This document shows positions 1-64,000 of a stretch of 64,000 nucleotides of DNA, piece after piece (within the stretch, counting starts at the first letter, position 1; each line of letters starts with the position of its first letter). Position numbers and translations under genes: made by a program. Origin of the DNA: Lingula anatina (lineage: Eukaryota; Animalia; Brachiopoda). Where the stretch lies: NCBI GenBank assembly GCA_051362555.1, contig CM120640.1, positions 2,914,001 to 2,978,000 on the forward strand, written 5' to 3'. The notes under the pieces were generated by a model. The model was given only the letters and a program-made list of their open reading frames with translations. It searched no databases and was not told the origin of the DNA.

Positions 1-392
1 CCAGAATGGAGGTAACTACATGAAATACACTGCATTATTCACACATGCTGACATTTATGTACATATGTCAAAATTATTCTGCTCTTCTTCCCCCCTAAAT
101 GTTTGTTGATACAGTGAACCTCCCATGAAAACTCTGGAATGATAGTTATTTGTCATGAATAAATTCAAAAGTACAATTCAATATGAAGTGATTGATTGAA
201 TACAAATTGTCCCATATAATGTCACCAACATTTCAGGTGCCATGACAGATGCACAGGTATAAGGAAATTAAGACCTATCAAAGAAAAACAACAAGTTGAA
301 TGTGTCATCCAGCAGAGCACATTACTGTATTACATTACTATGATAAGTCAAAGTTTTAAGTATGTTTACATGTGTTGTGAATCGTACCATAC

Positions 393-1545
393 CTTTTTTG
401 TTTCATAAAGTGACATCACAATGGATACCACAGAGATGAGGATAATACATCCAGAGTAGAAATAGTAATCATCACACATCCATAGTATTACACTGAACAG
501 CTGAAAGATGTAGAAGGGATTCAGCACCTAGAAAAACATTGGAAACGGTGTCTATAAATGAACACATCTATGGTCAAATTGTATAACATACAAACTATGC
601 AACAAAGTTGTCAAATGGACAGAAAAAAATCATCCATACCCACAGTATCCCACTTAACAGGTGAAAGATATAAAACTGATTCAGCACTTGAAATTATCCA
701 CACAAAGACAACCAAAACTATAACTCAGATTTTATCAGTTATTTGAATAAATTGTCATTTGAATTAAAAGGAACATCATATTGAAATTAAACAGGTGGGG
801 GACAGGCACAACATTCATGATTATCTGAAGTGCAAAATAAAATGAACCATTTATTTCACAGCAGTGTTTTGATTTAATTTCTCATCATATCCTGTTAGGT
901 CTGAACACTACTGACAAGTAGATATGTGTCAGTATTTCAGTATGATTACATGTTCTTACCTCTTCAAAGAGCAAAACAATGTATGACTTCACTTCCACAT
1001 CTATCTCATTTGGGCCATATAAATCCAATCTAAAAGTAAAAAGACAAATAAAAATAGAACCCCTGAGGACAAAACTATCCTCATGTTGTTGTTGTTGTGG
1101 TTTCATCACAAGGTTATGTAAAAATATCTTTAGTTTTAATCACCTTTGGATAAACTGTGTCAAAGACAAACCCCCAATACTAAAGACCCTGAGGATACAT
1201 TATAAAACTAAATTGTTGCAAACCTCAACAATGGCATGCAGTAACACAACATACTTGTGAACAGCACAACTCTGAAACTCAGGGTGCTATGACAGTGATG
1301 TGGTGAATAAGGCATCTATATCACTATGCTGGTAGTACTGAAATCAAGGCTTACTTCTTCCATTGCTCTGTCACACCCAGACCTTTAAAATCTTCATGAA
1401 AAGATGAACATTTTGTGCCCACATCCAATCCACTGCAAAGGATGAATAAAGAATGTTATTTCATACATTAACTATCATCTACCTGTATTTCATCAAATGT
1501 AGAGAAATGCATCATGTAAAATGAAAGAAAACATTAGCTTTGCAG

Positions 1546-1639
<94 letters not shown>

Positions 1640-4600
1640 GCCAACTGAATTTAAGGACTGACAGTATTTGCTATATAAAAAAACACCTACAAGTGAGTAC
1701 ACCTCACATAACTAAAATGTTTATTTCTTACACAAGGATTCTATGTACCATAGTGTCTCAAATTTGCCATTGCTTTGGTTCCATATGTATCTCACGTGTT
1801 GATGAACAAAATAACGGAGGGCTGAACCCTGTAAGGAGAAATTGACTTCATTTGAAATTTTAGTGATTGAGATTTTTAAAACAAGCTATATTGTATAGAA
1901 TGATCATTTCAATGAAAAATATTACTCATAGTTGATTTTTAGAAATTTGACGTTTACTGTGAATTGTAAAAAAAAGCTAATAATAAACATTTATTATGTT
2001 AATGTTCCACAACAACATAACAACTTTTACCTGTTTCATTGACAAAATACTTGTCCTTTCATCACATGAAGAAAGTTCTTGGTTCACAGCAAAAGACCTG
2101 CAGCAGTGAATGGAAGACAGCAAAAAATAACTTACAGAGACCATAAAAATAATCTTTTAGCAGATGGATGCAGCACAGGCATATGTAAATAAAAGGGTTT
2201 ATAGATCATAAATATGTTCTAGAGTTATGTGTATATGTGTAAAAAAACTACTTAAGCTAACATTGCACATAATTTTCTACACATATGGGATATATGAGAC
2301 ATGAGTGAAAATGCAATCAAGATGTAGAAAATGCAATCATGATGTAGAAAATCTTACTGATAGCCTTCTCTTGAAGTCATCAACAAAACATCAGCAGTGA
2401 ACAGTTGTGATGACTGGTCCTGAAGAGAGGAATCAACTTAGGGTACTTTTTCAGTGAAACCACTGCTCTACGTAGATCTATTCAGCTTTGCATGGACTCA
2501 CGCTGAGAGCAATCAGATTAACATGCATCTTTCTGTCATTAAGTAGAATAAAGAAAAGCTGATTATATGAATATGTTGGCAAGAAATGGCACATTAATCT
2601 GTTAATCTGATTGCATTCAGCAAGAGTCCAGATGGGGTTAAATGTTAGACTGATAGTTGCATTGTGAACATTCTTTGGAACACATTTCACTAGTTGCCAA
2701 GTTTATGGACAAGTTTATATCCATTTACCATTAATAATAATAACAATAATAATTTTAGCTTTCAACAATTTCAGCTTGTAATAGCATTGCTACAATGCTA
2801 ATGTAATGTTAACAGTGCTGGCTGTTTACACTACTTGTAATACTACCATTTGTTAACATAGTATAGGAAAGGGATATATATATATATATGTATATAATTT
2901 AATATGATAGATACTTGTCTGTCAGTGTATATAAATTGAGGAGTGTGATGTGCGCTTTCTGTAATTCTGTATATTGAGATAGTGCTCTAAGAGATTTATC
3001 ATTCTGTGGGTTAAGGAGGATAATATAGAATATACAGTAATAAACAATGACAATGTATTGCTTACACTGTTTATTGAAATAAACTTTTTTTGGTTTCATT
3101 ATTTTTATGTTGATCAAATACTAATTCTGCTGATCAGAAGTCATATGACCTTACTATCAAGGTATTTTGTCACTTGAAAAAATATAACATTGTATAAAAT
3201 GTATATTGAAGATTCAAAAGGAATATCATGAATGCAGAGGATTGTCAGTTTTTGTCAAGTGACTGTGACAGTCATCAAATGTCATCATTACATTTTCATA
3301 TACCTTGAGCAAAACCTCATCTGCACTGGCCAGAGAACACGGGGTCTTTGTGAACCTAATCTTCCAGTCTGGCTTCCAATATAGAACCAGCCAGAAACCC
3401 CCAAGTGTGAGGACACACAAGACATAGTACAGGGAAACACAACACACTGTCTTTCTGTAGCCATGGCAATCCTGTGCAAAAATGAATTATTTAAAGCATT
3501 CTGAAAACATCAGGGCTATTATTTAAGGTAACATACTCTATAAGCCCAAATCAGGCTAAAGTGACTTTTGTTATGTAAAACTGGTTGTTACTATGTTAAT
3601 AGTCTTCATAGAAATAATATGTTTTCAGAAAAACATATGAAGACATAAAAACACTGATGTTGATGATGATATCATAACAGTGTTTTAAAGATATAACTGC
3701 AACTTTTAGTTTCTTGTACTGTAGGATGCTATTATTTTTTTTACCACTTTAAACAATAGGATAATTGTACTTGTATTTTGCATACAAGCGTGCCTGTATT
3801 TTCATGCGCTTTGGTGCATTCAACCTATTGTTAGATTCAACTGTGGCATAAGTAAGTTACAACTACTTCTCGTCTGTATGCAACATACAAGGGCAAATTA
3901 TATCTCGGCTGCGCCTTGGTATAATTACGCTTTTGTATATCCCATACAGTGGCCAACTCATGTTGTAACTAGTACTTATTCATTTAGTTTAGATCTTGTC
4001 ACTATTAACTTTAAATTACACCAATTTCCAACTGATTTCCTAACTTACAGTCATGTAATAGAATACTCACCAACTGGTCATCTGTCCCTGGGTTTAGGAC
4101 TTGAGTCACATCTGGCTCCTCCTCACCAATCTTTCGGTACATGTGATCTGGAAGAAAAATGCATCCATTCATATGCCAGTATCCTGCGCTATTTAATATT
4201 GTTACATGATTATAAATTTTTTTACAGAATGAGACAGTTTTCCTGGTACTGGAAATTATTGCTCTCAACTGGAGTTTCCTGCCACGTCTTATATAAAAGA
4301 TGAATAATGGTAGTATCAATCTTGTTACTGTCTACAGACCCTCCGTAAAATCCACACTTAACAATTAAAATATAGGAAATAGATGGAGAAAAAAGTCCTG
4401 TCATATCTAACATAAAATGATACCAAAAAGAATCAAAATGTTACCTTTTGACTGCCCAAATCCCTTCCATGATCTCATCTTTCACTTCTGTATGCCTCCA
4501 AACTGGAGCCTGCGGTTTCTCGACTACCATGAAATAGGGGCAAAATCCCATATATATTTCAGTGCAACAACTTCAAGTGACATCAGTAGGTACTATCAAT

Positions 4601-5350
4601 ATGAACCCTGTATTCATCACTTGACGGTACAAACGTTTACAAACTAATATAATGGGGCATGAAATTTCACCTCTCAGAGCCAGTTTTGTTTTAAAGAAAT
4701 TAAAACTGCAATTTTTCTGACAGTTAATTTCACAACACGCCTCCATGTATGTACGATATCATATGCTCCTAAAATAAAACAAATGAGTAAATTATTGAGA
4801 CATTAACGTTTTAAATAATTATTGGATGCTTCACTCCATGATAAAGACACACTTCAATCTTTCCTTTTCTATTTGGGAATTATCTTGATAACAATATGCT
4901 GTGTTTACCTTTTGATGTTATTCCGAGTTATTCCTTTCTTTACAACTCTAGCCACAAACTTGAATGTCACCAAAATATAAATATACACAAATATATAAAC
5001 TTTACACTGGAACTAGTCTGTACGCATGCATATATGTTGGTTTGATGCGACTAAGATAATTATTGTTAAATTGCTTGAAATTGCACTTGATCTTCAGGGT
5101 AGAATTTTTGTATCGCCTGAGATAGTCATCTAGACAATGACTGAAAGAAAGTAAGAGACATATATCTGATCTGAGAAAGGTGACCTCAAAAGTATGTAAA
5201 AATGTCCTCAAAAGTATATTAAAAATGCTCAAGTGGTTAGATATTGGCCACTGTAATCATTCACAAAATGAATTGAACAATACCCAGGCTCCCAACCACA
5301 GGTAGATAAATACACCTACTTCCCCCCCCCCCCCCCACACACACACACAT

Positions 5351-5382
<32 letters not shown>

Positions 5383-5612
5383 GACTGCTGGGGTCTTAAT
5401 TGGAAGAAAACTGTCTGTTTATATTTTTACAGAACCACACATGCTGGTTAACCTAACTGAATGATAAAAATTAGGTCAGAAAGAAACTGTTACATAAGAG
5501 GTCAGTTGCCTCCTTCCCCTCTCCTGACTTGCCCCTTCTGTAGGTCTTCTGGTCACTCTGATATGTACTTACCACAGGTCAGCAAAGCAAGGCCTTTCAC
5601 TGAGACAACCAT
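393..5612 (-). CDS. ATP13A3: P5B-type ATPase (ATP13A2/3 family), tandem paralogue 2; 5' portion only, continues beyond the left edge
   Basis: Phase-consistent GT/AG exons: 5573-5612 (tentative start, [13 protein letters not shown]), 4071-4147 (..LNPGTDDQL), 3304-3471 (CHGYRK..LYWKPDW..ADEVLLK), 2358-2419, 2031-2097, 1749-1828 ([13 protein letters not shown]), 1355-1432, 960-1029 ([17 protein letters not shown]), 393-527 ([27 protein letters not shown]). They match paralogue 1 exon for exon, with identical sizes of 168, 80, 78, 70 and 135 nt. Orthology to ATP13A3 specifically is not established. Confidence 0.9.
1547..1636. repeat. (TA)n microsatellite
   Basis: Pure TA dinucleotide run of about 90 nt in an intron. 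Confidence 0.97.
2470..2640. mobile_element. Hairpin MITE-like family A, copy 1 (other copies about 9630-9815, 15424-15600, 16378-16560; fragment about 8648-8683)
   Basis: Imperfect inverted arms ggactc..ctgagagcaatcagattaac / gttaatctgattgcattcagcaagagtcc, shared by four intronic copies. Confidence 0.75.
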
Positions 5613-5827
5613 CCAGCAGTCATTGGTTTCTGCCCTTGGGATCAGAGACAGCTACAGTGTACGTCAATTTGCAGGATAACCAAATATGACAAGGGGCTCA
5701 TCTGCTTCACAATAGCTACAGCCAGGTGTTGAATTCTCAGAAAATCCCACTCAAATAAGGGCTAAAATATTCAAATGTCACCCCTTCCCTGTACCAGTCT
5801 TACCCACAGTGAAAACAAGTGAGTGCT

Positions 5828-5835
5828 TGACGTCA
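5828..5835. promoter_or_regulatory. CRE palindrome TGACGTCA upstream of the putative first exon of ATPase paralogue 2
   Basis: Exact TGACGTCA about 220 nt upstream of the tentative ATG at 5612. Motif match only. Confidence 0.25.
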
Positions 5836-5978
5836 GGCCTCCAGGAGACATCAACATTGCACACCTGAGTGACCCTACCGGTTCAGGTCCAGTGCCTTCT
5901 TTTCAGCTTGGTGATTGTGAACATTTACAGATGTGTTACAGCATTGTTGAACAAGAGGCATAGACAACCACTGAACAC

Positions 5979-5984
5979 TTTATT
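5979..5984 (-). terminator. Candidate poly(A) signal (AATAAA) of ATPase paralogue 1
   Basis: tttatt on the + strand about 1.9 kb past the stop at 7848 and just before the paralogue 2 promoter region. Another lies at 6128-6133. Confidence 0.35.
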
Positions 5985-6504
5985 ATTTCACTCAGATAGA
6001 GACATGTATTGGTATGGTATTATATTGAATGCTATACATTATCATTAATACATTTTCTGTTCACAGACCTACAGTATGGACTTGTCACGTTTCAACAAAC
6101 AAACACTACTCAGTTATCATTGAAATATTTATTTCTGAACTATTCCTTGTAGGCCACCTTGATTACATTTTATAACCATGTCCTTTATCTCCCACTTTAA
6201 ATACATATGGCACAATTTACCAAGGTCAGATCATTGTAATTTATATTATATACCTTATCATATTTTGCCCAACCCCCAAATTCTGCAACATACAGGCTCA
6301 TTTCAGAATCAGTCCAATGTGTCACATGGTCCCACTCAACCACTAACGCTGTTCACTACATAATTAGTGACCATTAGCAGTTTTGCTAAATACTGATGAA
6401 TAACATCTTGTTCAACCAATAAATACTTTAACAGCAATGACATTTTCACAAAGAGATATCTGTCAAAAATACATTTTAAGAAAAACTTCTAGGAGAAAGA
6501 ATAA

Positions 6505-6558
6505 AACCAGTAGATGCTCAGAGAGGTTATAGCCTCCTCCCGAGTATGTCCCACCAGC
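6505..6558 (+). mobile_element. Terminal fragment related to the Helentron-type element at 50755-53212
   Basis: aaaccagtagatgctcagagaggttatagcctcc..gtcccaccagc resembles the reverse complement of 53163-53213 (aaactagaggatcagagaggcgataccgcctcc..gtaccaccagc). Confidence 0.45.
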
Positions 6559-7271
6559 CAGATATCTTTAATAAAGTAGGCTTACATCACACCAGTGGTA
6601 TTTTCATCTTTTTTCTTTTTGATTCAGAAAGACATGAATTAAAAACTTACATAAACTGCAAATTGTTGGTGCCATTATTGCACATGTCCTGCTGTTGTAA
6701 GGCTAAAAAGATGGAATGTTCCTAAGTTCAAGTCATCCTTGCCTGTAAGTACTGGTTAACTTTTATCAAAGGCATACACTGTAATCATACTATTAACTTC
6801 CTCCCATAGTAAAAACAATGTACCTATGTTTAATACATACAAGCTGGATGAGTCCTGTTTACCCCACACCATAAAACCCTAATTATTAAACAGAGCAAAC
6901 AATTTTTCTCAAAATTAGAGGTATGTGGGGACATTACAATTACATGTATGTGCTATTTCTCTACCTATTGTTTTACATGTAACTTACACAGACTGATGTC
7001 TTCTTTGCCAGCAATAATATCATCATAATATAAGAATTATTATACATTGAAAATGACACTAGGAAGACCAGTTTGTATTTGACAAATGATATATTATTAC
7101 ATGTCATCTTCCAGAAAATGTTAATGTTCTGAAATGTTTTTATCACAAGAACAAAATGAATTGTCTTAAGTTCTACAACAAGTAAAAAATAAACTTTTTT
7201 AATATCACATATTAAAGCATTCCATAAAACATTAACCCTTTCATATCCATCAGTTCATGAACAGTAATGGT

Positions 7272-7497
7272 TCAATCTTTTCAATGGGGAAAAATAATCA
7301 GTCTTTCAGATGAATCATTAAAAATCGTTTTCTATATAGCATTTGTGGTGCTTTAAACCATATATAATAAAAGCTATGGGGTAGCCTGCTTATTCATTTT
7401 GTTGCCACCTCTCAACAGAAATGTTGTAATTAAAAAAATATTAATTAAAAAAATACAGTATCTGTAAAATACACAATTTCCCCATTGAAAAGATTGA
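7272..7497. mobile_element. MITE with 19-bp TIRs in the 3' UTR region (partial second copy about 28838-28954)
   Basis: TIRs tcaatcttttcaatgggga / tccccattgaaaagattga. The right half recurs at 28.9 kb. Confidence 0.7.
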
Positions 7498-7847
7498 GTT
7501 ATTACAGTAACAATAATACTTCACAGACTGAATAAAATTTGAGAGCACTCACACAAATAATGACTCCCAGTCTAGTACACCATTGTTTAATACTAAAACC
7601 ACCTCTATGAGATTATTTAATAATAACAATAATTAAAACCATTATCACAAACATCACAGTAGCCCTCCCGTCAGCAGAGAAAATTTCACCAAAGGCTATT
7701 ACTAATCTTTTCCCCACCACAATGAATGGATTTTGATTATTTTTTGGGGGAAAATATTTGGTTAAGAAAACATATCCATTGGATATATCCAGCCCAGGAA
7801 GTCCAATATTCATAAAATTTCATAGTATCTAGTAAACTACTCAGTTA

Positions 7848-8929
7848 TTATTGTACTTGCAATGAAACATGGACATCACTGGTTTCCCGCACATTTTGTT
7901 CAGCTTCTCTTGTAACGTCACCAACAGGAGGCCAGTGCGGGTTGTCCGATAGCTCTTTTTCAATAATCTTGTATTTTTTCTTTGGTTTTGAAAGTTTTCC
8001 AAAGCATTTCTTCAAACAACTGGAGGGGATATTCCTGTCTATTATGAAGCTCTGAAGAGAGACATAAATAATGTCATTAGATGATTTATGAGGCATGCAG
8101 GTAGTTTGGTTACCATGGAAATGAGCAGAGTTATATAACAACTCAACGGGAAAACTATTTCGATGTGTTATGACTAGTGATGTTAATAGCATGTTAAGTC
8201 TTAACATTAAAATACACTGGTTTCTTGAGAAAGAAAACTTTAATGATGATTCTCAAATCTGATGCTCAAAGAGGCAACAAACTCTCTCTGACCGATTTGT
8301 TTTATTTGCAATGTTGTTCCTCTCAACTATCTCTGTCAATATAAAACAGAAAAACTCTCACCTCTATACTCTCAGCTATCACAAAGTGCATCACTGCAAG
8401 AAGAACCACTGTTATCTTGAAAACAATATATTCATCAGGAATCAACTTCATCTGAAAATAGATCAGAGTTAAAAAGTTATACCTCAACTTCTCATTATTT
8501 TCTGTTTTCCATTGCTTTTGTTAATTTTTCATCACAAAATGAAACACACCTCCTCCTGGCATTGAGTAGAATAGAGAAATGCCAGTGACAATATAAGTGC
8601 AATGGAAAAAAGAGTAGGCATAATAATCAATATAACTGTTTGCATATAGCAAGAGTCCACGCAGAGTTGGATTGACCTATATAGACCTATATTGACAATA
8701 TATAGTTTCAATGAGAAAGAGCCATAGTCTTCATGTTATACATGTACAGAACATCTTACCATTAGGAATTCTCTGATGACAGTGGGAGGGTAGAGCCACA
8801 ACCATGCAGTCAATGCTGTAAGCAATATCACAGACACCAGAAACAAAACTGAAAAGAGAAATTTACCAAAAACTTCCATTAATTATTCATATAAAATCTG
8901 ATTTTTAGAGGTATTTAAAACTTTTTATT

Positions 8930-8982
<53 letters not shown>

Positions 8983-11327
8983 CTTCATTTAAAGTTGCTG
9001 ACAGGAAAGAAACTTCACTGATATAAACCATAACATACATAATACCCAACCTACAGACACAGACAGCTACACAAAAGATATATTAGATTTACAGTTATAA
9101 ATACAGATATAAAATATTTACAGTGAGGCATATGTACAACAGAAAAAAAGTTGCAGTATGTAGTAGAAAAATAATGAATCAGTCAACTGACCCAACTTAC
9201 CATTTGTCCAAATTCTCTTTCTATATGGAGGACCTTTAGAGAAAATCACAGAGAGGATAAGGTACTGGAAGGATCCCGAAATGAACAATGTGGTCGTTTC
9301 TGGACACACAACATTATGCTCATCATCATTTATTATTGGGTGTAGTTTCTCTGCACTGAAAGTATTAGAATTAGCAAGCTTCAAAAAAATTTTTCATAAA
9401 ACCTCATCTGTACAAAAGTAATGCTAATAATTAACCAAGGAGAGTTTTTAAAATGTGATGATTTGGGTGATGAGGTAATAGCTTATTATCTCCAGAAGCA
9501 CCTTAGGCATGAAAATTCAGTCCAGATCACCTGCTGCTTATAACATACACAAGGGTCACACATCAATGTAACCAATGAGCTAGTGAATGTGGCTACTCTT
9601 GCCTTAGGGCCAAAGAAACTATCATTCTAGGCAGATCTATTCAATGCTATGGGGACTCTAGCTGAATGTAATCAGATTAACATACCTCCTTTTGTTTCCA
9701 ACATACTTATATCATATAATCACCAGTTTTTCTGTGTTCTACCTATTGCAGGAGGCATATCATTCAGTTAAACTGACTGCATTCAGCAAGAGTCCATGCA
9801 GAGTTGGATCTACATAGAATGATGGTTTTACTGAGAATGAGTACTTAGAATGCCTTCTGGTTCTAAAACTGTCTATAAGGTTAAGAAGGAATGTTATCCC
9901 ATTAATAGAGGATGTATACTTACGGATACCAAGACTGGGAAGTTAAATAGAAGAATGCTCCGAGTTGGAAGGTCACCACACCCACAGTCTGTGACAATAT
10001 GGAGAACAGATTGGACACGCTGACCAGACTGCCTTTGGGTGGACGCGGGACCAGTTTATGATAGGCGCTGGTGTGCCCCACTGAAAACAGTATTACAATA
10101 TCTTAATATCAAAATAATGTTTATACATGGCAGGGTTTAGCTAGCTTATATTAGGGATTTTGGCAGGAATCAATACAAATAAATATTTTCTGTACCAATG
10201 ACAATTCTTTTTAATTTTGTTCTTCATCATTTTGTTTCATACTCGTGAAGTTAATATTTCTTCTTTTTGCCTTTTTTTTTATTAATCTCCTTTTTTTCTT
10301 TTTTACATTTTAATTTAAAATGCATTATCACACTGATGACCTGTTCCTCAGCAGACATTATCATTACAGCTATTAATCAATTATGTGGACTGTAAGAGTG
10401 AATAACTCATTTCAATAATAACACAAGGAACAACAAGTTATTTTTCACACCAACCCAAAATACTTTTCTGCAAATTATTCTTAATATTTTGTTCAAATAA
10501 GTTTCCTCAATTTTCTCAGACAAACCAGCTCACTAAAAGTCACTTACTGAGTACTGCCACTGTGGTTGTAATGACTAGGTCAATGTAAAGAAACATCATG
10601 TCAGATAAATTGGTGTCAAGCTGAAAAATACAAATACACGACACATTAATATCTAATTTAATCATAGATTTTCTGCTCTTTGATGAAATATTTGGAATAT
10701 ATAATGAGGACAAAACAGAACATATTTTTAAGCTTGACAAAAGATCACTTTAAATCAAAGTTTAAGAACATTTACTTTTTCTTCTTCTTTTCACATAACC
10801 CCATGCTATTTCATTTATACATTCAATTTCTAATGGTGTAAAATAATGAAATAAATACCAAATTGTAATTATGATGAAAACCAAATGTAGGTCTACATAA
10901 TAAGTGGCTCTGAAGGCTCATGATAAATTTTCTATGATATGACATTGTAGCCAATTGCCCAAAATTCTGTTAAAATTTCCAAGTTTTCTTTTATTTACCG
11001 TGTAAAGTATCATCACAGTCACAAACTGTATCATGCTGTATAGTGCCATGTACTTGAACACTCCAAATGAGGTCACAAGGGCAGCCCGACCTTCTCTGTA
11101 AGTATAAAACATTCATGTGAGGTTTATAGACAATCAGATATTCATTTGATATTTACAAGTTTGTTTCTTGGTGAGAGACTCTTGATCAATGATGATGGCC
11201 AGTTGATGTCATTTTGGTAAATAAGACTAGTTTTACATCAGGGTTATGTTATTGTAAGGGTCTGAAAGCCATAAAGATTGATACTACTGTGATCATGTAT
11301 CATACCACTATCTTTCTGAGACTTATT

Positions 11328-11398
<71 letters not shown>

Positions 11399-14300
11399 AC
11401 ACACACACACACACACATTAAAAACCTCTCAAAAAGACCTCAACATTCAATGTTTGGTGTCTTAGAGGTGAAGGGAGAGACTCACCTTATCACAGTGGGC
11501 ACACATTCAATGTTTGGTGTCTTACAGGTGAAGGGAGAGACTCACCTTATCACAGTGGGCACACACTCAATGTTTGGTGTCTTAGAGGTGAAGGGAGAGA
11601 CTCACCTTATCACAGTGGGCACGCGCTCAATGTTTGGTGTCTTACAGGTGAAGGGAGAGACTCACCTTATCACAGTGGGCACACACTCAATGTTTGGTGT
11701 CTTAGAAGTGAAGGGAGAGACTCACCTTATCACAGTGGGCACACACTCAATGTTTGGTGTCTTAGAGGTGAAGGGAGAGACTCACCTTATCACAGTGGGC
11801 ACACACTCAATGTTTGGTGTCTTAGAGGTGAAGGGAGAGACTTACCTTATCACAGTGGGCACACACTCAATGTTTGGTGTCTTAGAGGTGAAGGGAGAGG
11901 CCACAGAAGCCTCTGCTTCTGACAGGGAGATGCCAGCATGGGCAGTTTTTAAAGCCTTGAAAAAAGACGTGTGTGCAATCACTAGATATTTTAATACTGT
12001 TATTTAAAAATAATATTCCAAATTAGATCATCTAATCAGAAATAATCAGAAATAATGATGAATATTCAAATAATTTTTGCACTGATCAGAATGTTTCAAA
12101 ATTGTTGAAATGTTTTTTCTTTGTCTGACAAGAATAATTTCAACTCTTCTTGGTCCCAAACTTTTATGTTCAAGATCTAAATTTACTAGAATGACAGTAA
12201 GGTCACTTTATACTTAAATTATCAATGAGTAAACTTTGAGATTCTTTCTAAATTGTAAGCATGTTTTTCACAGAGGAGGATGCATATTTTTCACAGAGGA
12301 TAAAGAAACTTTCTATAATAATACTTACTCCACAGTCATTGGCACCGTCTCCACACATTCCAACAACATATCTTAAAACAAAATTAATTTTTTTATAATA
12401 ATCATTTACAACTTGCCATGAAGTCATTTTGTCAAAACAGCAAAAGCTTCTTAATATGTTTTAATGACCAGATGTCTTCGTTTGTTTTTTATGTAGATGA
12501 ATTCACCAGCAGAGCTTTCTGTTCACAATTACTTATTTAAGATTTTCAATAAATAATAGGCTTCTTAGACGTAGATTTATGTAGTAGGTAGGGTTTTAAG
12601 GAAACGCACCCTAGGTCTTGGAGTTGTTCTATCAGTTGACCCTTTTGGTCAGGAGACATTCTGGCAAATATTGTACCTTTCACACAGATCTAGAACAAAA
12701 GCAGTGCATTTCAGTTAAAACTTATAGCAATATGCAAGACTCACTTACATTCAACCTCATTCTTGAAATGTCACAGTCAAATGTAGCACAATTACAATTG
12801 CCAACACATTCATCAGATCATAAATTCCTCTTATTGATGAAATGTAAATCAATATTTTGTGTTATTGCAAATTAAAGAAATAAAAATAGAAAAAAATGTT
12901 TTGCATACAAACCTTTGGCAAGAGTTCAGGAAAATATTGCCTTACTACCCCAAAAGAGCGTCCGTCAAGAGCAAAGTGGTATGCATCAGCTCTTACAATG
13001 TTCAAGGCGTGATAAGACTGAAACAAAAAATAGTGCAATGCATACATTCTCTGTTTAGAATAATATCTCAGTATAAAAACTCTGGTCAAATTTTTAAAAC
13101 ACTGAACAATCGAGTTCAACAGATACATGTTTCTCCATCTAACAAACAAGCTTGTTGCTATATAGGATGAAACATTTCCAAGCAGTTTTGACCTGTAATG
13201 ATCACTCACTGCATCACTCTCCTCGGCTGTGGATACCGTAAGTTCATTGTCCAGGTTGACCTCGGCATATTCCCAGTGGATGACTGCCTCACTGTTCTTG
13301 CTGGGAGGATTGGCTTTCACCATAATTACCTTCTCTTCCTCATCCACCATTGCACAATCCCTGGCAACACTTATGGCTGTGTGCATGTTGTCACCTGGAA
13401 AATGGAGACATGGCAAAGATATATATCACTGATGACAAAAACCTGTATACTGATTTGTATTTAACCCATGTAATTAGTAAAATAACATCAATGAAAGGAG
13501 TACCAATTTTATTTCTTGTTTGTTCTTCTCTACATTTACTAATTTTTATAAGGTGGTTCTTTGAAAGAAAACTGCAGAAAACCTTGTTTGAAATCGAATA
13601 ATGATAATCAGTATCATTGTGTTTTTCACTATTGTGCTAGTAACTATTTTTCTTCACATCCAAATGTTTCAGTCTCTTGTAAAAAGTGTTACACATTCCA
13701 GCTTTTAAGTCACAAAATTAATATAAATGAACAAAGATAAAACAAATTCAAACCTGTGGCCATCACAACCCTTATGTTAGCTGCCTTCAGTTGTCTTATT
13801 ACAGGAGTAGTCTCTGGTTTTAAACTGTTCTGCATAATTATCAGACCTAGGAATGTCAGCTCACACTCTATATTTTCCCTGAAAAATAATATGCATGCAA
13901 TCACAATAGTAAAAGTCCCTGCCAAAAATATGAAAAAATTAAATTTCACATGTATTTACAAAAGATATTATCAAAGTAAAAATTTTCTCAAATTTCCAAC
14001 TGAATCTCAAACACCTTAAAATGTACACAGAACCCCACTAGGATTTGTTCCAGGATATCTTGAAAAATACTGCACCCTTTACCAGTAGTGCTTTGAGAAG
14101 TTCTAACATAAGTTTTCCCCCTTTCACAAGTTCTCAACAAGTTTGCCCCCTGCTGTTGAGTTTAAACGAGATTTCAATTAATTTAAGCTGCAGAGGTGCT
14201 GTAAAGATGACCCTCTACCAAGGCTATTAAGTAGCATTCCCTCTAGACAGACAGACTGTATCGCTAAAGTTGGCCCATAGCCAACCATTTCAAAGGAGTG

Positions 14301-17300
14301 TTTTTTCTGTTACCATGACCCTTTACTTCAATCAAATTTTACCCAGAGTGGGCCATTTTCTGGCAAAAAAGGGTGATTCGTTCCCCCCCCCCCCAAACCC
14401 CCCTGGCTATGGGCATGTAAAGTCTACAACATCATCTGGCACCTGGCTGTAAAAAATGGCCACAGCTTACCTCTGCACTCTCATGGCATGGTGCCAGTTC
14501 AGTTTGGGGTCCAACTGTCTCCAGCCCAGGGCAATGACACGAAACCCTTTCATGGTGAACCGATGAAGTACATCACTGTAGTCTTCTGGCACTGAATAAT
14601 GGAACAATAACTTATGAGAGATTTCTCAAAAGCACATGTTATGTAGCTTTTGATTTTTTTTTTTTTTTTTGTAATATTATGGCCAAATAAACCTGGGGCT
14701 GATCAAAAATGCACCTTACTTGATTGATATTTAATTTTGTATGTGAGCTTGTATCTGAGAGGCATTCCTCACTTTTCATATCACTTAAATTTACAAAGTG
14801 TAACCTGAAGAAATCTTTGTTAACATGGAGATTCACAGCATTAATTTTGAAAATTGTCTGTCATTTAAAACCACAGGTCTTACAAGTTTCTTGCTTGCAG
14901 AGAGAAGCCACTTTCTCTGGTGCTCCCTTGCAGTACAAGTCCATCTGGGTATTCCCTAGAGTTCTGGTAATCACACTCATGCGCTGTAAGGCTGATGTGA
15001 AAACAAACTGGCGCACAATCCCAACTTCAAAAGCAATCTGCAAATGTCAAAATAGTTACAGCATTCCAAATTACACAAAATCCTCAAACTTTTTGCTGAA
15101 CATATCACGTTTTCAAATGATTTCTTTATCAAACACAAAAAATATTGCTTACATTCAAATGCTTGGTCTCATTTATGTACATTGCGCTTCTTTTTTAAAT
15201 GCAACTTGATAAGTTTAACTAAATAATACTTAGAATAAATGAACTTCAATATAGGACTTCTCCACTATCAAAGTCAGCAATACAATACCTTTACTGTTGA
15301 CTGTCAAAAATAATAACTTTTCTTAAGTTTTCAGATCCTCCATGCCATATTTATGTCTGTGCTACTACATGTACTATGCCAGCTTCCAAACACATAGGTT
15401 GCACTCACAATAAAACTATTTTCCTACATAGTTTGAACTCCTCGGGGACTCTCACTGAGTGCAATCAGATGGACAGATTAACACACCTCCTCTCATTTCC
15501 AAGGTACTCATATAATCACCAGCATTTCTGTATTCTACTCTACTCTAGACCATGAGGTGGCATGTTTATCTGTTTATCTCATTGCATTCGGTGTGAGAAC
15601 TTCTAGCACGGTAGTTTCATTGTGAAGGCACCAACAGAGAATATGACTGGGTTCCCTTACCTAGATCGATCTAACAGGATCGATCCATCTTCGAGGGGTT
15701 TCTCGCTAAATTGCTTTCAGCTTAAGCAGCTTAAGATGTCTGGCACACCTACTGAAGCTGCTAAACCATAGTTAATTACCCCTAGCAGCTTCAATTTAGG
15801 CGTGAAAGACATCTTAGTCGCTTAAGTTGATTGCAATTTAGTGAGAATTTCCTCAAAGATAGATCAATCCGCAGTTAGTATGATGGGGTCTGGGAATGGT
15901 CCCAATGTCTGTGGCACTAAATTCACCTTGTCAGTATGTCCTGAGTAGTAACTTTCTTTGGTAATAGGTTTCACAATGGTGGGCACCATAATGTCAAATT
16001 TACTGGTATCCTGCCCAGGTTCTTCCAGGAGCTATGGTTGTGATAAAATGCAGTCATTTTAGTATGTAATTCACCAAACTTACCTCAACCTCCAGTTCTA
16101 TCTACCACGCAGTGCAGTGAGTCCAAAGAAAACCTCAAAACACACAAGAAATGGTGAAGTTGTGCAGAATCCAAGACACTCTATATGTTAATTTGGGTAC
16201 AATATTACACCACCAAAGAAAGGGACACCATACCAAGGAAGAATCATGGGAGATTTAAATAACCAGCCTAAGAAAAAAATCTCTGATAGGTTTTTATCCC
16301 TATATCTGAAAGGGACCTTTTCCTTTTCTGCAAAATTCACCAATTCTTCATTTCTAATAACTTATTCCCATTGAAACTATGTAGATTGATCCAACTCCCC
16401 AGGGACTCTTCCTAAATGCCATCAGATTAACAGATTAACAGGCCTCTTGTTTCCAAGTTTCTCGTATAAACACCAACTTGTCTATATTCTACTCAAGCCC
16501 AGGAAGAGGCATGTCATTCAGTTAATCTCATTGTATTGAGTTAGTCCCCTGGATCGATTGTTTCATTGGGAATTAGCCTTAAAGTTAAACCACTGAAGAA
16601 ACCATCACCTGTTCAAACCCATCAAAGCCAGTTGAAGAGGTGAAAAGTGTGTCAAGTGAGGGCGGATGTACAGTAGTGGGGATCAAGTTATCAAAGCGAG
16701 TCGTCTCCCTTCCTGGTTCCTGCAATATCTGCCAACAAATGTGAAGGTATTGTTAAAGCAGAAAAAAAACACACCAAAAAAAAAAAAAAAACACTGACAA
16801 GCCCTTTTCAAGTGTGGTACGCCTTTCTGTTTCACACCATTTTGACGGGTCCAAACATCCTTAGATCACATTCAGATCCATCAGGGAATTAGCAACATCA
16901 CTTTTTAAGTGGGATCGGCCATATTTGTTCAGCGGATGGGTTAGTCCGCAAATCATCTGTTCTGAATTCGTTCTTACACTGCAGGGATTTTACTCCCTCT
17001 CACATTTCCTTCTGACTTTTTAGACCAATCAAAATAAATCCAGTTAAAGTGTACTTCGCAATGTGGGCACCATAAGACCAAACAAGGCTTAAGTACAGAG
17101 ACACACACCACAAAACAACTAATTGGTAAATGAGGTTAAGAAAAAAAGATGTGTCTATTAAATTCAATCATCTTTATAAATTAAGCTAAAGCTATATGTT
17201 AATTTAAAATTGTTATTATGTTTCCATTTTATTAAGTTCTCCTTACATTCAAAACAATTAACATTCTTCAACAATAAAAATGATAAGGAAAACAATTAGA

Positions 17301-20300
17301 TTATTGTCACTGATGATGTTTTTTTTTTCCAATAACTAACAAAAGAAGAACAATAAATTGACAACAACATCAACATAGACTATTCTTTCAGATAACGAGA
17401 AGTTAATCCTAATACAAGATCTTACACTGAAACGTTGTTTTGACCTTATCACAAGGTCTTTTTTCAGCTGAACTGATTTTGATTTGTCACTGGTTTCGTG
17501 TAAGATCCTGTATTAAATTGAAATTCCCATTATATCAGTCTTATATAAATGAATGAATCAATATAATATAACTGGATAAATAAAATTATTCATTTTTTCT
17601 TCAGCATATTTCTCTACTCTTCAGACTTACTAGGTAACATTTGTTTGGAGTTTAAATTACTAGTATTTGTTTCAGCCCAAAATCTCATTTTTAGCATAGA
17701 TAATTCAGTAACCTCACTTGATGTCTTTTTAATAACCAGAATTCCATCAAACATTCAAAACATTCTTACCCAGTTTGTAGACTCAAACATCTTCAAGTCA
17801 AGTGGATCTCCTTTCAGTTCTCCTTCTATCATGGTGAGTGAGTGACAGGTTGCCATGGCGGTCAGAAATGGACCAATGGGCAAGTCCGTGGGATGCTGTA
17901 CTACATGGAGAAACCTGATAGACAAAACAAACAAATACTAATGTGACAACTTTTTCCTTGTATGACATTTAAAGTTTATGATTGAGAACCTTATTAAGCT
18001 TTACACAGAAAATTTTAGCTACTTAAACATACAAAGCCGATACTATACGTTTCATTTTGGTTCAATGGTGAAATGTTTCATTTTAGTTTTAATACAATAT
18101 CAGCTTTGGCAAAGTGACCTGGATAGTGCAAATGATGAAGTAAAGAGTGGCCAGAGTGTGTGCATATGAGAATATTTATTCACAACAATGCCTCCTAAAT
18201 CTACCTGTTCTCCTGCAGTGGCACTACACCAAACAGATCCAGCCCATCTTCAGTCAAAGTCCCAGTCTAAAACACAAGCAGAGCCAGGTAATAGAGCATG
18301 TTATTATTTATTATGCACAGCTTCTATAATTCAGTGACCTCATTAGTGTAGTGAACATGATAATATCAGAATCAAACATTTGTGCACAGACAAAATGTCT
18401 TGCTTGACCATCAAAGGATGACTCCTGCCATTATGATCATACAGTACTCAAACTGAGCAAATGATTTCTTCCAATTTTTTAATATATCAACAACTATGAA
18501 AAAGAGTATGAAATAATTCTAAACCCATATTACTAAACATCATGGTTGATTGAAGTAGAGGCCATACTGTAAGAAAATCTGACAACATAGGATGACAAAT
18601 GTACAATGTACTGTCCTTAAAAACATTTTCTTTAAGGGGTCAAATATTAAGGAAATGTCAATTAAACTACATGTACCTTATCAAAACAGATACATTTCAA
18701 CTTCCCACACATGTTTATCCTTGGAGGACTGATGCAAAATATCCCTGCTTTCTTGAGGCGATTCTGAGCATATATTGTGCCCACTGTCATGGCCGCCGGT
18801 AAAGCTGGAGGAACACAAATTGTCACGATGTCCAAAGTTCTAAGAATAATTCTCTGAGCACTTTCCTGAAAGAGAAAAGGTATCTAATAAAATTGGAACT
18901 CTTTCTTATTAAGCTTAAATGCATAAAAACCTTATTGTCTAAGTTCGGGTTAAAAATAACGAATTTGAAATTATTTGTGACAAATTTAGATCAAAGTCAA
19001 GTACTTTTCAATTACAAAAATCATGGAATACAAGCCCTTTTCAAGGCTAATAGTAATTCCAAGTACTGATCAAGGCCAATAAGGTGCAGGGCTAAACACA
19101 AGTAATTTTCAAGGCTGTACGAACCCTGCAGGGGTAGCAAGTATGATCTACAATGATTGCTTTCATTCAAGGATATAAAATCTTTTATACTAACCCCTCT
19201 GCTTAAAAAGGTTGCTATATTATAGATCATCCCAATTGATGCAATCAGGAACAGCACTTGAACAAAGCGGATAGCATCTTGGTAGAATTTAAAGTCCATG
19301 GGTTTGGGGAAGAGGATTGCTCTCACCAGCTCTCCTTTGGTGGTAGAATAACCTAGAATTTACAAAACAGAGTCAACTAAATATAGTTTTAACTAGAAAA
19401 GCACTTCTAGAGCGCAGACCTCTGCCAAGGCAGGGATTTTTTATTATTATTGATTATTGATTGATTATTGATCCGGATCACCACCAAAAACTTATCATCC
19501 CTTCGTTGGCCCACTTCCAGTTCCTGAAAATTTCATCAGAATCTGTCCATAACTTATTGAGTTATGTTGATGACAAACAAACAGACAAACAGGGGTAAAA
19601 ACATAACCTCCTTGGTGGAGGTAATAAATATATACCTCTGAGAAGTTCCCAACAACAATATGGATATCACGATTTTTTTTGCAAAAATTAATTATAAGTC
19701 AGCCATCAAACAAGCCAACAAATAGGAAACACTCTCTTTCTCTCTGGCTATCCATCTTTTTTTTTTTTTTCTGAGAGTGCAAATGTTTTTTATAAATTAA
19801 TTTCAACTTTCAAAATATTAAGGACTTCACTTTGCAGGATTACAGTAGTCAATATTTATCTCTATCTCTGTTGTCGCTTATGACAACAATTTGCGTTTAC
19901 AATCGTATCACTGGTCAGCTTTGTATTATTATGCAAATCATTTGCTCTGTATAAATACTGTATGCAGTAGTTCTGGGCGCGGCCACGTTGTATTTGACGA
20001 GCGAAGGCTCAGGTCGTCGAGTCTGAAGTTTTAGTAGGCAAAATTTGTGGATCAACACTGGACGGGAAAGCCACATTTCTCTGTACGTATTGTATTAAAT
20101 TCTATTGTTAATCATTTGCACAACATTTCCGTTTCTTATAATTAATTCATTATTTCTTTTTATATTTGTATTCAATTTATGTTATATTTGTGTATTTTGT
20201 ATAATTAGTTTGGTATTTATCTTTCATTATTTTGTTATTTTTAGTTACACCATATCCATGTCAGTGTGCGTGAAATAAAGTGTGAACATTTCCCGTCGTT

Positions 20301-23300
20301 TGTTTGTTTGGTGTGGGATCCGCAACAGTGAAAAGAGAAATATAGACATTGGACAACTGAATTACCCTAAGACGACACCATCTCCATGTAAGAAACTACA
20401 ATATGAGTGAAAGCAAGGATCAAGAAATCGAGAAGCTGCGACTCGCACGTAGGGCACGGAAGGGCGCTGTTACACGGGTGATTGGGGTGATAGAGCGTGC
20501 TATAGCCGCGGATGAACCAAAGACTGTCGACGCAAACGTTAGTAAGTTGAAAGAAGTGTTTACAAGCTTTGAAAACTGTCATGATGCGTATCATTCTCTA
20601 CTTGAAACTGACTCTGACATTGAAACCAGTGAAGCTTGGTTTTCTCAGGTACAAGATAGCTACATAAGAGGTATTGGAGCAGGTGTTACTTACATGAAAA
20701 GTCTAAAACCAGAAAGTGAATCTGAACAATTATCTGAGCAAAAACTTATCAATTTACTTTCATTACCAAAAGCAGAAATAGACACATTTTCTGGAAATCC
20801 ATCTGATTTCTATAGCTTTTGTGCAGTATTTGACGAAACTATTGACAGCAAAATTGATGATAAAAGTGTCAAGTTGACCAGGTTATTGCAATACACGTCT
20901 GGAGCTGCCAAAGATGCAATAAAAAATTGTGTTCTAATTGGTGAAGCGGGTTATGATAAAGCACGGGAAATTTTGAAGGCCAGATTTGGTAATGATCACT
21001 TAGTAGCCCAGCGAATTATTAATGATCTCAAATCAGGCAAAACTGTAAATACGCCAGATGAACTACAAAAATTGGCAGATGATTTGCAAGTTGCTAGTGT
21101 CACTTTGGAAAAGTTAGACATGCTAAGTGAGGTTGAGAATCAAAAAACAATCTTAGATATTGTGAAAAGGTGTAGAGTAAAGATAGTAGACAAATGGAGA
21201 CATAAAGCACTCAAAATTAAAAGTGTTGAGAAAAGGTATCCCACATTCTCACAATTTGTAGATTTTGTGTCACAACAAGCAACAGAGGCCAATGACCCGG
21301 TCTATGGGGACAGTCCTGTATATCATCCTGGCCGTAAGTCATCTAGTACTTTTACTTATACCGCCCAAGGGCCCATTGACCCCCCTTTTGAACCCCCTGT
21401 TCAGCGTGATCTCCCTCCATGTGTTGTCTGTCATCAGCCGCATGATTTGTTTCATTGTGAGGTCTTCAAGGCAAAAAGCGTTCAAGCTCGTTTTGATATC
21501 ATAAAGCAAAATCGCTTATGTCACAATTGTTTTTCAGCTGGACATTTTGCTAAAGATTGTCGGAAAAATACTGTGTGTACTGTGCCAGGTTGTGGACGTA
21601 AGCACTCAAAGTTTATTCATTTCGGTCAAAGTGAGAAGTCGTCCTCCAAAACCGCAAGTAACGGCATTTCAGACACCGTGACGAGTGTTCACTCTAATTT
21701 CAATCATGTGAATCTGCCCATTGTGTCCGTCAGAGTAAACGGACACGTGATAGCTTCCGCTCTTTTGGACAATGGTTCTACTTCAACATTTATTTCTGAA
21801 CGTCTTGCAAATGAACTTTCTCTCAAACACTCACAAAGCTTGAACTATCAAATGAACACGTTGAGTTGTTCACAAAGTACAAAATCTCACGTTGTGTCAT
21901 TTCAGGTGTCACCTGTTCATGATTTGAATGTCTCCTATTGTTTATCAAATGTGTTAGTTATCCCACAAATTCGTGTGCGAGCGAATTCGCGAGTTAACAC
22001 TGATGCGTATCCGTATTTGAAAGATATACCTTTCAGTAACACAGGATCGGGTCACGCAGATATTATTATTGGAATGGACAACGCGCATTTGATCATGCCG
22101 TTAGAGACACGTTGCGATGAAAGCGGAAATTTGAAACTTTACGCGTCTCGTTCGCGCTTAGGTTGGACATTGAACGGCCCGTTGAATGAAAAGTTGGCAT
22201 CTGACATTTCAGTCAATTTTCTCTCGGTTGAAGAAAATATTGAGAATTTATGGCGACTCGAAAATGAGAGCGCGGTTTCTTTCTCGCAAGAAGATGGAGA
22301 AGTTTTGGCCCTGTGGGAATCGACTGTTAGTGAGGAGAACGGTCATTACGTGTTACCGATACCGTTGGAAAACAGGGTGTCCGAAATTTCCGTATAACAA
22401 GAACGTGGCGATCAACCGCTTACACAGTTTAGAACGTAAGCTGGAGAAAGACGGGTAATACGAAAAATATCACGACAACATATTGGATTTGATTTCCGAT
22501 AGTTATGTTGAGAAAGTCCCAGATGATGAAATTGATCTGCGCGACTGCACAGTATGGTATATTCCGCACAGACATGTTTTGAATCCCTCAAAACCTGAGA
22601 AATTGCGAGTTGTTTATGATTGTGCGTGCAAATGTCAGGGTGTTAGTCTAAATTCTCAGACCAAACAAGGCCCAGATTTCATAAACAAGCTGTTAGGTAT
22701 TTTGTTGCGATTTCGTCAACATAAATACGCGATAATGGCGGACATCAAGGCCATGTACTATCAAGTTATGGTGCCCGAATGCGATAGAAATTCGCTCAGA
22801 TTCTTATGGCGCGACGGGGAAAATCTTGTTCACTATCGCATGCGCGTCCATTTGTTTGGTGGAAAGTGGTCAGGGAGCGCAAGCTGTTATGCTCTAAGAC
22901 GCACAGTAAAAGACCATGAAGTCACAGAATTGATCAGAAACACCGTGTTGAAATCTTTTTATGTCGATGATTTGCTCAAATCCGTAAAAACTAGAAGAGG
23001 CTCGTGAGGTCATTGAAGGCACAAAACGCGCGGTGAGCCGCGGCGGATTCGATCTCACTCAATTCGTAGTAAATGACTTCGAATTAAATAAAGCTATTCC
23101 TGTTGATGACAGAGCTAAAGAGGTGAAAGAATTAGCGTTCGATTCTCATGCAAAAGCTCTCGGGATTAAATGGGAAGTCATGCCTGATTATTTCTATTAC
23201 ATCTTCAGACTCAAAGAAAGCGCGATTGTTACCAAGCGTATCATTCTCAGTAGAGTTGCCTCGATGTATGATCCTCTTGGATTGATATCTCCTGTCATCA

Positions 23301-25787
23301 CACGCGGTAAAATGATATTTCAAAAGGTAACGCGGTTGCGCGAAGGATGGGACACACCAGTGCCTGGTGACTTGAGTCTTGAATGGCAACGTTGGATTGA
23401 ATCTTTGAAAGATTTACACACTCTTCATTTTCCAAGGTGTGTTATTTCAGAGACGAGTTATGCTTCCGAGGTGCACATTTTTTGTGATGCTAGTGAAAAG
23501 GCTTACGGAGCTTGTGCATACCTTCGATCAGTCTGTAGTGATGGCAAAATCCGTATTGCGTTATTGGTAGCTAAAAGCAGATTAGCGCCTTTAAAGCAAG
23601 TCACTATACCGAGACTGGAACTTACTGCATGTGTTGTCGCTGTTGACCTTGATCGGTTAATCCGCGAAGAAATGGATGTATCTTTGTTGCCTACTACATT
23701 TTGGAGTGATAGTGAGGTCGCGTTGGCCTATATTGCAAATGAAACTACGCGTTTCAAAACGTTCGTGGCAAATAGGGTGTCTTACATAAGACAAAATACC
23801 AGTGTGCAACAATGGCGACGGATTCCCGGCAAATCCAATCCAGCCGATATTTTATCGCGAGGAAGCAATGTTGATGAAATGTCTGAAATTTGGATGAAGG
23901 GTCCCGCGTTTTTATCGGAATTCAGATCAAAATGGTCCTGCCCAAAGTCTTCTCGGGACATTTCTAATGATCTTGAAATCCACACATGCACTGTCAGTGA
24001 ACAACTTGAGGAAGCTGTATCCGAAAGAGATGTCTCACCTTTACAAAAGTTATGGAATCATTATTCCAGTTTTTACAAGCTTTGCAAAGCTGTGGCATGG
24101 CTTTTACGATTCAAAAGACATCTTCGTGGAAAAGACATCATAAAAACGAACGTAACGGCATCCGAGTTGAAAGAAGCTGAAGATTCCATTTTCAGAGCAG
24201 TCCAAAGCGAAGTGTTCGGTCGTGAAATTCAATCTTTGAGTGAGTCCGGCGTTATTTCGCGATCGAGTGCAATCTACAAGTTATCTCTTATTGTGAAGGA
24301 CGGGATTTTAGTTGTTGGCGGTCGGCTTATTCATTCATCATTAGCATGTAAACAGCCCCCCATTTTGCCCAGATCTCACAAAATTTGCTCTTCAATCATT
24401 CGCGACTTTCACGGTGGAGCACATATGGGAACTGAGTGGACCCATAGTATTGTCCGTCGGAAGTACTGGATAGTTGATGGAAGAAATTTGGTGAAAAAAA
24501 TCGTCAAAAACTGCATAATCTGCAAAAAGCTCTACGCGTTACCTATGTCGCAGAAAATGGCGGATTTGCCCGAGGACAGGTGTAGCGCAGGGGGGCTTCC
24601 TTTTGATATTGTCGGCATCGATATTTTCGGGCCCCTTGTTGTGAAAGTAGGACGTTCTGACGTAAAGCGTTATGGATGCATTTTTACTTGCTTCAAAACA
24701 CGGGCGTTGCATATTGAGGTGTTGGAAAATTTGAGTACAGACGCGTTTCTCAATGGGTTTTTCCGTTTTGTCGCGAGAAGAGGATGTCCTTCCAAACTTT
24801 ATAGTGACAATGCCACGAATTTTATTGGTGCTCAAAGTGAGCTAGCGCGAAGCTTACGTCAGCTCGACAAGAGTAAAATACTTAGGGAAACAAGACGCAG
24901 AGGCGTCGAGTGGAATTTTAACCCCCCACATGCATCCCATCATGGAGGGATCTGGGAACGCATGATAAGAACTGTCAGAAAAATACTGACAGCACTGTTG
25001 TCAAATGTGTCTACCAAGTCATTATCTGATTGGGTATTACAAACAATTTTATGTGAGTGCGAAAGCATTATAAATGGAAGACCCATGACAAAAGTCAGCA
25101 CTGACTCAAATGACTGTGACGCTCTTACTCCTAACCATCTGTTACTACTCCGTAACAATCCCTCTCTTCCTTGGGGTGATTTTGAAATAGCAGATGCGTA
25201 TAGACGGTTGTGGAGACATTGTCAATTTCTTGTTTCCCAGTTCTGGAAGCGATGGACTAGGGAATATTTATCTTTGCTTCAGTCTAGACCCAAGTGGCGG
25301 GAGATCAAGCGAAATTTAAAGAGGGGGGACCTTGTCCTTATTGTTGATGCTTCTATGCCCCGTGGTTCATGGCCTCTAGCTGTAGTAGAAAATGTTAAGA
25401 TTGGGAGAGATAGCTTAGTGCGTAGCGCGACGGTTCGTACTAAATCGTCTCGCTATAATAGACCCATCACAAAATTAGTATTTTTAGAGAGAGACTGTTA
25501 AGATATGTGTTATATTATTACAATATTGTTTAAGTGACATTGTTTAAACAATAAATTGTAAGTAAATTTGAATAAGAATAAGTAGACTATTAAGATATGT
25601 ATTATATTGTTACAATATTGTTTAAGTGGCATTGTTTAAACAATAAATTGTAAGTAAATTTGAATAAGAATAAGTAATATTGTTTATTTTTGTTTGTTTG
25701 TTTGTGACAGATAATATAGTGAATATGTGTTTGTTTGAGTATATACTGAGGTAGATAATTTTTTATTTTATTTTTTTTTATTTTTGT

Positions 25788-25826
<39 letters not shown>

Positions 25827-28800
25827 TTTTTTTGTTTAAGTGGGAGTGTTGTCGCTTATGACAACAATTTGCGTTTACAATCGTATCACTGGTCAGCTTT
25901 GTATTATTATGCAAATCATTTGCTCTGTATAAATACTGTATGCAGTAGTTCTGGGCGCGGCCACGTTGTATTTGACGAGCGAAGGCTCAGGTCGTCAAGT
26001 CTGAAGTTTTAGTAGGCAAAATTTGTGGATCAACACTGGACGGGAAAGCCACATTTCTCTGTACGTATTGTATTAAATTCTATTGTTAATCATTTGCACA
26101 ACATTTCCGTTTCTTATAATTAATTCATTATTTCTTTTTATATTTGTATTCAATTTATGTTATATTTGTGTATCTTGTATAATTAGTTTGGTATTTATCT
26201 TTCATTATTTTGTTATTTTTAGTTACACCATATCCATGTCAGTGTGCGTGAAATAAAGTGTGAACATTTCCCGTCGTTTGTTTGTTTGGTGTGGGATCCG
26301 CAACAATCTCCAACTCCAAGGACAAGACTGCCTGGCTAGGAAATATGTGACGTCACTCTCTCACCTATTCTGGGCACTGTCTAGAAAAAGGGTGCAGTCA
26401 CACTCTCACCTGTTCTGACCACAACAGCGGTCACTTTTCCTGCCCCGTAGTATCTGGTCTGGATGACCTGAGTGCCACAGAAAAGGGTGTATCTCTTGTG
26501 GACATCATCAGGAGAGAACACTTCATCTGAGTCAGGCTGGTTTGGAAGGGGAGTCTTGGTCACTGGGACACTCTCACCTACATAACAGATCAACAAACAT
26601 TCAGAATTCTGCACATATTCATTCAAAACTTAAACTACTGTTGGGATTAATAGTTAACATAATCAAAACTTGAGTCAAATTACAAACTAGAAAGAGCAAT
26701 TCTAAAATGTTATGTATACCATTACCATATTAATAATGAAAGTCATAAGAATGCAGACATAAGCCTAGGTTTTCAAAAAAAAAACAACTTCTGAACATTT
26801 ATCATGGGACCCAACACCTAACCCTGACGAATCTCAGGAACCATCAGAATTGAATTTTGAATTAAAAACATGGAATTCTGCTTTTCTGCAGAAAAGCTTA
26901 TATCTGAGAGTGTTATGTGTGTCTGTCTATATAAAGACACACACATACACAGATGGAGATGCCTGAAGAAATTCAAACCCCCCTCTCAATGAGTCAAGCA
27001 TGTGTGATTTTAAAGTAAAACTTCATCAACTTACATGTCCTTATAAAGCACACACTTGCTAATATTAAATTAATGCATATCTAAACTTGTAAGACAATAT
27101 TTTCTACCAAAATTAACATAACATAACAGCTGTGTACTGACCAGTCAACATGCTCTCATTGACAATACAGTTCCCAACAAGCAACACAGCATCACATGAC
27201 ATCATACAGCCATGTTGGGGGATCACAACCACATCTCCAGGGACCAGTTTGGAGGTTGGAAGCTCTTCAAAGACTAAAATTATAATGATCCTTTAGTTGT
27301 ATTGTTATTATACTGCTGGTGGTTGATCACCTTTTTTGTTTGAAATCACATACATATATTTTTACAATTTTAAATCAACATTTCATGAAAATTTTAAATT
27401 AAAAAAGGAAACAATAATACATTTCTTGAAGGAAGAGCATGTTATTGCCCAGTGTCTCCACAGGTAAAGATCTGCCCATGGCACATGCACATGACATGTC
27501 CTGATATATAAGTTGTCTGCACTGAACAAGTAAAATATTGTCATTAGACAAAAAGTATACATGAACAAAGATTGAACACACAAAGTCCACCAAAAGTTAG
27601 ACTTCCTTGCAGATTTATCAGGTATACATTAATATATAATCTGAAAAAGCTGGCCCCCTCAGCTTATTATTCAGCTAAATCATTAAAAAATCATCAACAA
27701 TACAGGAAATTCAGAAAGTATTCAGTGATACATTTGCTGTTACTTAAAAATATGAAAATTACCTCCATCTCCGCGAGATACTGTCATTACATTCACTTCA
27801 TGGGAGGCTACCATGTCTCTGAGGGTTATACTTTGCTGATAAAATATAAAAAAAGCTTTATTATATTTAGTGAACCAACAGTGTTTATGGAAAAGTTCTT
27901 AACAAATAACAAATAGATGTGAACCAAACACAGTTTGTGCCATTTTCAAGAAGACAATATACACTATCTTTGCTTGCGTTGTCCCAAAAACAAGTATAAT
28001 TAAAGACCATAGTACTAATTTGCAGGCTTAGTCTCAATATGCTTCCTTTGAAACAATTTGTCAAGCATCCTCGAGAAGTGAAGATAAATACTGCTTGCTA
28101 ATGATGTTAAAAGAGCACCAAATGAAATATTCAGATCACACCTGCCACACAGAAATGCTAACTGGAAATCAAGAACCAAATCAATGTTCCTGGCAAATTA
28201 CAACTATCCGGGTGCATGAGCTAAATATCATTCAGGTCTCTTTGGAGAGACTATTTCACTGTTGATTTTTCTCACTCTTCTGTGTTTTAACATCAAATAA
28301 TAAAAAAATGTTGTTTTTTTTTTTCATTTTTCTAAGAATAACACACAGATACTTTAAAACTCTCAGTTTGTCAATTTCACAAAAAAGTCAAAGATGATTA
28401 AGTCTTAATATGCACCCTTATGGAAATTCAACAAATGCAGTACATCCTGTAATTGTAACTCAATATCTGGCTCACCTTTTTTGTCTCATATAAAGACACA
28501 ACTATGGAGATCACAGATATGAGTATGATACAGCCAGCATAGTAATAGTAATCATCACACATCCATAGTATTACACTGAACAGTTGAAAGATATAGAAGG
28601 GATTCAGCACCTAGAAAAACAATATATATATATATATATATAAATATATATATATATATTTTTTTTTCCCCTAAAATTTTATCTTTCTTTATAAAGCACT
28701 CTCTCAAACACCGTAATGACTTAATCTTCAATGAACAATAATTATCAAAATTTCACATACATAATTTTATAATCGCAAAATCATATTTCTAAAGTGCTTT

Positions 28801-30790
28801 TTGTGGTGATTTTACTGCATACAAAAGAACTATAGATTAGCCTGCTTTTTAATGTTGATACATCTACTAAATAGGAATTTTCTAATATAAAGAAACTGTG
28901 ACATAAAAAATACAGTATCAGTAAAATTCACAATTTTCCCCATTGAAAAAATTGACTATTTATCGTATTGGTAAAACAAAGAAAAATTGAAAAAGGTAGA
29001 TAACCATTACCTCTTCCACAAGCAGCTTGAAATAGGATTTCACTTCCACCACAATCTCATTGCAGCCAAATATTTTCAGTCTGAAGTTAAATGTCACTGT
29101 GGTCAGTTTAAAATCAAATATAATATTTGACCTTCACTGAAACATTTGACAATCAAAATCTAATCACAAACATGAGCCTAGGTTTAAAAAAAAACCCTGA
29201 ACGTTTATCATGGAACCCAACACTTAGCCAGAAATCTCAGGAACCATGAGAATTGAAGTAAAAACGCAGGATTCCACGATTCTGCGGAAAAAGCTCATGT
29301 CTGAATCAATATGGACTGTTCTGAATGTAAATATCCTGAGCAGATAGCTGTTACGTACAGCCATTTCTCTTGATAAGCAAAATATACTGTATGTCAAGTA
29401 ATATGAACAAATATTTAAAACTTCCAACACCATTTAGGAGTTCAATGACAAGAAGAAAAATGTCTGTTTCTTACTTTTGCCTTTGCTCTAATTCACTATA
29501 TCCATGGAATTCACTGTGAAATTCAGAACACTTTGTTCCTTTATCTAAACCACTGAAACAGAAAGAAACTTTGAAAAGCTATAAAACTAGTTTTCAAGAC
29601 AATTTATTACATACAGTTATACATAGTAATCTTTTGTACATTAATAATGATTTTTAAATGTTACTTCGTAAAAAATAGGTGCGATAAAATTCTTAAATTC
29701 AGAGTATACTCAGAGAACATCACATTTCAAGATTATCGTTGTAAAATAATTTTTCAAGCAAATTCTACAAACATCTCATGAGTCACATCTGAGTAACATG
29801 GCAAGATGATACTTCCAATATAGTTAAATCTATGAAAAAACAGAAATTTACACCAGCAATTTGAAAGCACGTTCTTCATGGCTCCAGAAATATCTGAGAT
29901 ACTGATGCACAAAGAATCTGGTATGAGGACGCTGAAATAGAAAAAAAACAGAACAATTGTGCCTTTACAATTGATACAGAGGATTTGTACATACAGGTGA
30001 CTTTAATAAGCAGAGGATTTTCTTTTATATTCCGTGAAAATACACTAAATTTATAGAAAATAATATCATGGTTGGCCAAAAAATTGTACGCACAGTGCAT
30101 CCGTGCGTATGCCTAGTTACGCCCATGCTAGGTACAACATATATCTCACATAGGATGATAATACTTAGCAACTGCATGTTATCAAATGCCATTGTTAAGC
30201 ATTACCTAATAGAAAGATGTTAAATCAGTATCTGGATATTCAATTTCAATATACTCATAGAGGGCTTGTTCTCTATCAATGTTTAAATTCTGTAATAAGA
30301 ATACCTGGCAAAGCAAAACTGATTAATAATGCAATTTCTTCACTTAAAACCACTCCTTAATGTCAAAATGAAAATGATAATATATAAATAAACAGAAATG
30401 CTTCATGTATTTCTGTTTAAGTTCTTAAACCAGTCATATGAAAAAATTTGGAGTATTTTGTATTATCATCAACTTAACTAAATCTACAGAATGGGTAATA
30501 ACACATACCTTTTTTCATATATTTCAAGGAGGTACTTTTCAACAAGATTTATAAATTTGGATTTTTTTACAAATTCTTTATGTCCAAATATTTAACTACC
30601 ACCAATTACTATTAAGGTTGCTATTTTTATGAACATTGTATGGAGGTAATATAATTTCTACAGTTTACACGTCGTATTTTAAAAACAGTTGGTAAATTCA
30701 GCAACTTACACACAAGTTTTATACATCTGTACAACATTACATTGTTAAAGGTTACAGACTAAAATCCTCAAATGACCTTCTTCCGCCCGC

Positions 30791-30828
<38 letters not shown>

Positions 30829-33800
30829 TCAAAGAAGTACTGTTACACCAATAACTCTATATGGGTATGTTAAATTGATACTGTTTCTTACTGTTTGTGA
30901 CCCAGTAGAGGACGCTCTTCCCACACTTGGAAAATCTTAACCTGAGAATCTTAATTGTTATATTGTTATAAAGGGGGTTATAAAAGTCATGTATCCTGTC
31001 TTACCTACATTCCCCTAAGAATTGTTAGTGATTTTTAACAATTTGGGAATAAATTACGTCATAAGAAATGTCACAAATTTGTTATTACCAATGTCGTTCC
31101 AATCAAGAATGTGACGCACAGTAGGCGATAGACACAATTAAAGAAAGAAATTTCCTATTTTTGCTGATTAAATCTTCACTACTTCTGGAGAAAATATTAA
31201 GGTGATATATTTCTTAACAGCTAATTGCCTAAAGAACCGTACTGATAGCAGCAGTTAACTAAGGTTAACTTGAAATCAAAAAATGATATCTTTATACCAA
31301 CAACTCTACTAATTCTATCTAAAACACATTTCATTATATGGTAACAATGGTTTTGTGACAACCTCTCATGATTCGCTGAAATTTAACTTGTCAACTCCAG
31401 GGTCCCCTAATATTAATTTTTTTAAAAATCTTTTCACTTTTATTCACATTTTGACAAAGCAAATGTCTACATTCTTGTACAGCTCTAAAGTTACAATAAA
31501 TACAAGAATTTTATTTGGCAAATTGTTGAAATAAGGCCTCAGGCAGACACATGGTTTGTTCAGCTTTATGGACACTGCACAACTAGTTCAATGCAGTGTG
31601 CTGTCTAGAAGTAGAACACCTACAGACCAGTATATGTATTCTGTCAATGAAAATCAGGCTCGTAAAGCACACATTTCTATTATCAGCAAAGCAGGCAATG
31701 TGTCAATAACATCCACTGGCCTTAAATAAATAAAATGTTTACTCAGATGCAAACTTATTTCATATATAGCAAGTAAATAATTAATTCAAAATGGAGTTGA
31801 GCTGTATCAAAATGTTCAAAAACACAATGGCGTGTTACCCGTGTTTAATAAATCATCCACCTACCTGCTTCGGTGTGAGGATTTTTGTATCTTCATCTGA
31901 AAGGTTTTCAGACTTCACTAAGGAAATGCTTCTATCTCTGAAACTAGACAGAAGACATTTTCATTTAAATACGATGATGAATAAATGTTGTATTTCACTT
32001 AAGGTCTTATTACAAAGATTATTTGATTTTTTCAATGACCTGTTCATTAGTGATTTTAGTATTTTTTTTTTACAATATGTGAATATTTTTAAATGTTTGT
32101 TTATCAGTAATATTACTACTTACTCCCCTAGTCCTTCCTCTAAGAGTAAAATCTGGACCTCTGCTGTTAACTGTTGGTTAAAATGGTCCTACAAATATTT
32201 AAAAACAATGATTTTAACAGATTTCACATGGTAAAACATTCTTCTTACACATAAAAAGATGAAAAACATGACACTACAACAAAGTAGGACTATGTGAAAT
32301 CAAACCAAGCTTTTGAAGGACAATTTTTTCTAAAAAATGAATTCCTTGAAAACAATTAGAATTATACTGAAAAACATCAATGGTTGGACTCATATTTTAC
32401 ATAATGTAGTTAAGTTTACCCAAATGCCTAATATTGTGATTTGGGAATTCTTTGCCTTGTTATACAAGTCCAAGTTTTTTTTTATTTTTTAACATAAAAT
32501 ACATGCTATTAGGCTAAAATTAATTATTTTCTTGATGAGCCAGAAAAGTACAATAAACAACATCTTAACCAGATAAATACAGCATTATAAACCTAGAATC
32601 CTCATACCTTGAGCAAAACCTCGTCTGCATAGGCCAGCAAGCAAGGCATCTTGGTAAATTTAATCTTCCAGTCTGGCCTCCAATATAGAACCAGCCAGAA
32701 TCCTCCAAGTGTCACGACGCACAGGACATAGTACAGGAGACTACGCCACACAGTCTTCTTGTAGCCATAGCAGACCTACAGTCAATGAAATGATTTTAAT
32801 AATCCTTTTTAAAATGAGGTATAAGAATTGTTGTTGTTGTCTTTCAAGTACAATATGCTCAATTTCATATTAGGGCCACAAACACTAGTTTTAGCTAGTA
32901 ACTGTCACTGCAGATTTTTTTTTTTCGCAAATGTATCACTGCAATTTATTAGGTGTAAACAAAATCTGTATCAATTGTCCCAAACACCTTATCATTCATT
33001 CTAATCAAATATTTCCAGCATTCATAACAATTATATTATAGATTTTTAACACAATCCTACTGCTATCAGCAATGTATGAAAGTGAAACTAATACCCCGTT
33101 CACACTACGCTCAGTTATCCGGATAAATTGCGAATTAGGTCACAATTCGAATAAATGCAGTAGTGTGAACGCAAGAGGATTTTTGTAATGCGCATTTTCA
33201 AAATCCTGCAAGCGAGGTGGATTTCTAAGCGCGATCCGGATAACTTACCGGAATCGACACCTGTACAGATCTAACTGCACATGCGTGCAGATAAGTGCGG
33301 GTATCTATGAACGCTTGTTTATTACTTTAGCGATTGCACCAAACGTATTTGGAGGTCGCCACTCACTACAACATGAGGAAACAAACTTATTTTGCCATCT
33401 TATACTTCTCAAGAATGCTGGAATGTCTTTAGAGTTGCATTTGTCGTCACAAATTGTTGTTGGTATTTTAAGATTTTCTGTGCGGCGCATGCGCGAGTGT
33501 TCAAAACAGGAAGTTAAACCTGAAATTTTCAACGTGGGATTCGGATTCGCTTAGCGTGTGTGAACGCAATACCGAATCGGATTCCTAACGAAAAATTCGG
33601 ATTATAGAAATGCGCATTTTTGCAACTGTAGTGTGAATGGGGTATAAGACTCATCTTTTCAAATTCAATGCAAACTCAATTAATTTAAATAGAATTTCAA
33701 CAGCACTTTTCAATTATATTAATTCATAAAGATCAGAAGTAAACCTCCCCACAAGGAATGCAGACCAAGTCCAGCTTTGAAGAAAATCCAGCTCAATCAT

Positions 33801-36800
33801 TTTGATTTTTGACATAAAATCGCATTTAATTTTTTCAAGAATCGAATTCTTACCAACTGATCATCTGTTCCTTTGTTGAGTATCTGAGAAAAGTTCTGCT
33901 CAGGTGGTCTCAGTTGCTGGTAGCCATTCCTGCTACCTACATCATGACAGAGAAAACAATTTATCAACACAGAAATACATGGGGGTACACACATACATTT
34001 ATGTACTACATAATGCACTTCTCCAGAGCATTATTGTTTGTTTAATAGGGTATCGCGCACTTGTAGCACTAGCAGACATGGTGTCGTGGATATCAGGCAA
34101 GGGGGGTGCAGTGCATACCAAAAGGACGCATTCATATTTCCCACCCAAACACCCTAATGTCAATAAAAAATGATAATGTCAATGCACACAGGGTGATATG
34201 AAAGAGCAGATTTTCCACATTGATGACAGATGTTTTTGTTCAATTGTGGGTATTCCCCCTCATTTCTTTATGTGAATGGTTTATGATTGCACGTATTGTC
34301 AGAGATATGACTCAATGGTTTTTTGTATCTGGTGGTTGGTTGAATTCCCCCCTTACAAAAAAGTCCTATTGGATCCTATAGGACTTTTTCATAAGTGATA
34401 AATATATTGATAGAAGTCCAATTATAAGTACATGTATATATATTTATATGTATTCTAACCATGGGATTGTTACATAGGAAATTCAATATATCATTTTAAC
34501 ACTGTCAAAAATCCTTTGCTAGATCTGAAACAGGATGCTTTAATGTCTCAAATACATAGAACATGCCTTTAAAGTATGTATCTGGTTCCCATGGTCACCA
34601 AGTACTGCAACTAAGTAAATAAAGCACAATTATGCAACGTCAAATTGGAAATCTAGAGGCAATAAAAATTGACATGAGAATTTAAAATACAAAGAAGAAA
34701 CCCAATCTATAAATACCCAATACATCAAACATTAGGCATTTGAACCATGTTACATTTTGAAAAAAAAAATGTTTTTGACTGTGGGTATTAATCACATCTT
34801 TATCAATTGCAACTACTATCCTATGTCTAGGACAGCACAGCGCACCAAGTACACAGATCTATATGAATTTTACAGCAAGTCCACAACCACACCTTTGGTA
34901 AAATTAAAAGTTGAAACCATTAATTTTCTTACTACTGACACAATACCAGCATTTCCCTTTAAACAGTGGATAGACCCATTTCTTTTCCCATCACTACTCA
35001 ATCAACAAACAAAACTGACTACTCCCTATTTACCTTGTCACCACTATCATAATTACACTGTTACACACCACCTGACTGGACATTTCATGTGGTGGTACTA
35101 TGTAATAATTTCAGAGGTCTGCTTCTCTATGGGTCGTTTAGTAGTATGTCCCCCTTTGTATAAAGTTCTGTAATGCTTCATATTCCTACAAATCTAGTCT
35201 GAGTAAAATGTATTATAGTACTAGCTAGTACTCATTTCCTTTTTCATGGGATAACACAAAGAACAAAAATGAATGCAGCAAGATAAATTTTTACAAAGGG
35301 GAAGACTACATGCAGAATGACCCTCATATAGACAAAACTGTGTAAATATGGAATATAATATCATATCAGGCAGCAGAAATATAGGAATGACATTTATTCT
35401 AAGCTACAAAGACAAACATAAAAAATTCCCATATAAACTGTGTAGAATACCTTCCTCTTCCTGATAATTCTTCTTATCTGAAAGCAGCATGTTTCATACA
35501 AATTCATACATTTCAATTTCAGTATATTTACTGTTCAATACACAACCCTGCAAAAATTTGTCTCATTTAACGCTCACTTACGGTTCTCAATCTGTCCAAG
35601 AACATAATTTTTTTTTCTTTTAATGAAAAATGTACTTACTAGTAATCTGTTCTAGGACATTCTGAAAGACTTCCTGAAAAATTCCTCGAACTGTTACATT
35701 CATTACAGAACAACATTAGAACTGTAAAAAAAAAAAAAAAAAAAAATACACCAACTATTCTAGAATAGATTGAGAATATTAAATAATACAGATTTTTGCA
35801 AGGGAAGTAAACAGCAGTCATTTTTATTTCAAAGATCCATCGAATTAGCAACCTTGCTTGCTTTGGTAATCTCTTTAGTTATGGGAGGGGGCAAAGATGA
35901 AGGAAAGACAGAAGGAGCCAATGAAAAGTGAGCACTGGCCTGTGCAGGTCATATGAGTTACTCACAAACACTTTAATTTAGTTAAGTTGATCTGTGAGTT
36001 ATTACAAAGGCATCTAAACTTAGAACTTGTCTTCTGTACATAGATAAAAAGATAGTTTACAAACACAGTTGTACTACACATATGAAGTCAAGTGTGTCTC
36101 TGTTACACTTGACATAGGGACTCCCAGTGAACTTTTGACTGGGATTTATAATCTGATAATCAGATTGTAATAACGACACAGGTTTACTGTGTCAGCTTCA
36201 TATACATTCCTTTACGCCCTTTACGCCTTTGCACCATTGCTATCCAGCATCTTTAATGCCTTACAGTATAGGTTCTACCTAGTAAAAATGTGACCTATAA
36301 AAAACATAATTCTTATTTTTGATTTTGTCTTTTTTTAATGGGACAACAGAAATGAATAACATTTTTTAATAAATACACCATCCCAGGGAGTCATAATGCA
36401 CCTAGATATTGTTGAAGAGGAAAAACAATGCATGGGCTCACTGTTGTAGGTGATAACAAAATTTTCTTAAGGAAAGGAATGATGTGTGGAAATAAAAAGG
36501 GAAAAGTGAACCAGAGACATAAAGAAATGACTCATATATATCTTTTTCTTCATATGGACTTTGATTCTTTCTGATCAGTGAAAGTAGACCATATATTGTT
36601 CTCTAGCACTCTGCCTTTATATATATAAAGAGAAGCTCCTACTGACCCAAGTAAAACTTTATCAAACCACTCTTTCTGCTTAATTTTATTTAGTACTTAT
36701 TACTTTGCCCCCAAATGAGAGGAAAACTGCAGTCAAGACAGGGTGTCTCGAACATCGGAAGATCATTTTAATAATATAAAGATTTGGGGGGGGGGGGAGT

Positions 36801-37102
36801 ATAAGTTTTCCCTCTCACCTAAACAAGTGCCAAGTGGAGTGAACTGAGGCATTTAGCCCAATAATATACTGGTATTATTCTACAATAGTACAAATGAACG
36901 AAAGAAAGATATGGCCCCCGTTTAACTGACAGCACTGGTTAATTGTTCGAAGTACCAGTCGAGTACGTCGGGTGAACTCACGTCAGTGGCACTGAGACAG
37001 ATTAAGAAGACTGCTAATGTCACATCCCTGCAGGCTGCTAACAGTACAGTACGTGTAGTATTATTAATCCTGTAACCAAGTCTCACCTGATAGGAGGCTC
37101 AT
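7848..37102 (-). CDS. ATP13A3: P5B-type ATPase (ATP13A2/3 family, probable polyamine transporter), paralogue 1; complete, 1200 aa with exon 17a or 1195 aa with 17b
   Basis: Exons: 37087-37102 (tentative start), 33854-33936, 32608-32775, 32124-32188, 31865-31937, 29852-29931, 29475-29552, 29011-29080, 28476-28610, 27763-27835, 27142-27273, 26410-26577, 19195-19352, 18677-18865, 18205-18266, 17770-17914, [16609-16728 or 15927-16031], 14884-15037, 14471-14591, 13754-13878, 13210-13394, 12913-13017, 12610-12689, 12329-12371, 11846-11955, 10999-11095, 10548-10620, 9924-10080, 9201-9355, 8760-8848, 8362-8451, 7848-8051. All are GT/AG and in phase. Motifs: TGES, PPALP (P5B M4), DK|TGT phosphorylation site, [49 protein letters not shown]-terminal WPP. 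Confidence 0.95.
9630..9815. mobile_element. Hairpin MITE-like family A, copy 2
   Basis: Same inverted arms as 2470-2640. Confidence 0.7.
11329..11416. repeat. (CA)n microsatellite
   Basis: Near-pure CA run next to the 60-bp array. Confidence 0.95.
11443..11899 (-). repeat. 60-bp tandem array (about 7.6 copies) made from the 3' end of ATPase exon 11846-11955 plus its splice donor
   Basis: The unit recurs in register on consecutive 60-nt lines. On the minus strand each unit is ..[19 protein letters not shown] followed by GTRAGT. Confidence 0.97.
15424..15600. mobile_element. Hairpin MITE-like family A, copy 3
   Basis: Arms ggggactctcactgagtgcaatcagat / atctcattgcattcggtgtgag. Confidence 0.65.
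15645..15897. mobile_element. MITE-like family B with gatcgatc motifs (inverted copy 60095-60313; more divergent relatives 46383-46597 and 47853-48026)
   Basis: 60095-60313 is a reverse-complement match. Internal inverted arms ctcgctaaattgctttcagcttaagc / gcttaagttgattgcaatttagtgag. Confidence 0.75.
15927..16031 (-). CDS. ATPase alternative exon 17b ([35 protein letters not shown])
   Basis: 105 nt, AG/GT, phase 0-0, homologous to exon 17a. Confidence 0.85.
16378..16560. mobile_element. Hairpin MITE-like family A, copy 4 (between exons 17a and 17b)
   Basis: Arms cagggactcttcctaaatgccatcagattaac / gttaatctcattgtattgagttagtcccctg. Confidence 0.65.
16609..16728 (-). CDS. ATPase alternative exon 17a ([40 protein letters not shown])
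   Basis: 120 nt, AG/GT, phase 0-0, homologous to exon 17b. Confidence 0.85.
17410..17514. repeat. Short inverted repeat or tiny MITE
   Basis: taatacaagatcttacac..gaaac / gtttc..gtgtaagatcctgtatta. Confidence 0.55.
19391..19625 (+). mobile_element. Short Helentron/DINE-1-like non-autonomous element
   Basis: Starts aactag. Subterminal inverted repeats acctctgccaagg (19418-19430) / ccttggtggaggt (19610-19622). Terminal hairpin acctcc-ttggt-ggaggt and an (acaa)-type microsatellite. Family assigned from architecture only. Confidence 0.55.
19869..20327 (+). repeat. 5' LTR
   Basis: tgttgtcgc...ccgcaaca, containing TATAAA and AATAAA. Confidence 0.97.
20403..25501 (+). pseudogene. BEL/Pao gag-pol polyprotein, disrupted by two frameshifts and one stop
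   Basis: Triple Cys/His knuckles ([37 protein letters not shown]), protease LLDNGS, RT YVDD, RNase H FCDAS, integrase H-H-CC and D-D-E (GIDIFG, SDNAT, GIWERM). Frameshifts near 22365 and 22995, and TAA at 22456-22458. Confidence 0.92.
25493..25676 (+). repeat. Tandem duplication of about 92 bp in the retrotransposon 3' UTR
   Basis: ttaagatatgt..gaataagaataagta occurs twice with a few substitutions. Confidence 0.85.
25847..26305 (+). repeat. 3' LTR
   Basis: Matches the 5' LTR apart from one G/A and one T/C difference. Confidence 0.97.
26762..26907 (+). repeat. Dispersed repeat (second copy about 29175-29304)
   Basis: agcctaggttt-A(n)-ctgaac.tttatcatgg.acccaacac..aatctcaggaaccat.agaattgaa..gaaaagct shared by two introns. 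Confidence 0.75.
33092..33644 (+). mobile_element. MITE of about 553 bp, PIF/Harbinger-like, copy 1
   Basis: TIRs taccccgttcacactac / gtagtgtgaatggggta with TAA on both sides. A highly similar full-length copy lies at 63327-63880. Confidence 0.88.
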
Positions 37103-37269
37103 CTTCAAACGTATCCAGAATATTTCTCATTCCTTTCTGTCTTGATCAGGTGATTATCCCTCTAGTTTCCTCGGTGGTTTCGCTTTGGATAGATAGAACG
37201 TTTAAGAAAAAATGACATAAATACGAGGATTGAAAGTGCAACCAGGGTTAACCATTATGGAAAGACGTT

Positions 37270-37296
37270 GCACTTCCTATCCCACAATGCAATTGA
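37270..37296. promoter_or_regulatory. ZNF143/Staf-like motif in the putative promoter of ATPase paralogue 1
   Basis: tcccacaatgca resembles the TTCCCA-N-AATGCA core, about 180 nt upstream of the tentative start in a locally CpG-richer stretch. Motif match only. Confidence 0.3.
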
Positions 37297-38110
37297 ATGA
37301 CCCTTCCTGTAGACGCACCTGTCGCTTGCCTGTTTACATATCATCACACATTTATAAAGAAACGACGCAATTGCTTACAGTGTGTTCCATCAGTGGGCTT
37401 TTGACGTAAATGTAACATTGCAGTTATGAGGCTTAAAATAATGCATAAACTTATATATAAAGAGCAACTCTTTGGGATTTACCCGCCAAAATTGATTTTC
37501 CCGGGAAAATAAACAATTTCTCGTACTCACGAATCATTTATCTACCCCTCTCTTTCGACCTTTAATTAAATTTATAAAGCTTAATTTATTTTAAAATGGC
37601 TGGCCAGTCATTGTAACCAGCGACCACCTTCCTAACCTCCGAAGTATCATCAAGTATCATCAAGTAGGCTACTGTACGCTCTAGAAAAAATATTGAAAGG
37701 AGTTAAATCATTTTTAAGATGTAAGGTTTTATAAGAAGCTGTGGATGACAAAAATAAGCATTGTGGGGATTTTCAAACCCATACAGCATGCTTTTCACCT
37801 TGCTTGAGTAGCTGCAGAGGCGCGAGCAATTCCTTAAAGGCTTTAAAATATACGTTTTTTTTCGTATCTGAAATTGAATATCTGCTGGCTTTAGCCACAC
37901 TCTCTCTGTTCCTAAATGTGTTTTGTTCATGATGATAGATCTATAAAATGTGCCAAGTGCTGTTGTCACAAGATCCGTATCTTGTAGGCCCCTACCAGCC
38001 GAGCGAGTCGTCTCATGTATTATATAAGATAGGGCTATTATTCACTTTTTATGGAGACACGTCACTTTTTTTTTTCTTTTTTCATGAATGATACCTGTAG
38101 ATGGCCTATT

Positions 38111-38290
38111 CCGCATATGAGGCACAGGGGCGGATCCAAGAATATAGAGGGGGGGGGTCAAATATATTCTTGGATCCGCCCCTGTGCCTCATATGCGGAT
38201 CCAAATATATTCTTGGATCCGCATATGAGGCACAGGGGCGGATCCAAGAATATATTTGACCCCCCCCCCTCTATATCCGCCACTGAGGCA
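38111..38290. repeat. Nested palindrome (inverted triplication) built on a tiny CAGGGGCGGAT..ATCCGCCACTG MITE
   Basis: A 36-bp unit appears in +,-,+ orientation. Arms 38142-38204 and 38213-38276 are near perfect. Confidence 0.9.
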
Positions 38291-39530
38291 CTAGTATTTG
38301 ACAGTCAGGAAGAGTGTTTACGACTCCCTCAGACTGCCCCTCCCCCTCCCCGCCAAGCTATCACTGTATATTCTCTGTATGACCACGCTGTTTTCGCACC
38401 GATAATTGTGAAAATTGCGTTTCAGTATCTACTGGGCGAGAGAAAATCCAATTTGCCAAGCCAACGTCCGTCTCAAACATCGGTCCATGCCGGCAATTAA
38501 TCATCTTTGTTTCAATATGATTAAAACTATTGGCCCCTATATCGTTTTTTTTTACCTGAAATAAAGGGAGACACTTGTAGAAATCGATAAGTTTATTTTA
38601 AGTTAGCTATAACACATAGGACTCTCGATAAGTTTATGTCAAGTTGGTTATATCACATAAGGCCCTACATGAGACCAATGAATGATTTGAAGCGTATATT
38701 ATAAAATCAGCTTATATATATATATTTTAGTGTGAAAATAGATTTGGCTGATTAATATGACGCCAATTACCTAATCACGTACATCACACATACAGTACTG
38801 ACATGGTGCGTCAATAAAGTTGGATTTAATCCAAGTTGGACAAAACAAATTTTATCTTATCAATTGGCTCATGAGATAAAAATATCAAAAGCCAATTGAT
38901 AAGAGAAAAAAGTCTCTTACAAATAAACAGATGAGGACATTCACGGATCCAAGATATGTATTAGGAATGAAGTGGTAGGATTTTTTCCACATAGATCCGC
39001 CTGTGTCATAATATTCAATGTGTACAGGCATATTTTAGTAAGAAAGGTGTCTAAACTGATCTGAGTTGGAGGTGAAATTACCGAACCATAAAACAACGCA
39101 ATTCTAACCACTATCTCGCCGATTCATTCAGATACATAAACAAATTTAGAAACAACTTATCTGATTCTACATGTACGTGCGACATTTGAACAAATAAAAA
39201 AAGTCACGCGTTTGTCAAACACAGCGTTAACCAGATATCCTATCATATTAGTAGCCATTCCTCTGATTAAAAACCCTGGAATTTTCATGGCTAAATGAAA
39301 AATTAACAAAAATTATTAAATACAAAGAGAGAAAGAAATAAGCTGAACGGTGTAAGAATGTAATGAAGGGCAGACACGCCGATGCGCACTTTGGGACTAG
39401 GATTTTCCCATTTCAGTGCCTCCTAGAGAGTAAATTAAAACTTTATTCGGTGTTCATTGCCATTTTCTTATTTGTATTTGATATCAAACGCACGCTGCAA
39501 AGTCGATAGTGTTTTCTTATGTTATTTTTT

Positions 39531-42500
39531 TTAGCAGTGAGTTATTTCATTCTGCTCATTGGGTATTTCCATATTATCTACCAAGGTGGCAGTATGGGAA
39601 GAACGTGGTTCAGTGTCGGCGCCATTACCCTCTGTATAAGTGAGAGACCGAAGACGCTTTATAGGTGACTTTAAGAAACTGCTTGGTGTTCCAATGCTGC
39701 TGACGCTGAAAGACCGCGGTTTCTTTTCTGGGAGTTCGACCTGTGCAAATTTATTTTCTTCTTGCTGTTTCTGCCGCGTACTTTGAAGTTCAACATATGT
39801 TTCATTTTCGTTATAAAAACCTAAGGCGTTTTTGTCTGTGGCATCGTTGCTTAGAAAACTGTCATCCAAATTGTTGTTGCTGGGGCTATCATCATCAGCT
39901 GCTCTGTTTTCCGTGGTTTCAGAGTTCACGGAAGCACTCTTCTCATGCAATGACGTCCGCAGGTAGGGCTGACTGCCGTCTTCTGATTCTTCATCATCGG
40001 ATGGGTGAACTTTTGATGGGTCCAAGCCAAGCGAACCAAACGCGGCCAGAGAAGCGAGCATTGTTAGAGACGCCCCACTGGATCGTCGTCTGAACCGATT
40101 CTCTGAAATAACGACAAGGACATGGTATCACCTTAAAAAACGTGCTATACAATGACACTTCACACAGGCGTTACACTATCTGATTTTTCTCCCAAGGCAC
40201 GCTTTTAAAAACTGAACCGAAAATGAATGTAGTGAATAAAGTTCAAAACGAAAATTGCCTTTGACCAAATGCGCCATCTTGGTCATTGCCCAAAGAGTTA
40301 GATATAAATTTGCAGTTATGTTATGCAGGAGCGGATCCATAGATATTTTCTAATCTTCCAAATTATCTTTGTAGATCCATTCCCCATTTTGACCATCTTC
40401 CGACAGAAAAAATTAAATACTAGTCAATGTAAACTTGAAAATCTGACCGTCCTCTGGAATACCCAAAAGATTTATATGATAGAAAACCAATGAAGTTCCG
40501 ACTCACCGTTGCCCACCTGCGGCTTACAGGCGTTTATGGCATCTTCTGGTGCTTCAAACTTTTTGCACAATCCACGTAAAGCGCGTATTTCTTGCTGTAA
40601 TGACACAAGTCATGGTGAAATGGGGTTTTCATAGTCTCTTGTGTAATAATGGTAATATATTTTTATTGTTGAGGCATAACGTTTCGACCCCTCTCCCCCC
40701 CCCCAAAAAAAAGGGGGGGTGATCACAAGACTGAATCGTCATGCCTCATGCAAATGTAGGTAGGAAACGATTTGTTTTTAATTTGTTTTTCGTTAATTGC
40801 TAAATTTGGCTACATAACAGAAAATTCTTAATTAAAGTTAATAACAGTTTGAAACAACGAAATTGTACAAAGGTGATATTCTGAACCGTGTTTGCTAATA
40901 TAGGCGACAGGTTACCTTGTGACGCTCGGCCTGTTTGATCAAGTCGGACACTCGTTTCAGCGCTTTTTTGCGGCCGCTCTTGACCATTTTCATTGCAATG
41001 TGGTCCTTTTCTTTCACAGTCATCACAAAACCTAGCAAATTGTAGAAGAACGAATCTACAGTTGAGACATAAAATGGGTGCATCTGCTAAAAAAGGAACT
41101 GAAATCCAGACACAGTAAAAATCAAATCAGTTGAGATTCCGATCGTGGTTTTACCAGGGTGAGGTAGAAATACATATACATGATATGCACATCATGCTGG
41201 GGTAGCGCTAACACTCGCCAATTTAGCCAAATGCTAAAACTGACTTAAATTGGTTAAAGAAAAAGGGCTTGATATGACATGTTTTAGCCAAATTATAACC
41301 ATTATGATAACAAATTGACAAAAATGTGGTGATTTGGCTAAGTGAAAAAAATTGCTAGCGCTACCCCAGACATGCCTTAGTGTAAGGTCGGGATGGTACA
41401 TGCGCTGGTGTTTTATCAATTAGGGATATACATGCACAGGATTAAAATATCAGAAATGATAATCTAATATCAAGCCAAAATATATGCAAACACAAGAAAA
41501 ATATCAATTAATACTGCCCCCATGTTTTCAGGGTTTATGAATCTACAAGTCAATTTTACTTTCTCATCACTGTTCAACTGCATAATGTAACACTCATTTC
41601 CGGAGCCCTGGTAAAAGTAATGTATTTAAAATGAAAATCAAAAATAAGAGGTCCAAGAATCATTTGACGTCACATAAGTGATTAGGCTTGTTCTACATTA
41701 AGTACTACGAACTGAAATTAATGGAAGCCCCCCGATTCGAGGAAGACCTCCTGTGAACTACAGGTGCCCTCACATGGTTAAAAAGTCCAATTAATTTTAG
41801 ATTTGCAATGTTTCCGGCATATCTTGCACTGGAAGTATATATTGACACCTTTATCGCGAAACAATAACCTAATGCTTACAATTCTTATTACCCTCCATGG
41901 TAAAAAATCACTTACTGTTCACAATTCTTATCACCCTCCATGGCACTAAGACAAGCACTAATACTGCTGCCTCCCCGGTATCGTCAGACCAAATACCTTT
42001 CAGAAACGCCAAGTCTAACACAAGTGAAATGGTGACCACGGCAGCATCAAATACCTATAATATATTCACATTTGATTACTGTTTTATCAGCCTTGTTAAC
42101 CAACTATGTTTGTTGCTATTTAGATAATCATTGCTGAGTTTACGTAATTAAAATATAATCTCTTAAGATTAAAAAAGCGAAATGGGTGAATATTTTTCTA
42201 CAATCTGCATTTTGGTTCTTAGATGTATCATTTGAATATGTCTTGTTTTAACATGGCAGCTAAGGTTCTCCCTAAACACCGAATTAAAAGACCAAGCACG
42301 AGGCTCACGAAGTCGAGAAAATTTCGTAAATCCCCATCCAGAAAATTATCAGGAAAACGCAACTGGATACTTGATTTTGAATAAATGGAGTCGACAGGGG
42401 GACTGGCGGACCCAGAATTCTGCTAGGGGGGGGAGGAGGGGGGCAGGATCAAAAGATTTTGGCGATTGAATAGAGTCAAATTGAAATTAGTAGACAAGAA

Positions 42501-45428
42501 CAATTAAATCATGATATATAGGGTACAGGGATGGAAATGTTCTTGGTTTGGTCTCATCTCTCTTTTTATACTGCTTTGTGAGAGGGAGGCAGCACGTGGC
42601 CCTCTTTGCCCCCCCCCCCCCCGCCCCTCCCCCTAGATCTGCTACTGAGAAGAGTAGAAAGCGCGGTATGAACCCCTTTTATAAGAACTTTTTCGCCAAA
42701 AATTCAACTTCTGTGCATTTTATTGATTAAATATCACTTACCTGAAACTTATACTGAAAGAATCTTCTTTTTGTTGCTATTATTCTCAAACAGTGCTGCA
42801 GGAAAAAAAAGGTAAATACGAGATTCTACATGTTTGCTTCCCACCAATGAAGGAAAATAGTATTTTCTAAATTGAGTACCTTTGAATCACACTCTGACTT
42901 AAATTTGGAAATTTTCAAAAAAAAAAAAAATTTGTCTATTGAAGAATTTTTAAGTGTAGTACTAACAAAGACTGCACAGGTTTAGAAAAACTGAACACTG
43001 TTATGGAAAGATAGGAAAACAACATACCACAAAAACAATACTTGACAGAATAAAAAGACTCAGCATATGCAATACGTGGCCGATTTCTTTCAAGACATGT
43101 TCGAGGGCATGGGGGCATTGGTCAGTATCACCAGGAAGTGAACAATTGCTAGGCTGCCCAGGGACTGCCTGCTTTGTGAGTGATCCTGTCAGTACATTCA
43201 GATACAAGACGCCGGGTTCTTCGGTTTGGGTCGGGGCGTGACTAACGGTGCTCTCAGACGTGGTTGGTCCCGGGCAGTGGATGTTGCTAATCTTCCGGAT
43301 TAAATCTGAGACGCTTTCTGTAGCTCTGCTTTTTAAGTGTGGAAACCTGTCATACAGAGCTTGACGAATGGAAGTCACGTAAGCCTTTGCTGCCTCCGTT
43401 TTTCCTGCAATACGGACAGTATATCGAGTATTGGTATTAGGGGCAAAAGGAATAACCTTCATATGTCATTTATTATTACCTCTTAACCAATGACTTTCGT
43501 TAGGTAATTTTTTTTCATCAAAATCATTCGTGGTTAAAATAAACACCCAATTAAACGAAAACACATGCATTTTTATTTGGCGGGCTACAGTTCTTACCAT
43601 TGGTAAGAGTTAAATCAATCAGCACTTCCCCTACTACACACGCAGCGTCCGCTATGGAAAGAATGCTGATAGCCATTAAAAGTGGGTAGCTGTACAGATA
43701 CTTCGTTAGTCTCTTCCTGGAAAATTAGTTCATATTATTACTGATGTCCCGTTTTTGGCCATGATGCTTGAAAATAGATCGAATTCAACGAAGCAAAGTA
43801 ATACAGCTATAACTCAATAAATTCGAATAAATTATCTATTAATAATCCCCCTCTCCAAAACTGTTTTGTTTGTGATGCTTCAAAATGTTTATTCACAAGA
43901 TTGAGAGATAATTCAGTTTTGTGTCAGGAAGTAAATTTTTGTGCGTGTTTGCAAACGAAGGGAAAATATTGGGGAAAATGAGACTTTGTAGATTTAAAGA
44001 AAGACCTTTTTTCAAAATTTTATCGTAGTATCAAATGAAATACTTTAAATATTGACATGTTTCTAGCATTAAAATCTTACAATTTTCAGGTGCTCCGTGC
44101 AAAGTCAACCTTAAATCCTGGCCAGTTTGGAACTGGCAATAATACTAGATAAATGGAGTGGCCATAAATTTTATTGTATGGTTTTTCAATCTGGGACTTC
44201 CCCAAATAGACCGTGATTTATCAATTAATAATCAACAAACGAAAAATTATGTCAGCTCTAGCTGTCATTTTGTTTGTCGACGTTTATTTCTTATATCCAT
44301 TTTGGTGTTTATCAATGGTTCGTTAAGGCCCATGTCTACACATGTATCGAAGTCCAGGGTTTTGTGACCTTGCACACCTGAAAATCCAATAGAATGAACA
44401 ACATGCTCCCCTGTTGCAGGTTTTGAGTGCTACTCATGTGTCATAAAATTTCTTAAACTTATCTTGAGAACATATTGTTGCTGTTAAACAAAGAAGGCGT
44501 TTTTCATTTTTTTTAATCCAAATACGGTGTGTTTTGTGATAGCGATGCTTGAAGTTATAAACTGCATTAGTTGTAAAAATCTCAAATTTTAAGATCACGG
44601 ATATTCATGATGTCATTGAATTTTGCTAGTTTTCAGTGTTTTTAGTAAATTTAACAGGTAAAATTAAAATTTAATATCAAAAGATAGGTTTATTATCGAA
44701 AACGCTATCAAAAATTCCGGTTTCACTGAGTATTTTGCGCCAACAAAGCGTCGACGTTACACCTTATTTATGTTATATATGTATTGCAATATATAAAATT
44801 TAAAACTGTATATTAATATTTTCTGATTAATAGTTAAAAATTTAATTCCAAACTCTTGGTCGAGGGCCGATGTGACATATTTCAGATGTGAAATTGTTCA
44901 TAACAATAAAGATGATTTGCTGGATTTCTGTGACATCAGAAAAAAATCAAAATGATTTTTGGCGGTGAAGAAAAGTTGAGTAATAGTTTTTTCAAAACCT
45001 TTAAAGCACAAAGGGCAAATCTTTAATCAAAACACCTTATGAGTCTAATATACCATGATTAAAACAGTTATACACGTACGTTTTAAAAATGCTTTATTTA
45101 TTGATATTCGGGAGCGTGCACGGAGGCAAGGTATGATAAAGCCTTTCAAATAAATGGACAAGTTAACAGTGGGCATTAAAGGAAACCCAACGAAGTCATT
45201 GTTTCACCTACGAGTCTAATTTTTATAGATTTTTTAGAATTTTCATAATTTACAGAATTATATACATATTATGACTATCGTTAATAAAATCCACTTAATT
45301 TTGAAGCAAACCTAGACCAGTTTCACCAAAAAATTAAACGACCTGGGAGGTAAAAAATATTAAGTCAACACTACAGATTACCTGAAAGATACTTTTGCCG
45401 CTTTCTCCCACGTTTTTTCTTTCTCCAT
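39531..45428 (-). CDS. Hv3: Voltage-gated proton channel family protein (voltage-sensor only, Hv3-like), 503 aa
   Basis: Eight in-phase GT/AG exons: 45382-45428 (ACCATGG start), 43598-43716 (S1 SILSIADAACVVGEVLID), 43028-43404 (long loop, then S2 LHMLSLFILSSIVFV), 42742-42795 (HCLRIIATKRRFFQYKFQ), 41916-42054 (S3 VFDAAVVTISLVLD, S4 LVPWRVIRIVN), 40916-41031, 40507-40594 (QEIRALRGLCKK, coiled-coil-like), 39531-40102. Total 1512 nt. Aligns by eye to human HVCN1 S1-S4. No pore domain and no phosphatase domain. Confidence 0.9.
41193..41374. mobile_element. Small MITE in an Hv intron
   Basis: Inverted ends ctggggtagcgcta..ttagccaaat / atttggctaa..tagcgctaccccag. Confidence 0.65.
42403..42646. mobile_element. 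Degenerate MITE of the CAG(T/G)GGCGGAT family
   Basis: ctggcggacccagaatt..G-run at the left and C-run..ctagatctgctactg at the right. Similar ends occur at 38125, 38942 and 40326. Confidence 0.45.
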
Positions 45429-46382
45429 GGTTACTGAATCCTGGCTTGAAATTATTTGCGTTTCCATTACACCCACATCCAGACTACCAACTACAGTAAT
45501 TGGCAACAAAATCCTCCCAAAGAGTTCCTTGGGTCATTTAAACGCCACTGCGCGTGCACGCTCTAACCATCAACTATACATTAGCATCAATAAAAGAGCA
45601 ATAAAAGTGATAAAACTTTATCACGTGCTGAAGTGGTAGGCTAAGAAAGGTGAGGGGAGGGGGCTTGGGGTCTTGGCTATTAACCAGCATTAACCAACGT
45701 TATGATCGGTGTGAATAGGAGCATGCAGGATAACGCCTGTTTGAATATGATTACAATGAAGAATACCAAAATGAGATAGAATTGAGATAGAATTCATGGA
45801 GAAAACACCTTCACACACACAAATCAAAACCTTGAAATAAATTAAGACAATAATTTCATTAAGTTGACAACTACAGCCACAATTGTACTAGGACCCACTT
45901 AATGGGTTTGCAGGGCCCTAGAATTTGGGAAAGTGTAACCCACATACATGGAAACACTGTACACATAGATCACATCAAATTTATTTCATACTGGACAGAC
46001 AATTATTGGCAATATTCTTACATGTATATGGCATACAACAGATACCGTTTAAAAAATCATCCAGGACACCTCTACTATCTACATGTAGTTGATATATTAG
46101 GCCCTACTGATAGAACGGTAACGAGCGGAATAAGGTCCACAATTACTTCAACTCAACAATAAACAGGCTTCCAAAACCCACATGATTGTTGTTAGACGTC
46201 TGAGCATACAGAAATTACCCATTTTTCTTCACTCCCAGGATTTAAGGGATGGCTAGAGTAGAAAAATGGTGTTTAAATATGTTGGATATTGTGCTATATA
46301 ACTTGCCCTAAACCTTAATGAACCGATGATTTTCCTGAAAATTACGTTAAAAAGTTATTTTAAGGGACCAGCCGACTTTTAG

Positions 46383-46597
46383 GCTCTGTTCTCACAACTT
46401 TTAGATCGATCTATCACCGCGGGGAGTCTCACTAGATTACTGTCAGATAATCCCCCTTAAGTGTCCGTCCCCGCCTACTACAAGCTTTAAGGGGTAATTA
46501 ACTTTCGTGTCCGCCCGGCTGACAGCTATTTAGCGTGAACCCCCAGGGAGTTAGGTCGATCCAATGTAGGTCGATCTAATCTATGAGAATGGAGTGT
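46383..46597. mobile_element. MITE-like family B relative in the Hv/CPSF6 intergenic region
   Basis: Ends ctctgttctca / tgagaatggag. Reverse-complement match to 47853-48026. Confidence 0.7.
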
Positions 46598-47435
46598 AAG
46601 TCCACCCTTTTGACAAGAAACATCATTTTTGGACAGGATATATGGATCGATAAACCTTCATGTTGCATTTTTAATGGAAGGAAAAATCACTGAATATCAC
46701 CTGAATATCAATGCGTACGCACAATCTTAAGAATCAATTGAAGGGCTTAAATCATGCTATTAATCTTCTCATAACATTGCATGGTCACTCTGACGTTAGT
46801 ATTGTTTGCTTTCATTCCCTCGTTTGAAATTAAAATATTAATGCGCTTATTACTTTTAAAAAACAATTTTATTTCTGAAATTTGTCAAAGGGATAAGGTA
46901 TCACATTTCACTGGTCTGAAAAGGTGTCTTTTTCGAATAGTACTTTTACATTTTAAAAAAGGATAGGGAAGGTAAACCATGACAGAAAAAAAAGACAGGG
47001 AACGAAAATTTTACCCGAAAATCAAATCACCCTTATGTTTGGGTACAGAGAAAAAGATAGTCAAGGCGAAGCCTGGTTCAGATATTCTGTGTTTGTCTGA
47101 GACGTGGAAAGAAAAAGAGATAGACAGTAGCAAAGACCTCGCACCACAAGCTTATAACAAAAACAAAGTAATATTTGACGTACACTTAGGAATAGGCTTG
47201 TCTTGACCACAATCTTATTTCTCACACCAGGTGGCAATTTTACCTCATTCTTTACAAAATTATTATTTCATCCAAAATTGTATACAGAGCACACAAGAAG
47301 TGTGATATTTATACTATTGAACATTATGTTATATACCAACCTTCAATATACTGTGCAATGTGCACGTATTTACCCCGAATAAACTGAGACTGCTGTTCTA
47401 TACTTAAAGGACAAGGCATGAGGTAGACCGACACA

Positions 47436-50400
47436 ATGGCGGACGGCGTGGACATCGATTTGTATGCAGATAATTTAGAGGATGATTTCCATCAAGTAAA
47501 CATTTTGCATAATCTTTTCACACTTTGATGCATAAGTCATTTACTTTCTAAAGCATTAGGTTGGGAAAACCATTTATCAAAGTATTGCATAAAACGTGCA
47601 ATGGCATTGTTATCACCCTCCGAATGAGGGATGTCTCTGATTTTATATTGTGAAAACAAAGTGATTTTATTGAAATTGAAACCGTATGTGTGATGATATA
47701 TATGTATTTGATAGGTCATTGTAAATATTGCTGTTATATGTCTGTGCAAGTGTTAAATTTGCAGTGCAGTGTAGTAACCCGACGGAAAGAGTCCGGAGAA
47801 GCCATTATTTTGGATCTCGTCTCATTTCGTGTATTGTCAGCTCAGCTTACTGCATTCCCACAGATTTAGATCGATCTATCTGGATCGACCTAACTCCCTA
47901 GGGGTTCACTCTAAATTGCTATCAGCCGAGCACGCACAGAAGTTAATTAACCCCTTACAGCTTTCAGTAGGCGGGACAGACATTTAAGCCGGCTAAGCTG
48001 ACAGTAATCTAGTGAGACTCCCCAAGGGAATAAATTTAAGAAGTAGAAATGTATTGTTTTAATTTTCTGTTTAGGATGCCGACTTCAATGGTGGCGGAGT
48101 CGACCTCTATGATGATGTCATAACATCACATTCAACCTCACAGGATCATTCCACAGAAGAGGTGAGCATGACTACAGGGGGTTTTAGAAACCAACTTAAT
48201 ACAATATCGAAAGCAAAGTACTTTTTGTACAATATACCTTATGACGCTGCAGTTCTGTTTGAATAAAGTGGAAACTGTCAAAAACTTCAACTTTTAAGTA
48301 TTTTTTAAAACTTTTTTACTGCAGCATCACCCTTGAACTAGAGGAAATTCACCCATAGTTGGCACTGAACTTGAATGCACTTAAATCTTTCTGTTGGTAG
48401 AAAATCACTGTTGGTACAGTATCACTAATGTTTAATAAACTTTTTTTTTTCGTACAGCAGCACCACCCTCAGTCAGATGGCCAAGAGACCAAACCTCGTG
48501 TGCCTGCAGGGACAACAGCTTACACAGGGAAAAGAGTGTCACTTTATGTGGGCAATATGACCTGGGTAAGAGAATACAGAGAGTTCTCTCTTTCAACAGT
48601 GAACAGTTTAGGGTACATTATTGAACAATTCTAATTAAGACTTCATTCTCGGTGCGGAGATGATACAGTTAAGAGTAGGATTCCCCTTAAATGACCATTT
48701 TTGCTAAGTGTTACCTAAATAAAAAATCACATAAGTAATTATCTATATCTATGTTTGCTTCTTCATTTGCAGTGGACCACAGATCAAGATCTGACTGATT
48801 GTATCACAAGTTTAGGAATCACAGACCTCCTGGAAATTAAATTTTATGAAAACAGAGCTAATGGACAGTCTAAAGGGTATGTATGTTTCTTCATCTTAAC
48901 TTGGAACATTAAGACCGAAATGTTATTTGTTTCACTGATTGTTTGTTTTATATATTGCAGCTGAAAATGTTATAAGTAGTGACTCAATATTTAAAAAAAT
49001 TCCTCTGATTTTCACTGAGTGAACTTTCTATGTGATTGCGTGTACAATCTGTGTATAAGCCTGCCATTTCATTCCTCAGGTTTGCTGTGGTAACTTTTGG
49101 GTCCGACTCATCTTCACGTATAGTAATGGAGAAGCTCCCCAGGAAGGACCTCCACGGCCAGGCCCCCGTGGTGACCCACTGCAATAAACACAACCTGTCT
49201 CAGTTTGAGAACCAGTCGCGGAAACCAGATGCTTCTCCTAGCCAGGACAGAGACAGGGACAGAGACAGAAATGACAACAGAGACCGAGATCGAGACAGAG
49301 ATAGGGACAGAGGTAAGTGGACAGAGTCAGACTGGGACTGGGATAGTAGATTGGTGTGCATATTTGACAAGGTGCTACACTTGTACCATTTTTTTATTTC
49401 CATTTATATTGAAATTTGATTTTTTCTCAGCGTTGTTCTGCATTAAGCTGCTCTCACACCCCCTGTCACTCAGTTTCTTATTTTTTTAACAAACCAAAAT
49501 CATGTCTGTTCACTTCAGGAAAAATGTTTGCGTTTATTCCTCAGGAATCACTTCTTAAGAATCATGGCCTAATAAAGCATGGTAACTTGATTAGAACTGA
49601 AGACTATGAAATTTGTAATGTCTAGGTTACCAGGATAACCGAGGTCCTCCAGGCAGGAATCACCCCCAGGGAGGTGGTGGGCGCGGGCGTGGCAACCCCT
49701 ACCCACCCAGGGGGCAGAGGCCAGCAGGACCCCCAGGTCCCCAGGGACCACCCCCTGGAGCTCCAGGAGGACCACCACCACCACATTTTGGAGGTAAGTT
49801 TCCTTTGTGAACAACAGGTGTCTTCTATACAGAAGAAAGATGACTGGGAGATAATAGCAGTGAAGAGAATGTGATGTGTAAGCTTTTGGAAGTAATAATT
49901 AGGAATAACCCAGTCAATAAATCTAGATTTTGTTGCACAAGATTATTGATTTCCATACATTAATTTCTGTTAATTGTATACATTGAAAATGTTACATTGT
50001 TATTGTATTTGTTAAATATTTATTTTACTGTGTGAAAAAGAAATATAGTTATATTCTGCAACAAGTGGAAAGACCACTTATGGATGAGAAAAATTGTTCA
50101 GTTGAATTTGAAATCTTTCAGGCCCCCCACGCCCTGGCCCCCCTGGTCCCCAGGGCCCCCCTCCCCCAGGAATGCAGGGTGGACCTCCCCATAGACAACA
50201 AGGGCCTCCACCAGGAATGGTAAACATTGTAGACTTACTTGCATATTTAATGATTTTTTATCTTTGAAGGATTTTTTTCCAATAAAAAAAAAAACAAAAA
50301 AAAAAAAAAAAACAACAACAGAATAGCAGTGATAAATGCAAATCTATATATCAGACATTTTAAAACTACCACCCTTTGTATACCTATGCATGTGTACTGC

Positions 50401-53400
50401 AGGTTCCCCGTGGTCCCCACCCAGGGGGAATGAGAGGCCCAACCCCACAAGACCCCAGAGCTGGCCCACCACGGCCCGAGTGGGACAGACCCCCTGGTAA
50501 GTTACAAAGCATCAATTTTTCAAATCTCTTGTGAAGATCTGATGTGCTGTTTGTTTCACTAGGTATGCTAAGTGACCATTTTCACTGCTGTCTAAAACTT
50601 GAGAACAAAATAAAAAAAGATATGCAGAGAGGAGTTCTCTATCAATTTTTATGGACAGACACTTTGAATGTCTGTTTATCACGATGTTGGTCCTTTAATG
50701 TCACTTTTCAAAGCATCCCTGTAGCTGCCAAACCATATTTTTATTTTGTTTTTAATTGTACCACCAGCGTTAGCGCTGGCGGTACACATGGTTTCGGTCC
50801 CGTCCGGATCGTTCCGCCGGCTCCGCCGGACGGCTACCGTTACCGCTTCTCCTCCTAGACGGTAAGGGCCCCTGTACCCATCTCATGGATTTAGGTCACC
50901 TATAATCTCAACTCGTTCCACGTAAAATTTGGGCTTTGTCGGTATTGGGGTCTGGGTGTGGCACTCATTGCAATGCACCCTTGTCTAAAAATGGCAAAAT
51001 TAAATGCTAATTATCTACCCTACGGAAGGAGTTATGGGAAAAATTTCTATAGACGGCTTTCCAAAAGTCATATGTGTAGATTTCAAATATACCCTTGGAT
51101 TTGACCTTTGACCTCTACTTCAAGGTCAAATGGGCCAAAATTTTCAAAAAAATGAAATTTTTTACGAAAAAAAATTTTTTTTGCCCTGTTATTCAGACAC
51201 CACACAGACTTAACCAATAATATTATTGGAAAGTGTTACCCTTCAGGTCATCTTTCATCTCCATGAATTTGGGGTCAATCGGTGCATTTTCACGGGAGTA
51301 GCGGCCATAAGATACCGAAACTGAAAACTGTTTCTAATTCGGGAACCGTTAATGCTAGAGACCCATTCTTTTTTGCATTTTGTAGAGCATGTAAAGCCCA
51401 ACACTGGAGGTGGTCTCGGTTTTTTTGTATTCCATACGGTTTTCGAGTTACGCTCTATCAAAAAGTACATATTGGTGGTAAAAGCAAAATGTGCAGTACG
51501 GTAATGGATAATAAATTTTGAACTCTGGAAAAATAAAACATAAGGCTTGGCAAAGCAGACAACTTGTGTTCAAAAATGACATTATTTCATCAAATTTGAA
51601 CTTCTGAAACTTCAGAGCACCTCCTATTTCAAGAATTTTGACCAAAATGACATTTTCTTTATTTTAATTAATTTTTTCTGTATGAAATTTAAGGCACATT
51701 ATGGTAATTCCAAAATTATAACATCTAGTCCCTTTTATCTCCAAAACTGGCAGAGATAGGTCCATAGTTACTATTGAACTTGAAAAGGAAGTCATATACT
51801 GGCAATCTAAATGTGACCTTAAAATTGACCTTTGACCTACTTTACACCATGAACTGAATTTTGCAAATTTTTCTTTCCTTTTATCTCCAAAACTGGCAGA
51901 GATAGGTCCGTAGTTACTATTGAACTTGAATAGGAAGTCATATACTGGCAATCTATATGTGACATTAAAATTGACCTTTGACCTACTTTTCACCATGAAC
52001 TGAATTTTGCAAATTTTGCTTTCCTTTTATCTCCAAAACTGGCAGAGATAGGTCCGAAGTTACTATTGAACTTGAATAGGAAGTCATATACTGGCAATCT
52101 AAATGTGACCTTAAAATTGACCTTTGACCTACTTTACACCATGAACTGAATTTTGCAAATTTTTCTTTCCTTTTATCTCCAAAACTGGCAGAGATAGGTC
52201 CGTAGTTACTATTGAACTTGAATAGGAAGTCATATACTGGCAATCTATATGTGACCTTAAAGTTGACCTTTGACCTACTTTTCACCATAAACTGAACTTT
52301 GCAAAATTTGCTTCCCTTTTATCTCCAAAACTGGCAGAGATAGGTCCATAGTTACTATTGAAGTTGAATAGGAAGTCATATACTGGCAATCTAAATGTGA
52401 CCTTAAAATTGACCTTTGACCTACTTTACACCATGAACTGAATTTTGCAAATTTTGCTTTCCTTTTATCTCCAAAACTGGCTGAGATAGGTCCATAGTTA
52501 CAATTGAACTTGAATAGGAAGTCATATACTGGCAATCTAAATGTGACCTTAAAATTGACCTTTGACGTACTTTTCACCATAAACTGAACTTTGCAAATTT
52601 TGCTTCCCTTTTATCTCCAAAACTGGTAAAGATAGGTCCATAGTTACTATTGAACTTGAATAGAAAGTCATATACTGGCAATCTAAATGTGACCTTGAAA
52701 TTGACCTTTGACCTACTTTTCACCATGAACTGAATTTTGCAAATTTTGCTTCCCTTTTATCTCCAAAACTGGCTGAGATAGGTCCATAGTTACTATTGAA
52801 GTTGAATAGGAAGTCCTATACTGGCAATCTAAGTGTGACCTTTAAAATGACCTTTGACCTACTTATTATCATGAACTGAACTCTGCTAATTTCTTTCTCT
52901 TTTAACTTCAAACTTGACAGAGATAGGTCCATAGTTACTCTTGAACTTGAATAGGAAGTCATATACTGGCAATTTACTGTGACCTTGAAATTGACCCTTG
53001 ACCTACCTTACCAAGAACTTAAATTTGATTGTACCATATATATTTTTTGCAATAGTTTAAAAATTCTTGTTGATTGCATTTTTACAGCTTGTCAAGCACA
53101 AAACTGGTGGCTGTGTCCCTTATTTTGTGTATGTGGGGGTCTATACGAATGCGCTTGCTCCAGCTGGTGGTACAATATTTGGAGGCGGTATCGCCTCTCT
53201 GATCCTCTAGTTTAATGAGCAGTTATGTTATTTTTTTTTTAAAAGGGTTCCTTTCGAAAATCAGCATGATTGGATTATATTTGCAAAAGTTAGCTTTATG
53301 TATTTGATTATTTATTTATTTATTTATTATTGCTGTTTGGTGCCTGTATATTTTCACATTTTGCTGTCTAGTTCATGTGTTGAACTCGATGTTTTTCATT

Positions 53401-54310
53401 TGGCTTAAATAAAATTGGTGAAACTTAGTAAGTAAACAGTTCACCTTCTATAATGGGGAATAGCAGGCTAGATTTGTCTTCTTTTCTCCCCATGCATTTT
53501 TAACATGGGTGCATAAGCACTTTGTATATGGGCCTTATTAATGTATCACAATTCAGAGCTTCCCCCTTTTCATCAAAAGTTGGTTCACCAAGAAGAATAA
53601 ATTATCTTAAGTGAAGAAGTTGACATCATTTGTCTTAAAAACCTTTCTGTGAACATTCAGTAATACCGAATTGCTAGATAGTTTTTGCATAGTATTCACT
53701 GCCCTTCTTTTCTCCTTACCATATACAGTGTGACCAAAAAAAAAAAAAAAACAAATTTTATTAAATCCTACAAATGTCCATCAAATTTCAAGAAATTTGC
53801 TGGATTTAATATTTCAATATGTGTATGATTGTTCCCCAAAGTTTCAGTTATCTTGGTTGCTTTGCATAAAAGGCATGTTCTTTTTAAAAAAAATATGCTC
53901 CAAATGGCTTCTGAGGCATTGGATGCACACTTGCATATGTCGTGAAAAAAATGCCAATTTCTCAAACACATTCCTCCTTCAGGATTTCACTGATTTTTGC
54001 TGTGATTGCTGCCCACATTTCACCCATCATTTGAGGGTTGTTCTGGTACACTTTATCCTTGAGAAATCCCACAGAAAAAATCTGAAGGGGGTTTCAAGTC
54101 AGGTGAATGCTGTCCCACTCAACATCACACTTCCAGCTGATAAGTCTATGCCAAAATCACTATGTGGCAGTGCTGAGGAAGTTTGGACATCACTGGGACG
54201 ATTTAGAGGGATAAATCAAGATGGACAGTGGTTCCAGCAAGATAGGGTCATCCCCACATGTCAAATTACTCCCTAGCCTGACAGAGAGCAATTTCAGGAG
54301 TATTTTCTAT

Positions 54311-54364
<54 letters not shown>

Positions 54365-57300
54365 TCACCCTGTATTTCTTGAGAATGTAATGACAGTTTG
54401 TCTGAAAACAAGTTTAGGACATTTTTGCAAAATGATCCTTGCTAAATGGTTAAATTAAAGTTGTTTGTGTAAAAGGATGTCCTGGAGTTACTTGTTAGCA
54501 TCTTGTCAGAGTGGTGCTAGTCTCCTGTGAAGGCAATGTGTAGAGTCAGACTTGATGCTAACAATCGTGTTCTAATTGAGGATGTTCAGGGAGTAGATTT
54601 CATCTTGACATTGGTTGATATGTACTGCCAACACGCTGCTTTTTATAGCTTACTCAGTGTGCGACATAGATGCCTATGACTATCCAGAAATTGATCTTCA
54701 AGATTCTAGAAACCTGTTGTGTATTTTGTCCTTAAAATACCTGTATAGACTACCGAGTAACGAGAAAGGTAATTTTCATACAGAGTCAGTTTTCATAGAC
54801 TATTGAACTACTGGCTATGTCTCACCCTGTATACTGCAATTTCATTTATGTTTTATGGTTTTAATGTTTTTATTTTTTACTTTTTATTTTTCTTGATGTG
54901 TACATTTTGTTCAGAGTTGTGTTTTGCACCCTTTTATTTTTTTATGTTCAGATCCTTATAGCATAAGCACTGCTCCTACTAACTGTGACTCCCCCGAGCC
55001 TCCCCCTCCTGGTGGTAAGTGAGCCTAGGGGGTGGAGGAAGTGGTGACAGGGGTGGATGTCCAAGGGGGGGTGGGGGTGGAGGAAGTGGTGACAGGGGTG
55101 GATGCCCAAGAGGGGGGGGTGGAGGAAGTGGTGACAGGGGTGGATGTCCAAGGGGGGTGGGGGTGGAGGAAGTAGTGACAGGGGTGGATGCCCAAGGGGG
55201 GGGGGGTGGAGGAAGTGGTGACAGGGGTGGACTCCCAAGGGAGAAGGACATTGACGTCATTGTTAACCCTGACATTTTGCCTCTTTATCACACAGTTCAC
55301 TTGAAATGTGAACAGAGTTACTGCGTATGTGTCTATAAAATATAGCACAGGTGTGAGCTAACTTATGTGCCAATTTGGCCGATTTTAGTATGCATCGAAA
55401 GGCTCGCCAAATTGGATACATAGTAAGCTCAGCATCCATGGGCACAAATGGGATGAAGAAAGCCAAGATATGCACTTTATTGGTTCACGTAATATTATAT
55501 CTGTACAGTGTGTAAAAGAAACAAAATGTCAGGGTTAACAGTGAACTCTACATTCTTTGATGTTGGGAGTTCAACCCCCTTGTTCTGTCAAAGTAGGAAT
55601 AAAGTGATAGGCAAGAAGCACACATGGTGATTGCAAAGTTCTTGGTTCGCATATGACAACTAGGTAACGTGTCAAAAATATCCTACCTGGGATTTTCGTA
55701 CCATATCTAATTTATATTGAGGAAAAAGGCAATTTTTTTTACGGTTTGAATTGGAAAGAGAAATAGGACATTTTGAAATATGACTTTGGGACATTTTCAA
55801 GTTTGTATTATGTATCTTTGAACAAGCTGTAAGTTTTAACAGAGAGATGTGTTATGATCTACCTAGTGGATTATTTACTGCACTGCACCTTCACTCCAGA
55901 TATCCTGATCATCAGTGCTAGCTAAATATGGGATGCGATTTAACGAGGAAATTGATTGCTTAATGCACTTAACAAAGCCCTCGTGGACCATTCATATGGT
56001 TATCTAAATGGAATCTAGTTCTGTTTGAAAATACACCATAATAATTGAATGGTTTTTTTTTACTTTATATTCTGCCTAAAGTTTGAAAGATATTTGGTGA
56101 AATACTTGTGGTGTTAGGAATAAGAAATGTATACTTTTAAAACTGTTTTATCTCGTTGACATTGTTTATGATTAACTGCAGTCAGTAATGTACAGGAAAT
56201 CATTGTGGCCTGATATAGACCAGTCTTTTATCTTTTGCAAATAGAAAATGGAAAAAAAGACAAACCTTTTGGGGTTTATTGCATATTTTGGTGAAAATGT
56301 TGAGTAAAAGGCTTTTATTAATGGCTGCAAAGATGAGACACTCAAATTACCTGAGTCTCTTCTTTTATGTTAAGATTGTTTGGGAGGTACAAACCTCGCG
56401 ATGTGAGAACCAAGATCTTTGTAATCACCTGTGACTATGCATGTTTTGACTCGGTATGGGGGGGGGGGGGGGGGTATGGTGGTGGTGGCAGGGTTTTCAG
56501 TTTACACTGTACACAGGTGTAGTTTCTGGTAACGACATTGGTCAGAAGTTAAATGGGTGACTGGTTTTCAAGGATTTTCATGATCGTTCTTTTGCAGTAG
56601 AGGGATTAAACATTGTTGGTTGGTTGTGGAATTTATGGGCAGTGCTTTGTTCCTGTATATCTTTTTCATTATAGTTACGATTAGATTCCTAATAAGGGAA
56701 TTGACGTACTTACATTTTCTTCTTAACTTCAGGTGTGCTTCATCTACTGTAAATATTATATTTTGATTTTATGTTATACTTTTCTGTGTGTGTGTGTGTG
56801 TGAAGAGGGAGGAGGAGAGTAAAAGTAGGTATTGGAGCATGTAGAGGTCTAATCCTTTCTGTGATTGGACAATGCGTCCTAAGCACTGCTATTTTCTCCT
56901 ACAGGTTATATTTTAGGGTTTGCATAGGCTTGACAATTGCTCTACCTCAAACGATTCAGTTCATGAACTTGAAAATTCTTGAAACTATGACAGGAAGCTG
57001 TCCTCATTTATGTTCATAAGTTCCATGAAATGTACTTGATTAAGAGCCTACAGGTCCTTGAAAGTCCTTGAATTTAATCTTCATTTTTCTGTATGAATCC
57101 TGATAATTCCTGCATCACTAATTAGTCCAGATGTTTGAAAATAAATACTAATACTTTAGTTTCCTGTGAGAATTTCATAGAAGGAAATCTCTTGAGTCCT
57201 ACAGGAAAATACTTAATTTTATTATTTTTTGATAAGCTCTCTATATGCATCATATGCCATACAGAATTTTTTAAAGAAATGTTCTACAAGTGTCAGATTA

Positions 57301-60300
57301 TTGCATATAAATGATAAAGCTGTGAATTTAAAGTGGATAGATTATAAGATTGTCTGTATGAAACGTACAAAACAGATTTTTTTCTTTGAAAGCAGAAACA
57401 AAATTCAAGAAGTTTTTCCACATTTACATGGCTCATTTGGCTAAATTCTGATATAAGAGCGAAGCATATTTGCTGTGATGTTCATTTCAAAATTCTCTCC
57501 ATCATTGTCACTGGTTTTATTCATTAGTCAGTAAGATTTTGCTGAGGTGGTTGCTATTCTCAGGAGGCCATTTCACTATATAACATGATTGATTTATGTG
57601 TCAATTTATTTATTTATTTTTTTAGACTCAATTGTGTCTAGGACTTCTTTATTGTCTGTCTAAAATAGGGAATAAAAAAATAATAGCATTCCCTAAGCTA
57701 CAAGTTACTGTTTGACCAACATTGCCTCCATCCTCAACTAAGGTAGAAATCTGACATTTTTCATCAAGTGTATTATTATGCAAACTTCATTGTAGTAAAT
57801 GCCTTCATTGTATCTTGTGATTGACCCACTGTGATCCAGAAACTAAGACCATTATTTTCTGCAAACTTTTATAACAACCTAAGGTTCCAGCCACTGGAGG
57901 CTTGATTTATGAAACTAATTAGATTACATTGGATGTTTGGGTCATGCCTTAGGAGGCTCAGATCTTACTTGGAAAAAAAAGGAGTAAGCTGAGTTACCAG
58001 CCTCCAGAGCTCAGTAGCTCACCTTCAAGTTCTCTCTGACCGCAGGGTACACTAGTAGTCCGTAACAAAATTATTATATTGCACCCAGTGGGATTTCATG
58101 TCATCAGTGGGGACACGTTCCTCGCCAGACATACCTGTGAGCAAATAAGCAGACATTTTGGTATATTTAATATTCCTTACAATTTTGATACGAACAAGAG
58201 CATCCTTCCTGTCTCAAAGGTGAAGGTTATTTTACCCAGTGAAAAACAAATGTTAAAGGTTGCAGGTCTCTGTCTCTATTGGGAAGATATTTTATGTACA
58301 CTGTCAGTGACTTACAATTCAACTTTGTATTTTAGTTGGCTATATACCACAACATGCACGGCCAATCCAACCAGTGACATCTTCTAGTAAGTTATAAAAT
58401 TATTAAAAAAGGAGAGAAAAAAATGCAGAATTCAGTGCTTTGTGCTACATATTGTTATGCAGATGGGCTTGGGATTTGCATGTCTCTTCCTTAATAAAAA
58501 ACCTGCCATGAAAGGAACTTGAGGCGTCCTTTTCAGCTTGCTTACACACAACCTTGGGGTCAGTAAAAGTGCCAACCTTACCCTTTGATTGGTTTTGATT
58601 GCATCAGGAGAGGGAAAATATTTTGCCAAATTTTTGTTAATATGTCGGCAGAAATTAAGGCATTCTTGAACGCAATCATGTGATTGATACAGATAACTAT
58701 CCTAGAGATTGCCCTGCTTTCTTTTTTATGCTCACTGTGTTGAAGAGGGATTTTGGGGATATTATTCAGTAGGTGGTTATAAGCCACCTGAACTTGTGAT
58801 GCGAATTTAAGCAAAGAATATTGACTACCAAGTTCAACTGATGTGTGAAAGAACGTTTTGCTTGTTTATGAATATTCTTTACAAAATGTTTTTGGGACAT
58901 GAACTGATCTGTTATTAAATTGCACAAACATCATTAACTAAAGGTGTTAGGCAATTATAAAATAAGTGTGGGCAGGAAATTACAGGAGAGGTTTCGTCAT
59001 TCAGACAGTAGTGATAATCCTGCATTTGTGCCCATATTTTATTTTTCAAGATAATGGAGAATGATTAAGCCCCAAGTGGAGCAATTTCATTGGTTCCCCT
59101 TACTCTGCAAATTAAAAGGTGACAATCTCATAATCCAAGAACAGCTGTGGCTGTGTCTCAGTTAACTTTTTGAAAAATCCACCATCATTTTCTGGAACTC
59201 CTTTTTTGTGATGACGTTATGTATGTTTTGAAAAAAAGGGAATTTTTTCAGTTTAGATTACAAAAGTATCATTACAGAATGGGGATTATCCAAGTAAATC
59301 CAAAGTTTCGTAACTTCGTGTAATATCAAGCAGTTGTGCGCAAGACTTAGAGGAGAGGGGGGTCAGACAAAATGGCAGACTAGCCAGTGTGGCGCAACAA
59401 CAAATTAAAGCTGAAAGAATTTTTTCATATATTTTTTTTTTCGGGGTCCAGTTTCATTAACACTGGATAGCACTATCCTATGGATAACACTATCCATTAG
59501 ATAAAATTGTCATCCTCTGGACAGTTATCCTGTGGATAAAGCAATGTTTCCTAAATGCTTAATAAATATTTTTGGTTCTGTTGCTATACAGTGGTTAAAA
59601 ATGGCTGCTTTCATCAGGATAACTGTCGATAGGATAGCAACTTTATCAAGTGGATAGTGTTATTCATAGGATGGCGCTATCCAGTGTTGATGAAACTGGG
59701 CCCTGGGTTGTTTTCACTCAAGTTTTGTCAGATAACTATCTATTTCAAAACAGAACATATTCACCGTAGTTTGTGTGTCTTGTATTTCTTTCTAAAGCGC
59801 GATTTTCCTAACGCAAAGTTTCACCCTTTTTTGCTTTAAATGTTAGCCTCCCCTCACGCTAATCCTTACATGGTTTCTAGCCTCGCATGATGTCACACAC
59901 AGCAGACAGCTCCCTCTTTGTTGAAACAGCATATTTATATATAATACACCAATGCATTGTTCAAAGTTGTGCTATTGTTGATATTTCAGTTTCCTATCCA
60001 GTGGGTCCACAGCCGGGCGTTCCCCCACAAATGCGTAAGTAGTACAACACAGTGAAACAAAGAAAAGGAAAAAAAATATTGTGGGATAGGAACAATTCCC
60101 AGATCCTATCTTAGTAACTGTGGATCGATCTAATTCTGAGGGGATTCTTGCTAAATTGCAATCAACAAGCGGCTAGGGGGTAATTAATTATCGCTTAACA
60201 GCTTCAGTAGGTGTGCCAGACATGTAAGCCACTTAAGCTGAAAGCAATTTAGCAAGAAACCCCTCAGAGATGGATCAATCCTGTTAGATCGATCTAGGTA

Positions 60301-62561
60301 TGGAAACCCAGTCATAGAAACTTATCAATGTACATGGCAGGCCTTTGGCTAAAATTTCTAGGTTACTAGCCCTTTATGCAACTAGTATTTAAAAGTGGGG
60401 TAGTGTTATTTAAATTTTAGAATGTTTATAAGCTTAGAAAGTGTCTTTTTGGAAGGGTGGGTGCCTTGGTTTGTGCCTAACAATGCACACTGTATGTATG
60501 TACTAAGACCGTAAATCATTGCAAGCAAAATACTCCCATTAAGACTGCCTTTATCCATTATCAGGAAATAATTTTTGTGACACAGTTCATAAGTAAAAAT
60601 ATTGTGAATTTTTTATAAATATATTTAGCAATCATTATTCATTGTTATTTATTTAATCTTGTTTGTTGAAACATATTGTTTTATCATTATTTTGATGAGA
60701 TGTGCTCTAATCTGTACTCATGATGTCAATTCAGTTTTCCTCATCAATATCTGTTTCTGTTAATCTAATCTAGAAAGTGATGTTAATAACATTACATTTT
60801 TTCAATCTGCACATCTTATCAGTTCCATACAGTTGTCATTAACAGCCTCTTGAAAACTGGTCACTGAGTGTGTAAGTAAAGTTGCCATGACAACTATATG
60901 GAATGATGCATTAAAAGGGGTGGTCATGAAATTCCTTTCAAAGTTCACCATGTTATCAACATTTATTAATGCAATAAAATATGTTGGGTTTTGTCTTTAA
61001 TTTCATTCCCTTGCACAAAATGTTTGCCAAAAAAAAAAAAAAAAAAATATCTGCTTGAGGTGAGCCAATCATCTTGCTATTGCAATGATATGAACATTTT
61101 CACTCCACAGCTCATATGTGGCTTTTGAATAATGAAAACAGTTTATTGAGCTGTAGGTGGTACATGTATTTGCCCACTCTATACTCTGCAGTTTTTCTTT
61201 TTCAAATAGAAAAAAGTAAAAGAATATGATTCATTATGCCTTAAGACAAAAACATTTTTCCTCGTCTGATTGTATTTTCAAACAAATATTTTCCATTGTA
61301 ATTTTAGCTCCATTTCAAGCAGCCCCAGGACCTGTTCCTCCCCCTGGCCACCACCCACCCCCAGCTGGACATCCTGGTGGACCCCCTGGACATCTGGGAC
61401 CCCCTGGACACCCAGGGATGATGCCCCCTAGAATGGGACCCCCTCAGAGTAAGTGCTGTGAACCCCTTATCACAGGGTTTGTGCAGTCATATGTTAAAGA
61501 TGCATACAAAGTCAATTTTTTGTCACAGAAACCAACCAAATGCCAGCATATAGTTTCAAGTAGTATAACTAAGAGAATTACCAAAAGGCATTGTATAATT
61601 TTACCCGGAAATGATGTTTGAACGGATTTTTCTGCTGGCATTCTAAGCTGTATGTCAATGGGGCAGGAAAGTAGGTCACGAAAGTAGGTTAAATTTACAA
61701 CCATAAATTTAAAGAAAGGAGCCATCTAAAGGTCTTTTATGGCTCATCGAGTGATCTATTCAGTTTTTCCCTTGGCATGTCGAATTTATTTGAGTCATAT
61801 AAGAATCTAGTAGAAGTGGTTTACATGTGTTACTAGGAATCCAGGCTCCACCAATGTTCGGTTCGTATGTACCTTTAAGGAGTAAAAGTTATACTTAATT
61901 TTATTTCCATTTTTTCTGTGATGCTTTAAAATGACTTCATTTCTCTGTAAAATTACTGTAATTTTTCTCAAAAACTTTCTGCATTATTCCTTGGCTTGCA
62001 TATGTTATATATTTTTTATCAATATTGTGTGGTAAGCTGCATTGTCCACTTAAAGGTCGTTGCTTGTGGATGTGGAGATAAATCTATCGTAACATTTCAT
62101 TGGCAATTGTCTTCCTATGTTACATTTCAGTTGAATTTAAGGTAGACTTGCACAGTGTTATGTTCACCACATTTTAATTCTTGTTCCAAATTCATGGAAT
62201 ATTTCTTAGCAAACTTTTGCTTATGATCAACCACAGGTACTAGGGGTGATATTAGGTAATGGTTTTGAGGTCAGTCTGAAACACAAAGCTGCCACATCTT
62301 GCACAGCTTTATGCATGTGATCACACGTAAGGGGAAGCACTGTCATAATGTTTTTTTTCCCTTTCAGATGCTCCTCCACATGCTGGCCCTCCGCCCCCCG
62401 GACACCCAGGGGCACCCCCTCCAGGACACCCCTACTCAGGGCACCCCCCACCAGGACAAGGGGGCCCTCCACCAGGCCATTCAGCCCCCCCGGCACCACA
62501 TGTGAACCCAGCCTTCTTCCCCCCAGGACAGGCACCGCCCCACCCACAGGGAGGACCTGCG
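47436..62561 (+). CDS. CPSF6: Cleavage and polyadenylation specificity factor 6 (CFIm68); 5' portion, continues beyond the right edge
   Basis: Exons: 47436-47495 ([12 protein letters not shown]), 48075-48161 (VDLYDDVI), 48458-48565 (NAGNAG acceptor; SLYVGNMTW), 48773-48876 ([22 protein letters not shown]), 49080-49312 (RRM end plus RD run), 49626-49793, 50122-50219, 50403-50496, 54952-55014 and 59990-60034 (candidate cassette exons), 61308-61448, 62368-62561 ([12 protein letters not shown]). All are in phase. The RRM and PHVNPAFF are hallmarks of CPSF6/7. Confidence 0.93.
47853..48026. mobile_element. MITE-like family B relative in CPSF6 intron 1
   Basis: Inverted copy of about 46420-46591. 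Confidence 0.7.
50755..53212 (-). mobile_element. Helentron-type non-autonomous element (HINE/DINE-1-like) with an internal satellite array
   Basis: Perfect 14-bp subterminal inverted repeats attgtaccaccagc (50755-50768) / gctggtggtacaat (53163-53176). GC hairpin at 50758-50785, ctagtt terminus, T-rich flanks. No coding capacity. Confidence 0.75.
51731..53020. repeat. 146-bp tandem repeat, about 9 units
   Basis: ccttttatctccaaaactgg recurs at 51731, 51877, 52023, 52169, 52315, 52461, 52607 and 52753, with a degenerate copy near 52899. Confidence 0.97.
53726..54372. mobile_element. Tc1/mariner relic, internally deleted and rearranged
   Basis: TA-flanked ends cagtgtgacc / ggtcaccctg. Decayed transposase motifs WFQQD (+ strand, about 54230) and HSPDL-P-DFFLW-FLKDKVY (- strand, about 54045-54110). 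Confidence 0.75.
55027..55232 (+). repeat. G-rich minisatellite (5 units of about 43-45 bp) with G-quadruplex potential
   Basis: ggggtggaggaagtggtgacaggggtgga repeated five times with G-runs of variable length. Confidence 0.92.
55258..55543. mobile_element. MITE with TIRs of at least 19 bp
   Basis: tgttaaccctgacattttg / caaaatgtcagggttaaca, with CAYTG..CAGTG-like ends. Confidence 0.75.
56914..57102. mobile_element. Degenerate MITE with AGGGTT..AATCCTG ends (related end about 19020-19128)
   Basis: Repeated cttgaa motifs and tgtatgaatcctg / tgtacgaaccctg termini. Confidence 0.4.
59442..59705. mobile_element. Palindromic MITE
   Basis: ggggtccagtttcattaacactggatagc / gctatccagtgttgatgaaactgggccc, with internal tatcc/ggata repeats. 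Confidence 0.8.
60095..60313. mobile_element. MITE-like family B, inverted copy of 15645-15897
   Basis: Reverse-complement similarity along most of its length, with an internal deletion. Confidence 0.75.
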
Positions 62562-62573
62562 GTAAGGAGAGAC

Positions 62574-62607
<34 letters not shown>

Positions 62608-62694
62608 TTTACCTGTGTATGTGTGCGAGAGAGAAAAGTTTTTGTGTGTATGTGTGCAAAAGAGAGAGAGAGAGTGTGTGTGTGTGTGTGTGTG
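62574..62694. repeat. Compound (GT)n/(GA)n microsatellite just after a CPSF6 donor
   Basis: Alternating tgtg and agag tracts. Confidence 0.85.
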
Positions 62695-63326
62695 CGTAAA
62701 AGCGAGAAATTGTGTGTGGTTAAAATTCAGTTTAGAATTTTTCTGTACATCTGAAAATATAGTATAATTGTGTGATTACAAGAACTCTGTTGTTCATGAG
62801 ATGGATATTAATTACTGTAATGACTTGGATTTTTTCAATGAGGGGAAAATGATATATCTGAAAGATTAATAATTTTTGCCAATTCATAAGATCATTACCA
62901 TTCCTGGAGATCTCTACATACACATGTAGGTTATTCTTTGTTCCCTGCCTGACATGACAAACATAGCTCTCTCACAGGTGGTTGTGACATGTTACAGCAT
63001 GCCTTTGTTATAACAACAGTATAAATAGGAATTTCAGAATTCGATGTTATTGTGATTATTTTGTTGCTGTAAAACAGTTGGAAAAGCTCTTCAGGGTTGC
63101 TAAGCAATGTGACAAAAATTTAACTATGATTCTCATAAGTGTGCATGTATTGTATAATGAAAATAGAAATTGATAGTTTTAAAACTGTGCCCTGAAACAC
63201 TTAATGGTGATGCAATCTAGGAAGTACTGAATGCTTTTTTATTTTTTACTTGATTTGAGAGCTTATGTTACCCTAAGGAGTAATTTTTAAAACTTGTATG
63301 ATGGCAATATCAAAAGTAAAGGTAAA

Positions 63327-63880
63327 TACCCCATTCACACTACGCTCAGTTATCCGGATAAGTTGCGAATTAGGTCACAATTCGAATAAATGCAGTAGTG
63401 TGAACGCAAGAGGATTTCTGTATTGCGCATTTTCAAAATCCTGCAAGCGAGGTGGATTTCTAAGCACGATCCGGATAACTTACCGGAATCGACACCTGTA
63501 CAGATCTTACTGCGCATGTGTGCAGATAAGTGCGGGTATCTATGAACGCTTGTTTATTACTTTAGCGATTGCACCAAACATATTTGGAGGTCACCACTCA
63601 CTACAACATGAGGAAACAAACTTATCTTGCCATCTTATGCTTCCCAAGAATGCTGGCATGTCTTTTTGAGATACATTTGCCGTCACATTTTTTTGTTGGC
63701 ATTTTGAGTTTTCCTGTGCGGAGCATGCGCAAATGTTCAAAACAGGAAGTTAAACCTGAAATTTTCAACATGGGATTCGGTTTCGCTTCGCGAGTGTGAA
63801 CACAATACCGAATCGGATTCCTCACGAAAAATCCAAATTATAGAAATGCGCATTTTTGCAACTGTAGTGTGAATGGGGTA
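63327..63880 (+). mobile_element. MITE of about 554 bp, PIF/Harbinger-like, copy 2
   Basis: TIRs taccccattcacactac / gtagtgtgaatggggta, colinear with 33092-33644. Confidence 0.88.
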
Positions 63881-64000
63881 TAAGACATCTTGTTGCTTCC
63901 TGAACTTAAACTGAACTCAGACTTTTCTAAAAGTTTATTTCACACTCAGTAAGTTCATAGCTGTGAAGAAAAACATCTCTATGTTTGCTGTTGTTGTTAT

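Follow-up and report, generated by a model that had tools for sequence, protein, structure and literature searches.

The locus studied here, in a 64,000-nucleotide window of Lingula anatina DNA (the whole stretch that was analysed), raises the question whether a voltage-sensor protein that departs from human Hv1 at several charged and gasket positions is an aberrant proton channel, an ordinary member of a known subfamily or an artefact. The original prediction had taken it for a hidden Hv-family gene with a heavily degenerate voltage sensor.

Gene structure and predicted fold

Eight minus-strand exons (45428-39531; Table 1) were expected to splice into a 503-aa voltage-sensor-only protein, and this exon chain could be reproduced. 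All 7/7 introns (193-1665 nt) are of the GT-AG type, the coding sequence from ATG 45428 comprises 1512 nt, and the chain equals that of RefSeq Lingula anatina LOC106156217 (XP_013386797.1 / XM_013531343), which is an intact eight-exon gene. The alternative in-frame ATG at 45467 lies 13 codons further upstream and agrees with the RefSeq start. Upstream, the reading frame is closed by a TGA at 45536, which rules out the 548-aa extension of P0003 in this assembly. An AATAAA/ATTAAA hexamer is present at ~39447, beyond the stop codon.

Table 1. Coding exons of the Lingula Hv3 gene, with window positions and the residues that they carry
Feature	Position	Strand	Content
Exon 1, coding	45382..45467	minus	ATG 45467 gives 516 aa; ATG 45428 gives 503 aa
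Exon 2, S0/S1	43598..43716	minus	S36 (V109 slot, 43658-43656), selectivity Asp39 (43649-43647), Glu46, Asp50
Exon 3	43028..43404	minus	extracellular S1-S2 loop of ~105 aa and most of S2
Exon 3, residues		minus	His168 = H140; Ile178 = F150 slot (43039-43037); Val181 = E153 slot, final codon
Exon 4, 54 nt	42742..42795	minus	His182 (opening codon), Arg185 (K157 slot), S2-S3 linker
Exon 4, end		minus	Gln199 = E171 slot, final codon CAG ahead of the donor
Exon 5	41916..42054	minus	S3 (Asp202, Asp213) and S4 motif V-P-W-R-x-x-R-x-x-N (41946-41917)
Exon 6	40916..41031	minus	S4 end, then long predicted coiled-coil helix
Exon 7	40507..40594	minus	long helix terminates here
Exon 8	39531..40102	minus	acidic C-terminal tail, mostly low-confidence (likely disordered); stop TAA

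The gene is not hidden. Besides the RefSeq model, LOC106156217 is printed among four putative Hv channels of Lingula in Fig. S1 of the supplement of PMC10377628, a survey from 2023, and the text of that paper names xPW-type channels in brachiopods. Since the gene is already catalogued and its subfamily already described, it adds little as a discovery. Pfam returned nothing relevant on single exons, and on the full protein the Ion_trans match (E 0.012) stayed below its cut-off, which accounts for the 'uncharacterized' label.

Hydropathy peaks, AlphaFold2 helices and VIA-align all indicated a four-helix VSD lacking an S5-S6 pore. The AlphaFold2 pLDDT was ~85-97 over S1 and S2-S4 and 73 in the S3-S4 linker block. 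A continuous helix (238-309, P0001 numbering) ran on after S4, and this part gave a weak TRIM_CC match (E 0.074). With the full-length model Foldseek produced 0 matches at E 0.001 or better; VIA-align to the Ci-VSP VSD, a target taken from Foldseek's own list, gave a Z of 13.4 and an rmsd of 3.4 over 131 residues (model 24-263).

Compared with XP_013386797.1 (P0001, 517 aa), the protein encoded in the window differed in its first 13 aa and carried 19 substitutions plus one 1-residue gap, which were confined to the N-terminus, the S1-S2 loop and the tail; the S1-S4 helices and the predicted coiled coil were identical in sequence. None of the 19 substitutions fell in the core (S1 plus S2-to-coiled-coil, 224 aa; p ~1.4e-5 under even spread), and this comparison of two Lingula sequences suggests purifying selection on the core.

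Residues kept and changed relative to human Hv1

All residue calls previously made against human HVCN1 were right, as verified by the 5OQK alignment and by profiles. Human Hv1 (5OQK; mouse chimera 3WKV) shares with the Lingula protein the VSD-only architecture and the residues D39 (human D112), E46 (E119), D50 (D123), H168 (H140), D202 (D174) and D213 (D185), followed in S4 by W238 (W207), R239 (R208), R242 (R211) and N245 (N214); D39 aligned with the S1 Asp of both 5OQK and 3WKV. The Lingula protein differs from human Hv1 by I178 in place of F150, V181 in place of E153, H182 in place of I154, Q199 in place of E171, and V236-P237 in place of R205-L206, such that the human RxWRxxR becomes V-P-W-R-V-I-R. 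Three further changes had been overlooked: Ser (S36) occupies the V109 slot, Arg the K157 slot and Tyr the H168 slot. The S1-S2 loop of human Hv1 is short.

An alignment restoring Phe and Glu in S2 was not obtained. S2 aligned without gaps to 5OQK (E 2.9e-8) and to two profiles built without the query, with top posterior along S2. Scoring of 123 alternative ways to splice from exon 3 to exon 5, all in frame and free of stops, placed the gene model first with either profile (92.5 vs 88.0 bits; 66.7 vs 64.6), and the single alternative that placed an acid in the E153 slot skipped exon 4. A shifted S2 register or an alternative splicing that brings back Phe/Glu was thereby ruled out.

The S2 changes could in principle stem from gene prediction or sequencing, or from a gene in decay, since V181, H182 and Q199 fall exactly on exon edges and no exon was covered by RNA reads. 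These reads, from 4/9 same-label RNA runs (6-25% of each run read), covered two intronic repeats (~40340-40470 and ~41190-41370) and 0 exons in a stretch that holds no control gene, so they are uninformative on expression. Such an origin is very improbable, because the model ranked highest among the 123 alternatives, the same S2-S4 sequence occurs in three database proteins (P0001-P0003) and the core carries no substitutions. Moreover, homologous gene models such as P0082, P0085 and P0121 lack exactly the 18-aa segment of exon 4, which suggests that relatives have introns at these two positions as well.

Placement within the xPW family and recurrence of the changed residues

The features of conventional Hv1, Hv2 and Hv4 channels were absent: there is no R1 (V-P in place of R-L), and the length is 503-516 aa vs 200-250 aa. 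Instead, the S4 conforms to the unconventional Hv3 motif xPWRxxR as given in PMC10377628, and the S1-S2 loop and the C-terminal part of ~250 aa fit the Hv3 description in that paper. The xPW clade contained the Lingula protein with a UFBoot of 95 (60/135 rows, 182 columns; UFBoot values are bipartition values throughout), and FastTree on all 135 rows united the xPW proteins, including those of Lingula and AcHv3 of Aplysia, in one clade (0.969). As had been predicted, the Lingula protein is, by its sequence, a voltage-sensor-only Hv-family protein of the xPW type (Hv3). It belongs to clade A (UFBoot 90), in a subgroup with Owenia and mollusc proteins (UFBoot 92), whereas AcHv3 belongs to sister clade B (UFBoot 100), which argues against direct orthology to AcHv3. 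P0044 (LOC106155662), a Lingula protein that RefSeq calls TMEM266 in some isoforms, was a separate gene outside the xPW clade with 30% core identity, in a tree without an identified vertebrate TMEM266. Word-index database searches by name yielded no second brachiopod or phoronid orthologue; Phoronis TSA sequences are listed in Fig. S1 of PMC10377628.

The xPW homologues conserve the selectivity set (D112 in 68/72, W207 in 91/91, R208 in 88/91 and R211 in 91/91). By contrast, Phe at 150 was found in 0/82 xPW homologues with a residue at this slot, the characterised leaky AcHv3, which has Leu, included. E153 was replaced by a non-acidic residue in 16/77 intact xPW homologues, corresponding to at least 9 changes on the tree, and E171 losses recur as well. 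The original proposal that the S2 changes come on top of the Hv3 pattern is thus not supported; the expectation that novelty would vanish if Hv3 orthologues shared these residues was borne out for F150 and in part for E153 and E171. The changes of the sensor are real, but since nearly all 'degenerate' residues recur in relatives, the Lingula protein is largely ordinary. Val at 109 was retained in 7/71 xPW homologues, with small or polar residues frequent there. In the xPW family the 'universal' S2 Phe was apparently lost a single time and E153 repeatedly, and the family may serve as a natural experiment on which VSD charges count after R1 loss. A correlated loss of E153 and E171 was rejected (6 independent pairs, ~2 changing the same way, 0 opposite, 4 unchanged; median p 0.5).

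The nearest relatives in clade A are proteins of nemerteans (Lineus P0008, Tubulanus P0013), the annelid Owenia (P0009, P0018, P0022, P0024, P0041), Octopus (P0007) and oysters (P0004, P0006), and the clade A relatives compared have 40-48% core identity to the Lingula protein. Three Owenia proteins share E171Q, but unlike Lingula the clade A relatives keep E153 and mostly have Gln at 119. AcHv3 (Aplysia californica, LOC101855857, P0040) resembles the Lingula protein in its xPWRxxR S4, its S1 Asp, a large loop between S1 and S2, a long tail, a predicted coiled coil after S4, a residue other than Phe at 150 (Leu) and a polar one at 109 (Thr). It differs in keeping E153, K157 and E171 and in size (980 aa with a 299-aa loop, vs 516 aa and ~105 aa), and is 36% identical over 109 core columns. 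The triple state (position 150 not Phe, 153 hydrophobic, 171 Gln) is common to Lingula, Aplysia LOC101857936 (P0056), Lymnaea P0035 and Plakobranchus P0114, and occurs also in Haliotis P0026, Mytilus P0059 and Solemya P0075. Because the other triple-state proteins sit in clade B, they reached this state independently of Lingula; unlike Lingula, they have Leu or Thr at 154.

Functional readings of the Lingula protein

In the literature consulted, AcHv3 is the one xPW channel with measurements. PMC10911540 describes its LPWRxxR S4, a proton-selective leak and shallow gating of ~60 mV per e-fold, so that the Aplysia Hv3 precedent originally invoked was correct. In the literature we found recordings neither for any clade A xPW member nor for the clade B triple-state proteins (P0056 group, P0026, P0059, P0075), and no measured natural Hv channel without both E153 and E171. 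The Lingula protein and Aplysia LOC101857936 represent natural Hv proteins that lack both residues and in which the need for inner counter-charges in H+ conduction and pH-gradient gating could be tested.

By analogy with AcHv3, leak-like behaviour is plausible, and we favour, with a probability of roughly 0.55, a dimeric, weakly voltage-dependent and partly always-open H+ leak. Dimerisation would likely proceed via the C-terminal coiled coil, a predicted helix. Proton conduction is suggested by the intact D112/W207/R208/R211 set common to AcHv3. In the Lingula protein the selectivity pair of S1 Asp39 and S4 Arg239/Arg242 is kept, along with Trp238 and Asn245. Shallow gating and leak would stem mainly from the family-wide R1 loss and the S4 Pro. 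The polar residue at gasket position 109 perhaps aids the leak, loss of the inner counter-charge E153 may add an open-state bias, judging from the gating shifts of neutral E153 mutants, and F150I and E171Q are predicted to contribute little. Counting against the AcHv3-like leak are the position of AcHv3 in the sister clade with E153 and E171 kept, the clade A proteins being without known recordings, the currentless Ciona mutants E201A and E201G, and human R1-to-Ala mutants, which PMC10911540 reports as not leaking. Human R205W does leak, according to PMC11853527.

A gasket breach was proposed as the cause of the AcHv3 leak, with the residues unnamed in the main text of PMC10911540. The absence of F150 across the family and the frequent small or polar residues at 109 put residue names to this idea, here V109 and F150 jointly, and render it testable through the xPW residue pattern. 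We did not find this pattern stated in the running main text of PMC10377628 and PMC10911540 or through Hv-directed literature searches; a more complete survey of molluscs is promised in both papers. In human Hv1, the double mutant V109A/F150A leaks, whereas none of the single mutants V109T, V109A and F150A does, and F150I behaves much like wild type (V1/2 53.7 vs 61.7 mV, i.e. -8 mV; slope 11.9 vs 11.6), Ile being among the mildest substitutions measured at F150. The gasket argument is therefore weak for the Lingula protein, and F150I was rejected as a leak cause.

Since the gasket remains hydrophobic with Ile at 150, and V177 and V178 (human numbering) are intact, the protein might also be a tightly closing, negatively shifted voltage-gated H+ channel, opening below the H+ reversal potential and carrying inward H+ current like AcHv2 with no closed-state leak. 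According to PMC4969798, a neutral residue in place of E153 moves the gating of human or Ciona Hv1 by -55 to -117 mV, favouring opening, while the pH-gradient slope stays at 42-45 mV. We nevertheless consider such a channel unlikely, because AcHv3, with the same two-arginine, Pro-containing S4 as Lingula, is shallow and leaky.

Alternatively, loss of E153 and E171 might break the inner proton path and leave a non-conducting or near-silent voltage sensor in a TMEM266-like role, acting as sensor, scaffold or partner subunit via the loop and long tail. This is in line with the joint absence of the two inner acids, with Ciona E201A and E201G (E153 slot), for which PMC4969798 reports no current in oocytes, with the lack of recordings found for clade A, many members of which also carry Gln at E119, and with the remark in PMC10377628 that some of the duplicated molluscan proteins may have ceased to act as proton channels. 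A silent sensor is doubtful, however, given that Lingula retains D112, D174, D185, W207, R208, R211 and N214, plus E119, and that human E153A and E164A/E171A still conduct, as PMC4969798 states.

Finally, an H+ leak that hardly depends on voltage and is gated by cytosolic pH via His182 is quite improbable. Its basis is that R1, E153, E171 and His168, the known pH sensor on the inner side, are lost, and that S2 has gained a His facing the pore at its inner end. His182 is the sole private residue, with His at the 154 slot in 1/152 sequences and, by eye, in none of 3 further proteins from the word-index search. The slot itself is polar in 64/80 xPW relatives, with Lys in nemertean and Owenia proteins; as far as the aligned sequences tell, the S2 His is private to the Lingula protein yet replaces a polar or basic residue. 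Within the favoured AcHv3-like leak, His182 most likely takes the place of the nemertean/Owenia Lys beside E153 (Glu-Lys to Val-His), which would be a charge-neutral swap rather than a new pH switch.

Gene model and predicted protein

The eight exons proposed for the Lingula Hv gene proved to be real: in the window sequence, all introns are GT-AG and the spliced product has 503 aa. An in-frame ATG at 45467 would add 13 aa. Among 123 stop-free alternatives, this splice model scored highest on each of two profiles from which the query had been left out, and conserved intron positions are indicated by faulty gene models in relatives where precisely the exon 4 segment is missing. A search with exon 5 returned a single protein, L. 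anatina LOC106156217 (XP_013386797.1, here P0001), with 100% identity across the exon. Over their shared length, 19 substitutions and a single gap separate the window protein from P0001, and none of these falls in the 224-aa core, which suggests purifying selection on the disputed residues. Exon reads were absent from four of four RNA runs, but this is uninformative as the stretch holds no control gene; that the gene is an artefact seems very improbable. Nor was it hidden, as the original prediction had it, because the same gene, as XM_013531343, is printed in full in Fig. S1 of PMC10377628. Judged by its sequence, the gene is a real, already catalogued Hv3-group member with a function that is predicted only.

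Exons of the Lingula Hv gene and the retrotransposon in the window
Feature	Coordinates	Strand	Basis or domains
Exon 1	45428-45382	minus	GT-AG splice model
Exon 2	43716-43598	minus	GT-AG splice model
Exon 3	43404-43028	minus	GT-AG splice model
Exon 4	42795-42742	minus	GT-AG splice model
Exon 5	42054-41916	minus	GT-AG splice model
Exon 6	41031-40916	minus	GT-AG splice model
Exon 7	40594-40507	minus	GT-AG splice model
Exon 8	40102-39531	minus	GT-AG splice model
Retrotransposon	20361-25501	+	DUF1759, aspartyl protease, Peptidase_A17, integrase zinc finger, DUF5641

RefSeq has another Lingula locus, LOC106154732 (P0002, 260 aa), whose nearly identical protein has the same S2-S4 but stops just past S4; this locus would be either a duplicate that has been truncated or part of an allelic scaffold. 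A 42-nt direct repeat (41859-41943, 83% identical) has one copy over the donor region and the end of exon 5 that encodes S4, and a second, decayed copy just inside intron 5. Interspersed repeats in the introns (40340-40470 and 41190-41370) attract many RNA reads, 90-95% alike, from elsewhere.

The only solved structures with a sequence match at E < 0.001 were human and mouse Hv1, two of the five listed. AlphaFold2 (96-sequence alignment, P0001 numbering, mean pLDDT 67) predicted four helices with confidence, some helix within the S1-S2 loop of ~105 aa, and an S4 helix extending ~50 residues further, followed by a low-confidence tail. VIA-align grouped this model with voltage-sensor domains (Ci-VSP, Z 13.4); a Foldseek search with it gave no significant match. 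With human residue numbers counted on the HVCN1 sequence, every residue call of the original prediction, including F150I, E153V and E171 to Gln, was right by alignment to Hv1, homologue alignment and codon check. Three changes had been overlooked: Ser in place of V109, Arg in place of K157 and Tyr in place of H168.

S2 residues across the Hv3 group

We aligned the best 150 of 358 HMMER matches (50%-identity representatives) with P0004 and P0005, giving 152 rows: 92 with the xPWRxxR S4 of the Hv3 group (xPW), 39 conventional (RxW) and 21 other. Counts omit the query and gaps, and are not independent trials, the rows being kin. The idea that the S2 changes are extra to the Hv3 pattern found no support among these best 150 of 358: Phe at slot 150 is absent throughout the xPW rows (0/82; Leu 66, Met 13, Ile 2, Val 1) and present in 39/39 RxW, and losses of E153 and E171 recur elsewhere. 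Glu occupies slot 153 in 63/82 xPW versus 39/39 RxW rows and slot 171 in 70/85 (Gln 11) versus 38/39, while Val occupies slot 109 in 7/71 (Asn 37) versus 32/35. Of 77 xPW rows with S2 and linker filled, 16 lack an acid at 153 and eight carry all three changes; two of the eight are fragments (P0145 and the poorly aligned P0147), and the remaining six belong to Aplysia, Lymnaea, Plakobranchus, Haliotis, Mytilus and Solemya. When mapped onto a FastTree phylogeny of 88 rows, with broken-S2 gene models excluded and trait columns removed, loss of the acid requires at least nine changes at 153 and at least seven at 171, and loss of Phe150 only two. The exon 4 donor directly follows the 171 codon, CAG in Lingula; Gln may be the usual stand-in for Glu there because AG is a possible ending for codons of Glu, Gln and Lys alike. 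The S2 residues may already be visible in the supplementary alignment figures of PMC10377628 and PMC10911540.

The sole private feature is His182 (slot 154), as the other 151 rows have no His in slots 151-156. In the same best 150 of 358, 64/80 xPW rows carry a polar or charged residue at slot 154, versus 0/39 RxW rows; the seven nemertean and Owenia relatives have Lys. If the helix is ideal, slot 154 sits 40 degrees from slot 150, on the conserved face. The simplest reading would be a change of Glu-Lys to Val-His with hardly any effect on the local net charge, which stays near zero.

In an IQ-TREE analysis (LG+F+G4, 182 columns, 60 of 135 rows picked by hand), xPW formed one clade (UFBoot 95). 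Lingula falls in clade A (UFBoot 90) with nemerteans, Owenia and two molluscan groups. Clade B (UFBoot 100) contains LOC101857936 and AcHv3 (P0040), the one measured channel, from Aplysia. The Lingula gene therefore belongs to the Hv3 group without being directly orthologous to AcHv3. In PMC10377628, unconventional Hv3 channels are those with xPWRxxR in which both the S1-S2 loop and the intracellular domains are large; the paper reports such channels from Brachiopoda and counts four Hv genes there. Its text states that the S4 proline is absent from Annelida and Nemertea; a Notospermus protein carrying this proline appears in its own supplement. We found this proline in nemerteans (P0008, P0013) and five proteins of the annelid Owenia (P0009, P0018, P0022, P0024, P0041), which by sequence makes it older than proposed there.

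Predicted gating

The leaky Aplysia Hv3 cited as a precedent in the original prediction is well founded: PMC10911540 shows that AcHv3 leaks, is selective for protons and gates at ~60 mV per e-fold, and suggests that either a gasket breach or a weak dependence on voltage is the cause. In AcHv3, slots 109 and 150 are Thr and Leu, but both acids (153, 171) are kept, in contrast to Lingula. Two of four gasket positions (109, 150) differ in the xPW alignment of the best 150 of 358 matches; these differences are candidates for what makes AcHv3 leak, and the main texts of PMC10377628 and PMC10911540 do not name them.

Judging from published human and Ciona mutants, the best candidate for the origin of the shallow and leaky gating is the family-wide S4 change; E153V is the sole S2 change with a large predicted effect, and F150I should be near neutral. 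Human F150I has a V1/2 of 53.7 mV versus 61.7 mV in wild type, with unchanged slope, and F150L, the usual Hv3 residue, 26.9 mV (PMC9646954). Human R205W leaks (PMC11853527); R1-to-Ala in human Hv1 was reported without leak (PMC10911540). V109A, V109T and F150A caused no leak singly, and the V109A/F150A double mutant leaked at 0.16 of open conductance (PMC6754559). Neutral E153 mutants shifted gating by -55 to -117 mV and kept the pH-gradient slope, and E164A/E171A shifted it by -7 mV (PMC4969798); a tight but negatively shifted channel is nonetheless rather unlikely. Two Ciona E153-slot mutants gave no current (PMC4969798), and a non-conducting sensor is about as doubtful. The best reading, with a probability of roughly 0.55, is that the Lingula channel would be a weakly voltage-dependent proton leak. 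The gene offers a good natural test construct rather than a new kind of channel.

Other features of the window

The retrotransposon is of the Bel/Pao LTR type, has three long frames and apparently lies within an intron of a neighbouring P-type ATPase gene, whose exons (~7800-26630, minus strand) include a weak E1-E2_ATPase match at 26381-26626 and which, from its motifs, we take to be P5B/ATP13A-like. Plus-strand exons at 48400-50500 and 61200-62770 begin with an RRM-like segment and contain RD repeats and Pro-rich stretches; they may resemble CPSF6, and Pfam found nothing in two single exons. Tandem repeats at 11282-12007 and 51664-52610 appear as repetitive ORFs with units of ~23 and ~100 codons.
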